A stretch of 64,000 bases of DNA from Zancudomyces culisetae HAW-14-8 (taxonomy: Eukaryota; Fungi; Kickxellomycota): assembly GCA_052426225.1 (NCBI GenBank), contig JBNJNM010000015.1:1798001-1862000 (forward strand), written 5' to 3'. The position numbers and the translations under genes were made by a program. The notes beneath the pieces are model-generated. The model saw only the letters and a list, made by a program, of their open reading frames with translations. It made no database searches and was not told where the DNA came from. Below are positions 1-64,000 of the stretch, piece by piece. How positions within the stretch are numbered: the first letter of the stretch is position 1; the number at the start of each line of letters is the position of its first letter.

Positions 1-1171
1 CAATTAAATCAAAACTAAAATTTTTTTTCTGTAATGTAAAATAAAACGCAGTAAATACACATACTCTCCAAAGTGGTACAATAACAAATACACTATAAAA
101 AAATAAAGAAAAAAATCTCAGGCTAGGGATCTTTAAACAGAAAGAAAATAAAGGCGGGGAAGAATAAAAAGAAAAGGCTACGGGACTCAACTTTTCGAAA
201 TATGATTGTTTGTTAACTTTAGGGATGTTGTCCTTGATAAATATAGCAGTTACAAATGAGAGTGAGCCCAGTGCTGATAATCATAATACTAAATAACGAG
301 TACTAGCATATTGAAATCGAAAGAAACGATCCTTAAGGCGATATAAAAATATACAGAAATTAAAAACAAACGAGGTAAAGTGAATTTAACTACATTTAAC
401 TTTCATTAGAACAGAAACAAGTATGCCGATAATACCAAGGAGGCTGGTTTTGATTATAGCCTTTTAAATAAGTGGGAGGTAGGAGAACTGTGAAATGAGT
501 CACGCAATACTAATGGGTATCATTAGAAACCATATATTTACCAAAATAAAGAGAAAAAAAAAGTGTACTTTTGAGTGTTGTTTCGATGTTGGATATACAA
601 TTTATAACCTACTCGTTTGTAATTTATGGAGGAATGATATTTAAATATTTAAAAGAAATTGCATTGCAAATACAAAAAAGGAGATTTTTGGTTAATTTAA
701 GTTTGAACCAATAAATTGAAATTTGGGTGAACTTTTGGGCATTATCAAGCGATGAATGGTATAAAATTATAGACCAAAAGTTGAGCATAGTACATATAAC
801 TGAATGTGAATAAGGGGGAGTATATTGACTGAGATTATAAGAATATATACTTTACAAAATTTTATACAAACAGTCTTTCACGAGGAACATTTTTAATTAT
901 TGATAATTATTGGTATTTCAAAACACTTGACTTTGCTTAAATCAACAGTTTTCTAATCGATATGTGTAAGATATATGTTCCGAAAACTTGCACAATCTTT
1001 TTGTTTAAAAAAAAGTGCAAGAAAGATGTAAAGGTGGAATTACTTTTAAGCTTATTAATTTAATACGATAATGGAAAAAACACAAAAAACACTCATTCAT
1101 TTTATCAAAGCATTTAACTAATATTAAAGATATTTAATGCAAATTTTAAATAGGAGGGTACCCAAATAAAG

Positions 1172-4100
1172 ATGAGCTTCCTAAATTCATGGAAAAATCT
1201 AACAAAGAAGAACAAAAAGAGTTCAGAAAAGGATAAATCCAAACGATGGGAAATGGATAATACCTTTCAAGACGGACGAACTTCGAAATATTATGAACTT
1301 GAAGCAGAAGCGAAGCCAAAAACAGAAAAGGTAGATTTTTAAATTACATTTTAGTTTCGCATAACAGAATAAAGATACAACATGTCTTTAGATCAGATTT
1401 TATTGATTAAGCGCTATATAAAATATCACACCCCCTTTTTTTGGAATGTAAAAAGCGAGAAAAATAGTGATAATGGAAATATAGACTGATTTTAGCAATT
1501 TAAATGAAATAGATTAAAGTGTCATGTATATGCTGTGGAAAGTAAGATATTTGGTGAAGCCTATATTTGAACGAGGATTGTGTAGTTTTAATTTAGCTTT
1601 TATTTTGGTTTTTTTTTCCCCAAAAACTAAAATAACGCATAACTGTTGATATAGAGTCAGAAAAGTATCTAGAGGGGAAAAGGCGTTTGAATGTACTATA
1701 TGCAATACCTTCACAAGGATTTACGATAATCGCGGAAAACGACACGAAGGCAGTCTAGTTGAGAATGAAGGTAATTTTAATTCAAGTGTTTAATTAAAAG
1801 ATATAGAAGGGTAGCAATAATAGAGATTTTATGAATGGAATAGCTCAAAAAAAGCCAGTGTTGACGCTATCACGATTGAAAGCAGGAGTGAAGGCATGTA
1901 AGAGGCAAGGCGAAAAAATAGAATTACTGGAGACAATGATACGAGAATCTTTTTCAGATAGCACAGTATTAAGCGAGTCGTTTTTGAATGGAAAGACACT
2001 GGAAGAAAAAGAACCGGGAATAGACTGGGAGCAAGTGAAGGAGAGCTACAGACTGATACTGGGGTTACCTCCACGGATAGGAAAGGCCATGCTTGAGGGA
2101 ACAGAGCTAGCATTAATAGATCCAGGGATTCCTTTGAGAAAACGCAAAGATTTGCGATTTTTGCTTATAATTTTAGAAAATCCATATTTAAAGTACATGG
2201 GTACCAACAAAAAGGCATATAGAATTTTTCAGAGACTTACGGGAATTATAGTTAATTTACCAGAAAAGCTGTATAACACTATAATGCTGTGGATGTCAGA
2301 ACGAAAGACACTGTGTTTGGAAAATATGGTGAAAACAACAAAGCAATATATAGATATTCTTGTAAAAATACAGACAGGGGCACAGTGGGGGAATGAAGGT
2401 ATCCAAGAAAAAATACCATTAAATCACGGCAAAGCAAAAGTAGGCGCTAAACCACAAAGGAGGACAATGGTTAATAATGATAGTGGTTCAAGCAATTCAA
2501 ACTTATCCAAACTCATCGACAGGAGTAAAAAAGTCGAAAAAAAACAAAGGGAGATTATAGAAACAGGACCTCAAAGAAGTGGAAGTAGTACCAGTTTGAA
2601 GTTCAAAGACGTTGGTATCGAAATGAAAGGGAATGATAAAGCAACTTTGAATGGGTTAAGTGAAAATAATGAAAAGATCTCGTCTGTGTCAGGTTCAAAG
2701 CAGGTTCAGATTAAAAAAGAGGGAAAAAATTCTAATAATGGTACAAAAAAACTGGGAAAAGACGCAGAAAAAGCAATAATGTATTCTATGGACAGAGGTA
2801 TTTCAATTGAGACACCCAGTGAACAAGGTATGGGAAGAACGAAGAGAGAGGAAAGCGGAGAGGAAAAAGATACGGAAAAGGGAAAGGAACCCAAAGGTGA
2901 AAGCAAAAGCAAAATCAAAAATAAAAGCAAAAACAAAAACTTACACGATGTCAAAGAGGATTATAGTGATGTCTTTGGAGAGTTTTTGGATAGCGAGAAT
3001 AAAAAAATTTTCGATAATCCAATTTCACTAAATTTACAAGATTCGTCTCTTGGAAAAAGCAACGAAGAGGATAATAGCATAGAAATTGGAACGGATTTAA
3101 AGAAGAATCCGACAAGAACCCGAGGCATTTCAACACCAAACCGATGTCTCGGAGAGGGAAAAGAGCCAGAAATAGATTTTGAGGAGTGGCTGAGAATGAA
3201 AGGAGAAAGCTCGACATCGTTCTCCAGCAGCAATTCCAAGTCGAAGATCGTCAATCAAAATATGGGAACAACGTATGAACACAGTTCTGAGTATTCAAGC
3301 CAGCATCCAGATTCTGTTTCATTATCTGACATTGGACTTTTGTCGGTTTCCAATAAACCTAAAAAGAAATTTGAGAATGACGAAAATGTTTTTAACATTA
3401 AAATGATGAACGACTTGTCATTTGGCAGCATTGATTCACAAATCACAAAGAGCTTTAACAATACCCGGCCAGTGTATAGACCGGGTAAAGTTTCTGACCA
3501 TACAACACACCAACAGGGAAACCCAATAGCAATCAACCAAAGGCAAGATAAATTATCTGCTCCTTATAACGACCTAAAAACTATTTCGCGATCGTTTTCA
3601 AAGCCAGAACAGATAAATATGACATGTTTAACGCCAGTCTCTCCTTCAACAGCTGGTTCTAACGATGTAATGGTTAAACAACCAGTTTCCAGCAGGACTA
3701 ATGGTACCCCCGATAATAATGGTAAAAACATTACGGGTCATAAAAATCGAAATTCGTTGTGTGGGTTTACTGAAACTGAAAAACTACGAAGAAGCAATTT
3801 TTTGAACACCGATACTGAATTTGCACTTGATTTTTCTAAACCAAAAAAAAGTCAACCAAACTTACATAATCAACACAATCGGATTCCACTGCATACAAGA
3901 AATGGAATTAGGAACAGAGATACAATATTTCAAAACGAAAATCGGACCACTTTTATGCGAACAAACCAACACCAAGGTATCAGAAAAAACAGCACTATTC
4001 TTGGAAGTAATACGCCGATTTCGACTGGAGGCGGTAGTGGAGGATTGTCCTTTACCGACTATGTGGTTGGAGACGATGGAATATTTTACCCAAAGACATA

Positions 4101-5709
4101 CTCCAAGCTGTTTCATGGTGATTGTTGGGCTCTAACTGCTGCATCAAAGGCTATGGAGCTGTTTTATCTTTCAAACTCTTTGCGCTCTTCGAAAAGGAGA
4201 CTTCCCGAAAATCTATTTTTGAGTAATGAGCTTGTTAAATTAGACCTAACCACCGATTTTTTGGCACTTCAACGTGCTCAACAAAAGAAACACTCTGGAT
4301 TTTCTATCTGCCAATATCCATTTTTAATCAGCTTATCATCCAAAGTCAAAATATTAAATGACGACACCGCCAGACAAATGAAACTTCATGTCAAGGACGC
4401 ACTAATTGATGCCATATTTATGAATCCGCGGCCTGTAACCAACTTTTATGAAGCAGACTCTCCATCAAATAGTTCTGATCATTTATACGGCCACGCAAAG
4501 ACGTTGAGGTTAATGTTGAATGTTCGTCGATCTTGTTTAGCTGATGATTCTCTGCGCCAGCTTTCTACTTTGGAAGCTGACCTTAAAAAGCCACTCAAAA
4601 TTAACTTTGTTGGTGAAGATGGCGTAGATGCTGGTGGGCTAACCAAGGAATGGTTCATGTTACTGGTGCGTGAGCTGACCAATCCTCTCAACGCAATGTT
4701 TTTTGTTCAGCCAGACTCGCCACAATCGGCTCTCTGGTTCAATCCTGCATCACTAGAAAGCAGCGACCAGTACTTTTTGTTTGGCGTTGTTGTCGGCCTT
4801 GCCATCTACAATGGCTCTGTTTTGGATTTATCCTTTCCTCGTGCTGTTTACAAAAAACTCTTGGATCTAAATACATACGATTTACATTCTATTTTATCCA
4901 GAAACCCCGTCGCGCCTCCCCCTCGCAAGCACCTTCGTGTCGGCTACTCGTCTTTATACAAACTTTCCTCTGCTCTTTCCTTGGTTTCTTCATTTACGCG
5001 TGCTCGTTTACAGCTCTCAGAAATGCTTGATGATCTTGCTGAATTCAATCCTGGGCTTGTCAGAGGCTTTCGTGCTCTTCTTGCCTACCCAAACGACGAT
5101 GTCCAAGACGTATTTTGTCTGACCTTTGAAGCATCGTACGATGCCTTTGGTGATCCTGTTTGTGTTCCCCTCGTTGAAAACGGTCATCAAATCCTTGTTA
5201 CCAGAGAAAACCGCTACGAATACGTTCAGCGATACTGCCATTGGTGGCTCGACACTGCCATCGCAAGACAGTTTGAGCCCTTCCGCCGCGGGTTTTACCT
5301 TGTTTGTGGAGGCCCTGCTCTGTGCCTCTTTCTTGCTTCTGAACTTGAACTTCTTGTCAGAGGCTCTGAAGCCCCCATTTCTGTTTCTGACCTTAAGTCC
5401 ATAGCCGAATACACTTCAATTTCTGAATCAGATCCTTTAATTGCTAATTTATGGTCTATTGTAGAAGAACTTGATCCAAACCTGCGAAGACAATTTTTTG
5501 CTTTTATCACTGGAAACAACCGCATGCCTTCTTCCGCCCACCCCCGCATCAAACTCAAAATTGTCCTTCTAGGAGACGACGAAACTAGGCTACCCATAGC
5601 TAGGACGTGCTTCAATCAATTAGGAATTTACAGTTATTCCACTATTGAATTGTTCAGGGATAAGCTGCTTACTGCGATTTGCAATAGCTCTGGCTTTGCG
5701 TTGAAATAA
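1172..5709 (+). CDS. HECT-type E3 ubiquitin ligase (Hul4/Mug30/HECTD2-like). Predicted exons 1172-1330, 1513-1541, 1655-1770, 1844-5709
   Basis: C-terminal HECT domain in ORF 1831-5709 (LKKPLKINFVGEDGVDAGGLTKEWF ... RLPIARTCFNQL with catalytic Cys). Three upstream GT-AG-bounded exons splice in frame and add an N-terminal CICC...FECTIC Cys cluster. Confidence 0.9.
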
Positions 5710-6208
5710 TATGTTTTTCACTATCCCATTTTTTCCTGCTTTTTTGCTATTTACATTTATTTATATTAATATTGATATTGATACTTACATTGATTTTTTA
5801 ATCATTTATCGCAATAGCTGGCATACCTCTCAATTCTTTTTATATATATTGATGTTGTTATAATCGATACTTTCTTTTACGTTATTACTTCTCATCTCCC
5901 CATCTCAATCAACTTTTATGGATCTCCTTAGTAAACTAGTATTAAATTTTGTTTTTATCACCTACATGTTATATATCTTGATCAGCTATCTAATGAATAA
6001 TACACTTAATATAAAACATGTACTTTTTATTGAAAATTCTATCAAGTAAAGAAATAACAGCCCAAAAATCACTTTAACTACAATAAATTATAACAAGGAA
6101 AACAGAAACAGAAACGGTGTGAAAACTATACAATCAACACATTTCCCCCAAAGTTAACTTCAGCAAGAAAAAAAAATAAAAATCCACTTTCACAAATCAG
6201 TCGCAAAA

Positions 6209-6670
6209 TCACTGTTCAAGGTCATCAGCAGGTATGTTGTTGGTATCTACCGGTGTGTAATGGACTCGTGCTCGCTTTGTCTTGCTAGACATACCAGCAT
6301 ATACGGTTCTTCCCCATAACTCTTGTTTATCTGTTCCTGAAATTGCCGAGGAAAGAATTGATTCCATCTGTTTGAATTCTTGCTCGCTCGGGAATTGTTG
6401 ATATGAAGCTTCGTATGATCCGGGTAATGGTCGTTCCCCAACAGAATAACTGACAAATGCATATCCTTTGTGTCGACCGTCGGGGTATTTAGGAAGTCCT
6501 ATGTGATTTATACTTCCGAATTGATTGAAATGTGTAAAGAGCTTATCTTCGGTTATATCCCATGGTAATCCCTTGATATGGAGACAGGCACAGCAAAATG
6601 TGCGTTTGGAAGCGCAGTTTAAAAATCCAGTGAGTTTGCTTGCTGATCTGCCTGTTCTTAATACATTCAT
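6209..6670 (-). CDS. Single-RRM RNA-binding protein, probably mitochondrial
   Basis: RNP2 LHIKGL and RNP1 KGYAFVSY. The N-terminus is Arg/Ser/Thr-rich with no acidic residues, like a presequence. Confidence 0.8.
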   Translation of the reverse strand: MNVLRTGRSASKLTGFLNCASKRTFCCACLHIKGLPWDITEDKLFTHFNQFGSINHIGLPKYPDGRHKGYAFVSYSVGERPLPGSYEASYQQFPSEQEFKQMESILSSAISGTDKQELWGRTVYAGMSSKTKRARVHYTPVDTNNIPADDLEQ

Positions 6671-7120
6671 TTCTATCGTCGTTGTTATATAAATGTGTTT
6701 TCAATTCGATTTCTATGAGATTACAATGATATTTTTTATTTCTTCTGATTCACTTTGGTAACCAAAATTAAGATCACCAACCAAGATAGGAAAAAAAATA
6801 TTTTCCTTTTTTTTTTTTTTTTTTAGAGGTGTTGAAAATGTTTATGAAATCAGGTAACAAATTAAATCCATTTTAGCTTGTGGTATTATTCGTTACTACA
6901 CCCAACTCTCGCTCACCAATATTGGCTTTCATAGTCTCATTAAGCACCATTGGTTTCAGAAAATTTGTGGTTTTGTTTACATATCTTAATTGTATTTAAG
7001 GAAGCAAACAATAAAATAAAAATTCAATCTTCTGTAAATGATAATTTATAAAAAAAAAACTATCCATACTTTGAAGCCAGTACAATTAACACACTTGGGT
7101 ATACCAACCAAAGGCATATA

Positions 7121-7984
7121 ATGCTTAAAACATTCTCAATAACCAAGGATATAACCAGCCTAGGTCTCAATATTACTAGAACTAAAACCCGAATTGATAA
7201 ATTCACTACTCTTAAAAGAACAATGTCAGCAGCTAACCCAAAACCTACGCCCTTCCAACGCTGTTCCGTTCTTGTACCTCAATCCAGCGGTTATTTTAAT
7301 AGCGTAAATACAAACAGGAGCGTCATATATGGGTGCGGAGCCGGTGTTTCTCGAGGTTTTTTTACATTTACAGGCTTTCCTTCTAATATGCTTGGCGAAA
7401 AGCACAATTACGATACAAAGACTGGTAGATATTATTCAACTAGTCCAACAAACAATCCAGCTGATCCTACACAACCCGAAATTTCCGAGAAAGAGCCAAA
7501 AAAAGACACAGGGAATACAGATAATAATAGCAATCCACAGGATTCCAAACCAAAACCCAAGAAAAACACGTTCGAGTACTACAAATCGCAATTCAAATCC
7601 AAACCCGGATCACATCTCGTTTCCTTCCTATTGCTGCATGAACTTACCGCCATCCTACCCATCTTTTTGATATACTACTATCTCAAACTCACTGACTATC
7701 AATTCGATTTTTTGTTTAACTTTTCATCCTCACAATTATCCGAATATGTTGTGGAATCCTGCAACAGATTTTTCAACAAACTCCGTGGTTATTTTGGTTT
7801 TGGTGAACTACCATCGAATGACCTAACCATGGTTCGACTTGTTGCCAGTTATGCAATTGTCAAGACACTTCTTCCACTACGCCTGGCTGCTTGTGTTTTA
7901 CTTACTCCATTTTTCTCTAAGTTCTTTATTGACCCTATTACTAGTGTGTTTAGACGCATTTTTGTATTCTCCTTTAGAAAATAG
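7121..7984 (+). CDS. FLILHELTA-family (Mrx11-like) mitochondrial membrane protein
   Basis: Signature SFLLLHELTAILP, then ASYAIVKTLLPLRLAACVLLTPFF. Basic presequence-like N-terminus. Confidence 0.8.
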   Translation: MLKTFSITKDITSLGLNITRTKTRIDKFTTLKRTMSAANPKPTPFQRCSVLVPQSSGYFNSVNTNRSVIYGCGAGVSRGFFTFTGFPSNMLGEKHNYDTKTGRYYSTSPTNNPADPTQPEISEKEPKKDTGNTDNNSNPQDSKPKPKKNTFEYYKSQFKSKPGSHLVSFLLLHELTAILPIFLIYYYLKLTDYQFDFLFNFSSSQLSEYVVESCNRFFNKLRGYFGFGELPSNDLTMVRLVASYAIVKTLLPLRLAACVLLTPFFSKFFIDPITSVFRRIFVFSFRK

Positions 7985-8360
7985 ACTATTCTTTTCATTT
8001 CTCTCTTTCTCTCTCTCTCTCTCTCTTCCCTCCCACTTATGCTGTTTCTAACTTACCATCTTTTTTTAAAACTAATGAAAATGTAAAAAAAAAGGTTAAA
8101 CCAAGTATACGAGAATATTCAAGCTACTACCAACAACCCCCCATATAAATACAACCCCCCCCCCCCCCCCTCCTCCCTCTTTGGTTATTCCCAACCCTGA
8201 TATCTACTATATTACAATACATCAAATAAAATGTAGAGTATTGATTTCACGAATCCTTTTGCTGTAATTGCGTAAATACACTCTTTTTTTATTTAAATAT
8301 TCCTAAACTAAACAAAAACGCTTACAAAAACAAGTTAAATATCAATACTAGTGGAAAGAA

Positions 8361-9716
8361 TCAAAATGTCTCTTCTTCTTGTCCCTCATCCTCTTCTTTT
8401 ACCTGCTCCAACCCATGATATGTCCCGTTATAGCCACTAGTATCCATTTCACTTCCATTTACTAGTTCGGAATCTTGTCCCGTCATCATATCCGCCTAAT
8501 TTATTGTTTAGTTATTGTTATTATTAATTATAATATTCCAAGCCTAAACACCACCAAAGTAAATAAGAAGGGTGTAGAGAAAGTAGGGGAGGTAAAAGAA
8601 GAGAGTGTGAAGATTAAATGATAGCAATAATAAAAATATAATAAATGGGAACAAACCTCTCCATCGTTATATATAGCGTCTTGTAATCGTTGCACCAAAG
8701 CCTTTATTTCAGTATTTTCGCTCTTTTCTTCTAAATTCAAAATCGACTCGACGCTCAGTAGCTTGTTGTAATAATACGCTCTTTCCTGCTCCGAAGTTCC
8801 AAGAAGTGATTTCAGTTCTTCTATCTGGCGGTGTGCATCTGCTAATGCCGCTGTGTTTGCTGTGGAATTTGCACCACCAGCACTACCGGGACCAGGTCGA
8901 GATACAGGTGCCTTTGCAGCGCGATTTGTGCTGGCCGATGTCGGAGTAGTCCTTGATATACCGCCTATGTTGTTTAAAATAAATCATAAAATAAATAACA
9001 TTCGCAAGTGTTGATTTTTTTTTTAGCCTTCATACTAGTTTAAAATAAACTATTTACCAGTACGGTTTGTAGTTCTAGGTGCAGATCTAACGGAACTTGA
9101 TGAACTTAGGGGTCGTGGACTTGGCTGGCTACGTGTTTCAAGCTGCATCCCCTTTCTTCTTGCTTCCGCATCATAGTGCCCTCCTTGGTAGTGTGTATCC
9201 CAATAGGCTTTAAGAAATTGAAGCAGTTCAAAGTTGTTTTGAAATTTAAGTTCCATCAACTTTTGGGTATTTAGGGGCTTTTCGATTCTGTGCTTCACAA
9301 ACAGATTCTGGAGAATCTTTAAATTGTTCATGTAATCGTAGGGAGTACTCGCGTTGAACTTTACCCGATTCATCGGAGTATCATCTATTGGCATAAAGGA
9401 ATTAATCAAAAAAGTTGACATTTAAATCTTGTAAAGAGCAATGTATCTAATGCTGAAAGTTATACTATTTCAACTGAAGCTCTACTTTATAATATATATT
9501 TTTCTACTTACGATAAATAGAATCTAGAATTTGGCAGTATGCGGCACCTATGGATATGTTTTTTAATTGTTGATTGTTACATTTATGCTAATAAAATTAA
9601 ACGGAGCAGATATGGAATAATAAAAAAGTACCTGAGCCTAATGATTCAATCTTTGTATAGTTGGTCTGAAGTAGATCATTTACCCACTGCAGCAATTCCT
9701 GACGACTCGCCGACAT
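8361..9716 (-). CDS. BIM1: EB1/Bim1/Mal3 microtubule plus-end binding protein, about 5 exons (9716-9632, 9547-9512, 9384-~9058, ~8964-~8655, ~8495-8361)
   Basis: Spliced translation begins MSASRQELLQWVNDLLQ...GAAYCQILDSIY...RVKFNA...FQNNFELLQFLKAYWD (CH domain), includes EB1 C-terminal ERAYYYNKL, and ends EETF-stop like yeast Bim1. Confidence 0.9.
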
Positions 9717-12642
9717 TTTGAACGTTCGAGATTGATAATTTTTTTCGATGAGGCTTTTTGATATTTGAGTGATAAATTATAATGTCTAAAATTTACAGTG
9801 TTTTAAATTATTTTAAACTAATTTTCAGTTTGCAATATATTCCAGCTTTAATAAACATTAGAATTTTCAAATTGTACTTTTTTTTTATTACTAATTTTAA
9901 AAGAGAGTGAAATGGCCTTTATTTACAATAGCTGAATTTTCGGATTATTTTTAATTACTTTGTCCAATTATTTGATCAATCACGCTTTTCATGAAGAAAT
10001 TAATAGTTGTTTAGAATGGTTAATTTATTCAGACTTTTTTTTTTTAGCATTTTAATTGTTTGCAGATTATTGATAATAGAATTTCATCAAGTTGAAATTT
10101 ATCCAATTTTTATTTATTTGGGCTAATTGTAAATCCTAATTTTGAAATATTTCAGACAATTAAATCTTATCAAGAGGAAAAGGTGAGGTGAAAGTGGAGG
10201 AGGGGGAAACAATTCACACGATAATAAAAATAGATAAATAGGCACTGAAAATCGGTTGCGATTAGATATCCTACTAGAACACTAGGTAGGTTGTTGCATA
10301 CCAGAGTATTTGTTACTGATAACTAGTCACTATATCAATGAAACGAATCATGGTATAGCAATGTATTCATAATATTAAGGCTTGTGGCTTGACGTTGATA
10401 CATTGTATTTACAGCTGGAGTTTATCCTAATACTTTACCAAAAGCTCAACTAAGATAGTAAATGGCACATAAAATCTATGCGTAGTGGTAGTACTCATCT
10501 ATTACTTTTACTACAAGATGACTTTACCAACATGGGTAACACTGACACTCGCAAAACACAAAACACAAAACAATAGGTTTGGTTTGGTTTGATGTAGTTT
10601 ACTGCTAGTTTACTAGGGAGGCTAGAAAATTTTACTTGTTTAGATATAACAATAAAGGATACCCAATCTAGTCCAAGTAAAAGTATGGCTACTACTAGAT
10701 CATTTGAGTAAAAAAGCAAAAAAAAAAAAAAAAATACATTGAAAAATACTCTCCAAATTTCATCAATGCGAAAAAGTGACCTTAACCTCAAGTTTCAGTA
10801 ATCCCTGTACTCGTAGAATATCTAATGAGTTACAATTAAAAAGCAGTAATATCTGGAGAGGGAGAGGCAGGGGGAAGGAGAAGGGAGTGGAGGCAGTGGA
10901 TTGTACTTCTTACCTGCCAGCAAAGACTACAAACAAACTCAGAAATAAATCTATCGGAGAGGGGAAGGGGTTATTTCTTAAAACTTAGTCAGATGATACT
11001 CACCAGACATGGTAGTAGTTACTACTGTGTATTATGGGGTTGGGGGAATAATGGAGTCTGATATTCCATAATACACGATTGAGCTGTCGTCTCCAACTAT
11101 CGCAAGTGTAAACTTACACGCCCTATATTACCATTATCAATAGTTACAATTGACATTTCCAGTATTAGTTTTGTAAATTAATATGAATAGTGGATGATCG
11201 CGAAATAATTAAAACGTGAATTCAATGGTATTTATATTAAACGTGTTGTATTAATACTAATTATAATAACTTACGCTAGATCGACAAGGTTTGAGACCTT
11301 CAAGTAGCTGAATATATTTTCAAATCTATACATTAAACATATGGATACATATGTATATACAAGGCATCATGATAAACATTCATTAAAAAAAATAAAGAAA
11401 ATGGTATGGTATATTTACGTTGCCATTGACCACGATTCGGTATATCGTGAAGGAATAAAGCACATGGTTTCGCTATTCGGGTATTTAAACTGTGTGGCTT
11501 GTGCAATTTCATTTTCATCGTGGGGTTGTGTCAAAGTGTCGAATTCTTTTGCAGTTTTCTAATAGTAAATAGAGCGATAAATATATACGTAACAAGAATA
11601 AACAAGAATAAACAAGAATGTGGAGAGGAGGGGAGGGGGGGGGGGGGAAGAGAGAAAAGAGAGAAAGAAGTTACAGCTATTATCATGGGCCTGACAAGGC
11701 AGTCTGGACATGAATGCTTGTGTTCTTGATTATTTTCAAGATCCACATTTAAAGTACAATATTTCAAGTCTACAACTTGTATTTGGTCCTTTTCGTTATA
11801 ACCCTGGACTAAAAAAAAATATATTGAACAAGTCATTGTAGTATTTGAGAAAGAAAAAGAAAAAGAAAACATTTGAATTTTGTTTAAAACAAAAAATAAA
11901 GAAAACCAACTTGCCATAGACCAAATCTAGATAGAGTTGGAACAATTGATTCGAAAATGCAAAAGGATATTTGTTTAGAGTGTCTTTAAGTTCACTATAC
12001 TATATTGTAGTTTATTAATGTTATGAAGATAAAAAAAAGAAAGAGTTGGACAAGAGAAATACAACAGAGTATAAACAAATTCAAAGTACAAAGAGTACTA
12101 GAAAAAATAATTGGAGGTTCAGAATAGAGGTATAAGAAGAGGGTGGTTACCTTTGGGTGGAGTTCCATTTTTATATATTTTTCGTTTGTATAGTTGAATG
12201 TTGATTCATATATGATAATCTGGTACCAAACAATTTTAAATTGTAAAAGGCAGATCAGTAAAATAAAAAAATACTAGAAAGTGGAAAGTGAAAAGTGGAA
12301 AGTGGGTGAAGGGGAGGCAGAGAAGAAAAGAAAGAGAGAGAGAGAGAGAAAGATAATATTTTGACTTAAAAAGCCGAATTGGGCTAGAATAAGGAAATTA
12401 AAGTAATAGCGAATTAATGTTTGTTTTGGCAATTTACTAGTAAATATATTTTGATAGAAAAAATAAATAAATTTGTGTATATAATCCTTAAAAGAAAAAA
12501 CAGCATATAGTGGTTTAAGGGGAACATAAATCAATAATGCAAAAAGATAATAAAACAAAAACAAAAACAAAAAGGGATAGATTTTCTAGAAAGGATCAAA
12601 ATAGACTCGACAAAATAAAAGTGAAAAAAAAAAAGTGAAAAG

Positions 12643-15600
12643 TTAAAAATCTAGGAAAGAGTTATAAATAGGAAGTGAATGAGGTACAGTTGGATTTGAA
12701 GAAGCTGGCAAATAAGATTTGTTACTTTGATTTAGAGTATTGATGTTGGGATTAATGTTGGGATTGATGTTGGGATTGATGTTGGGGTTAGGATTGGGAT
12801 TGGAGTTGAAATTAGTGGTTCGGTTGGGAGATCTGTTCTGGGGGGAGTTGAAGGAAGTGTTAGAATTTGAAGATGAAACTGGTAGGTAGTTGTGGCTTTC
12901 CATCATTCTTTCATATTCAAAGTATTTTGTATGTAGTTTGTTCTTGTAATTGACATTATTTGTATTTTCGGGAGGAGGCGAGGCTGAATGAGCAATAGAA
13001 TGATCCCTAAAAGAAGAATTATTGTTATAAAACTGTTGATGTGGGGAGGAAGAGCCAGCAGATGTATCAACAGTAGTTTGGGTTGAATGCATTGCAGAAG
13101 TTAGTGACACCATTGTTGATGCCTTTTTTGCTAGTAGGGATTTCTTGGTAAAGGCAGGGAATTTGGAAGAAGAAGATGTGGGTTTGGAAGAGAAAGTAGA
13201 TTTTCTAGATTTAAGCCTCGAAATCAAACCAAAAGCATTTGAAGCGGAAGCGGAAGCGGTGTCAAGGTCACTAGTGGGACTGACAGTACGGCCTTCGGGA
13301 ATGGATGATTGGTAGTGGGGAGATTGGGATTGGGATCGAGATTGAGATTGAGATTGGGATTGGGATTGGGATTGGGATTGGGATTGGGATTGGGATTGGG
13401 ATTGGGACTGAGATTGGGATTGGGATTGAGATTGAGGGGAGGGAACAGTGGTATGCAAAGCGTTGGGAGGATGAATGTCTACATGATTGGAAGCAGGAGC
13501 AGGAGCAGGAGCGGAAGATGGTACTGATTGTAGATTACTAACATCAACAGAGTTTCGGTAGAAAGCCGAGGATAATTTTGTTGAGGATTTTAATTTTTTT
13601 GGAAAGCCAAGGATAGGATTAAGCTTGGAAGAGATTTTATCAATAGAAAGAAGTTTAGGGATTTTCAAGACAGAGCTGTTGTTGGTAGACGAAGAACTAG
13701 GACTGGGCTGTATATCATCTGCATCAGGTTGTTTTTGAAAATGAGAATGAGGATCGGGTGAAGGTGAGGGTGAGGATGAGGGTGGAATGTAGTTAGTGTT
13801 CAATCGAAGATTTTGGTCAAAAGAATTGTGATCGGAAATAACAAAGGATGTGTTATCATCCTTTAGAGGTGAAGCATGAATGTCTTTTGAGGTTGTATCA
13901 TCATCAGGACTAAATTTATTGTAATTAGAAACTACTGCAGAACCAATTGCATCATAGTTATTTTTATATGAGGATTTTTCAAGATAATCATGAAACGAAG
14001 CGAGATAGTTGCTATTGGAAGCATTGAGAATATCTGAATCCAAATCCAGGTCTAGATCAATAACCATATTTGGATTTAATCCAAAGTCGTGACTATGACT
14101 AGAATTATTGTTATTGTTATTGTTATTGTTATTAACATTATTGTTATCAACATTATTATCACCACCAAGAGGCATAGATGGGGGTGCCACAAGTGAATAG
14201 TTTTGGATACTGCTGTTAGTACTGTTGCTGTTAGAAGTATATTTGTGATTATCCATATTAGAAAAATCGGGTTTGGTATCTTTGATTGATTCACCTTTGT
14301 AAATACACTTTTGATCATCATCGATACTTATTAGATCTACAAATGAACCGAGAACAGAAAATTGAAGAGGTTGTTGTGGTTGTGGTTGTGGTTGTGATTT
14401 TGGTTGTGATATTGGTTGTGATATTGGTTGATTAGGCTTGGAATTGATATCAAAGTTATCTGAAGTTACATTCATGTTCATATTCATAGAGGTTCTTTCG
14501 TCGGTGGTGTAGTTGAGGACTTTGGGTTCTGGAGATTGAAATGTACCAGTGTTATCACTAGCAGGAACCAAAGAAATCAATCCCAAGTTTTCAGAAGAGT
14601 TGGTACCAGAGTACATGTTTGTTGGTTCTTTTGGTGGTGGGTTATTAAGTAGCGAGTCTTTGCTGTTAATAGGTTCCATAGCATGACTCGAAATACCTAG
14701 CACTTTTGGTCGGTAATACGATTTTCTATTAGGGGATTTGTTTGTTTCGATATTATTATTATTATTATTATTGTTATTGTTATTGTTATTGTTATTGTTA
14801 TTTTTACTGGAATCCGCAGTCAGATCACTACTTTCAAAACCATGTTGTCGCTGTCGTCGATATTGGTTGGAAGCATCATGGTTGTGGTTACCATTCTGAC
14901 GAACAAAGCTTTTTCTGTTTTTCATTAACGAGTGGTTGTTGGTTTGCGAATTGGAGTACAAATACGAATGTGAATAATAAGAAGCTGAATCTCTTCCTTG
15001 CAGCCTTTCCTCACTTGAGTCGTCATGTGAGAATTGCGGTGAGAATTGTGGTGAGAACTCTTTTCGATAAATCCGCGAAGTGCCTCGAGGTTCAACAGTT
15101 GTCGATCGTCTTGCAAGTTTGCTATCAGCGACTGCCTGCAAGTATTCTACATATTTGGTTCCTACTTTGCCATTCCCCATTGCCTCGGCTATTGTGGTTG
15201 TTTCTTTTTTCTGCAAATCAGCATCACTGGATTTCTTGGACACGATTGTATGAGCTCTTGAAATTTTCATCATTTTTTGTTCTTTAAATGGATTTGAACC
15301 ATCACCAATACCATTACCATTACCATCACCATTACCATTACCAACACTATCATGATTATTTTCACTTAACTGGTCTGTTATTTTTGTATTTTTCTGTAAA
15401 TTATTTTCATCCAAACTCTTTTGTTTGCCTCCATTACCATTACCATTACCATTACCACTACCGACTATTATCTGTTTCACTTTTCTATTCAAAATGGGCT
15501 GTTCAAAACTAGATCTATCAACAGATTCTTGTTTGCTCACCATCTGTAAAATCGATTCAGCATTTGAATCTCTGCTCTTATTGTACTGCATCCCAAATCT

Positions 15601-18600
15601 ACCCACTCCTTCTGTCGATCTATTGTCATTTGCTACTATTTTTGTTTCTGATGAAAATTTTATATTGTTGTTAATTTTATCACATTTCTCTTTTTCTTTT
15701 TCTTGTTCTTCCTCTTCTCCTTCTCGTTCTCCTTCTTGTTCTTTCTCACTGCTTGGTTTTCCGGAAATAGCATAATAACTTGACAATATCATTGAATAAC
15801 TAGATTCACTATTTGCACTTGGTATTCGAGCTTTTCTAATTGGTACAAAGCTATCATCGCTATCACTATGGCTAATGGGTTGAGTTTTTGCTGATAGAAA
15901 TTCAGCTGCTACATTTGACGGTCCCTCTAGTGGTGATACTGGAGGAATTGGAGACAGCTGTTGTGGTTTTTCTCCAACTCTTGCTTCCTGGGCCTGCAAC
16001 TGCGCGTATTTTTTGTCATTTGCTTTATATGTTCTTTTTGATACTACGCCAACCCGTTTGTATTTATCATTTATTGCTTTCTTTTCCGATATTCCTAACC
16101 GTCCAACTCCGTTTTCTTCGCTTTTCATAGTTGGTGAGTATTTTCCGACTGTTCTAATAGAGTATTTGTTTGGCTTTGCCATTCCTACTGTATTCCCTCT
16201 TCCTACTTCGTCTGATGTCACTCCCACTCCCATTCCCACTCCCATTACTGCTGTTGTATCTGATACTACCGTTGGTGTTGTTATTGTACTCATTGCTGCC
16301 ACTGTTCCTGTTGCTATTCCTGTTGCTATTCCTGTTCCTGTTCCTGTTCCTGTTCTATTGTCACTACTATGTTGTGTTCTCGTCACTGTAGCTCTCCGAT
16401 TAAATTCTTGAACTCGTTCTCGTATTTTCAGTGTTGATTTTTGCTTTTTGAAATCTTCTTCTAATTTCCTGCTACCGCTATAATCATTTTTCACAACTTC
16501 TATTTTCGAACCTCTATTTTCTTCATCATTATTTTTTACACTCCTCGGTGGACATTCAACTGCTGCTGCTGCTGTTGCTGCTGCTGTTATTGTTGCTGCT
16601 GTTGTTGTTGAATACACACTTTTCCTTTGTCGGAATTTATTTCCGTCTGTTCTAGTACTACTATCTGTCTCATATATAGACCTTTTGTATGGATCTGCTG
16701 CTGCTGCTCCTACTACTTTTGACGACGGTGGTTTTGATGTTGTTGTATATTTCCGGTTTTCCATAGTTCCCCTTTCGGCCTTTTGGCTATATACTTTACT
16801 CACCTCTGTCAATCTAGATGTCGTAACCCCCCTGGATTCTAATGCTTTATTACCAACAACCGATACTAATCCTAATCCTAAGCCTACTCCTACTCCTACT
16901 CCTGCTCCTGCTCCTGCTCCTTCTGCTGTTATTGTAACTGGTGCTGCTACATCTCTACTTCCGTTCTTTTCAAACACTGATATATAAGAACTTATCAATC
17001 CACTCATATTTCTTGAACCTGCTGGAGGTGATGTTCTACCTGTATCCATTCTTCCAATCACTTCCATATCAGAAGAATACACCCCACTATTATCACTACT
17101 TTTTGCCACACTTGTTGTGTTTGGTCTATTTGGTATTGATTGTGGTGGCTGATCCACTTTAACCTCCTGTCTCTCACCTTCCTTAATCCAATTCGCCTTC
17201 CCGCTTATTGTTTGTTTAACACTTTGTACCTGTGTTTTCAACCCTGGTGATCCACCTACATCCTTAGCATCTGTTCTCTTTCCACTCTCTTTTCCTTCCT
17301 TCGTTTTATTAGCAACCATTTCGCCATAAACTCCACTGGCTCTAGCCTTTTCTACGTTATTATTTTGGTTCTCCATACTCCTTTCTACTTTGCTGGTTTT
17401 AGTTGCTTTATTCTCCTTTTTACTGTGTCTCATTTCCTCTATATTTTCCTTTTTTTGCTCAGCTGTACTTTTAATCTCTTTGGGTTTATTATATCTCTCT
17501 TTCTTTTCCTTTTCTTTTAATTTCTCCTTAACTTTATTATCGCTCTTCTCCTTTCCTCCAAATCTAGACAACTGTCCAAAAATTCCCGATTCAAATTTAC
17601 TCACCTTCCGTAGTTGGAAGCTCTTCAACTCACCATTCGTCTCGCCTTTTTTACCTCCATCCCCCATCTTTGTTTCTACTACCTTTTTTTCTGTTTTCCA
17701 TTTCCCTTTTCCTTTCTCCCTCTCCTTCTCCTTCTCCTTCTCCTTCTCCTTCTCGTTATTCCCCAATTTCCCATTGCTTTCTTTTGGAACCTCCTGATCT
17801 CTCGCTTTTTCTAACCCTACTTCCCGCTCCTTTTCTCTGCTTACTATGTTGTTTTTCCCCACCTCTTCGATTCTGCCTTCCATTTGGATATCTGGTACTA
17901 CAGAACCCGTAGGCAATCCAAAATTTATTGTATATCTATCTGTACGCTTTGTCGTTTCTAGCACTCCATACGTTCTTTTATACGCTTCTGTTGCTGTAGG
18001 CCGCAGCTGGGGATCCAATTTAAGCATATACGAAACTATCCCCACTAGTTGGTCCGATACATCCTTCATCACCACACTTAATTTCTTGGGATCCTTTTTA
18101 CCATATGTAAGTCCAAGCTTCGTTGCTGCAACTGCACCTTCTTTCCATGTACTTCCATCCTCTTGTATCGTATCGGGCGCTCCAAGTGTCTCAAACACCC
18201 TTCTCAGTTGATCAAGCTGGTTATTTCCTGGGAATAGTGGTTTCATCATTGCCAGTTCGGCCGATATAGTTGCCACTGCCCATATATCTATCGGCTTTGA
18301 ATACTTACTAAAATTCAGCAACACCTCTGGTGCTCTATACCACCTTGTACTTATATAATTTGTCAGTGGCCTTGTAATCTCCACTTCATGCACTAGTCCA
18401 AAATCTGCTATTTTGGCCTTTATCTTACCGCCCTCTATTTCTTTCACCAGTATATTTTCGGGCTTCATATCTCGATGGAAAAATCCTTTGCTATGAATAT
18501 GTTCTAGTCCTGATAATACTTGACATGTGATGTCCAATACAAATTCGTCGCTAAACTTGGTTCCTGCCTGTCTGTTTGTCAACTCGTTCAAATCGCACTC

Positions 18601-18840
18601 CATATACTCAAATACCAAAAACGACCTGTATTCTTCCCTAAATACGTCTATCAATTTTATTACATTTCCGTGATCCATTTTTTTTAGCGCCTCTGCCTCT
18701 ACTGCTGTCGCTGTGTCCTTCCACTTTTTCTTTTTCATTTTCTTTATTGCTACCTTTTCTCCTGTTTCTTTTACAATTGCCAATAGCACTGAGCTAAATG
18801 CACCCTCTCCAATTTCTTCTAAAACGTTGTATTTCTCCAT
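12643..18840 (-). CDS. Ime2/MAK/ICK-family Ser/Thr kinase with a very long low-complexity C-terminal tail (2065 aa)
   Basis: GEGAFS, VAIK, HRDMKPEN, DFG, and activation loop TNYISTRWYRAPE (TxY-x-STRWYRAPE is typical of this family). Confidence 0.9.
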   Translation of the reverse strand: MEKYNVLEEIGEGAFSSVLLAIVKETGEKVAIKKMKKKKWKDTATAVEAEALKKMDHGNVIKLIDVFREEYRSFLVFEYMECDLNELTNRQAGTKFSDEFVLDITCQVLSGLEHIHSKGFFHRDMKPENILVKEIEGGKIKAKIADFGLVHEVEITRPLTNYISTRWYRAPEVLLNFSKYSKPIDIWAVATISAELAMMKPLFPGNNQLDQLRRVFETLGAPDTIQEDGSTWKEGAVAATKLGLTYGKKDPKKLSVVMKDVSDQLVGIVSYMLKLDPQLRPTATEAYKRTYGVLETTKRTDRYTINFGLPTGSVVPDIQMEGRIEEVGKNNIVSREKEREVGLEKARDQEVPKESNGKLGNNEKEKEKEKEKEREKGKGKWKTEKKVVETKMGDGGKKGETNGELKSFQLRKVSKFESGIFGQLSRFGGKEKSDNKVKEKLKEKEKKERYNKPKEIKSTAEQKKENIEEMRHSKKENKATKTSKVERSMENQNNNVEKARASGVYGEMVANKTKEGKESGKRTDAKDVGGSPGLKTQVQSVKQTISGKANWIKEGERQEVKVDQPPQSIPNRPNTTSVAKSSDNSGVYSSDMEVIGRMDTGRTSPPAGSRNMSGLISSYISVFEKNGSRDVAAPVTITAEGAGAGAGVGVGVGLGLGLVSVVGNKALESRGVTTSRLTEVSKVYSQKAERGTMENRKYTTTSKPPSSKVVGAAAADPYKRSIYETDSSTRTDGNKFRQRKSVYSTTTAATITAAATAAAAVECPPRSVKNNDEENRGSKIEVVKNDYSGSRKLEEDFKKQKSTLKIRERVQEFNRRATVTRTQHSSDNRTGTGTGTGIATGIATGTVAAMSTITTPTVVSDTTAVMGVGMGVGVTSDEVGRGNTVGMAKPNKYSIRTVGKYSPTMKSEENGVGRLGISEKKAINDKYKRVGVVSKRTYKANDKKYAQLQAQEARVGEKPQQLSPIPPVSPLEGPSNVAAEFLSAKTQPISHSDSDDSFVPIRKARIPSANSESSYSMILSSYYAISGKPSSEKEQEGEREGEEEEQEKEKEKCDKINNNIKFSSETKIVANDNRSTEGVGRFGMQYNKSRDSNAESILQMVSKQESVDRSSFEQPILNRKVKQIIVGSGNGNGNGNGGKQKSLDENNLQKNTKITDQLSENNHDSVGNGNGDGNGNGIGDGSNPFKEQKMMKISRAHTIVSKKSSDADLQKKETTTIAEAMGNGKVGTKYVEYLQAVADSKLARRSTTVEPRGTSRIYRKEFSPQFSPQFSHDDSSEERLQGRDSASYYSHSYLYSNSQTNNHSLMKNRKSFVRQNGNHNHDASNQYRRQRQHGFESSDLTADSSKNNNNNNNNNNNNNNNNNIETNKSPNRKSYYRPKVLGISSHAMEPINSKDSLLNNPPPKEPTNMYSGTNSSENLGLISLVPASDNTGTFQSPEPKVLNYTTDERTSMNMNMNVTSDNFDINSKPNQPISQPISQPKSQPQPQPQQPLQFSVLGSFVDLISIDDDQKCIYKGESIKDTKPDFSNMDNHKYTSNSNSTNSSIQNYSLVAPPSMPLGGDNNVDNNNVNNNNNNNNNNSSHSHDFGLNPNMVIDLDLDLDSDILNASNSNYLASFHDYLEKSSYKNNYDAIGSAVVSNYNKFSPDDDTTSKDIHASPLKDDNTSFVISDHNSFDQNLRLNTNYIPPSSSPSPSPDPHSHFQKQPDADDIQPSPSSSSTNNSSVLKIPKLLSIDKISSKLNPILGFPKKLKSSTKLSSAFYRNSVDVSNLQSVPSSAPAPAPASNHVDIHPPNALHTTVPSPQSQSQSQSQSQSQSQSQSQSQSQSQSQSQSQSRSQSQSPHYQSSIPEGRTVSPTSDLDTASASASNAFGLISRLKSRKSTFSSKPTSSSSKFPAFTKKSLLAKKASTMVSLTSAMHSTQTTVDTSAGSSSPHQQFYNNNSSFRDHSIAHSASPPPENTNNVNYKNKLHTKYFEYERMMESHNYLPVSSSNSNTSFNSPQNRSPNRTTNFNSNPNPNPNINPNINPNINPNINTLNQSNKSYLPASSNPTVPHSLPIYNSFLDF
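13320..13436. repeat. (GGGATT)n coding microsatellite, encoding (SQ)n in the kinase tail
   Basis: Hexamer repeat read directly in the sequence. Confidence 0.9.
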
Positions 18841-21800
18841 TATTATTATTTTCTCGCTTTTCTAATTCCACATTCTTTTTCAAATCAATGCTTTCCCCTT
18901 TTTGACAGTTGAATCAATTGCTTCTTTTTTTCTTTGGCCTTTATTTCTGTCTGTTTCTACTTTTTTTTTTGTCCACAATTAAAAAAGTGATTTCCTAAAT
19001 CGTCCTTAAATTTGTTTTGTTATAAGGTTGTCTTTAGAATATCTCCTATATCAAATCTGGTGTAGGATCCGAGTTTGGTGGAAAAAGTAGGTTTGCTACC
19101 AATTCTATTGAATGATTCTATATTAGTAAAAGTAAATTGTGTGTTAGATATCAAGTTTTTTTCTTCTATCTTTCTAATATCTTTGTAATTCCCATATTAC
19201 GCTTTGAATTGGTATTTTTATTGACTTGTATTGTATGCCTGGAATTTGTGTCAAATAAAATTAAAGATCTTTTTGTGGTTTTAGTAAAAAGCCCAAAGCA
19301 TAAAAAGAAAAAATGCCCTTTACTTTTGTTTGTATTTGCTTATATTTGACACACTTTTCCTTGCATATTAAGTGATTTCTCATTTATTAGTTTATTTTTA
19401 GTAAAACAAGATTAAATGAATTGGTTCTCAAGTTCAATTTTACAAACCAAAATTTGGATGTCCATAGCAGCATCGCTTGCTTTACATTTCAAACCCATCC
19501 ACACAACACAACAACACACCATACTACACCATACTACACTACACCTCAACCAATCGCTTTTCTCCAATCCCCTTCCTCCCCATCCCCGTCCCCATCCCTT
19601 CGCTGTTGTTTTTCAGGAATTTTATTATTTTGCAGCACTTTTCCCAAATACCCATCACTTTGCAAATATAAATACCATGCATTTGATAAATTGCAAGGTA
19701 AATATCAAATATTCTAAATCAATCAATCAATCATCTCATTTAATCAGATTTTTTTATTGCTTACTAAATAATTTTTCCCTTTTGTTTTTGTTTTTGTTTT
19801 TGTTTTTTATTGTTTTTTTTGTTTTTTTTTTGGTTAACAATAGACCTCTCAACATATTTCCCATTTGTATATATTATTAATTTAAACCAGTTATTGGTCC
19901 AATAAGATTTATTTCTTGTTTTATATTTACACCGTATTTTCCGATTTGCTTTTATATTATTGCTTCGGTTTTTCTTGTATTTTTTTTCTTTGCATATATT
20001 TGGATAAACCCATGTTACTACAGCCTTTCCCCCTCATTCTCAATTAATATAATTTACCAAAAAAAAAGCAATTACAAAGTGGTTTTAATCGCCAATTTTT
20101 GGTACTGCAATATTTACTACATCATAAATATTGCAACGTAAATAAGGGTTTTTTTTTAGTTGAGCATAAAACTCTGTGCACCTTACACCTCATATAATAA
20201 ACCCTGGGCCAATCAATACCACCGAATTTTTACCCCCCCCCCCCCCCACCACCACCAGATCTTCTCTTCAAAGCAGTATGGATAAAAAGGGTTTAATGAA
20301 TCTAAATTGCCCTATTCCTCACTCTCATCCTCGTCTTATAATCCACCATCTGAATGGAAATTTTTTTTGAATCAACAAAATTACCGATATCAAGAAAAAT
20401 AGAGGAGCAATCAGCAATGGCATAAGTGTGATTGATCGAATTAGGAAGAGGAGGAGGGGCCAGAGGAGTTAGAGGGGGAGGAGTACTCAACCAACTTTTA
20501 GAGCATTAAACCAAAGCTGCTCTTAGTTTTGGTGTTCATTTTGTGTTTAAACGTATAATGCCTTTCTTTTTAGTGATAAAACTGTTATTCTCGTTTCAAT
20601 ACTTCTACAGTCTAAACTCACTCGTAATATTATGAATATAATACAAGTAGTGTAGCAATCTTACCTTATTACAAACTTATTTTTATATTATTGTATAAAT
20701 ACACGTTTTATAACTCTCTTTTTGCCATTAAATACGGCCCCTTTTTTTGTATCAGTAATAGTATTCAACGAGTCGAAAATCCGGTAAATATACTTTACTT
20801 GTTTGCTTTGGATCCTAAAATATTGATATTGTGTTGTAAAAGCTGCGTTATTTCCCTTTTTTCGCCAACTATTCTCCTATTTTTGGCGTTTATTCTTTCT
20901 TTGGCTGTGTTATATTTATGTCCTTTTCAACTCTGAGTAAAAACTTTTTTTTTTCAAAAAAACTACAATTCTCTAAAATATACAAGTCGAGTAATTTGAA
21001 CTATATATAAATCAGAAATATCTGTCTCCTTGCAACATTCACTAGTGTTTTTTTGTGTGTTGTTTCGTAAACTACTTTCCTTTCATAAATTATACTTTGA
21101 ATTCGTAAATAGTATTCGTTATTTGAGCGTTGAATAAGTCGGTTGTCTTGCGTATTAGCTATGATAGTTTTATAGCACTTTATATGGATTGTACTTTGAT
21201 CTTTGGCGTTACAGTGTTTATCGTCGAAATGATATTACTTGTTGATATATTATCTACAATATTTAGTACTAGTTTTTTCTTTCTTTTTTTGCAAGTATTA
21301 ATAATATAAAATAGTATAAAAGGTTTCTCTGTTCGTTATTTAATAGATTGTAATGCTAGATTATATACAACAGCTTTTGTTTTATAAAACCTTCAAACTA
21401 TTGGCATCAGTATTACAATGATAATCCTCATCCGTATCCTACCAAAATAAATATTATAAAAGAACTTTATTCGAGTTTTTTTTTCTTTCTTTTGCCCTAA
21501 GTCAACTAAAAACAAGAGCCATAGTTTCTTTAACAACAACAATATAGGTAAAAGAAATAAAAAAGACATGCTTTATACCGTTGGTTGGATCTTCTAAGAC
21601 TATTGTGTAGACTTGAGCTGTTTGCTCCTCCTCTTTTTGCCATCCTAGCCTATCAATTTTTGCCTCAGGCTCAACCAGCATATCATACCAGTACTTGTAG
21701 AATAGTATTCCCTTTTAATCATTGGTGCCTTTGATTTTGTTTCGGCAAAAGTCGCATTTTTTGCTCCAAGTATTTTCTCTTTTTTTCCATTTTGAACTGT

Positions 21801-23888
21801 GGTGTCAATTTTTTGGCAATACACAAAATCTATTGGTGATATATTTACCAGTCTGTCCTCACCTCCTCCTTTATAGTTTAGATTTATGGTGAATGGGAGC
21901 CATTGCGAAGGTAAGACGAGAAACACCAAAAAAAAAAAAAAACCAGCTTCAGCTAGACATGCTTTTTTTTTAATTTTAGTAATAATGGTTCGTTGCTAAA
22001 AGACATTTTACTGAGAACATGATTTGGTACTTATCCTCCCATCCATGCGCTTTTATTCGCAAAAATTCAGTTTTTGTTTGGATTAGCTGCAGTTTGATTT
22101 GTTGCATAATAGATCCATGCTTTCACTCATAAAGCCGAAGCGTTAGCTGCTATTTGGTTAGAACTTTGCCCAACCTGCCTTGTTATTTCATATGGCAGCC
22201 AAGGTTCAGCGTGGAAGTATCCAGAAAGAGTAAATTTCAGTTTTATTACTCTCTAAACTGAGGGTGCTACTACCAACATTAAAAAAATAAGAGAATTATT
22301 CCCTTGTTCAACAAAAGTATCAAAACTCGACATATTTACTAGACTGGTGAAAACGTTATTTATGTTCGCTATGGTCAGTATAGAAGATTAATGACTTTTT
22401 TTATAAAACATATCATTTTCATGACCTCTTTATCAGTTTTATTTTTGCGTAGTATTCATTATTGTTAATAAAGGCCAATTTGTTGTGACGTTGAGTACTT
22501 TGCAAAAATAAAAGGTTGTATATGAAAATTCCCTATGCAAGATCAACCAAAGCTCATGAAATCCACTGAAACATAAACTGCTCATGAAATTCGTAGCATC
22601 GTACCCCATTTGTTGTTATACTCCCCGCCCCCCCACCCCCGTCTCACTCCACAATTTACTTGATTTTTTTGTTTGTTAAATAACCTGTTGTTGAGAAGAT
22701 ACTTTCTTAATAAATGGATTCTTCAAGTCATATTAACCACAATGTTTTTAAGTGGAACTTGTAATAGGATATATAGAACATTATAAAATTTTAAAGATGA
22801 ATGCAATTATGATGAAATTTTAAATCAATAATAGTTCCTTTCCACTTTCTCCTCCTCCTCCTCCCATTTTTCTAAAGATAAAAGGTACTTCAAATTGTAT
22901 GTCAATTTATTAAAGAAGAGTTTTACTCATACCATGTAATCACAAATATACTACCTTTATTTAACTTTCAGCAAGGTGTTTTAATAAAAAAACTTGTTTT
23001 TTTCTACTGTTCTTTTTGTGTCTGCAGTCATATTTTGTAGGTCGATCGGCCTATTTTAAAGTAAACTGGTAGTCTTGATTTACATAAAATACAATTTTTC
23101 TCACTCCGAATCCAACTTTTACTTGAAAAACTCTGATTTAGTCAAATCTATGTATGCATTTTCTGTATCAATCCACTCAGTAACCTCAATAGCCTCTACT
23201 TTAGTAAATGTGTTGGGTGTATTATTTAGTTATTTGCAGATAAAATAAACAAACTTTATTTATATAGAGGTGTTTTCGGGTTATATTATACCTAATCTCT
23301 ATTATATCTCTAATCCAAGTACGCACAAATACATGTACCATAGCCTGTGTGAGTTGGTTTTTTGCTTGTAATTGCATTGTCTCTTTTACCAGCGGCATAT
23401 ATCTGAATTATCCATTTTTTTTGAATGAGGACAAACCTCTAAAGCCAAATGCAATCAAGAGAACACAAGGATGGTCAAGATTAAAATGAAACGTCAAATC
23501 CGTGTTAACGATTTATTTGCGCTCTTCATTTTCACGGATCACCATAGCCTATCACATCTTTCTGGCGGAATTTGCATTTTTTACTCTATTTTTAAATCTA
23601 ATTATAGAAATTGCAAACTAATTTAAGCACCATTTGCACCGGGAAATTGCGAAAATAATCGCAGTTATTGGAGGCTTTAAGTCCGTTAAGCTGGAATATA
23701 TTCATCACCAATCCAAACTATGGCTTGGGAGCTTGTATTATATCGGCATAACCTTGGATCCTTTTTGTAGATTAAACAGCTACAAAAAGACTAAACCTGC
23801 TACAAATTTATGAAGAATTCTTTTTTCACTTTTTTAAAAAATCGAGATTCATTGCAACTGTTAGATACTAGCTGCAATATAAATCAAA

Positions 23889-26076
23889 ATGGAGGAAAAT
23901 GATATATTTACAAAGGTAACTACGGGGTACCACAAATAAATGATTTAGTAAAAAAAAGACTATATTTCATATTTCCTTTATATACTTTGGTGTAGATAAA
24001 AATGAAGGTACTACATAAAAAGTTGGAAAATTAAATAGGGCGAGATAGAGGTGTTGATAGCAATGGCCATTGGGCTCTTTTTTACATTTGTGATAATTGT
24101 AATATTCGGAAAAAATGCGCTTTTCAGGTACACATTTACAAAATAACACTTTACTACACTGTATCTCGAGTCATATTGCTTAAAAGTCGGTATGAACAAT
24201 GGTTTACTTTCTAACACAAACAATAGAGGAACCCCTTTGGAAAGTTTGCACGACTATATCAATGGTTATCGACCAAGCTACTTGTAAGTTCGATTTAGAT
24301 TAGCCCAACACCAACATTTAATACGCATGCAGTGGTTATCTGACTTTATTAAGCAAATAAATTTTAGAATAAACGACCTCAAGAGTTTATTTGACGAAAA
24401 ACAGTTTCTGGTTGTTGTGGAAAAGTATAAAATGAGTCCAAACTATGCGGTAACTCTTGCAACATGTTTTTTACTACTCAATATGATAATATCGCTTGGA
24501 CGAGTTGTTTTATTATTGACGATCCACTAAACTTTTTTCATCAATTAATGCGATTCATACATAGAGGGGATTTGCTGCAGGATATGGAATATTTTGCTTA
24601 TACTATTTTTATGGGCCATGGAACCGGGTCTCAGAGTCCAGTGAATATATCGTTTTGGCTTACAAGTAAGTACATCAAAATCTCCAAGCGTAGAGATCAC
24701 ACCATCAGTTATAGCGCTGTATCTATATATAATGTTGAAATAGCTGAATAATATATATTTGTTGTTGTTATGTAGGACTGTGCTTGAGTATATTGGACTA
24801 CGAGATTTTCTTGGGTATGTAACTATATTTATTGTGTAAATATTCATCTAAACCGTTGTGCAAAATTTTTTTTAGATTGATAGGAAAAGAAAAGTTGGTT
24901 GGGGCACTTGTAAAGTAAGTAAATAATGGGCTTTTACTATGAATTTTAGCTTTTGGATTAATGCTAAGTATATGTGATCATATTAGATATGGGTCAATTG
25001 TTTTGATAGCGGTAAACATCATTACTTTTGCAATGTCTGCAAAGATGGATCCAGGATATGTGACTAAAGAAAACGTTCAGGAAAAGTGCAGTATGTTTAC
25101 TTATGACGGAATTTACTATCACAAAAACATTTGCAAAAGTTGTAAATTACTAAGGTAAGTAATCATATGAGTATATTTTGTAGTTAATGGAGTTTTCGAG
25201 AGTTGCGTAAACGCGTAACCTGCTGTTAACAGTAGCTAGCGACCCAGATCTGCAGTCATTATGTGATTATTATTTTTTGATTATCGTCATGTTTATCATC
25301 AACTAGGCCGCCCCGATCCAAACACTGCAATTCCTGTAAAAGGTGTGTATCATTGTATGATCACCACTGTATTTTGACAAATTCGTGTGTTTCATACAAA
25401 AATTACAAAATATTTATTGCTTTTTTGGGTTCCTTTCTTACCCTATGTACTCTTGGAACTATGGTACTGTCGTGTTTGCTTTACAATGACTACAAGAACC
25501 GCGGAGTTTACCTAAAAAAAGTGTATGACAAGAGCTCGGGTACATACAGGCATCTATCTCATATGGAGCTTTACTTTGTAAGTAAATTTTGATTCTTTTT
25601 TTCAGGTGGCGGCTATCAATACTTAGTATTTTAGTAAATGTTATTGGACATCTAAATGGTAGGCATTGCTAAGGATTGATAAATTCATCTGTGTAACAAT
25701 TCAGCTGCTTTTGTTTGCTATTCCGTCAGTTTTCTTTTATATCGCATATCAGATATACCTGGTGGGCATTTGTATGACTGCAAACGAAGTATACAAGCAT
25801 CGGGTTCTGGACCGTCTACTTAAACAGAATCGGTTATGGATAAGTAAAAGGTTGTTGTCGAATCCGTTTCTTGAGGACAATAAAGATTTTCCTTTTTTTC
25901 TTGACCAAAATGATGGCGAAAAGGATGAAAATCACTATTATGGAGAGAATAAAAATGTTCTGAAAGCAACTGCTGGGCAAAGTGTGGATACCAGTTTGTG
26001 GGTAAAAGCTGAAAAAGGTTATATCCGGTATATTTACGGGGGTAGCTACTACGACTGCCTCAAACTTTTGCTATAG
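23889..26076 (+). CDS. DHHC palmitoyltransferase, Swf1-like, multi-exon. Start and internal exon boundaries are approximate
   Basis: DPGYVT...YDGIYY...CKSCKLLR / PPRSKHCNSCKRCVSLYDHHC across a GT-AG intron (~25155-25306). Downstream MTANE motif (TTxE-like). Upstream TM exon ...VIFGKNALFR/GTPL resembles the Swf1 N-terminus. Confidence 0.8.
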
Positions 26077-27938
26077 CCCAGAGCATATTACTCAAACTAA
26101 TGTTTACCTGCTAGTTACATTTAACAACTAGAAAAAAATATCTCGGAATAGGAACTGGTAAATAGAAATATTTTTGTATTCACATGGTTCTGATAGAAAT
26201 GTGAAGGCAAAAAGGGGTGTTTTTTTTTGATAATGTTAATGGTGGTGAGAGCTGTTAAAATATATTATATCGAACTTTATTATTCTAGATTTTCAGTTGT
26301 TAAGGGCAATACATTTGATTGTATGTTAAAAATACAAAAAGATACCATTTGAAAACGCCATGTAAATATATTCGTACTTGCCTGCCCTGCTTTTATCGCC
26401 CCTTCCACGTTCATTTCCTAAACGCGATGAACTACAAAACCTGATAATAGAAGACTTTCTCTAAGTATTCGTCACAAGTCAAACTGATCCTGTCTAGTTA
26501 TTTAACTACTCTACCGCAGCTACAAGTGGTGTACGCAATAATAAGTGTCCACTTCGCTTTGCAAGTTTCCATATATTACAAGTTTATTATAGATACATCA
26601 TTTATGTTATAGCTAGAAATACTCTGGAAAGAGAATGTTGAATTGGGAATTAAGGTAATGACTTAACGATACCATAACCAGGAAAGTCATGCTGAAGTTG
26701 GAAACATTGTATGTTGACTTGGATAAGACTTTGATAAAGGTCTAATGTTGATAATTCTTGCAACCAATCTCAGTTCTTGCAAGTCGACTCTCGTGACGAT
26801 GGTGCTTCGTTTAATCAACATGTATTTACTCTTTTTGATGGGAGCTGACACCAGATGACAAGTCACTCTGAGCTTCTAATACACCATTAGATCTGTAGTA
26901 GCCGTTTCTGTTCATAAATGTAATAAAGGAGTAAGTAGTGATTGAGACGCTAGCAGTGAACTAGTACTGTGCTAGTTGGTGGTTATAGTTATGGCCCCTT
27001 TTGTAAAATAAACAATAAGTGAATATTGTATCATTGAAAAGTGATAACAGAGTATCAGGTTGATATATCTACATTTCAACACAATATTACTATCCTCAAG
27101 TGGTTAAAATTATTTTCCAATATACACGCCATAGTGCATCTAAAATAACAACTACATTTATAAATATATCATTTGATAATGTTATACAAGACTGATTTAC
27201 TTTCGGTATAGCTAAAGGTACAAGCTTCAACTGAATTTGCATTTCTCAACAAAAATAAACCTATCTAGGAATTTTTCATTGAGTTAATGTTAAACATAGA
27301 CATTTGAGACTGTAATAGACTAGTATTGGCATATATACATAAGAATTCAGCATTAGGTTACATGTTTTTTCCAACATCAAATGGAAATTGTCTTTTTTAA
27401 AAATTATCTCTATTATTGCGAATTGTATATGGATTTAAATCAATCAATATAGCTTTTTATTGGCGATAGTTGATGCGAATATTAATGTTACTAGGTTAAT
27501 CTAGCTTTTCCTACCAGTTTTGTTTACATACTAGTCAACACAATTGTTCAATTAATTAGCAATAAATCTGTGATCATGAAAATCACATATACGAAATTAT
27601 TAGTAGAAATCAAATATAGTACTGCTAACTCTGTCAAAATGAAGCTACTTTCATCGTATTTATTCAATATTCTGTCAAATAAAAAACTGGTAACTTTGGT
27701 AGGGATTCCTTTTTTTGCAAAGCGAACTGTGGACAAGCGATCATACTTGCTTTGGGTTTAGTCAACTTAATATAATCTACATTTTACTGTGTCAAAATGG
27801 GAATATATGCTACAGGTGTGCTGTGTGGAGTTAGTTTTGTTGAAGACAATCTTTGTGTGCTAATACTATCCAATGTCCCTGAAGCGCCTAGATTAAGTGG
27901 TGTCAATTTTTTCATGATTAATCCAAAGTATATCAATA

Positions 27939-30158
27939 TTAAATTATAAGAAAATTAGTAATATGTATAAAAATATGTAGATACATACCTTCTCTTACGA
28001 AAAACCGCTTTCTTGTGGTCGTAATTTCAATATTATGATCTAATACAGTGCTAAAGTTAACGAATTTCAGTCTTGTTGGAGCAACAGTCGAAGTAATGGT
28101 AACTGTAGAGGTAGATGTAATAGTAGTGGTATTGGTTCTCGTTGTTGTAAATGTACTTGTACTAGTAACAGTGCTGGTTTGTGTTGGAGCAGTGGTGGTA
28201 ACAGTGCTTGTGCTGGTAACTGTACTAACACTGGTTACAGTGTTGGTTTGTGTTGAAGCGGTGGTCACTGTACTAACACTGGTAATAGTACTGGTTTGTG
28301 TTGAAGCAGTGGTAACAGTGCTTGTGCTGGTTACAGTGCTGGTTTGTATTGAAGCGGTGGTAACAGTGCTCACACTGGTAACTGTACTAACACTGGTTAC
28401 GGTACTGGTTTGTGTTGAAGCGGTGGTAACTGTGCTTGTGCTGGTTACAGTACTGGTTTGTGTTGAAGCAGTGGTAACTGTACTAACACTGGTAACTGTG
28501 CTGGTTTGTGTTGGAGCAGTGCTGGTAACTGTGCTCACACTGGTTACAGTGCTGGTTTGTATTGAAGCGGTGGTAACAGTGCTCACACTGGTAACTGTAC
28601 TAACACTGGTAACTGTACTGGTTTGTGTTGGAGCAGTGCTGGTAACTGTGCTTGTGCTGGTTACAGTACTGGTTTGTGTTGAAGCGGTGGTAACAGTGCT
28701 AACACTGGTAACTGTGCTGGTTTGTGTTGAAGCAGTGGTAACTGTACTAACACTGGTAACAGTACTGGTTTGCGTTGAAGCAGTGGTAACTGTGCTTGTG
28801 CTGGTTACAGTGCTGGTTTGTATTGAAGCGGTGGTAACAGTGCTTGTGCTGGTAACTGTACTAACACTGGTAACTGTACTGGTTTGTGTTGGAGCAGTGC
28901 TGGTAACTGTGCTCACACTGGTTACAGTGCTGGTTTGTATTGAAGCAGTGGTAACAGTGCTTGTGCTGGTTACAGTGCTGGTTTGTATTGAAGCGGTGGT
29001 AACAGTGCTTGTGCTGGTAACTGTACTAACACTGGTTACGGTACTGGTTTGTGTTGAAGCGGTGGTCACTGTACTAACACTGGTTACGGTACTGGTTTGT
29101 GTTACTGTATTGGTCTGTGTTGAGGTGATAGTGGTTATACTTGAACTTGTACCGGTTCTAGTCTCAGTTTCAGTCGTTGTAACAGTTCCAGATCTGGATC
29201 CAGTTTCTGTTATAGTTTTAGTCTCAGTCTCAGTCACTGTAGCAGTAGCAGAACCAGAGCCAGATATAGTTTCTGTTATAGTTTTAGTCTCAATTTTAGT
29301 ATCTGTCCTTGTGGATATTACAGTAGAATTTTGTATGCTAGTTACAATTATTGTAGAAATAATGGTTTTAGTTTCATATGTTTTGTACGAGGTACCATTG
29401 CTCATATGTTCAGTGTTTGTATTGTACAATGATTTCAATCTATAAGAACTTGTTCTCTTATAAAGCCTATCCATTATTCTATTTAATATATTACTCTCAG
29501 TATTTTCTCTTTTGTTGTTTGAGCTATCAATTGTTTTCATTCTGTGAGCTGAGTTTTTTATTTTGGGTTTACATGAGCCATAACCGCATCTCTTACCAGT
29601 TAGTGTACATATACACACTGAACAATCCTCAGTAGGATAAAAATTACCATTTCCAAACGTATTTACGCACTTTCTGTGTACACTTATGTTTTCTGTTGTC
29701 AACTTTAATTTCAATGTATCAATATCTAGCAGACTGTTTTCTTCTTGATTGATAATATCCATTAATTCAAAAGGATCATCAACGCTTTGTGTAGTGCATT
29801 TTAAACCATCAAGGGTGCATAAACAATGTGATGATCCATCCGCTGCCGCGGACACGTCATATCCATTCTTAGAAACACAACTATTGTAGGTTTCCCATTT
29901 TTTTGCCTCATTGTATCTGAGTGCGGAATCATCAGCTATATCCGACAGAGCACATAGTGCAAACCTGTTGCATTCAAATCTCTCATCTTTGCATTTGCAT
30001 ATCGAACATCCTCTATCCAAATAGAACAATCTATTTCCGTATACTTCTGTGCAATTTGCCATGGACCGTGTATCTCCGTTAGACATAAGGTTTGAGTTGG
30101 CTCCAAAGAGGGATGTGAGTATACATATTATTGTGAATAACGCTTTTAATGAGATCAT
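27939..30158 (-). CDS. Secreted mucin/adhesin-like protein: signal peptide, three Cys-rich modules, long Thr/Ser/Val tandem repeats. The true C-terminus is probably on a further exon below 27890
   Basis: Hydrophobic N-terminus. Three modules of the form C..G..(C)xxCxC..CxxxxC. About 1 kb of TSTVTSVSTVTTAS repeats. A GTATGT donor near 27988 precedes the ORF stop. Confidence 0.8.
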   Translation of the reverse strand: MISLKALFTIICILTSLFGANSNLMSNGDTRSMANCTEVYGNRLFYLDRGCSICKCKDERFECNRFALCALSDIADDSALRYNEAKKWETYNSCVSKNGYDVSAAADGSSHCLCTLDGLKCTTQSVDDPFELMDIINQEENSLLDIDTLKLKLTTENISVHRKCVNTFGNGNFYPTEDCSVCICTLTGKRCGYGSCKPKIKNSAHRMKTIDSSNNKRENTESNILNRIMDRLYKRTSSYRLKSLYNTNTEHMSNGTSYKTYETKTIISTIIVTSIQNSTVISTRTDTKIETKTITETISGSGSATATVTETETKTITETGSRSGTVTTTETETRTGTSSSITTITSTQTNTVTQTSTVTSVSTVTTASTQTSTVTSVSTVTSTSTVTTASIQTSTVTSTSTVTTASIQTSTVTSVSTVTSTAPTQTSTVTSVSTVTSTSTVTTASIQTSTVTSTSTVTTASTQTSTVTSVSTVTTASTQTSTVTSVSTVTTASTQTSTVTSTSTVTSTAPTQTSTVTSVSTVTSVSTVTTASIQTSTVTSVSTVTSTAPTQTSTVTSVSTVTTASTQTSTVTSTSTVTTASTQTSTVTSVSTVTSVSTVTTASIQTSTVTSTSTVTTASTQTSTITSVSTVTTASTQTNTVTSVSTVTSTSTVTTTAPTQTSTVTSTSTFTTTRTNTTTITSTSTVTITSTVAPTRLKFVNFSTVLDHNIEITTTRKRFFVREGMYLHIFIHITNFLII
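28140..29130. repeat. Coding minisatellite (mixed 18-24 bp modules) encoding Thr-rich repeats
   Basis: Recurring ctggtaactgtactaaca / ctggtttgtgttgaagcggtggtaacagtg units. Confidence 0.9.
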
Positions 30159-33100
30159 TTTGTATTGAGTAGAAGAATTATTATAGGAAATCTTTTACAT
30201 TACTGCAATAAGCATCATTAGAGTGGTGAGAAAGCTAAGTATAAATAAACTTTACATGAGCTATTTCATTTAATGTAACACTGTTATAATAGGTACACCA
30301 AATTCTTGTACATATTAGATCTGTTAAAATCTAAACAAAATAATAATATTATTTAGACTATTAACCAAGAATGGCATTAAAGTATTCTGTAGCAAAAGCA
30401 TTATTTATTCATATGACAGAAAAATATTAAGTGAGGCTATAATAATGAGTAAAAAATAGACTCGGAATCATTAACTTTAACAGCCACTGTAAAGATTTCA
30501 GCAGCGGAATAGCAACTTGATTATGGTTGATTATTACCGACAGAAAGAACAGTAATATTCTCTTAGACTAATATAATATACAGAAGGGTACGTGATTATA
30601 TATTATAAAAAATTAAGCACGCACACAAATTAAAAAGAACAAAGTATCTTTAAATTCAAGAATGCGGAAGAGTAATTAATTGTCTGTTGATAAATAAAAT
30701 TGAAAATATTGTTCTCAAACCGATTTCGGTTATCATTTAGAATAGTTACCATTGCAAAAATATTTGTGGCGATTTGGATTACGGAAAAATAATGGATGTA
30801 AAAAATAGTTAAAGCTATAGTCAGTAAACGCTGCACAAAGGAAAAGTAGTAACTTTGTACACTATTTTAAGTAAAAGGTACAAATATGCCCAAATGTCAA
30901 TTAAATTATTGCCTGTGGCATTTTAAACAAATGTTATTCATTTTTGTTAGCTTTTCTGAAAATAAAACCTATTGTTTCAATATAAATAGTTAACCTGGGA
31001 AACCGAGGCACAAGATGTGGTTATAAGTAATGTTTAAGTATACACTTAATTCAGTGAAAGTGTATTAGTGGTACACAAAAACATGTGACTTTGATTAAAA
31101 AATAAAAATATACTAACGCCCATACCCCTCTTTAGATAGTTTTTTTGTATTGTAAACTTTGATTTTTATTTTTGTATAGGATCTCTGTTCGATAAAGGAG
31201 GCGTTTTCAAGGTATTTTACAAAATGTAAAGAAGTAGCCACTATAGTGTGAAGAAATACGGGTTAAAAAGTTGGAATAGGTCGATAAAAAATAATGTGTA
31301 GTGGATGAAAATGTACATAATGGTACAGACCAATGTGTGATTTTGGCTAAACACTGGATTTTCTGTCATATATTCTAGGCTAGTATAGCTTCTGTGCATA
31401 CATTATACTGTACCACTTTGGGGGGTTTAAAATTTTAAAATGTACTGTTGTTATACCCAATAATCGATTTTCCGGCTGGAAAAAGGTTAAAACAACAGAA
31501 TTAGTTCAATGGTTTTTAAGTAAAAATTCTAATTGTATGAGCGATTCGTGAAAGCAGAAATCGATTATTAGTATTAAAAAAGATACAGCGATCAGGTTTG
31601 GGAAAATAGTGAAGAATATGTTCTAGATATTGAATTTTTCATAATCAAAGGGATGTGTATAATGGTTTGATGCTGTGATACAATTAAAAGTGAAAAGTGG
31701 ACAAAAAAAAATTGTATAGCAAAAAAGATAGGATAATAAATAATAGGAACAGCTAACGGGAACGTTATCTTTACCTTTGTGAATTAAAAATTTGACATGG
31801 AAATCCCATATAACACTATATTGATTATACAAAGGCAAAAAAAAAGAAATAGTATCTCTTTCCCTAACCTCACAAACAGAAATATTATATTCAATTTAAA
31901 ATTTTCAATTAGTAATAAAGTTACGAGATTCAATTGCAGCTATTAAAATAAAGTCATAGAAATTAATGATTTAGTTGGAAGTTCTAAAAAGGAAATTATC
32001 TTTACCCATTTGATGCAAAAAAATAAGAGTAGTTGTATTATTGGGTTGTGAGTTGTGAGTTGCTGTACCATTAAAATAAGCACTAGATTTTTATATAATC
32101 TTACAAGAGTTTATTTATTAGCTAGATGTATTAATCTCGATTCTACCTACTATGTATGTCCTAGATGACGTTCTTGCAATAAGCTGTGAATCTCTGATAT
32201 ACTTTTAGTGTAATGCGTCAAGATATATTTTATCTCAATATGATCCAGTTTTTTCTGGAACTACAATCTCTTCATAGGTTTATTTAGGGTAATAAAGAAG
32301 CTAAAATAATCGCTCCATATTTACATATCTAAAGCTATTGCGATGTCCTAATTTAATCACCTTAGTCTATAGTTTTACAGAGTAAGCCGAACCTATGTTC
32401 AGTAGCTTCTATCTTTCTCTATTTCTTGCATTTATTTTAAATTTGGTAAAAATTTAAAAGTAACCACTCAAAAGGGATATGTAGTATTTAATCAATTATT
32501 ATCAAAAAATATACCGAAAAACTTTATTTCACCTTTTGTTAGACACTGTTGAAAAATAAAGCAAATGCTGACCTGATTGTAAAAAGTAATGAAATTATTG
32601 TTTAACCCAAAGCGCAATTAGGGGAAACATAATCTCATAATTAAATCAATATTAAATAGTAGCTTCATTGTTGAAAATATCAATCATAGATTTTTAATAC
32701 CGAACATGTTAAACTTGACATTAAAGTTTTGAAGTAATTATAATTACTGATACATTTTTGATCATGTAAGGCGTGGTTAGAATTATCCATCTTGTGAAAA
32801 TGGCTACTTGGAGTGCTGGAGCTCTAGTTAAAAAAAACCTAAGCCTTATGATAAACAGATATTGTAGAATATCAAAAATCTTTGCAAAAATTCAAACAAT
32901 TGCACCAGTAAAGTCTATATATTGAATATACTATTGTCATCGTATAGTACTAATACTCGAAAAAATTTTTTTGCGCTAGCTGCTTCAATTCTATGTTTTA
33001 ATAAGCAATAATAAAATAATTCACTACTATCCTCATCGCCTTTGCTTATAATTTTAACTATAAGCACTTTTTGAAGTACACAAATTCCATTTTGGCAGTA

Positions 33101-34582
33101 AATTATGAGTCTGACATTTTACATATTTTTTTGCTATTAAACAAATAAAAAGAGTATTTGTTTTGAGTAGATGGATGACTCTTACACAAAACATAGGTAA
33201 CAATCGAGTATTTTTATGTCAAAGAGTTTACTTGTTAATGTGATTAATGGTTAATATGTGAAAATTTTATGTCTAAATTTACGAATAATAACCAATGTAG
33301 TCGCATCTACTTCAAAATTAAAAATATAAAAATATAAAGGGTCAAGAAACTGTAAAAGTATAGCCTAATATATATATATGTAATCAAAATCACTTTCTGA
33401 CCTCTAAATGCGACAAAGCATTTACCTATAGAATTAGCCTAGATGCAGAATACAAGGACACTGTTGCTGTTATTCATACCTTTGATTGTGGCTAATGCAA
33501 TCCGATTTGTCTAGTAGTGCTTGTTTGCTTTGGCATAGTACGCATCTCGAAAGTTTTAAAGCGGCTTTCACAAAGTGTCTCGAGTTTCAGCCTATTTTTT
33601 CAGTTACTAGGTTGCAGCTCATTAAAATTGAATTACTGACACCGTTATTACTCAATCTTTGATCACATCGATTCTGTGCATTCTGTATGCTCTAAGTAAC
33701 ATTTGAAGTAATTACTGGTATCCTGAGAGTTTCTGCCTTGATCATTTTTTGATTTTTGACTTTTCCTTATTTCTATTCTAGCTTGGATTTTTAGGTATAA
33801 AGAGAATGTTTTGTAGGTTCATATTTATATCAATAAATAGTGGTAATTTATGTTCTTATAACAAAAAGAATATGGCTGTTTTACAAAACATGGTATTAAT
33901 AATATTCATTACCTATCATTGGCACTAAGACCTTGTATCATATTGTCAATTTTGAGATAGCAACATACCTGTTACTTTCTACATGCAATCTTTTTTTGCG
34001 ATTCAAGGTAAGTAGCATTTTTTAGCATTTTATATTTTATTCATTCATATATTGAAGTGATAGAGAAATGATTATTGTAGATAAAACTAGTAAGAAGCTT
34101 TAATTGAAACAGTACTACGCTAATAAATTCTCCAATATTGATCTCCATTAAATGCTAACTAACTACATGTCATACGTGATTCGTGACCATTTTTTTTAAA
34201 AAAGATTGTTCTCAAAACCTACCAGGTTAGTATATCATAAAGTGATATAAATATATTAGAGTTGATAATGTAATTATATGATATTCGTATAGCGACTTAC
34301 ATACTTAGTTATGCATCATATGCACTACTACCTTTTTTAACTAGTAATATCTCAGCATTCGCCAAAAGACGCATGACTGTTTTAAAATGCAGTAGATAAT
34401 ACTTTTTATTGACTAAATTAACAAAATAGCTTTTAACTTTACTTTTACAACACTCGTCTCTACACATTATACTTTGATTTATACTCTAAACTTGTTCAAA
34501 ACAAAAAAGTATATAAATCCAGCTGGTTTCGACAATATTTTAAAAATTAAGAAGAATAACAATTGAATTATTAACTAACAAA

Positions 34583-34990
34583 ATGAAAACTATTATAATC
34601 GGAACTGCAGCTTTGGGACTAACCTTTGCAAACAGCATGGGTGACTTGTCTTTACACCAACACAACAGAAACTCAATCAGACAAAATAGACTTTATTCTA
34701 GCCAAAAACACAGCGCTAGGATGAAGGTTGAAGTGTTTCAAAAGCAATATCTTCGCAATTCAGCCAAAACAATAAATATAAGACCAAACAGATGTGTCTC
34801 ATTACCAAGTGCCCAATCACTCCAGCTTGATAGCGGACAACCAGGACGCGGGTGGGTTGTACTGTGCCACAGTAATGACTGCAGTGGAAAGTGTGTAACT
34901 GAACGTAGAAAAACCTGGCTTTACCCACAAAACATGAATGCTGACAAGGTTGGAGGCCCCGCCAACTCTATGATTTGGTTCCTAGCATAG
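34583..34990 (+). CDS. Small secreted Cys-containing protein (135 aa), function unknown
   Basis: Signal-peptide-like MKTIIIGTAALGLTFA, four Cys, AAAATG start context, and TATATAAA about 70 bp upstream (~34510). Confidence 0.65.
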   Translation: MKTIIIGTAALGLTFANSMGDLSLHQHNRNSIRQNRLYSSQKHSARMKVEVFQKQYLRNSAKTINIRPNRCVSLPSAQSLQLDSGQPGRGWVVLCHSNDCSGKCVTERRKTWLYPQNMNADKVGGPANSMIWFLA

Positions 34991-36128
34991 TCCGAGTCTG
35001 AATTCGTTCATTTTTAATGTATGGATATTTGATGTAGAGATAGAAAATATTTTAAATATTAGAACCGGAGTCCATGAAATAAATATGTGTAGTGAAGTTC
35101 GTCAACATTAAATAGTAATGTTTCTAGCAGATTTGAAAAGTGGTTTTGCTAGGAATAAATTTCAAATCGGTACAACCTAGATATTATTGTAACATCCAGT
35201 AGATTTTACAGTTCGAAAGGATGTATATTTAGCAAAGGTGTAAAGGTTCCCGTGTGTCATCATTTATCATACGGAATAATAAAAATAGCTTAATAAATAT
35301 GTTCAGCATTTATCTTATCAAGCTTATATAATAGTTTTCAGTGTTAATTAAAGAGGTAAAGATGTGTCATATAATTATCTATTCAAAGTAAATATCCGTA
35401 ATATGGTCATTTTGGGTTGAGAAAACACTCTCAACAGTGCAAGAATTACTTGTCTTTTTAAACCAACTAGATAAGTTCATTTCCATGTTGTGTTAATAAT
35501 AGATTTTAATATACTCAGCCATTTTATAATCATCCCCAAACAATGATACAGTTTGATATTTGATTTTTTCGGATTTTTTTCAGTATCTTGTTGGTGTTCC
35601 TCAATATTGTTTGCCATTTTACTAATTCTTGACGGTGATAGTATGGAATATTACAGATGGTTTATTATTTAAATCAGAAGATCTGGTCCGGATAATAATG
35701 CTTGAAGTGACTGTAATCAATCCAGAACATTTTGGGATTTTATATATAAAATTACTTATAAAATCTAACAATTGGCTTAAAAATATATGGTGTTATTAAA
35801 TGCTTTGATAAAATTTCATTAACGAATTGGATAATTATAATTAATAAGCTCGTTGATAAAAAATATTAGAGGAAATTGGGTTTCTACATAATTTTACATG
35901 TTGTTTATAAAATTACATAATCAACTCTTTCAATTTATAAAAAAGGAATATTTGAACTCAAAATATGAAGTCTGATTAATAGATATCGACTTGTTTCGGA
36001 AAAAGTTTGAAATTCAAACTCCCGGATCTTGAATGTGTTTATAAATATAAACTGGAAGTCGGGTATGTATGTTGTTTGTATAACACAAATTCCTTTAGGT
36101 CACTGTAATATTTAATTGTATTATTATA

Positions 36129-38513
36129 ATGCTTCGAACAGATTCTGGAAATAGTAACTCTACAAATGATGGCAAGAAAGAAAAAAAGACTAAATCATAC
36201 GCTGACAAGTCCTACAAAAGGCATGTAATAAATTTTAGAATTAACCAGAAAAAGAACTCACGCAAAAGGCCCATAAACCAGCTTTTACAAGAACTTATCG
36301 GGGGTATCGAAAAAAAGGTTGATCTATTGCAAAAGAAAGCCAAAAAAAGAAAGGCCACATCCACGGGAAATTTCTATCGAAACATAAAAAAACAAACAGG
36401 AAATTTGCTGACAAATGTCTGCCTTATTGATTTAAACACTGAAAACACTGTTGGTGGGAGTTCAGAGGAAATTTTACTGTCAAGGCTTTTAAAGGATGTG
36501 ATAGAGGATTTAATGAATATGTTTGCGTATCGCTATCCTATTCCTGCAAATGTTCTCCGAATTCCTCATTTTATACAAAATGTAAAGAGTTTCCAAGTAC
36601 CAAAATACGTTATTTACACGCTTTTGTTGATGGGATCTTCTATGCTAAAGGATAATAAGTTTTTTGAAGTATTTACAGAGGAAAGACGCAAAAGGGTATT
36701 GAAATATGCTACTGAATATATGAAAATTGTACTCAGACACCCAGATTGCTTAGGCATATGGACGATGGTTGTGCTAAGCAGATATTACACTACTACTGGG
36801 ATTGTGACACAATGCACTAAATATACCAACTTAGCAGCTAGGTTAGCAATTTCAATAAAGCTGCACATGGTGGATGCATACTGTATTAGTACCCCTGAGA
36901 TTGAGTGTGAGGATTTAATTGTAGAAAAAGAACTTAAAAGGCGACTTTGGTGGTGTTTATACATATACTCCGTAGGGCTTTCTGAGGGTTTAACTCTTAT
37001 CCCCCCTATACAACTTAAAGATGTATTTGTAAACTTGCCCAGCAATGATTATTTATGGCATAGCAGGGCAAAGTTTACAATTTCAGATACAAAGCCGATA
37101 AACAGGCATGATATAATTCTGGACAGTCAAGGGGGTTTCAAGCTTGATACATATGCTTCACACACAATGCTGCTCAAGATAAGATATGAAATTGTGACAT
37201 TTGTTAACCGAAGGGAAATTACGATTTCAAAAGACATGGGAATGGATTATAGACGCTACTTGAAGCTGTTCACAGATGCTAGAAAATTTCAGAATAATGC
37301 GGTAGTGAGGTTTCATAATGAACTAGAGAAGATATTAGCGTTCTCAATAAGAAACCAGGAGATGGTAAACACAATGAACATTGAGTATTTTATAGTACAG
37401 CACTGTATATTGATCTTGAATACTTGTATGACGAATATGTATATCATCAGTTCAGAAATAGCTCACTATGAAAATGTGGATATCCATCCACAGCGTGTAA
37501 AATCAGCCAAATTTACTTTAATAGATAATACCCTCTATTTTATAGAGGTTTTCTACTGGTTAGTGTCAAATTTTTCTCCTGATAAGCTTGATCTAGAGCT
37601 TGTACTGTTGGCGTTAAATACCTACAAGGTTTTGATCAATCTGGAGTATATCAGAAATTTGGCCAGACATAATGCAATTGTAAACGGAAAGAGAGTAATA
37701 ATCAAATATTTTGAAAGGCTTAAATCAACATTTCTATTATCCGAAACATTTATTTATCTGGCCAACAACATGTCTGACCTTAAAAAAAGCTATGATAAAG
37801 CCAATATAAAATTCAGAAACATTCCATACAACTTTAAAATGAAGATGATCTCATCTTACGACTACAACCCATGGCTGATTTCAAATGGAAGCAACTACCA
37901 TAGGAGGGAATGCTGCTACAATTCAACTAATACAAAAATACATGATCCATTTCTGCTAAGTAGGCTCGCTGAAAAAGAATGTCTGGATAAAAGCAGGGGA
38001 TTTTCCTATTTTTCAGTCAATGATGCTTGTGATAAAAGAATAATAATGGAAATTGATCTGAAGCCAACAATCGAGGAATCAGAAAAACTTATGTTGACAT
38101 TGGAAGACCTAGAAATATCGAAACGGAAACCAAAAAACCACAAGCATAACTCCAATATCGATCCAACTCTTGATGATGACCCAAAGAACTTTTATGTAAA
38201 AAACGTCGATTTTGACACAATTCCGCAAAACGTTGTATTACTTGAAAAATGTAAAAGGATGATCGAACGTACTTTTTATTCTATTTTGGTGACGAACCAC
38301 AACTATACGAATCCAAGTCATCCCCCGGTATTTGACAATTATTTTTTCAACTTTGGGCACAAAGACACCATGTCAAATTTTGACTTTACCGAACTATTAT
38401 ACAACCCCATAGAACAAGGAAGATACGGATTCACTGATGGGTGTGATTTTATCAACGTCAACAACACGCACTCTAACTTCAATTCCACTCTTAATTCTAT
38501 GGATGATATTTGA
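36129..38513 (+). CDS. Fungal-specific transcription factor (Fungal_trans / middle homology region) protein
   Basis: LAARLAISIKLH...EKELKRRLWWCLYIYS...VNLPSND matches the Fungal_trans consensus. Basic NLS-like N-terminus. Confidence 0.8.
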   Translation: MLRTDSGNSNSTNDGKKEKKTKSYADKSYKRHVINFRINQKKNSRKRPINQLLQELIGGIEKKVDLLQKKAKKRKATSTGNFYRNIKKQTGNLLTNVCLIDLNTENTVGGSSEEILLSRLLKDVIEDLMNMFAYRYPIPANVLRIPHFIQNVKSFQVPKYVIYTLLLMGSSMLKDNKFFEVFTEERRKRVLKYATEYMKIVLRHPDCLGIWTMVVLSRYYTTTGIVTQCTKYTNLAARLAISIKLHMVDAYCISTPEIECEDLIVEKELKRRLWWCLYIYSVGLSEGLTLIPPIQLKDVFVNLPSNDYLWHSRAKFTISDTKPINRHDIILDSQGGFKLDTYASHTMLLKIRYEIVTFVNRREITISKDMGMDYRRYLKLFTDARKFQNNAVVRFHNELEKILAFSIRNQEMVNTMNIEYFIVQHCILILNTCMTNMYIISSEIAHYENVDIHPQRVKSAKFTLIDNTLYFIEVFYWLVSNFSPDKLDLELVLLALNTYKVLINLEYIRNLARHNAIVNGKRVIIKYFERLKSTFLLSETFIYLANNMSDLKKSYDKANIKFRNIPYNFKMKMISSYDYNPWLISNGSNYHRRECCYNSTNTKIHDPFLLSRLAEKECLDKSRGFSYFSVNDACDKRIIMEIDLKPTIEESEKLMLTLEDLEISKRKPKNHKHNSNIDPTLDDDPKNFYVKNVDFDTIPQNVVLLEKCKRMIERTFYSILVTNHNYTNPSHPPVFDNYFFNFGHKDTMSNFDFTELLYNPIEQGRYGFTDGCDFINVNNTHSNFNSTLNSMDDI

Positions 38514-39869
38514 TATTATTGAGTTGTAGTAAACCCTGACATGGACCTTTGAACTCTACTCTTGTTAAAAACTTCATCAAACATATCTCGATATATTATA
38601 AATATATTGTATCTTTGAACTCACAATACCTGACTTGGCTTTGTAGGTTGTCTAGTTGGGCTTTTTAACTTTTAGTATTACAATTCGTCAATAAATTACA
38701 TGTTCTGATTATTTGTGGAAACCTAAAAAATATATAGATAAAAAAACCAATTCTTTAATTAAAACAAAAACTGACCAACCCTGGTGGAAGTGAGGCGAGT
38801 TGTAGTTGATTTAGTTTTACTAAGAGCTATATACTTGTACTAACTTCTGGTTTTTTTTTAGCTCAATGAATGCAAAATCGGAGAATATTCGTGGTATTTG
38901 TTGATATTGTATAGTCATTGTCCAAGAGCTGTTGATACAATACTTATCACCATTCGATTTCATTACTTTAATACCCAATTGGTTGGCTGTACATAAATAT
39001 CGAAAGTACAAAATTATCAGACTATGGTATACCAATATCACAGTATTTTAGTGCGTAATGTAGCTGGTTATGCATATGACGATAGTCGATTTAGATTATA
39101 TTTTTTTTCGTTATTGAAACATCTTTATTATTTTAGCGTTTAATTATAATAATATAACTATCTTGAAGGGTGTAATAATGAAAAATTAATAATTAGCCAA
39201 GTAAACCAAGCTAGTTAGAACTTTAAAAGTTAATCGGCCTTTCAACTAGGATAGCTAGTATTAAAAGTAGATGTATGCTGATAACGAAAAAATAAACTAA
39301 TGATTCTGTACATTCGAAAACGTGTTCAGTTATAGATCATCCAGATCCTCTCTCATGGCAGCAGCGTCAGCGGACCTGATTTGAATTGAAATAACATAAG
39401 TTGAAATATATGCAGTACCACGTGGTAAAAAGCTCAATCAAGATAGAATGCAGTACCATATAAAAGTGCAGAACTTTCCATTTTCCAATCATCCATTATT
39501 ATACTTTAATCACACATGCAGTTAAAATGAGATGGCAAGAATTATAAATGCTTTAACGGATCCTATTTATTCTTGCTAAATCACTACCGCTAGCAGTGGT
39601 AGCTTGATTTTCTACTTGATCTGGATCCATTTCTTTTGATGTTTATCAGATTGATAGTTATAATTAAATTAAAATCAGGGATGTTTAATCGAAGTGTAGA
39701 TATTGGAATTAAACTAGTTATATTTTTGCCAACGAATTATATTTCGATTTGATGAAGATTGCTTGAGATATTTTATTAGCTAAACCTTAGGTTAGTGTAG
39801 TAGAATATTGCAAAAATAAACTTAAATAATATATATACTTTCAAGTATTCATTTGAATTTTTTTCTAGC

Positions 39870-42060
39870 ATGTTCGTGAGTTCTGGGCAAAAGATCTAAT
39901 TAATCGGATTATTTGAAAAAATAATTGTGTTCAAAGGTAATTAAAAAATATCAAATTTAGTTTTCATTTTAACAATAATATAAACAATCTAAAATATTTT
40001 TATAACTATCACGAAGACCAAACAATTCAGCTCAAAAGTTCAAGAGAAAATTTTTAAAAAGTAAAATAACCATAAAAAATTTTAATAATAATAGTAATTT
40101 CAACTATTATCTAGTAAAAATACGAGTATAGAAATTGACCAAATATGGATGAGGAGAAGCAATAAGATATTAAATAAATGCACGCGGAATATAAAAATAG
40201 GCAGATAGCGCAAATTATAATAATTATGTATGAAATTAAAGATAAATCAATATGAGCGTCTTTAGCTTTTTTAGTAGTTCAAAAAATAGTAGCAACATTA
40301 GGAAATAAGTACATTGAACAAGAAGAATTAGTTTAATACAAGTTTAATTAAAGTCAATTATTACTAATGATAGTGTGTCGGATAAAAGTTTAAATAAAAA
40401 AATTTAAAAGTTTAAACTTACTAAAATCTCATGTCAGGTCTGATGAAGAAGCTCTGTTCAACAGTCATTGAACAGTTCCGGGAAATGATCGCTACTCTTC
40501 TGATAGTGATAGATAAGATGTCTCGTCCATGAATGTAGAGCCTGAACCGCCACGTGACCAATTTAAAGATCTTGAAGAAGTAGTCAATCAAAAGTTTCTA
40601 TCTTTCAGAAACCCAACCAACGAGCGTGATCTTCTCGGTAACGTCCGACACATACTTACGCGCTTGACAGAGATGTACCATTATATTTCTATCAATTATA
40701 ATTGAATATGATAAGTTATATAAATCAAATATATTATTAACAAAATTTAGGTTTGGTGAAAATAGCTAGTTAATACTTTACATTATTGAAATCAAAGAAT
40801 GAATACTGGAAAACATTCAATTAATTTTAGTAATACTATTAGTATATTTATTCATTAAAATAACTTTTTTATTTATTTTAGAATAAAACAGGTATATATA
40901 CCTAACTTTTGGTACAAAGCTAAACAAGAGATATTATTTTTAAGTTTTAATTAAATGCTATACAGAAATTAAAGTAGTTGACAAAAAAACACTATTTTGA
41001 ACTAAATTACTGTTAAAATTAAAGTTTAAAATAATTAAAATAATTAAAATTCACGCGAAGGTTAGAAAATAGTATGATTCCTATATTGATATACAAATTC
41101 ACAACTCTTATTTTTACATTCGATTTAGAATAGGCGAAAATGAAATTTAAAAATTTAGTATTATCAAGTGATAAATATTATAATTGAAATTTGAATAATG
41201 TTTATGTATTTTCGTGTGTTCTGGGTTGAATTCCAACTTAATCCGATTTCTTGGGAATATATAAATATTCAAAGGAAATTATTCAATTATCTAAAAATGA
41301 AATGAATTTTATTTAACCATTAACAATCAAAAATATGAAGATTATTTCTGATCATAAAATGAAGGAAATAGTCAGATCAAAAATCCAAGAGAAAAATTAC
41401 AAAATGAAATAAGGACATAAAAAGAATTTATTATTATTAGTATATTTAATTAAATTAAAGAGTATTTAATCGACTATGAAAAATGAGTCAAACTATGAGG
41501 ACGACCACAAAGCATAAATTGAAGGGATAGCGAATATATTAAATATTAATAGGATAAGATTAGTAATAGTTTTAAAATTTGCAATTAACATATATAAAAG
41601 CCAAAGAGATCTCATTAGGAGTCTCTTTAGCTCTTTTAGTAGTTTAAAACATATTCACAAAAGTAAGAAATAAAGACATTGAACAAGAAGGATTCTGTTT
41701 AATATAAGTTTATTGAAAAGTAATTAATCATATAATAGTGCTACGGCTAAAAGTTTAAAATAGTAAAAGATAAAAGTTTAAAATTACTAAAATCTCATGT
41801 CAGGTCTTATGGGTCATCTGCGCGCTGCCATCATCCAGAGATTCAAGGATGAGGGGCGGTACTCCTCGGATAGTGATCGTTCCGAAGCTACTTCTATGGA
41901 AATAGAACCGGAAGCGTCACGTGATCCATTCTCTTTTCTTGAAGGAGTGGTTCAAAGAGAGATGGATTCCATGAGAAACCCGACTAAGGAGCGTGGCCAG
42001 TCCAGCCACGTCCGACAGTATCTAATAAATTATTTATTAAATTACTTCTTTAACCACAAG
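39870..42060. repeat. Diverged tandem duplication, period ~1366 bp (~39870-40705 and ~41210-42060)
   Basis: Shared blocks such as acattgaacaagaag, taagttta and ttactaaaatctcatgtcaggtct. Paralogous ORF starts at 40431 and 41797. Confidence 0.8.
40431..40705 (+). pseudogene. Disrupted paralog of the 41797 ORF
   Basis: MSGLMKKL...QFR, a frameshift near 40482, then RYSSDSDR*DVSSMNVEPEPPRDQF...RNPTNER with an in-frame TAA at 40514. Aligns with ORF 41797. Confidence 0.7.
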
Positions 42061-42099
42061 TATACAAACTTTGATTACAAAAAAAATATACCTATATAA
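41797..42099 (+). CDS. Hypothetical 100-aa protein (GC-richer island in AT-rich DNA)
   Basis: Protein-level conservation with the 40431 copy (RYSSDSDR, EPE..RD.F, RNPT.ER). Confidence 0.5.
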   Translation: MSGLMGHLRAAIIQRFKDEGRYSSDSDRSEATSMEIEPEASRDPFSFLEGVVQREMDSMRNPTKERGQSSHVRQYLINYLLNYFFNHKYTNFDYKKNIPI

Positions 42100-43324
42100 A
42101 TTAAAATATATTTAAATGTGAGTGCTTAATGTGGAAATAGACTCCTATAGAATCGTATTATTTTGATAGAGACTTTGAGCCTTTTTTTCATTATAAAAAC
42201 TTTAATAAATTTAATAAAGTGAAAATGTATTTATAAACAGAATAAATTTTTCTGCAGGGTAAGGATGAGCTAGTTAAGTAAATTATATTTCAGTTAACTA
42301 GATTTACTATCCTTAACAAATATTGATTTGGTTTAAAAAAATAAGTACTAGTTATAGTTCTAATAATAAAAGAATATGAAAATTCTTATACAAATTATTC
42401 ACTAAAAAATATATAAATTAACGACAATACCATCAAATATATTAGTTGACTTATTATCAATTAAAGCATGAAAAATCGTTAGAAGCGGAGTAGATGTATA
42501 ACGGCTACAACCTTTTTGCTAGTGATCAATAGCGATTCAGTAAGAAGAAACAACCAATAGGCACACAATGAGATCAAAGTTAAAATATTGAAATAGTAAT
42601 ATTATATTATCCGAATAATCAGAGAATATAATGTTAGCTTACAACGTAAAAAAACATTAAATGTTAATTCGAAATTATCTTTACATGTACGATTCTAAAT
42701 AGAAATTAATTAAAACAAGCAATAAATATTTTAAATGAATTACTTAGTTTAAATATAATTATTTCAAAGAAAATGTTTTAATATTGGTTAACGGCAATAA
42801 TAATTGTAATAAATATGTTGGTATAGTATCAATACCAGCGGATACCAAACTCTAAAATGACAAATGTAGTATAATAGCTATATACTTTTTGCCAAATAAT
42901 CAATTACGATTCATGAACGAAAGATAATGACCAATTAGAGCAAGCGGAATAAATAGTAAAAAGATATAGGTAGTAAAGTGAATAACAAAGCAAATATAAC
43001 AAGAGCGTACAACGAAAATAGATTTTTTAGCCTTTCTTAACAAAAAATACTTTACATATACATACTTATATACTTATTAGCAAATAGCTCTTGATACTGA
43101 TATAGTTTACTTGGTGTTATATTATTATTATAACAATAATAAAAGATATTAAAACATTAATATTACGGCAATCAAAACCAGTAAAGTGATCCGAGAACTG
43201 AGTATAGCTGACATAATCAGCATTATATCAAACTCAGCCATCACATTAGCTGAAAAAATATATCTGTTAATTTGAAATATCTACATAATTACAATACAAA
43301 ACAACATAAAATTGTAAAATTAAA

Positions 43325-43396
43325 CGCCCGATGTGGGGGTCGAACCCACAGCCTTGAGGTTAAAAGCCTCACGCTCTACCATTGAGCTAACCGGGC
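43325..43396 (-). tRNA. tRNA-Lys (anticodon TTT), intronless
   Basis: GCCCGGTTAGCTCAATGGTAGAGCGTGAGGCTTTTAACCTCAAGGCTGTGGGTTCGACCCCCACATCGGGCG forms a full cloverleaf with A box, B box (GGTTCGACCC) and anticodon stem TGAGG/CCTCA. A T-rich terminator follows. Confidence 0.97.
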
Positions 43397-43405
43397 CGTT
43401 GATTG

Positions 43406-44001
43406 TGTTGAATTCGTTTTCATTTTTTAGTACTAGTCCAATAGGATTTTCCCAAAAAACTTCCACTAATATCAATCACGGTTCCCTAGAAGGGTGGTTA
43501 TTACTGACACAGGATTTACCATTTCTAGCCAGTTAACCACTATCTATAAAACCCCCTCGGAAAGAACACAACTGGACAATTTCCACAATTTTTGGTAAAA
43601 ATAATTTTATTTAAAAGAATTCCTCCCAAAACCTGGAAAATATAGCCAAAATGGCCCTTTCCTTACACTAAAAAAATAGTATTACGCCTCTCTATATATG
43701 TTTATTTTTACTTTTAGTGTGGTTTTGGTCGGATTTACAAATTTTTCAATTTATACTAATAATTTACTAATAAAATTGATTAAAAATAAATCCACTAATA
43801 AAGTATAAAATCGATTCGACTAAAAAATAAATCGATTTGTACTATTAAATTGGCTGTAAAATTGACAAAAATTTATGACATGGTCATAATTTTTGTACTC
43901 TAAATTGAATTGCGCAGGAAACAATTTTTTCAAAATTGATTTCTCTGCTATTTTGCTGCAATGAAAGCGGTAAATTTAAGTTGATGCTTTTGCATACAAC
44001 A
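43406..44001 (-). repeat. E1 3' LTR
   Basis: Direct repeat of 51388-51983 with no mismatch seen by eye. PPT GCTGGAGGGGGGAC (minus strand, ~44004-44017) is adjacent. Confidence 0.95.
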
Positions 44002-44030
44002 ATGTCCCCCCTCCAGCTTTCGCTCCGTGA

Positions 44031-47000
44031 TCAATTCCTGTATCTTCTGATCTTAGTTCTTAAAGAACTTGGAACTACTTCGGGGACCATTCTTTCTGAA
44101 TACTTGTAGGCCTTTAATCTATCGCCGTTCACTGTATCCATGTTTCCGTCTGGGTCTTTGATCAAATACACGCCTTTTGTGTAACACTTGATGATTTCGT
44201 AAGGACCTTCCCAGATTGGGTCAAACTTGCCTCCAGGTCCACTTATTCTTTTTAATACTAGGTCTCCTTCTTTGAACTGATAACGCTTTACCACTTTGTC
44301 GTATCTCTGCTTCATTACTGACTTTGACTTTGCGTTATTTTCCATAGCTTTTTCTCTCATCTTTGGAATACTGATCTGCACGACTCTCATTCTCTGTAAT
44401 ATCTCTTCCTCTAAGTTATCAATTTCAGCCGGCGGCATCCAAGTTGATGGTGTTTGCATTTTTACACCATATAACATCTCTGATGGACTGAACCCAGTAG
44501 ATCTGTTTTTCATTGATCTAACAACCAGTAGGGCTTTCCAAATATAACTATCCCAGTTGTCTCTGTCCATTACGCATATTTTTGCTAAGACATTCTTAAA
44601 TGTTCTATGAAATCTCTCGACTTGTCCGTTAGTCTGAGGCCTGAAAGCAGTAGTTGGTGTGTGTTTTATTCCCAACTGCTTGTATAACTCCGTAGTTATT
44701 TCTGATACAAATGAACTGCCTCTGTCTGAAATTAACTGAGTTGGTACTCCAAACTCCTGTACTACCTTACTTAATAGAAATTCTACGATGGTTTCTGACT
44801 GGAAATTTGTTACTGGTACCGCAATGGGCCACCTAGTAAAATAGTCTATCGCTGTGATGATAAATCTATTCCCAGATTTTGATATAGGGTTAATGGGTCC
44901 TACTACATCTATACCCATGATTTGGAATGGTGCAGGCGCAATTATCGGATGCATTTCCGTTCTTCTAAATTCGCCTTCTTCATATTTTTGGCACCGTTCG
45001 CATTCTTGTACCACTTCTTCTACAATTTTACGCAAGCCTCTTCCTACATATTTATTTTTCACTCTATTGAGAGTGTTTAGAATCCCTTCGTGTCCTTCTT
45101 CATGAATTTCTCTTATCATTAACTTAGCATTGTCGCTGTGTAACACTTCTCGGATTCCTGATTCCCTAGAGTACTTGCATACTTTACCGTTTACTAGTTT
45201 ATACGGCTTTGCTCTTTTTCTTAGCTTGGCTCTGAACTCCTCATCAGCTCGTAGCGGGTAGCTGAAATCTCTGAGGTAGTTCTCAATGGCTTTATGATGT
45301 AAGACATCGATTACCATTAGTTCCTCATACTTTGTTATCTTGTTTTCTTTTTCTCCGGTCTCTACGTTCCTGGATAAATAATCAGTAGGATTATTTGGAC
45401 CGCGGCAATGCTCCAATTCAAAGTCGTACTCTCTTAGGAACATGGCCCATCTAGCGACTCTTCCATTTAACTCTTGAGAATCAAAAACTTTTAACAATGC
45501 CATATGGTCGGTTCGAATCTTGAACCTCTTTCCCCACAGGTAGTGCTTAAACTTTTTGACTCCCCAAACTACTGCCAATCCTTCCAAGTGTGTGATTGAG
45601 TAGTTCTGTTCATGCCTGTTGTTTGTTCTACTGGCATATGCTATGGGTCTTTCTTCCCCATTTTGTACTTGAGATAGAATTGCCCCCAATCCAATTCCAG
45701 ATGCATCCGTTGTGAGTATAAATGCCTGTTCCCAATTTGGGTGTGCCAGAGTCGGTGCTTCTGTTAGTTTTTTAATTAGTGTTTTAACCGACTCTTCACA
45801 ACTTGCGCTCCAAGTCCAGGGTACGTCCTTCTTTAATAGCTCTGTAAGCGGCTTTACTATCAATGCGTATCCCTCTATAAATTTTCTGTAGTAACCTGTG
45901 AGCCCCAAGAACGATTGAATCTCTTTGACGTTCCTTGGTGCGGTTACTTTTTCCATGGCCTCTATTTTATCCTTGTTGGTAGAAATGCCATGTTTAGAGA
46001 CCGTATATCCCAGATACTTGATTTCGGTCTTTGCAAACTCACATTTTTCTTTGTGGAGTTGCACCTTGTGTTGCTTCAATAACTCAAACACTTCTCTAAG
46101 ATGTTGAGTGTGGTCTTCTGTGTTCTTTGAATAGATGATTATGTCATCTACAAACACAATAGCAAACTTCCAGAGTACTTTTGCCAGTACTCGTTCCATC
46201 ATCTTTTGGAATGTTGCCGGACTATTGCATAATCCAAACGGCATTACATTATAGCAATACATACCATCACCTGGTAATGCAAACGCGGTCTTGTGTTTAT
46301 CCGCGCTGTTCATACGTACCTGCCAGAATCCACTCATGGCATCGACTACACTGAATACTCCTGCTTCTCCGAATGCTGCCAGTATGTCGTCAATTATGGG
46401 TAGAGGATAAAGATCTTTTCTGGTAATCATGTTGAGTTTGCGGTAGTCAGAACAGATCCGAAGTTTTCCGTTTTTCTTTTTGACTACAACTACCGGTGCG
46501 CACCAGTCTGATTGACATGGCTCTATGATCCCTCTTTGTTCCATAATTTTTAGTTCTTCCCTCACCTGTTCCCTTAGGTGGTGAGCTATTCTGTATGGTC
46601 GCACTCTTACTGGGTTTGAATCTCCAGTATCAATACTGTGTTCCAACACATTTGTTTGCTGGAGTTCTAGCAAGTCATCCACGAATATCTCTGCATACTC
46701 TTTGAGCACTTCTGCAATATTTTCTGGTAGTTTTTCTTTCTGTTTGCGGTTATCGACTTCCTTGATCATCGAGTAGTATTCATACTCGTTTGTCTGTTTT
46801 GGACCATCTGTTTCAGTTATCATCAGTGAAACTACAACGTCCCCTTCTACCGTTGGTAAGAGCAGCTCCATGTTGCTCAAATCGATGTTGGCCTGGTGTT
46901 TCAGTAACCAATCTGCTCCCAACACCATCCTGTTTAATCCTCCTTCCATAACTACTAAATCTCCTGGGAAGATGAACCCTGCTATAACAAATGGAACATC

Positions 47001-48473
47001 TCTAATTATTCCCAGTGTCTCATGCTTGGTGCCATCAGCGGTTATGAGCATTGAGTGATCTTTTTGCTCAATTTTTAAACCTAACATGTCCATAAATTGC
47101 TCTGAGATTACTGAACATGCTGCACCTGTATCAATAACTGTGAGCTGGTGCTTTCCAAATACTTCAATGTAAGCTTTGCAGTTTGTGGTGGTTGTCCTAT
47201 CTTCTACAATGGTGTTCAGCTCCTTGGCTTCTATCTTCTTAAAGAGATCGACCAACTCTTTCCTGATTTCGGGTGAAGACTGTAACAGTTGACCAAGTGA
47301 AATATCTGGTTTTAATTTATCCAACTCTGAACCTATCGAAAACTTTTGAATGTTCTCCGATAGTCTAATATCCATTTTCTTCCTAACTCTTAGGGTAGCT
47401 GGTTTGATTACTGGCCCCGTCTTGTTAGGTTCCTTTTGTGCCACACGGATTTTTGCATGAGCTGGCTGAAAATCCATGCCATTGTTTTCGTCTCTCTTCC
47501 GTTTGTCCACTGCATAGAGTTCCGTATCTTTGTTTCCATCTGTTTTTCTTTCTATCTCTATGCAGTTAATTTCTTGTTTTTGGTCCTTCTGCCTCTTGTA
47601 GCACGCTGCGGCCTCATGCCCTGGCCTTTTGCAGTATGTACATTCCACTTTCTTGAACGGTCTTCTTGATTGTGGAGCAGACTTTTCAGAGTAATTTGGT
47701 CTCTTTTCTAATCTAGCTAGGAGATTAAGTGAAAGCTCGTCAAACTTTTTAATCAACGCCTCGTACATATCTGGACCCTCATTAGATTTATGTACCTTCA
47801 TCACCTTCCTACTAGTGCTTTTTGGTTTTTCTGATGTTTCCCTGACAGTAGGTAATATTTTCTCGACATCCTCTTCTGCCTGGATTATTGCTATGGCAGA
47901 TTTGACATCCTTAACTTTGGCTTTTAAAATTTGCCTTTGATACTTGGGGTTAAGAGCGTCTACAAAAAACTTAAGTCTGATCCGTTCGTCTTTAATATCG
48001 ACTGTTGAGACCAGTTTGCTGAACTCCGTCTCAAAATCTTCAAAGTCGAGGTAGTCACTTTGTTTAAGGCTTTGCAGTTGATTCCACGCTCGTGCCTCTC
48101 TGTCTTTACCTTCAAACTTTTCCAGGAATTCCTCACGAACCTTTTTCCATTTTTCTAGTTTAGACTTATTGATCTTGTACCATCGAAGGTCTTTCCCCGT
48201 TAAAAACAATTCTAAGAAATCAATCTTGTCTTTTTCCATCCAGCTGTTGATCCTAGCCATTAGCTCATACCTATCGAGCCATTCTTCCACGTTTGTAGTA
48301 GTGTTACTATCGAACATTGCTACATCTGGAATTCCTCTGTTGAACGTAAAGTTCATATTTAGAGGTATTCGGTCAGTTGTTGGTTCAGGAGCGCTCGTCT
48401 CCTGTACTTCGACCTCCTCTGATTCATCATCAGTAGTATCCTCTCTCAACTTTTCTGCTCTTTTACTAAACAT
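44031..48473 (-). CDS. E1 Gag-Pol polyprotein (Gag-CCHC, protease, RT, RNase H, integrase)
   Basis: CTYCKRPGHEAAAC, IDTGA, MPFGL...FVDD, TDASG, HHCC zinc finger, GIDVVGP...SDRG...GQVER, GPY. Domain order PR-RT-RH-IN is Ty3/Gypsy. Confidence 0.97.
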   Translation of the reverse strand: MFSKRAEKLREDTTDDESEEVEVQETSAPEPTTDRIPLNMNFTFNRGIPDVAMFDSNTTTNVEEWLDRYELMARINSWMEKDKIDFLELFLTGKDLRWYKINKSKLEKWKKVREEFLEKFEGKDREARAWNQLQSLKQSDYLDFEDFETEFSKLVSTVDIKDERIRLKFFVDALNPKYQRQILKAKVKDVKSAIAIIQAEEDVEKILPTVRETSEKPKSTSRKVMKVHKSNEGPDMYEALIKKFDELSLNLLARLEKRPNYSEKSAPQSRRPFKKVECTYCKRPGHEAAACYKRQKDQKQEINCIEIERKTDGNKDTELYAVDKRKRDENNGMDFQPAHAKIRVAQKEPNKTGPVIKPATLRVRKKMDIRLSENIQKFSIGSELDKLKPDISLGQLLQSSPEIRKELVDLFKKIEAKELNTIVEDRTTTTNCKAYIEVFGKHQLTVIDTGAACSVISEQFMDMLGLKIEQKDHSMLITADGTKHETLGIIRDVPFVIAGFIFPGDLVVMEGGLNRMVLGADWLLKHQANIDLSNMELLLPTVEGDVVVSLMITETDGPKQTNEYEYYSMIKEVDNRKQKEKLPENIAEVLKEYAEIFVDDLLELQQTNVLEHSIDTGDSNPVRVRPYRIAHHLREQVREELKIMEQRGIIEPCQSDWCAPVVVVKKKNGKLRICSDYRKLNMITRKDLYPLPIIDDILAAFGEAGVFSVVDAMSGFWQVRMNSADKHKTAFALPGDGMYCYNVMPFGLCNSPATFQKMMERVLAKVLWKFAIVFVDDIIIYSKNTEDHTQHLREVFELLKQHKVQLHKEKCEFAKTEIKYLGYTVSKHGISTNKDKIEAMEKVTAPRNVKEIQSFLGLTGYYRKFIEGYALIVKPLTELLKKDVPWTWSASCEESVKTLIKKLTEAPTLAHPNWEQAFILTTDASGIGLGAILSQVQNGEERPIAYASRTNNRHEQNYSITHLEGLAVVWGVKKFKHYLWGKRFKIRTDHMALLKVFDSQELNGRVARWAMFLREYDFELEHCRGPNNPTDYLSRNVETGEKENKITKYEELMVIDVLHHKAIENYLRDFSYPLRADEEFRAKLRKRAKPYKLVNGKVCKYSRESGIREVLHSDNAKLMIREIHEEGHEGILNTLNRVKNKYVGRGLRKIVEEVVQECERCQKYEEGEFRRTEMHPIIAPAPFQIMGIDVVGPINPISKSGNRFIITAIDYFTRWPIAVPVTNFQSETIVEFLLSKVVQEFGVPTQLISDRGSSFVSEITTELYKQLGIKHTPTTAFRPQTNGQVERFHRTFKNVLAKICVMDRDNWDSYIWKALLVVRSMKNRSTGFSPSEMLYGVKMQTPSTWMPPAEIDNLEEEILQRMRVVQISIPKMREKAMENNAKSKSVMKQRYDKVVKRYQFKEGDLVLKRISGPGGKFDPIWEGPYEIIKCYTKGVYLIKDPDGNMDTVNGDRLKAYKYSERMVPEVVPSSLRTKIRRYRN

Positions 48474-51367
48474 TTTGATTTTGTTGTTAAACTTTAAATA
48501 ATTGATAATTTTTTGTTATTTTGTAATTTTATAAATTTTATATTTTTATGTTTTTATGTTTAATTTTTTAACAATATTTTTATTATATATTATTTTATTA
48601 TAATAATTATTTTTTTTTTTTTTTTTATTTTTTTTTTTTTATTTATTTTTTTTTTTGTATTATTTATTGTTGTAGTTTAGTATTGTTTAGAAAACTTGTT
48701 AATCTGTTGAAAGTTGGATAAACTTTTAGATTTATAGGATTAAATTTCGATTTTGTTTGATTTGGAGTCTGATTTGATTTTTAGTATTTCGACTCAATTA
48801 ATTTAAATTTTTAATCTCTTTGCTGGTTTTGATTAGTTTTACTTTGTTTTAATTTGGACTGTGTCCCTGCTTTTTATCTGCTATGTTATTCTGACTTGTA
48901 TTCATAAATTTAATTCCCAATTTAAGTTACCAAAAGTTCAGTCAGTTTTGAAGTGATGAACAGTTTGGGTTTGATGTATTACCCAACTCCCGAACGGTTT
49001 GGAAGGGAGGACCTCCCCGCCCAAAAGATTGGACATCGGATTTGTTTTACCCCCATTTCATATTTCCACACTAGATCTTTCGAACGTTGGAGGGATTTAA
49101 TCTAGTGTAATAAAAGATTATTGAATTTAATCTTTTCAGTATGTTTCGGTTCCGAATAATATTAACTAGAAAGTAGAAACTAGTTAAATGATATTTACCG
49201 TTCTGAAGACGCGCCGCTCTAACAGAACTCATAAGACGACAATATTGTGCATCTTACCTTGGTACCACTATTGGGTTTGGTTGAAATAAATAATAAATTC
49301 TACCTCACCCTAGCCCCTTGGGAATGTTGAACTTACATCACCCAATTGACTGTAGAATACCTAGGAATTGACCTCCATGGTATCCTTTACTCTTGGAGTG
49401 CTTTGCTACTCCGTAATTGGTTATACTAAGACCCCCATCTAACTTATCTATCCTTATTTTGATAGAATGGTTAGGCCGGACAAAGAGAGTAAACCAGTTC
49501 TGCTCCTGTCCCATTAATGACGTAGGTTGATTCCTGCAGGGTTATCACCTCGTAAATATTTATCTCACCTTGTTAGCTACTCAAGGTGTAGAAAGGTCCC
49601 CAGAACTGAAAGTACTCTTACCACGTAGGTTGGAGGGTTTGGAATACTTCCGTTTGTTCTACCGAACCCAAGGTGTCCCTTTTTTGGGTACTACCATTTA
49701 CTGACTTACTGGGTAAACTTTTTAGTTTCCCGATAATATTAGGCTGATCTTGTTTAAATATTACTACCAAACCTAATACCAATTTAGTTCCATATTTTAC
49801 GGAACTTTACCACAAAATTCCTCCACCTGTTTCATTCACTCGGTTTTGGAATCGAGTATTTTATTACTCTTATAGTTTCTGGGTTAACTGGTAGGGTAGA
49901 AATTATTTCCCCAGTTATTTCCTTACTTAAAACCAATTAAAGAAAAAATTATTCCTTTAAAACCACCCAGGAAGTCTGATTCAGTTTCCCTAAATCTTGA
50001 AAAAGGATTTGGATAACTAACTTCAACTTCTCAAAACTTGGGAGTGTATCTGGAGATAGATACAGGATCTCCCTATTTAAAGTGTGAAGTTTATTTCTAC
50101 CTTTAAACTTCTTACACTTTTACTACTGGAGTTCAACTCCAGGTAGTTTCCCAGCAAAACTGTGGCCTAGAATAAGCTTGCATATAGCTCGCTTAAACTT
50201 ACCAAGTGACTTTAGTAGGTTGGTTAACTCTTACCTTCCCACTGTCACTGGTAGCTTTTCCCCACTTTAAGGATGTTATTCTTAAAGTTAGCTACAAAGT
50301 TGCCGGTCTAGTAACCTATGGTCGGGCTCCTAGACTCGGTGTAGTAAGAAAAAATTTGGATTTTTACATCCCATTATCCTCATTACTACTAGTGGCTTCT
50401 ACTAAGACTAAATGGCATTGCATTTAGTCCCTAGACGCCGGTGATATGGTGTAAAACCCGCCGCAGAAATCCCCAGTACTTCTCAAAGAAGTCCGTCTCA
50501 TTCCTGTTTTGAGCCCACCTTTGGTGACTTGTGTACATGTATTTTTAGGTTACTTACACATAATTTTGCTTTTCAGCAGTAAACCCCCAGTATCCATCTT
50601 TCTTCTCCCAAGTATTGGAAGGTCTCCGTACAGCTAGCATTAACGAAAATTAACTTTCTTTAGCTATCACCGTATCTAGGAGATTTCAATATTTGGGGAA
50701 TCCAGACGAACCCGTCTCGTTTCCGCTTCCAACCAAAAATATGCTTATCGGCCTAAAAACCCATAAACATTTACCACCAACACCTGGGAAGTATCCAAAA
50801 GTATGCGACATAACGCACATTTTGCTTCAACTCCCGCAGGTAACACAGCATTTTAAGCTGTTCTGGGAAAAGCTCCCAAAGCCATTTGTAGAATTTAACT
50901 GTTTGGAAATGTTCTATTAAACATAATTAATATCCCATGTCCCAATTTGTTTAATTCCCCAAAAGCCTAAAAAGAAAAGGTCGGGTAATGTGGGAAATTC
51001 AATTACATTTAGGCTGAAATGTAAATGAAACCCGAAAAAGTATTGAGAAAAATCTTAAAGGGAAAAATGTATTTAAAGCCAATGTTCCTAGCCCCACTGA
51101 AAGTGTTTTGCATTTACCAGCGCGAGTCCCTAAAAGGGCTTTCGTGGTTACCTTACCTGGTCCGGTGGTTCAGAGAATTTATTCCCTATTTAAAAGGAAC
51201 AAACCTCCTACTAGCCCACATTGGCCCCAGATGGTGTAAGGTCCAACTCGTCTCATAAATGGCTTCTAGGCGACATAGCCGAAGCTTTTACGGCAAATTT
51301 TTGGTCATTAGAAAGAAAATCTTTCTGACCAAAAATTTAACTTTTCTCCCAAATTCTCCTCATACCA

Positions 51368-51385
51368 TTCCCGGCAGAGCCCCCA
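51368..51385 (-). promoter_or_regulatory. E1 primer-binding site, probably for tRNA-Pro
   Basis: Minus-strand TGGGGGCTCTGCCGGGAA lies 2 nt inside the 5' LTR. It complements a tRNA 3' end ...TTCCCGGCAGAGCCC-CCA, similar to eukaryotic tRNA-Pro. Confidence 0.85.
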
Positions 51386-51387
51386 TT

Positions 51388-51983
51388 TGTTGAATTCGTT
51401 TTCATTTTTTAGTACTAGTCCAATAGGATTTTCCCAAAAAACTTCCACTAATATCAATCACGGTTCCCTAGAAGGGTGGTTATTACTGACACAGGATTTA
51501 CCATTTCTAGCCAGTTAACCACTATCTATAAAACCCCCTCGGAAAGAACACAACTGGACAATTTCCACAATTTTTGGTAAAAATAATTTTATTTAAAAGA
51601 ATTCCTCCCAAAACCTGGAAAATATAGCCAAAATGGCCCTTTCCTTACACTAAAAAAATAGTATTACGCCTCTCTATATATGTTTATTTTTACTTTTAGT
51701 GTGGTTTTGGTCGGATTTACAAATTTTTCAATTTATACTAATAATTTACTAATAAAATTGATTAAAAATAAATCCACTAATAAAGTATAAAATCGATTCG
51801 ACTAAAAAATAAATCGATTTGTACTATTAAATTGGCTGTAAAATTGACAAAAATTTATGACATGGTCATAATTTTTGTACTCTAAATTGAATTGCGCAGG
51901 AAACAATTTTTTCAAAATTGATTTCTCTGCTATTTTGCTGCAATGAAAGCGGTAAATTTAAGTTGATGCTTTTGCATACAACA
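51388..51983 (-). repeat. E1 5' LTR
   Basis: Direct repeat of 43406-44001, adjacent to the PBS. Confidence 0.95.
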
Positions 51984-52723
51984 ATTGTTGTAATTTTAGT
52001 TTGCAGAAAATTTCTCAGGAAATTTCCGCAACTAAACCTACAAAAAGTTCTGCTAATAGAGGGGGATTGTTACTGGAATAAGTTTTACTTTATTTAACCA
52101 GTCAACCCTACCTTTTTAGCTTATATTTAATTTAGTTTTATGTATTTATTACTTCAATAAATGCGATAAAACTGGGTAAAATTACGCCCAACTCCTAAAA
52201 TTTGGTGTGCAAAACAATTAATTTTGGTCCAAAAATTAGACTCTGATACCTTTCTGATACCCTTTGAAAATTGTGTTACGCTTCACTACCTATGTTTTTT
52301 TTTGGTTTTAGGTAGGTTTTTGCTCAAATCACAAATTTCAATTTTATAGAGTAAAATCAAGTATTTTAGAGCTAATTTGTATTTTATTTAATGAATAACT
52401 TTTAAAAATAAAAAGATAAAACCACCAAACTTGTGGTGAAGTTACTAGTAATATACTAGTACCTGACTAGCTATTTTATTAGAACTTTATATAATAGAAA
52501 CTTAAAATAAAATAATCAAAACTTAATATTGACTCACTTTTTGGGTGATAATTTCACCCTAGTAATCCCAGATTACTAGCTCGAACACCCGAGATAACGG
52601 TGGTTATTCGGTGTTTGAGAAGCTGTATGCTGTTTATCCAATAGTTTAGCTTGGATAGAACTAAGCATACAACACCTCCCCCCCACAGCTTACACTCAGG
52701 GTTTCAACCTTTGTGTGCAAGCT

Positions 52724-55700
52724 TTAATTCTTGAAGCGTCTCAAAGTGCTCCGAATATTCCCTGGCGTGATCTCGGGAATCATATGTTCTGCCTGGCGAT
52801 ATGGTTTAAGGCGGTCTCCATTAACCAAGTCACGGTGTCCTGCTGGATCTTGGATAACGTATGTGCCTAACCTAAGTACTCTGGTGACGGTATATGGTCC
52901 TTCCCAGTAGGGTTCCAATTTTCCTGAAGGCTGCTCAACTTTTCTGAGCACCTTGTCACCTTCCTTGAAACGGTAGACAGTTACTTGTTTGTCATACCTT
53001 TGCTTCATGACCTGGTTTGCCTCAGCCATTTTCTCAACTGCTAGGCGCCTTATCTCGGGGATACCAACTTGGATGGCGTTTACCCTTTGAATAATCTCTT
53101 CCTCGAGATCTTCCACTTCTGCAGGAGGTCTCCAAGTTGCTGGGGTTTGCAACTTTACTCCATACAGTAACTCTGCGGGGCTTTTATCTGTAGATCTGTT
53201 CTTCATAGTCCTGATGACTAACAAGACCTTCCAGATATAAGTATCCCACTCTTCCTTGTTTCTCTCAGAAACTTTGGCTAACACATTACGGAAAGTTCTA
53301 TGGAAGCGTTCCACTTGACCATTAGCTTGGGGACGAAATACGGTAGTTGGGGTGTGGTGAATCCCCACCTCTTCGTAAAACTTAGAGGACAATTCTGATG
53401 TGAATGATGCTCCTCTGTCAGACATAAGTTGTGCGGGTATACCGAACTCTTGCACCACTTTGGTGAACAAGAAGTTAATCACAACTTCCGAAGTAGCATG
53501 TGGCACCGCCACAGCAATTGGCCACTTCGTCAAGTAGTCTATCGCAGTTATGACATACTTGTTGCCTGATTTTGCTATAGGATTTATAGGTCCTACAAAG
53601 TCAATCCCCATTATTTCAAACGGTCGCATGGCTAGGAAAGGATGGAGCGGCTCTCTAAAGAATTTACCTTTATCTTGTTTTTGGCAACGCTCACATTCTC
53701 CTACAACTTCCTCAACTACCTCTCGCAACCCTTTACCGAAGTACTTGTTTCGGGCGCGATTCAGGGTATAGAGTATTCCTTCATGACCTTCTTCGTGAAT
53801 CTCCCGGATTTTCTCCTTTTGATTCTCATGGTGAAGTACTTCCCTTATCCCAAACTGCTTTGTTACTTTGCATAACTTATTATCCAGCAGCTTGAACAAC
53901 TTAGCCTTTTCCCGAAGGCTTTTCCTGAAGTCGTCATTAGCTCTGTTTGGGTAAGTTCTATCCCTTAGGTAGTTGGAAATAGCTGCGTGATGTAACACAT
54001 CCATCGCCGCTATTTCTACTTCCTCGGCCTCTGCTCCTGGGGCTACTTCTTCCGTGATTCCTGGATTTCTTGACAGGAAATCAGTAGGGTTTACAGCACC
54101 CCTAACATGTTGGAATTCGTAGTCAAACTCCCGCAGGAACATTGCCCATCGTGCTACTCTGCCATTTAAGTCCTGGGTGTCAAAGACCTTTAGTAATGCC
54201 AAATGGTCTGTCTTCACCACAAACTTTTTCCCCCAAAGGTAGTGTTTAAATTTCTTTATTCCCCACACTACCGCAAGGCCTTCCAAATGAGTAATAGCAT
54301 AGTTGGCTTCATGAATGTTTAGGGTGCGACTGGCGTAAGCTATTGGGCGTTCTTCGCCGTTTATTTCTTGTGTTAAGATAGCTCCCAGTCCGACCCCAGA
54401 GGCATCCGTGGTCAGGATAAATTCCCTGTCCCAATTGGGATGTGCCAGTGTAGGAGCTTGAGTGAGCAGTCTCTTTAGCTCCCGCACCGCCTCTTTACAT
54501 TCTTCAGACCACTCCCAAGAGACATCTTTCTTTAGGAGGTTTGTCAACGGTCTGGCCACTAACGCATAGTTAGGTATAAACTTCCTATAGTACCCAGTGA
54601 ATCCTAAGAAGGATTGTATTTCTTTAACATTTCTTGGGTCTATTAGAGTGTTTATACTCACTATTTTATCCTCATTTGTACTTATACCATTCTTACCAAT
54701 GGTATGCCCCAAGTAACGAATCTCGGTCTTGCCGAATTCGCACTTATCTTTGTGCAATTGCACTTTACCCTTCCTGAGACATTCAAAAACTTCTTCTAAA
54801 TGTCCCTTGTGTTCCTCCCAGGTCTTGGAGTACACAATTATGTCGTCGATAAACACAATTGCACAACGCCATAAAACATTTGCCAACACTTTCTCCATCA
54901 GTTTCTGGAATGTAGCGGGACTGTTGCAAAGTCCAAAAGGCATAACGTTGTAACAGTACATTCCATCTCCTGGTAGAGCGAATGCTGTTTTGTGTTTATC
55001 TGCGGGATTCATTTTGACCTGCCAAAACCCGCTCATAGCGTCCATTACGCTAAAAACCCCTGCATTCCCAAATGCCGCAAAGATATCATCAATTATTGGC
55101 AATGGGTACAGATCCTTGCGGGTAACTAAGTTAAGTTTACGGTAATCTGAGCAAATTCTCAACTTCCCGTTCTTCTTAGTTACCACCACTACTGGGGCGC
55201 ACCAATCGGACTGGCAGGGCTCAATTATGCCTTTCTCTGCCATTACCTCCAGTTCCCCTCGCACCTGCTCCCGTAGATGGTGCGGAATCCTGTAAGGGCG
55301 AACCTTCACCGGATTGGCGTCTCCAACCTCAATGCGGTGGTCCAAAACATCGGTCTGTTCTAGATCCATAAGATCAGTCACAAACAGATCCTTATTCTTT
55401 TCCAGCACATTGAGGAGCCCCTGGGGTACTTCTGGTGCCACTTCAGATGTTGAAGTTGACACCTCCTTTGCTATCCCGTAGAGTTCGTACCCCGAATAAT
55501 CTACGAGGTTGCTTTTCTTGCTCGTAAAGAGTGTCAAAGCAATCTCCTTGTCGCCCTTGGGTAATATTAATTCTTTACCGCCCAAGTCGACCATAGCACC
55601 ATGTTTAGTCAACCAGTCCATGCCTAAGACTAGCTGATTAATACCCCGCTCCATGACCAACAGATCTCCAGTAAAGATGTACCCAGCGATTCTGAAAGGT

Positions 55701-57262
55701 ACACCCGAAACTATTCCAAGTGTGGAATGTTTCGCCCCATCTGCTGTCACTATAGTGGGCGTATCCATAGTGTCTATTTCCAAACCCAGCATTTTTAGGA
55801 AGTCGTTGGTGACTACTGAGCAGGCTGCTCCAGTATCTAGGATAGCAACGTGGTATTCACCAAAGACGTCGATGTACGCTTTACAGTTTGTATAACGACT
55901 ACCTTCATCTTCAATGGCTCCCAACTCTTGCTCCTCCAACTTTTGGATGTATGTTAACATCCTCTTCCTAACCATTGGGGAAACCTTGAGGAGGTGGGCA
56001 TAGTTTAACTTTGGTTGAATCCTGTTAAACTCATCCTCAATGGAAAACTCCTTTATTGGGAGTTCTTCCTTGTCCCCAGGTGTCTGGCGAGTTTTCCCAG
56101 TCGCCGCACCTCTCTCGCGTACTATAGCTGCTTTATCAGCTAAGTAGCGTTTTGTTTTAGAGTTGGTTTCCGTCTGGAAAGAGAACCTGTCTTTCGCAGG
56201 GTTTCTCGGAACCACTCGTATTGCCTGAGGTGGATTTTGGTCTTTTTCGACCTCCATACCAACCTCCCTAATCTCTCCGGTAACCTGTCCCGGAGGATTT
56301 TCTCCTGTCCTAACTCTACCCCTTACAGGGCCGTTGTCTGTTGGGGAGGGGCTTCTGGGCCTTTTCTCCACTCCAAACAACGCTTCCGCCTCTGAGTCGG
56401 ACATCTCAGAGCATAGCTCAATACAGCCTAAGTCTTTCGACCCTCCAGCTGCTTCAGGACATTGTGTCCCATGGTGCCCAGGCTTTTTACACTTGAAGCA
56501 CTCCAGGATTCTTGGCTTGAAGTCTCTCTGGGGTTTCCTATTGTTTCCCCCATGAGATTTGGCCTCAAGCTTTTCCATCCTGTCGAGAATGTTGAGTTGC
56601 AAACCTTGCATATACTTCAACGTTCTCTGTAATTCCCCAGCAAAGTTTTCCTTCAGCGAAGTATCCGCTTTTGGAGGACTTTGCTCTTTCTTTTCTACCT
56701 TTGCGGGTGCTCTGGTTTTCTTTGGTGCCGAAAGATTCAGAGCCTTCTCGAGTTTTTCTTCCTCGAGGAGTTTCTCCTTAGCTTCCTTTACCTTAGTAAT
56801 CCCAGCCTTAGAAAGAAGGACTTGATTCCTTTGGGTGAGTGCTCTCCGAAAGAGATTCATCCAAGTCTTCGAATCCTCCTTAATACCCGCAGCATTAGCC
56901 AAACTATCAAACTCGGCTTCGAAAAGCTCAAAGTTTTTAAAGTTTGCTTGCCGCAAATCTATCAGGGTTTCCAATGCCGTTAACTCAGTTTCTTGAGTAC
57001 CGAACTGCTCCAGGAATTTCTTGGAAGCGGCTTCCCAGGTTGTCAAAGTTGACAATTGCCTTTTAAACCACTTTTTGTCCTCCCCGGATAGGTACAGCTC
57101 AAGATACTTGAGTTTTTCTGCATCATTCCACCCATACATAGATGAAATTAAACCGTAAGTATGCAACCAGTCCTCAACATCGGGACAGTTTGCGCTATCA
57201 AACGGAGTAATTTCTGGACCCCCGCGGTTAGATATCACTTTTTTACCAGTGTTCCCAACCAT
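52724..57262 (-). CDS. E2 Gag-Pol polyprotein
   Basis: CFKCKKPGHHGTQC, LDTGA, FIDD, TDASG, HHCC, GIDFVGP...SDRG...GQVER, GPY. Confidence 0.97.
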   Translation of the reverse strand: MVGNTGKKVISNRGGPEITPFDSANCPDVEDWLHTYGLISSMYGWNDAEKLKYLELYLSGEDKKWFKRQLSTLTTWEAASKKFLEQFGTQETELTALETLIDLRQANFKNFELFEAEFDSLANAAGIKEDSKTWMNLFRRALTQRNQVLLSKAGITKVKEAKEKLLEEEKLEKALNLSAPKKTRAPAKVEKKEQSPPKADTSLKENFAGELQRTLKYMQGLQLNILDRMEKLEAKSHGGNNRKPQRDFKPRILECFKCKKPGHHGTQCPEAAGGSKDLGCIELCSEMSDSEAEALFGVEKRPRSPSPTDNGPVRGRVRTGENPPGQVTGEIREVGMEVEKDQNPPQAIRVVPRNPAKDRFSFQTETNSKTKRYLADKAAIVRERGAATGKTRQTPGDKEELPIKEFSIEDEFNRIQPKLNYAHLLKVSPMVRKRMLTYIQKLEEQELGAIEDEGSRYTNCKAYIDVFGEYHVAILDTGAACSVVTNDFLKMLGLEIDTMDTPTIVTADGAKHSTLGIVSGVPFRIAGYIFTGDLLVMERGINQLVLGMDWLTKHGAMVDLGGKELILPKGDKEIALTLFTSKKSNLVDYSGYELYGIAKEVSTSTSEVAPEVPQGLLNVLEKNKDLFVTDLMDLEQTDVLDHRIEVGDANPVKVRPYRIPHHLREQVRGELEVMAEKGIIEPCQSDWCAPVVVVTKKNGKLRICSDYRKLNLVTRKDLYPLPIIDDIFAAFGNAGVFSVMDAMSGFWQVKMNPADKHKTAFALPGDGMYCYNVMPFGLCNSPATFQKLMEKVLANVLWRCAIVFIDDIIVYSKTWEEHKGHLEEVFECLRKGKVQLHKDKCEFGKTEIRYLGHTIGKNGISTNEDKIVSINTLIDPRNVKEIQSFLGFTGYYRKFIPNYALVARPLTNLLKKDVSWEWSEECKEAVRELKRLLTQAPTLAHPNWDREFILTTDASGVGLGAILTQEINGEERPIAYASRTLNIHEANYAITHLEGLAVVWGIKKFKHYLWGKKFVVKTDHLALLKVFDTQDLNGRVARWAMFLREFDYEFQHVRGAVNPTDFLSRNPGITEEVAPGAEAEEVEIAAMDVLHHAAISNYLRDRTYPNRANDDFRKSLREKAKLFKLLDNKLCKVTKQFGIREVLHHENQKEKIREIHEEGHEGILYTLNRARNKYFGKGLREVVEEVVGECERCQKQDKGKFFREPLHPFLAMRPFEIMGIDFVGPINPIAKSGNKYVITAIDYLTKWPIAVAVPHATSEVVINFLFTKVVQEFGIPAQLMSDRGASFTSELSSKFYEEVGIHHTPTTVFRPQANGQVERFHRTFRNVLAKVSERNKEEWDTYIWKVLLVIRTMKNRSTDKSPAELLYGVKLQTPATWRPPAEVEDLEEEIIQRVNAIQVGIPEIRRLAVEKMAEANQVMKQRYDKQVTVYRFKEGDKVLRKVEQPSGKLEPYWEGPYTVTRVLRLGTYVIQDPAGHRDLVNGDRLKPYRQAEHMIPEITPGNIRSTLRRFKN

Positions 57263-57662
57263 TTTTTAGTAGTATAAACTAACTACTTTAATAATAGTTC
57301 TTCCCGTAACTTGTTCGGAACTTTTAACTTTTTATATTTTTAATTGGGAGTTTTCTCGGAAAAATATCTCCGCAAAAGGAATAGTACCAATTTACTATTA
57401 TTCCTAGCCTTCTGCTAATATTTCTGAGGTATAACTACCCAAAATTAATGTTTCCTGCAGGAAAAACTCCTGGTGAAACTTTTAATTAATATTAATTTTT
57501 TTGGTAACTTTAGTCGCTGACTAGTTACCTTTCGCACCCGAGAAACTGTGGTATTTCACCCAGAATTCTCCAGATATATTTTAATACTTATAAAATAATC
57601 CTTTAGCAGCTTAATTGCTGACTAGAGTGGTTATTGCGGGACTTCCCAAGTGTTTTGGTAGT

Positions 57663-57680
57663 TTCCCGGCAGAGCCCCCA
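57663..57680 (-). promoter_or_regulatory. E2 primer-binding site (identical to E1, tRNA-Pro-like)
   Basis: Plus-strand TTCCCGGCAGAGCCCCCA, 1 nt from the LTR at 57682. Confidence 0.85.
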
Positions 57681-58375
57681 CTGTTGTAATTTTAGTTTGC
57701 AGAAAATTTCTCAGGAAATTTCCGCAACTAAACCTACAAAAAGTTCTGCTAATACAGGGGGATTGTTACTGGAATAAGTTTTACTTTATTTAACCAGTCA
57801 ACCCTACCTTTTTAGCTTATATTTAATTTAGTTTTATGTATTTATTACTTCAATAAATGCGATAAAACTGGGTAAAATTACGCCCAACTCCTAAAATTTG
57901 GTGTGCAAAACAATTAATTTTGGTCCAAAAATTAGACTCTGATACCTTTCTGATACCCTTTGAAAATTGTGTTACGCTTCACTACCTATGTTTTTTTTTG
58001 GTTTTAGGTAGGTTTTTGCTCAAATCACAAATTTCAATTTTATAGAGTAAAATCAAGTATTTTAGAGCTAATTTGTATTTTATTTAATGAATAACTTTTA
58101 AAAATAAAAAGATAAAACCACCAAACTTGTGGTGAGGTTACTAGTAATATACTAGTACCTGACTAGCTATTTTATTAGAACTTTATATAATAGAAACTTA
58201 AAATAAAATAATCAAAACTTAATATTGACTCACTTTTTGGGTGATAATTTCACCCTAGTAATCCCAGATTACTAGCTCGAACACCCGAGATAACGGTGGT
58301 TATTCGGTGTTTGAGAAGCTGTATGCTGTTTATCCAATAGTTTAGCTTGGATAGAACTAAGCATACAACATGTTT

Positions 58376-58911
58376 TGTTGTATAATTACATGTTTAACGT
58401 CCTACTGAGTAATATAATTACCCAGTATTATACAGGACGGGACTTTTATTAATATATATTAGGACTATAATTATTTTGGGAGAAAAAGACAATTTATTAA
58501 TTAATTCAAAACTAGACTATTTAATGCATAAAATAATACTATTTAAATTAACCAATAAAATACAAGGAAATACAGGTATATATTTCTACTATATAACAGT
58601 TTGTGTAATATTTAAAATTTATATTATATTACCCGTTATGGGTGCACAGTGTCAATACACTAGTTACTTCCTTCACGGATAGTGTTTAAGCTCACCGTTT
58701 ATGTTAATAACTGAATTTTGTGTAGACACTTGTTATATTTTACTATTGTAGTTTATTTTTTATGATATACTTAATAAAAATTGATAATAATGTTTTTCTT
58801 AAAACTAGAAATCCAAACTCCTATATAAAAGTAATGATAACACGAACTTGTTATCAAGGAAGTAGGAAAAAACCCTCCTAGGGAGAAAAGTCCAATCTTC
58901 CCAATAAAATG

Positions 58912-58967
<56 letters not shown>

Positions 58968-59429
58968 ATGACTCATTAATAAATTACCTAACCAATTTCT
59001 GACAAGGGGTAATCCATCCATTTCTATATGACATTTGACGGCATTTAATTTTTCCTTGTCGCTTTTACCCGACTTTACCGCCTTAACAAGTATTTTGAAA
59101 GTTTATACTATAATCTAATAACTACCTGAAGACGGTAGGACCCAGATTCAATGGCTTAATGTGTTTATTTTTGATTATAAACTAAAGAAAAAAGATACTG
59201 AATTCAGTAGGTCAGATACTTAGCCTTATATCTGATCTCTCATATTTTAAATAAACTAACTATATTATAACTATATAAGAAACATTGATAAAATTAATAT
59301 AAAATTAATATAAAAATTAATAGAGATTTACACGGGAAAAACCTCATAGGTGAAAAACACCGTGTAAGTCTTTGCACATCACACGAAAGCACCCGTGTGA
59401 TGTACATCCTGTCGCTCATTGATGCGACA
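58376..59429 (-). mobile_element. Probable solo LTR (E3), 1054 bp
   Basis: TGTTG...CGACA ends flanked by a perfect 5-bp direct repeat TGTTT (58371-58375, 59430-59434). The terminus ATGCGACA is shared with the E4 LTR. Confidence 0.75.
58912..58966. repeat. (AAT)n microsatellite inside the solo LTR
   Basis: About 18 perfect AAT units read directly. Confidence 0.95.
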
Positions 59430-59868
59430 TGTTTTGTTAGCGAAACACAGGTTTACTTCGGTATTTTGAATATTATATATTTATTTTGATAGAAATACTA
59501 TACTAAGTACTATGTTTAAAATTGTTTTCACTATAGTAACTATGCTAAAACAAATAGACCAAATTTAAATAAACTATATTTATTTGATGATGTAATACTA
59601 AGTGAATATCTAGCCATATTTATACATTTTAAAAATGACTATTACAATATTCTGAAATAATTTTATACTAATTAAATAAAAATCCTATAAAATATATTTA
59701 AATTGAACTAGAGTGTTGCTGTAGAAAAAATCCAGAAGGATAAAAAAACTAGGCAGCACATAATATAATAAATAACCTATAATAAATAATATCTTATATT
59801 AAATGATAAACCTAAATATTAATATAAAAGTATATGAATAACTGGTAAGTTAAAATTATATAATGACT

Positions 59869-60252
59869 TTAGGTAGCTCTAGCCACTATATAACAGTTTG
59901 TTATGTCGTAATAATCATAATTCGGGAGATCATGATTATTATGTTCATCACGTGTCATACCAGTTCGGGTATGACCACTTGATGAGGATGCACCACTACC
60001 CCGTAGTGTGATGTGCATATAGGGGTGCTCGGGTGAGCTATTTCCCCTGTACAATGTCGGTGAGATGCTGCTCACGGACATTGGTTCTGGGCTCCTACGG
60101 ATTTGGAGTTGACGGACACTTTCTGTCAACTCCCCAAGAGTCCGAGGGCTTAGAACCCCGGTCTCTTGGTCCATGCTACTAGCCGTACTCAGACTGGAGC
60201 TAGTTTCTGAATCCCTCTTGGATTCGCTTTTACTATAAAAGAAATAGTTCAT
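59869..60252 (-). CDS. Ser-rich 127-aa hypothetical protein inside the inferred E4 LTR
   Basis: GC-richer open frame with AAAAATG context in very AT-rich flanks, on the same strand as the element. No recognised domain. Confidence 0.45.
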   Translation of the reverse strand: MNYFFYSKSESKRDSETSSSLSTASSMDQETGVLSPRTLGELTESVRQLQIRRSPEPMSVSSISPTLYRGNSSPEHPYMHITLRGSGASSSSGHTRTGMTRDEHNNHDLPNYDYYDITNCYIVARAT

Positions 60253-60734
60253 TTTTGGTTATTGGTTATTATCAATAATATTCTGAAGTTTGTTTTATTG
60301 TGTTTAAATAAATATACTATTTAATCCGTAGAGTAGAACATGGATGAGGTTTTTCCATTTCCCTCTTCTTGTTCCTTAAATATAAATTTCTATTAAACTG
60401 CTACTATCTTCAAAACGTTTAAATTACTATTACTTATGTACTATAAGAACTATATGACTTTATACTGACTTCCTCTACATATTTTACTTATGTAGTGAAT
60501 GTTGAATTAGGTGTTGGGAACACCTAATAATTATTATCTAATTTAGGATTTAGTATGAAGACATTTTTCATACTAAATTCTATCATTATTGAGTCGACTC
60601 AGCATGTAGAATTAATTTCATACTGTGTCGCTCATTTTCCAAATTGAATTTCATGCAGATACAAAAATTTAATTTTCATTCTGCGATGAGTGTACTTCAA
60701 TTTGTACTACAATTGTACTTAAGTGTACAATTGC

Positions 60735-63700
60735 TCACTCATGCGACATTTCCCCACTTAATTCTTGATCGTCCTCGATCATCTTATCTTCTGTAGGCTG
60801 TTTCATGGATATTGCGCCAGTTGTTCGAGCACTGCCTGTGTATAGGTCTGGTATGATTTCGTATTCGGGGTAATATTTTCTCAATCTGTCCACATGTACT
60901 TTATCAACGTTACCCGCTCTGTCTATTATTTCATATATCCCGTTACCTAGGTTTTTAATTACTTCGAATGGTCCGACGTTCCTGTGCATTGTAAAAGGGT
61001 TACGGGTTGCCGTGGCTTTAAGTACTTGTTCCCCTATTTCGAATACCCTTGGTCGTACCCCTTTGTTGTACCTATTCTCTTCATATGCTTTTTGTTTTTT
61101 GGCTAACTCAATCGACAACTGTCTGTATGTTGGTATTTCCTTCTCCAGAAACTCTAGTCTAGTACGAAGCGCAACTTCCTTTTCAAGGTCCTTTGGTATT
61201 TCACTACTCCATATTTCCGGAGTAAGCAGTTTTAAACCATATACTACCTCCGCTGGCGATCTTCCAAGACTTTTGTGAATTGTTGTCCTCATTGTTAGCA
61301 GTGTGCGCCATATGTATGCGTCCCAGTTCTCCGGTCTGCTAATTGTTTGTTTGATTAGTAATTGTTTTAAAGTTTGAATAGACCGTTCAACTTGTCCGTT
61401 TGATGATGGCCTATACGCCGTCACCGGTTTTTGTTCGATCCCCAAAAACTCATTGAATCTTGCACAAGCCTCATTGCTTAAGTGTGTTCCTCGATCTGTG
61501 ATTAATATTTTCGGTACTCCAAAGTTCGCTATGATCATCTCCGTTATGAAGGTACATATTACTTCGGCGTTTATTGCTTTTACTGCTAGTGCTACGGGCC
61601 ACTTTGTGAAATAATCCACTGCTACAATTATGTATTATTTCCTTCGGGTTTTGTTATGGGATTCATAGGACCTGCTACATCCAGCCCCCATACCTTAAAC
61701 GGTTCACTTGGAATAATTGGGTGTAATCTTTCAGCTTTTCGTTGGCTATAGTTAGTTCGTTGGCACACTTCGCAGCGTTCACAGATTAGTTTCACCATTG
61801 GGTAACTATTAGGAGCGTAATAGTGTTCGCTCAGGTATCGGTACGTTGCAACTGCGTTTCGGTGTTGTTCGTAGTGGATTCTATATATTGTTTCGTGCAA
61901 CTCATTTGGGTGTAAGTATTTCCTCTTTACTTTGTCGTTATGTATAATGGTATCTCCTTGTAAGGCTAACTTTGATATCAGTTTGTCGCCTTTTGTTGTG
62001 TCATTTATAGCTATATTATATTTTATCTTGTTTTTCAACTCCTCATATCCTTTAACAGAAATGTATAACACTTCTTCAATCTGCTCTGGTATATCCTCCC
62101 AGGGAAATCTGCTTAAGTAGTCTGCCGGGTTTGTTTTCCCTTCCCGGTGTATAACATCAAAGTCGTAATGCCTAAGTTTTAACACCCATCTACCGATTCG
62201 GCCTTTTACTGGTTCCTTTTTGAACAGCTCTACCAGCGCGCTATGGTCAGTAATAACGGTAAATTTTCTTCCATATAAATAGTAGTGGAAGTGTGTTAGC
62301 GCCCAGACGACTGCTAACCCTTCTAGGTGTGTAATACTGTAATTTGATTCTGCTGGCGAAAGTGTCCTGCTAGCATAACATATTACACCTTCCTTGCCTT
62401 CTGCTCCTTGTGCCAATATGGCACCTAGGCCCGCGGTTGATGCATCCGTTATTACTGTGAAGTCCTTGTTCCAGTCCGGGTGGTTGAGTATTGGTCGATT
62501 TATTAGCTGATTCTGGAGGTATTCATATGCCTGTTGTTGTTCGGCGCCCCATTTATAGTTTACGTTTTTCTTTGTTAACGTTGTTAGCGGCTTCGCAATA
62601 GCTGAAAAATTTTTTATGAATTTTCTGTAGTACCCGACTAGTCCTAAGTAACTTCGAATCCCATCTACATCCTTAGGTGGTACTAAGGTTTTCACTTTTT
62701 GAATGTTCTCAGTGTCCGGTTTTATTCCTTGTGCACTAATCGTGTGTCCTAAATATTTTACTTCCGTGTACCCTATCCTACACTTTTCTGCATGTAATTT
62801 AATGTTATTAGCTTTTAGCAATTCTATTATTCTACATACATCTTGTATATGTTCATTAAACGATTTAGAATAAATTATAATATCGTCAATGTACACCATG
62901 ACGCATCTGTGTAATTCGCTTTTCAGTACGTCCTCCATCACTCTTTGAAATATGGATGGAGCATTCGTCAGACCGAATGGGAGTACAGTAAATTGGAATA
63001 ACCCTAGGCCTGGGCCAGGTGTGAAGGCAGTCATTTCTTGGGTAACACGATCGAGTGGTATTTGCCAATACCCACTAAGCGCATCAAGTGTAGAAAAGTA
63101 CTTTGCACCTTGTAGATTACTGAGTATTTCGTCAATATTCGGAATTGGGTAAGCATCTTTTCTTGAAATATCATTCAACTTTCGGTAGTCAACACATATT
63201 CTCTTTTTCCCGTCCTTTTTATTAACTACTACCATAGGGAAACAGTATGGACTGTTCGATTTTATGATAACACCCTGTGTCTCCATTTCTGCTATTTGGT
63301 TCATGACTTCCTCCTGTAATCTTTTCGCTAGTCGGTATGGTTTGCAATGAATCGGTTTTGGGTCGAGTAATTCAATTATTACCGGTTCAACCTTGGCTCT
63401 ACGAAATTCTTCTAGATCATGAGCAAACTCATCCTCATTATCCCTTATCACCGCCTTAAGTTGCTGCTTTTGATGCTCTTCTAACTGTTGGTTAATGATC
63501 ATGCCTTGGTTATCTATCAGGTTTACTGCCAAAATGGTTTTTGTCGGTTCTGTATTGCCATCCTGTCTTAAGATTAAAGGTACTTCATGTACTCTCCCTT
63601 TTATGTTGCAGTACATTATATTTTTCTCCATATTTATATGTGCTTTTAAACATGCAAATAGGTCTACTCCCAATAGTAGAAGATCCGGTTTTCCCTGCTT

Positions 63701-64000
63701 GATTGAGTATATTGGTATGCAAACACTAAATGTATCGAATGTTATTTGTACTGATGGATAGTACCGTGGTTTGGAATGGTTTCCTTCCACTCCAACAATA
63801 GTCACAGTTGTTTCTTGCCCTTTGCCTAAATTCAGTCTTCTAGCCATTTCGCTGCTCATCAGATTGGTGGCTGCTCCACTGTCATATTGAAATCTTGTAC
63901 TTATGTTATTTACTTTGACACTACCCATTATGGCGGTTATCTTATTACTCATCTCTCTTTGCGAAACTACTGGATGCTTAATGCCTTGTTCCTTTATCTC
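60735..64000 (-). pseudogene. E4 pol (PR-RT-RH-IN) split by a 1-nt frameshift in integrase near 61635. The frame stays open to the window edge
   Basis: YDSGA, LPFGL, YIDD, TDAS, WGLDVAGP. The sequence GGA AAT AA- TAC ATA ATT GTA GCA GTG GAT TAT restores GNxYIIVAVDYFTKW if one base is added. Confidence 0.85.

Follow-up and report, generated by a model that had tools for sequence, protein, structure and literature searches.

We find that the insect-gut fungus Zancudomyces culisetae HAW-14-8 carries seven distinct LTR-retrotransposon units head to tail upstream of one tRNA-Lys(TTT), and our analysis suggests, with a probability that we put at about 0.85, that several Ty3/gypsy families were aimed at the Pol III start site of this gene, all seven units having entered 7-12 bases upstream of it with the newest nearest. 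Three of the units are coding elements that run in the same direction as the tRNA, two of them full Ty3/gypsy elements (E1 and E2) and the third E4; the other four (S1-S4) are solo-LTR-like. The tRNA is the sole Rfam match over the window (the whole 64-kb stretch of DNA that was analysed), in which ARAGORN likewise finds no second tRNA. The features, in window coordinates, are as follows.

43325..43396, minus strand: tRNA-Lys(TTT), the anchor (ARAGORN; Rfam RF00005, 72.3 bits), its 5' end facing the stack
43397..43405, no strand: 9-nt spacer, of which 43402-43405 is the near copy of the E1 duplication ATTG
43406..44001, minus strand: E1 3' LTR, 596 bp, with TG..CA ends and no difference from the 5' LTR
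44031..48473, minus strand: E1 single gag-pol ORF, 1480 aa, gag-PR-RT-RH-IN, unbroken
48474..51387, minus strand: E1 leader, 2.9 kb, without a long ORF; primer-binding site at 51368-51385, common to E2
51388..51983, minus strand: E1 5' LTR
51984..51987, no strand: far copy of the E1 duplication, its last two bases also being the TG that starts the E2 LTR
51986..52674, minus strand: E2 3' LTR, 689 bp
52724..57262, minus strand: E2 gag-pol in one unbroken ORF of 1512 aa; identity with Z. culisetae protein P0011, 99.2-99.8%
57663-57680: E2 primer-binding site
57682..58370, minus strand: E2 5' LTR, 2 mismatches against the 3' LTR, then TGTT (58371-58374)
58376..58598, probably minus strand, judging from its end: S1, 223 bp, solo-LTR-like; duplication GTTT; 7/8 terminal inverted match
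58604..59033, probably minus strand: S2, 430 bp, solo-LTR-like, with an (AAT)21 tract; duplication TTTG
59036..59429, probably minus strand: S3, 394 bp, solo-LTR-like; duplication TGTT; one end matching the E4 LTR end at 14/16
59435..59895, probably minus strand: S4, 461 bp, solo-LTR-like; duplication GTTT; one end matching S1 at 10/10 and 19/25
59896..59903, no strand: far copy of the S4 duplication, plus GTTA, the predicted near copy of the E4 duplication (the far end of E4 lies outside the window)
59904..60748, minus strand: E4 3' LTR, 845 bp, with a 5-bp terminal inverted repeat TGTCG..CGACA
60735..64000, minus strand: E4 pol (PR-RT-RH-IN), lacking one base near 61635 and continuing beyond the window

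Pfam gives E1, E2 and E4 the domain order gag, protease, RT, RNase H, integrase (the gag of E4 lying outside the window). E1 and E2 have the full set of an LTR pair with TG..CA ends, primer-binding site, polypurine tract and duplication, and in E4 the 3' LTR and a purine tract are the only such features visible within the window. At the protein level E1 and E2 are 52% identical and E4 stands at 37%, so that the three coding elements belong to different families and what they share is the site and not mutual homology. The similarity of E4 to a relative, P0121, ends exactly at the proposed LTR end, where P0121 reads D-M-A, which would fit an LTR end plus the TGG of a primer site; the E4 3' LTR also contains a reading frame resembling the start of a relative's gag. 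Five frames of the E1 leader returned no Pfam match, and three candidates for a nested element inside it were rejected as being at chance level. The primer-binding site common to E1 and E2 is not complementary to the adjoining tRNA-Lys, and a pattern search of viral contigs for the primer tRNA gave 0 matches. The youngest element, E1, also carries a long T-rich simple repeat.

All six target duplications visible in the window are 4 bp long (five exact, one with one mismatch), and none extends to 5 bp. At two junctions they give the order of insertion directly, the duplication containing the TG of the next LTR: ATTG lies at 43402-43405 and 51984-51987, and the second copy takes in the E2 LTR start at 51986, which places E1 after E2 just as the original prediction had it, and the far copy of the S2 duplication (59034-59037) contains the TG of S3, which places S2 after S3. 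At the other four junctions order can be read only under tRNA-aimed insertion, because a between-unit duplication reads alike either way; on that assumption the full order, oldest first, would be E4, S4, S3, S2, S1, E2, E1. The newest-nearest order first proposed is thus direct at two junctions and conditional at four, and the inventory of four elements that came with it gives way to one of seven. When the units are peeled off stepwise, each of the seven joints at this one locus falls 7-12 nt from the tRNA, with the tRNA-side ends of the duplications at -6, -4, -5, -6, -4 and -5 and an E4 spacer of 12 nt. On the tRNA strand the 9-nt spacer has CAA at -5..-3, and all six duplications end within ~1 nt of the C of CAA, a measure that discriminates weakly given two CAAs in 12 nt; for Ty3, an excerpt of PMC6673722 likewise puts the duplication ends within ~1 nt of the C of the CAA start motif. 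The idea that every LTR end recreates a TCAACA start motif was dropped, only 3/7 ending in CAACA.

These regularities could also come from site choice by local sequence or existing LTR ends, that is, from a T/G-rich hot spot copied by the duplications and not from the tRNA, in which case only the two direct junctions would still yield an order. A single short T/G-rich motif does supply all the duplications, the same register twice came after identical spacer states, and the between-unit duplications are symmetric and without order information. However, a motif of 4-5 nt cannot explain why a single site in a ~27-Mb genome (size from an excerpt of PMC12611240) was hit seven times, the newer unit is on the tRNA side at both direct junctions, and deeper motif copies show no reuse departing from the tRNA-side chain, and we regard a hot spot of this kind as very unlikely.

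S1-S4 are probable solo LTRs, a reading that draws on their ends and duplications: they have TG..CA ends, a terminal inverted match and an intact flanking duplication, and no internal domain. Within the window they have no match beyond their terminal 10-25 nt and no second copy, and are internally barely alike; all three occurrences of the 10-mer CTATAT[AG]ACA in the 64 kb fall on unit ends. The chance of an exact 4-mer duplication is ~0.006. A four-unit tiling arose in 0/20,000 shuffles and a three-unit tiling with the last junction kept in 3/20,000, under rules (units of at least 100 bp, spacer of 7-12 nt) that were fixed after the data were seen; one-unit and three-unit tilings are also possible for this sequence. 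Lone TG..CA units with a 4-bp direct repeat number 7-21 per 2.4 kb in eight control stretches and 10 in the stack region, and since such units are common by chance the evidence is the gap-free tiling together with the shared ends, not the single units. A 15-bp mini-unit at 58376-58390 was rejected, there being no TG start after it.

The original prediction had read the same region as a clock of four elements, with decay rising with distance from the tRNA, one 1054-bp solo LTR ('E3') with a 5-bp duplication adjoining E4, and a 1314-bp E4 LTR. TGTTT is indeed present on both sides of 58376-59429 (58371-75 and 59430-34), but this interval resolves into S1, S2 and S3 with 4-bp duplications, whose internal junctions tile exactly; the second TGTTT adjoins S4, which intervenes before the E4 LTR, whose boundary at 59904 is set by independent evidence from P0121 and the 5-bp inverted repeat. 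The microsatellite ascribed to 'E3' exists as an (AAT)21 tract (58903-58965), yet it sits in S2, one of the three units. Exact alignment bears out the LTR comparisons made at the time, with 596/596 identities for E1 (43406-44001 against 51388-51983) and mismatches in the 689-bp E2 pair at exactly 52059/57755 and 52440/58136, and also the one frame break of E4, near 61635, so that the E1 and E2 LTRs have 0 and 2 mismatches and the sole break is in the farthest element, as a clock would have it. Decay does not, however, grow with distance beyond chance: 0/596 against 2/689 gives a Fisher P of 0.50, and a single break in E4 has P 0.27 by length alone, which removes its value as a sign of age. Nor are farther units more reduced, because the four solos, which lie closer to the tRNA, have lost more than E4, which would be the oldest; over 3,267 coding nt E4 shows no premature stop, an outcome with P 0.034 if neutral divergence were 2% and 0.006 if it were 3%. 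We consider the clock as first drawn highly improbable; the whole series is likely young, at less than ~2-3% neutral change, and this would be why no decay gradient is visible.

E2 is flanked, as first described, by TGAT (reconstructed) and TGTT, a 4-bp duplication with a 3/4 match and the only inexact one among the six, and a substitution in it is unexpected for the age of the E2 LTRs (P ~0.01-0.04). A crossover or conversion inside E2 that brought together the tRNA-Lys/E1 side of one locus and the S1-E4 stack from a second tRNA locus would account for this mismatch together with the two in the LTRs, and the 99% identical relative of E2 indicates that the family offers recombination partners. 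Such an event is compatible with tRNA targeting, yet breaks the single time series at E2. We judge it unlikely, since it requires a 3/4 match by chance (~0.07) and the reconstructed 7- and 8-nt spacers either side of E2 fit one continuous series. That the assembly concatenated repeats of several loci is extremely unlikely: the E4 break, which has an AA pair next to it, may be a sequencing error, but mis-joins would not produce five exact duplications between unrelated LTRs, and the ORFs of 1480, 1512 and 2065 aa in the window are unbroken. Contigs of one small-share DNA run placed seven pieces on 36000-44000, one on the E1 LTR and none across the tRNA-LTR joint, and were left out of account.

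In the tRNA-aimed series that we favour, each newcomer would land beside the tRNA gene and push the older units away, and in each of S1-S4 the two LTRs of the element would have recombined with each other, a reduction that does not touch the duplication. The internal promoter of the tRNA and the CAA at -5..-3 would survive each event, and because they persist the target would renew itself. The integrase may be tethered to the Pol III initiation complex (TFIIIB/TFIIIC) through a surface other than the chromodomain of Ty3. In Ty3 this chromodomain binds Brf1 (bioRxiv 10.1101/2021.07.27.453949, excerpt), and the integrase tail after GPY/F is ~139 aa, against 58, 58 and 79 aa here, which leaves no room for it; we found no Chromo match after the integrase SH3 fold in E1, E2 or E4 at E up to 1, and a structure model of the E4 integrase is disordered after residue 261.

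The stack differs from Ty3 (Saccharomyces cerevisiae, Metaviridae) also in having 4-bp and not 5-bp duplications, in the single gag-pol ORF of E1 and E2 and in the use of one site by many families, and its joints lie 7-12 nt from the mature tRNA, nearer than in Ty3-type elements, where 15-17 nt is typical (PMC5014426, excerpt). Ty3/gypsy elements adjoining tRNA 5' ends include, in Table 1 of PMC5911963, Tj1 (Schizosaccharomyces japonicus; 13/17 inserts within 12 bp, PMC4600332), Tca8/beta (Candida albicans), Tyl3/Tyl6/Ylt1 (Yarrowia lipolytica) and DGLT-A (Dictyostelium), the last of which likewise has one long ORF (PMC6101501, excerpt). These have ascomycete or amoeba hosts whereas the host here belongs to the Harpellales, and the excerpts of the literature on them describe no seven-deep, duplication-resolved chain. 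For TRE5-A of Dictyostelium discoideum an excerpt of PMC5391098 reports experiments in which a new copy enters at a fixed distance from the tRNA, before the old one, and yields a tandem (91/98 occupied genes). The stack has this newest-nearest logic in common with TRE5-A, so that the concept of such tandems is already known, but TRE5-A is a non-LTR element that inserts ~50 bp upstream in opposite orientation and without a solo-LTR stage. CRISPR arrays grow in a polar manner by addition of spacers at the leader end, with a constant repeat and host-encoded acquisition machinery. The analogy once drawn with them holds in its geometry, since the stack too extends in one direction from a fixed anchor and gains a short duplication with each step; it fails in that the stack has no constant repeat (its duplications vary in sequence and register), its units are self-mobile, and there is no host-encoded acquisition machinery nor any sign of a host role in building or reading the array. 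There is no indication of a host function for the stack.

In an integrase tree the window elements form a group with Harpellales proteins (16 rows, 100/99); the tree is midpoint-rooted, was built from the best 45 regions out of 191 with 300 or more aligned residues, has no Ty3 row and cannot count origins of targeting. Related loci (2 viral and 79 metagenome, from 2/64 metagenome parts scanned) reached 27-42% identity in their best segments with no credible adjacent tRNA, ARAGORN making one doubtful intron-containing call among these 81 and blastn finding no match to the window; an exact look-up of nine window proteins in a protein collection gave 0/9. We can at present only speculate, at about even odds, that the Ty3/gypsy elements of a Harpellales clade aim at Pol III start sites in a chromodomain-free manner of their own, common to many divergent families, such that tRNA genes genome-wide would be base-resolved, ordered logs of family activity over time and would show directly how fast insertion, solo-LTR formation and point mutation proceed relative to one another. 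Targeting of tRNA genes by LTR retrotransposons has been described for ascomycete yeasts and social amoebae, and a Harpellales case with 4-bp duplications and without the Ty3 chromodomain would indicate a further, separate solution to targeting. The chain is unusually clean, with seven orderable events and four solo-LTR reductions set against no more than a few percent point mutation, and if it is general such stacks would order the activity of families and measure their turnover without LTR-divergence clocks.

Upstream of tRNA-Lys(TTT), LTR-retrotransposon units follow one another outward from the gene, and peeling, in which units are removed one by one from the tRNA side to reconstruct each insertion joint and its spacer, gave the arrangement listed here.

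Units of the stack, from the tRNA outward, with spacers and duplications from peeling
43325-43396, minus strand: tRNA-Lys(TTT), the single tRNA gene in the window
43406-51983: E1, full Ty3/gypsy element, identical 596-bp LTRs; spacer 9 nt; ATTG on both flanks
51986-58370: E2, full Ty3/gypsy element, 689-bp LTRs with 2 differences; spacer 7 nt; TGAT (E1 removed) and TGTT
S1, 223 bp, putative solo LTR; spacer 8 nt; GTTT/GTTT
S2, 430 bp, putative solo LTR; spacer 9 nt; TTTG/TTTG
S3, 394 bp, putative solo LTR; spacer 7 nt; TGTT/TGTT
59435-59895: S4, 461 bp, putative solo LTR; spacer 8 nt; GTTT/GTTT
59904-60748: proposed LTR of E4, a third coding element that runs off the window; spacer 12 nt

The duplication is 4 bp long in 6/6 cases and extends to 5 in none. 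The original prediction had read 58376-59429 as one solo LTR with a 5-bp TGTTT duplication; instead S1-S3 tile this stretch, and both TGTTT copies are overlapping 4-bp duplications in adjacent registers. By terminal likeness the units fall into three end classes (E1/E2, 10/10; S1/S2/S4, 9-10/10; S3/E4, 14/16), and the S4 end CTATATAACA recurs unchanged at 58598 and with a single difference at 59033, and has no further occurrence in the 64 kb. S1-S4 lack an internal direct repeat, the microsatellite aside, and their internal likeness to each other is not clearly above shuffles; their ends and intact duplications suggest that they are solo LTRs. Newest to oldest, the spacers run 9, 7, 8, 9, 7, 8 nt (43397-59903); this recurring pattern could have arisen by chance (about 1 in 27 for three registers) or could depend on the family or on the preceding spacer.

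Single units (TG..CA, a 4-bp direct repeat and at least 5/8 inverted matches) are common, with 7-21 in each of eight 2.4-kb control stretches vs 10 in the stack region. Under general chain rules, which were fixed after the data had been seen, the real 1.5 kb allows three tilings (1, 3 and 4 units), and when the interior was shuffled, the last junction being left in place, 2, 3 and 4 units were reached in 149, 3 and 0 of 20,000 shuffles. A tiling, unlike a lone unit, is thus uncommon by chance.

The 1314-bp LTR originally assigned to E4 has to be divided. Inside it lies a frame matched by the N-terminus of the relative P0121 (62% over 60 aa); the match ends at 59904, where TGTCG pairs with the other LTR end as a 5-bp inverted repeat, and beyond the equivalent point P0121 continues D-M-A, which, judged from codons, would fit an LTR end and then the primer-site TGG. 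Together these argue for an E4 LTR at 59904-60748, with S4 as a separate unit. The E4 3' LTR region holds a 129-codon frame (59869-60258, minus strand) that from 60081 to the LTR end shares 62% identity with the P0121 N-terminus, and the E4 pol frame crosses the purine tract, its stop falling within the LTR (60735-60758). Members of the E4 family may thus begin gag within the 5' LTR and read on across the primer site, as Ty1 does, but this reading is unsure since P0121 is a computed gene model without RT.

E1 and E2 each carry gag-PR-RT-RH-IN on a single unbroken ORF, a purine tract and an identical 18-nt primer-binding site (51368-51385 and 57663-57680), which does not match the adjoining tRNA-Lys and may pair with a proline tRNA. 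Likeness between their LTRs is confined to an 80-bp patch at 74%. From primer site to gag the E1 leader spans 2.9 kb (48474-51387) vs 0.42 kb in E2; no frame of more than 88 codons lies wholly inside the E1 leader, and neither Pfam or Rfam matches nor a credible nested element were found there. Z. culisetae P0011 matches the E2 polyprotein at 99.2-99.8% identity, and the product of a host gene at 7121-7984 has 3 differences in 287 aa (99% identity) from a Z. culisetae protein; the host of this fungal window is therefore Z. culisetae itself or a species very near it, in the Harpellales, which live in insect guts. Downstream of the tRNA lies a decayed direct duplication (39980-40651 and 41319-42018; 71% over a 390-bp core) that holds a broken coding-like stretch and is unlike the LTRs of the stack. 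A 739-aa ORF at 27939-30158 (minus strand), with a likely signal peptide, Cys-rich repeats, a long Thr/Ser/Val repeat and no Pfam match, looks like a mucin-type surface protein.

The order of insertion is partly shown and partly inferred. It can be read directly where a duplication includes the terminal TG of the next unit: the far ATTG copy of E1 takes in the first two bases of the E2 LTR, as predicted, so E1 came after E2, and S2 likewise came after S3, the newer unit being on the tRNA side both times. A duplication wholly between units leaves the same sequence under either order, and the predicted oldest-farthest order therefore holds at the other four junctions only under the premise of tRNA-anchored insertion. 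The sequence supports this premise well, because all reconstructed joints lie 7-12 nt from the gene and because the reverse order would demand repeated insertions kilobases off, exactly at the far edge of the preceding element. The weakest link is the E2 duplication, whose predicted flanks TGAT (reconstructed) and TGTT were found but match at 3/4 (chance 0.07); as a substitution there is unexpected at 0.3% LTR divergence (P 0.01-0.04), a recombinant E2 stays a minor rival to simple insertion.

Decay was also predicted to grow with distance from the tRNA, and this age gradient is unsupported. The E1 LTRs are free of mismatches and the E2 differences fall at 52059/57755 and 52440/58136, as stated, but aligning the pairs gave 0/596 vs 2/689 (Fisher P 0.50; overlapping intervals of 0-0.62% and 0.04-1.05%). 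E4 pol is indeed one base short near 61635, by mutation or sequencing error, where P0121 reads through; as an age sign, however, the single frame break in 12.2 kb of coding sequence lands in E4 with P 0.27 by length, and E4 has zero premature stops in 3,267 nt (P 0.18, 0.034 and 0.006 at 1, 2 and 3% neutral divergence). So the unit inferred to be oldest has stayed almost complete, whereas a single LTR is left of each of four younger ones. As for the microsatellite, also offered as an age sign, it has no reference copy for comparison, and the youngest element, E1, itself contains a 47-nt T-rich run. The data fit a young stack in which six more insertions and four reductions took place while substitution reached about 2-3% at most, unless gene conversion refreshed E4.

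In yeast, TFIIIB tethers Ty3, whose duplication comes to an end no more than about 1 nt from the C of a CAA start motif (PMC6673722). Here the tRNA-side duplication ends at -4 to -6, around the C at -5, and the end predicted for E4, at -9, falls on a second CAA. Since 12 nt hold two such motifs, this closeness is only weakly discriminating. The internal promoter and proximal CAA would survive every insertion, so that the target would persist. The window integrases match Ty3 integrase (PDB 7Q5B) as far as the SH3-like C-terminal fold, and their tails after GPY/F measure 58, 58 and 79 aa (E1, E2, E4) vs about 139 in Ty3, in which the chromodomain (residues 446-511) is described as contacting Brf1 (bioRxiv 10.1101/2021.07.27.453949). 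Such tails leave no room for a Ty3-type chromodomain; Pfam found none in them, and the E4 integrase model (mean pLDDT 84) is disordered beyond residue 261. Tethering would therefore have to use another surface, candidates being an SH3-TBP contact as in Ty3 and a Tfc4 contact as described for DGLT-A (PMC6101501). The stack elements work like Ty3 yet are not Ty3 proper, and the proposed analogy to CRISPR adds nothing functional.

Table 1 of PMC5911963 places tRNA-targeting gypsy elements in ascomycete yeasts and dictyostelids only, and PMC7175516, PMC5006619, PMC5014426 and PMC4600332 agree. The newest-nearest logic is itself already in print for a non-LTR element, since TREs reaching an occupied tRNA gene are described as forming tandems, with new insertions at 91/98 occupied genes (PMC5391098). 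LTR, tRNA, retrotransposon and gypsy are not mentioned in the main text of the Z. culisetae genome paper (PMC12611240), and our search, which most subscription journals lay outside, found nothing on Harpellales or zygomycete tRNA targeting or on ordered LTR stacks. We found no earlier report of serial tRNA-anchored LTR insertion in this fungal lineage, of which the stack is a real, unusually deep and clean case.

Follow-up and report, generated by a model that had tools for sequence, protein, structure and literature searches.

How an LTR retroelement chooses between translating and packaging one RNA, and how much RNA structure packaging needs, has been worked out closely in only a few cases. 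Ty1 retrotransposition depends on two hairpins whose 7-nt apical motifs are complementary; these are modelled as intermolecular kissing loops that drive dimerisation (PMC5454406). In BARE, experiments revealed separate translated and packaged RNA pools that differ in cap and poly(A) (PMC3735527). The gypsy elements that target tRNA genes (Ty3 and the DGLT-A type) have most of their copies within about 30 bp upstream of such a gene, and some DGLT-A consensus lengths reach 7.3-8.4 kb (PMC5006619, PMC5911963).

Here we analyze a retrotransposon, E1, in a 64,000-nucleotide stretch of DNA that we call the window. E1 shares the LTR-PBS-gag-pol-PPT-LTR layout of DGLT-A, Ty3, Tj1 and Ylt1/Tyl6, members of the Metaviridae with a single ORF and insertion at tRNA genes. 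Its single ORF, its CCHC knuckle and the absence of any chromodomain match in the gag-pol ORF resemble DGLT-A. Insertion is also similar, as DGLT-A elements sit 10-34 bp upstream of tRNA genes and E1 sits 9 bp upstream of one (PMC5006619, PMC5911963). The 5′ end of the RNA differs from that of Ty3. In Ty3, the 5′ PBS segment is at nt 121-128 of a 5.2-kb RNA (PMC4974528), whereas E1 has a 2.9-kb non-coding leader.

Two groups of plant elements also carry long non-coding regions. LARDs such as Sukkula hold a structured non-coding domain, conserved across copies, inside an LTR element (PMC7215508), but they are non-autonomous and lack gag and pol. The open 1480-codon gag-pol ORF of E1 led us to reject a LARD assignment. 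The Ogre/Tat/Athila (OTA) elements are autonomous Ty3/gypsy elements with large non-coding regions, as E1 is, but they often hold extra ORFs and tandem-repeat arrays, neither of which occurs in the E1 leader, and they live in hosts of another kingdom (PMC6317226). A term search of a survey of fungal LTR elements gave no occurrence of 'UTR', 'leader' or 'tRNA' (PMC3248453). Our literature search, which covered mainly open-access papers, turned up no description of a leader of this kind among fungal gypsy elements. The size of the leader, its unscannable design and its pair of complementary loops are unusual for an element of this kind.

Results

E1 is an intact Ty3/gypsy LTR retrotransposon, with identical LTRs, an open ORF, a PBS and a polypurine tract. 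It reads on the minus strand and has these parts:

51388-51983, minus strand: 5′ LTR, TG...CA, 596 bp, 100% identical to the 3′ LTR over 598 nt (the exact match is 2 nt longer than the LTR)
51368-51385, minus strand: PBS, 18 nt, beginning with TGG 2 nt past the LTR and matching E2 positions 57663-57680 at 18/18 bases
44031-48473, minus strand: gag-pol, a single open ORF of 1480 codons (ATG at 48473) encoding Gag, protease, RT, RNase H and integrase
44004-44014, minus strand: polypurine tract, recognized by its sequence adjoining the 3′ LTR
43406-44001, minus strand: 3′ LTR, identical to the 5′ LTR
43325-43396, minus strand: host tRNA-Lys(TTT) gene, with the E1 end 9 bp upstream of its first base

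The Pfam domains of the ORF follow the Ty3/gypsy order: Gag at residues 102-189, protease at 448-554, RT at 678-839, RNase H at 902-1030 and integrase at 1129-1293. The PBS resembles the 3′ end of a tRNA-Pro, a candidate primer. The 4-mer CAAT, a candidate target-site duplication, is found at both flanks of E1, with the limit that AT is also the dinucleotide after the polypurine tract and CA is also the last two bases of the neighboring element, E2.

E2 (51986-58370) abuts E1, and a third element, E3, abuts E2, so that at this one locus three elements are stacked upstream of a single tRNA gene. The LTRs of E2 differ at 2 of 689 bases, and its protein is 54% identical to that of E1. The host is an insect-gut fungus, either Zancudomyces culisetae or a species very near to it, judged by protein similarity: the host protein encoded at 7121-7984 is 99% identical to a Z. 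culisetae protein and 48% identical to its counterpart in Smittium simulii. For the E1 polyprotein, the closest relatives with a name come from Z. culisetae and Smittium culicis. Description of a Z. culisetae assembly gives 3.03 Mb of retroelements, without further description in the passages seen (PMC12611240).

A metagenome scan returned 32 related loci, whose proteins are 23-35% identical; none of these loci resembles the E1 leader at the DNA level. A viral scan retained none of four candidates, and a search of viral contigs for the PBS 18-mer was negative. A scan of prokaryote genomes gave two loci, the better one with 29% identity and only 480 nt upstream. A blastn search against phages gave no match.

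The sequence-only reading that prompted this work had described a 2.9-kb, ORF-free leader made mostly of hairpins. It placed the gag ATG 2894 bp from the PBS in E1 and 400 bp from it in E2, and both distances are exact. The leader is indeed free of ORFs: its longest stop-free frame is 88 codons against a shuffle mean of 91, and its stop counts per frame equal those of shuffles. The period-3 signal is 1.10 in the leader vs 2.1-2.3 in two pol ORFs. Decayed coding sequence, which that reading had named as an outcome that would count against it, was not detected. Six frames read through stops gave no Pfam family at E≤1, and tblastn of 77 proteins against the leader recovered only the gag start, plus two matches at E 0.04. 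Repeats in the leader are short and at chance level. The hairpins are unrelated in sequence, as had been claimed, and we rejected a tandem-repeat origin. The suggestion that the leader is captured cargo fared less well, as tblastn, Pfam, Rfam and blastn against phages gave no donor or source.

All eight of the individual stem-loops described earlier are present, with their positions and arms correct. The part of the leader that folds is somewhat shorter than had been proposed, about 2.45 kb, with the last ~430 nt before gag weakly folded. The elements of the predicted fold discussed below are:

48905-51367, minus strand: folded non-coding domain, ~2.45 kb, with ~51 predicted stem-loops of median 11 bp, defined by folding against shuffles and by the global fold
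51034-51371, minus strand: predicted PBS-proximal multibranch domain with a 14-bp helix at 51294-51339 (pair probabilities 0.7-0.95; hairpin z -6.0)
50522-50779, minus strand: predicted unbranched, imperfect rod of 258 nt and 89 bp, the only long duplex-like element of the leader
50079-50120, minus strand: hairpin A, with a 10-nt loop (50094-50103) predicted to be fully open (P 0.90) and complementary to loop B
49566-49588, minus strand: stable hairpin in the predicted fold with a 6-nt palindrome in its loop, a possible but weak self-dimer site
49162-49187, minus strand: hairpin B, with a 10-nt loop (49170-49179) predicted to be fully open (P 0.93) and complementary to loop A
48474-48904, minus strand: segment next to gag that is rich in A (59-65%), folds weakly and lacks AUGs, defined by composition and pair probabilities

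The leader folds better than dinucleotide shuffles on both strands, and more strongly so on the sense strand. For 48900-51387, the minimum free energy (MFE) of the sense (minus) strand is -766 vs -614.5 +/- 7.3 in 10 block-wise dinucleotide shuffles (z -20.8), and that of the antisense strand is -662 vs -545 (z -12.9, 10 shuffles). Pairs of p>0.8 take up 36% of leader bases vs 10% in shuffles (3 shuffles). Folding is uneven: when 48787-51186 is cut into eight 300-nt segments, sense z lies between -3.0 and -5.7 in five of them and between +0.1 and -1.6 in the other three. Confident G-U pairs are twice as numerous on the sense strand as on the antisense strand (32 vs 16), which favors RNA structure over DNA cruciforms. 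The picture of a large structured non-coding RNA in a young, intact element thus holds up, given the identical LTRs, the open ORF, the folding beyond shuffles, the sense bias and the lack of coding. The interpretation as a whole, with its proposed roles, is partly supported.

The long-range stems said to enclose the hairpins do not stand out. The arms exist (those of CAGTTCTG and CAGAACTG start at 49495 and 49601), but the helices are no stronger than chance duplexes. The MFE helix joining 50471 and 49529 has -28.4 kcal/mol and the best real long-range duplex -28.6, while the best in eight shuffles ranged from -28.5 to -34.1. A pinwheel architecture and a ribosome shunt are both unsupported, as long-range helices are at shuffle level. 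A dimer site made from palindromic loops was also rejected, since palindromes occur in 4 of 49 loops, not above expectation.

Could the leader be an independent large non-coding RNA that is released and acts in trans, as a small-RNA precursor cluster, an RNAi decoy, a ribozyme or a protein scaffold? Its size, the 51 stem-loops, the rod (89 bp within 258 nt) and a loop pair that resembles a tertiary contact would suit such a molecule. A small-RNA precursor cluster would need several long, near-perfect hairpins that yield discrete 21-25-nt RNAs. However, no uninterrupted helix in the leader fold is longer than 14 bp, and all but one of the 51 stem-loops have 31 bp or fewer, so that such a cluster, one of the roles put forward earlier, is poorly supported. 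Many T-runs on the sense strand argue against a single Pol III transcript. Nor does the leader belong to a known family (IRES, ribozyme, group I or II intron, miRNA or snoRNA). Only the tRNA passes threshold among Rfam covariance models in the window, and a search of 48400-52000 at E up to 10 gave eight sub-threshold matches, at chance level, the best with E 1.1. We consider a trans-acting RNA very unlikely. A retrozyme is an LTR element with a hammerhead ribozyme. We rejected this identity for E1, which has no Rfam match and no hammerhead-core pattern on either strand; a pattern for group II domain V also had no match in the leader. A scan for bacterial promoters and terminators gave chance-level results, which have no bearing here.

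The leader is not alone in folding strongly. With four shuffles each, the excess over shuffles is +22% for the leader, +24.5% and +17% for the E2 coding region, and +30% for the 2.4-kb 3′ non-coding region/long 3′ LTR of E3. It is +5% and +11% for the E1 ORF, +1% for E3 pol and 0% for two host ORFs. Segments in LTRs have z of -3.5 to -10. Each of the three elements therefore has a multi-kb over-folded tract, each in a different place, a pattern that covers three elements at four shuffles each. Taken by itself, how strongly the leader folds is nothing unusual among the retroelement RNAs of this locus, and the leader is less of a stand-alone oddity because its neighbors are equally over-folded in other parts of their RNA.

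This bears on the possibility that the leader is bulk-structure filler: old acquired or decayed DNA, nearly free in sequence and selected only to fold well. Folding would then stabilize or compact the RNA or protect it from decay, and no particular motif would matter. The E2 ORF and the E3 3′ region, as over-folded as the leader, are in line with it, as are hairpins unrelated in sequence and long-range stems at chance level. We regard filler as unlikely, though as the strongest of the rival readings. A kissing pair that takes up entire loops is not expected from bulk folding, and no donor was found.

Natural variation also touches on this question. Of five sequencing runs, four were compared with E1 and two with the host flank; they gave no contig over 49374-50549 and no second sequence for the kissing loops. 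The second sequence for the leader is one contig of a single run (X1), which covers 50786-51158 only and, at depth 4.1, is shallow enough to hold errors. It differs from the leader at 8 positions in 373 nt, and seven coding pieces of the same run differ at 8 positions in 1921 nt. A leader that changes faster than coding sequence would suit filler. Pairing at the eight differing sites is lower than at random ones (mean 0.36 vs 0.64, P 0.026), and the variant's fold is at least as good as that of the window copy. Seven changes in 50845-51032 shift the ensemble less than random changes do, with P 0.03 when the window copy is the starting point and 0.08 when the variant is; the antisense strand behaved much alike (0.037 and 0.15). 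Three of the eight fall in predicted pairs, and none makes a convincing compensatory pair. A candidate at 50923/50938 was rejected, as it has a chance of 0.18 and a pair probability <0.001 and lies outside the predicted fold. These differences give a modest hint of selection on structure. Run X1 also has a very high-depth bin at 48786-49079. Long host-matching pieces are scarce in this run, and contig depth is not copy number.

The E1 leader holds 41 upstream AUGs, nearly all in the folded domain. In the 5′ half their number is at expectation (28 vs 28.3), and the 3′ half has fewer than expected (13 vs 21.9). None occurs in the 430 nt next to gag (3.4 expected), and the E2 leader of about 400-420 nt holds none either. 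Confident pairing in the A-rich segment is 7% on the sense strand vs 6% in shuffles, and its A content of 65% just upstream of the ORF compares with 33-52% in the 150 nt upstream of seven host ORFs. By established rules, ribosomes that scan from the cap do not get through to gag when stable hairpins with 41 upstream AUGs come first. Ordinary scanning is thus out, and translation of E1 must start in the A-rich segment. An internal transcription start, a splice or internal ribosome entry may each lead there. TATA-like words occur in the segment at 48736, 48589, 48542 and 48533, and a CATAG candidate splice acceptor at 48881-48885, 23 nt past the last upstream AUG, has an A tract downstream of it as well.

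Internal entry would make the leader a very large IRES that recruits ribosomes and delivers them to the A-rich segment, with one RNA as both genome and message. A run of 41 upstream AUGs followed by an AUG-free, A-rich landing zone is what such an arrangement would look like, and Drosophila gypsy, VL30 and LINE-1 are all reported to have an active IRES in the 5′ UTR (PMC10974842). However, the leader has no Rfam match, its folding fades towards the ATG (z +0.1 at 48787-49086), and no supported long-range pairing exists for a shunt over 2.4 kb. We give an IRES rather little weight.

Splicing would make the leader a giant structured intron, in which folding brings a donor in R/U5 near the acceptor past the last upstream AUG, yielding a spliced, PBS-less gag-pol message and an unspliced genome. 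The CATAG candidate is like the acceptors of the host EB1-like gene at 8300-10300, where two of four introns end in CATAG (introns inferred from reading frames), and a donor candidate at 51501 equals a host donor in the same gene. A Ty3/gypsy packaging role would be compatible with such an intron. Against it, the four host introns are only about 100 nt long, the host signals are degenerate, and the A-rich segment holds 17 AG dinucleotides. Splicing has gone undetected in Ty1 and Ty3 (PMC4974528), and splicing alone would not account for the kissing pair. A giant intron therefore strikes us as improbable.

The loops of hairpins A and B pair over all 10 nt, with 9 Watson-Crick pairs and one G-U, on the sense strand only and at a distance of 924 nt. 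They are the two most open 10-mers of the leader, among 12 with P>0.5. The probability of such a pair by chance is 0.002 and 0.009 under letter nulls and 0.006-0.047 under loop permutations. The pair was found post hoc, with an overall P of 0.002-0.05. A comparable loop pair occurred in 1 of 66 refolded shuffles and in none of six other real regions. In the E2 leader there is no such loop pair, the best having 6 pairs. The core hexamer of the A/B pair is the leader's most frequent 6-mer (9 observed vs 1.7 expected; family-wise P about 0.1), and so other partners for the loops exist; one is a second, 9-nt complement to loop A at 49896-49904, predicted to be mostly paired.

Loops A and B are thus predicted to be two exposed, complementary hairpin loops of the kind described in Ty1. 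The TIPIRT domain of Ty1, with SL1a-SL3a, likewise has a folded 5′ end in which two different hairpins carry complementary loops (PMC5454406). Ty1 differs in being copia-type, with a domain of ~326 nt that overlaps GAG and motifs of 7 nt, whereas the E1 domain is non-coding, 2.45 kb long, and has a predicted 10-nt pair 924 nt apart.

Discussion

The reading we tentatively prefer, at a little under an even chance, is that the leader is a cis-acting domain through which full-length genome RNAs are paired and packaged, and that ribosomes bypass it. Loops A and B would pair; the simplest arrangement, that of the Ty1 model, is a crosswise contact of two genome RNAs. The hairpins around the loops would offer Gag a compact, folded scaffold. 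Gag-Pol would be made from the A-rich segment, either on a shorter RNA (by internal start or splice) or by internal entry. A bypassed leader would then split the packaged pool of genomes from the translated pool. What selection keeps would largely be bulk folding, located in the leader in E1, the coding region in E2 and the long 3′ LTR in E3. Among the four roles proposed in the sequence-only reading, a packaging scaffold fits best with the A/B loop pair and the 41 upstream AUGs and an IRES has a small chance; a small-RNA cluster is poorly supported, and no source for captured cargo emerged.

Several points weigh against the packaging reading, among them the post-hoc choice of the loop pair, its recurrent hexamer, the shallow variant contig and the chance-level long-range helices. 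The known packaging sequence of Ty1 is within the first 580 nt (PMC4974528), far less than 2.45 kb. The folded domain is also not required by the lineage, because E2 has near-identical LTRs and yet a 400-nt leader with no pair like A/B.

Other elements have solved the same conflict between translating and packaging, BARE1 with its separate RNA pools and gypsy and VL30 with an IRES in the 5′ UTR; the evidence is experimental in those systems and inferential for E1 (PMC3735527, PMC10974842). BARE is a copia-type element, whereas E1 is Ty3/gypsy.

A stronger version of the cis-acting reading is that the E1 leader is an undescribed 2.5-kb RNA machine with a defined tertiary fold and a 10-bp loop-loop lock across 900 nt, on a full-length RNA that is untranslatable and serves for packaging only. 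We think this unlikely. If it were true, E1 would represent fungal gypsy elements in which genome and message form distinct RNA pools, and the locus would be the first case of genome folding being moved among the coding region (E2), the leader (E1) and the LTR (E3) of neighboring elements.

A stack of three elements at one tRNA gene points to tRNA targeting in an early-branching fungal lineage, one that we did not find listed in two reviews. E1 and E2 form a natural pair: their proteins are 54% identical, and they share primer site and target. The 400-nt leader of E2 can be scanned and its coding region is folded, whereas the 2.9-kb leader of E1 cannot be scanned and its coding region folds weakly. 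This contrast makes the choice between translation and packaging, and the amount of RNA structure that packaging needs, directly testable.

Folding and coding features of the gypsy elements

The entire gag-pol coding region of E2 (52724-57262), the gypsy element neighbouring the intact Ty3/gypsy element E1, was strongly over-folded, with a folding energy 17 to 25% in excess of that of shuffled sequence. By the same comparison with shuffles, over-folding of this strength was absent from the ORFs of E1, of the third gypsy element (E3), and of the host. Two features of E3, which abuts E2, were delimited:

58371-60748, putative 3′ LTR of E3, about 2.4 kb, with a purine run then TG at 60748 and CA at 58371
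60735-64000, E3 pol, with a frame break near 61634-61700

The 58371-60748 segment is probably the 3′ LTR of E3; because the 5′ LTR lies beyond the window, we infer its extent. This putative LTR was also over-folded (+30%), with local z scores of about -7 to -10. Past the break in pol, the E3 integrase carries on in a separate frame of 299 codons.

E1 Gag begins with a 39-residue acidic extension (48356-48473). A second Met follows it and, in the alignment, matches the point at which E2 and P0003, a protein compared with the E1 polyprotein, begin. A similar N-terminal extension is present in P0008, a Z. culisetae relative. The scan of prokaryote genomes returned a bacterial MAG contig of 6.4 kb that bears a near-complete Ty3/gypsy polyprotein region (L033:481-6344; 29% identity), probably reflecting eukaryotic contamination.

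Host DNA and the element stack

Elsewhere in the window, the host DNA contains:

12643-18840, single-exon protein kinase of 2065 aa with a very long low-complexity tail
27939-30158, secreted-looking protein of 739 aa that has repeats rich in Cys at its N terminus, plus a long Ser/Thr/Val repeat
40238-40628 and 41603-41995, degenerate direct repeat of 390 bp, 71% identical, in intergenic DNA

The 739-aa protein had no Pfam match and is adhesin- or mucin-like. The direct repeat perhaps represents old solo LTRs.

E1 is flanked by a 4-bp repeat that overlaps the terminal CA of E2, and the flanks of E2, AACA and ATCA, differ by one base (junctions 51984-51987 and 58369-58372). The three elements form a head-to-tail gypsy stack (43325-64000), spaced by 0-2 bp and lying immediately upstream of a single tRNA-Lys(TTT) gene. 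This stacking upstream of one gene suggests repeated targeting of tRNA genes in a Harpellales fungus.
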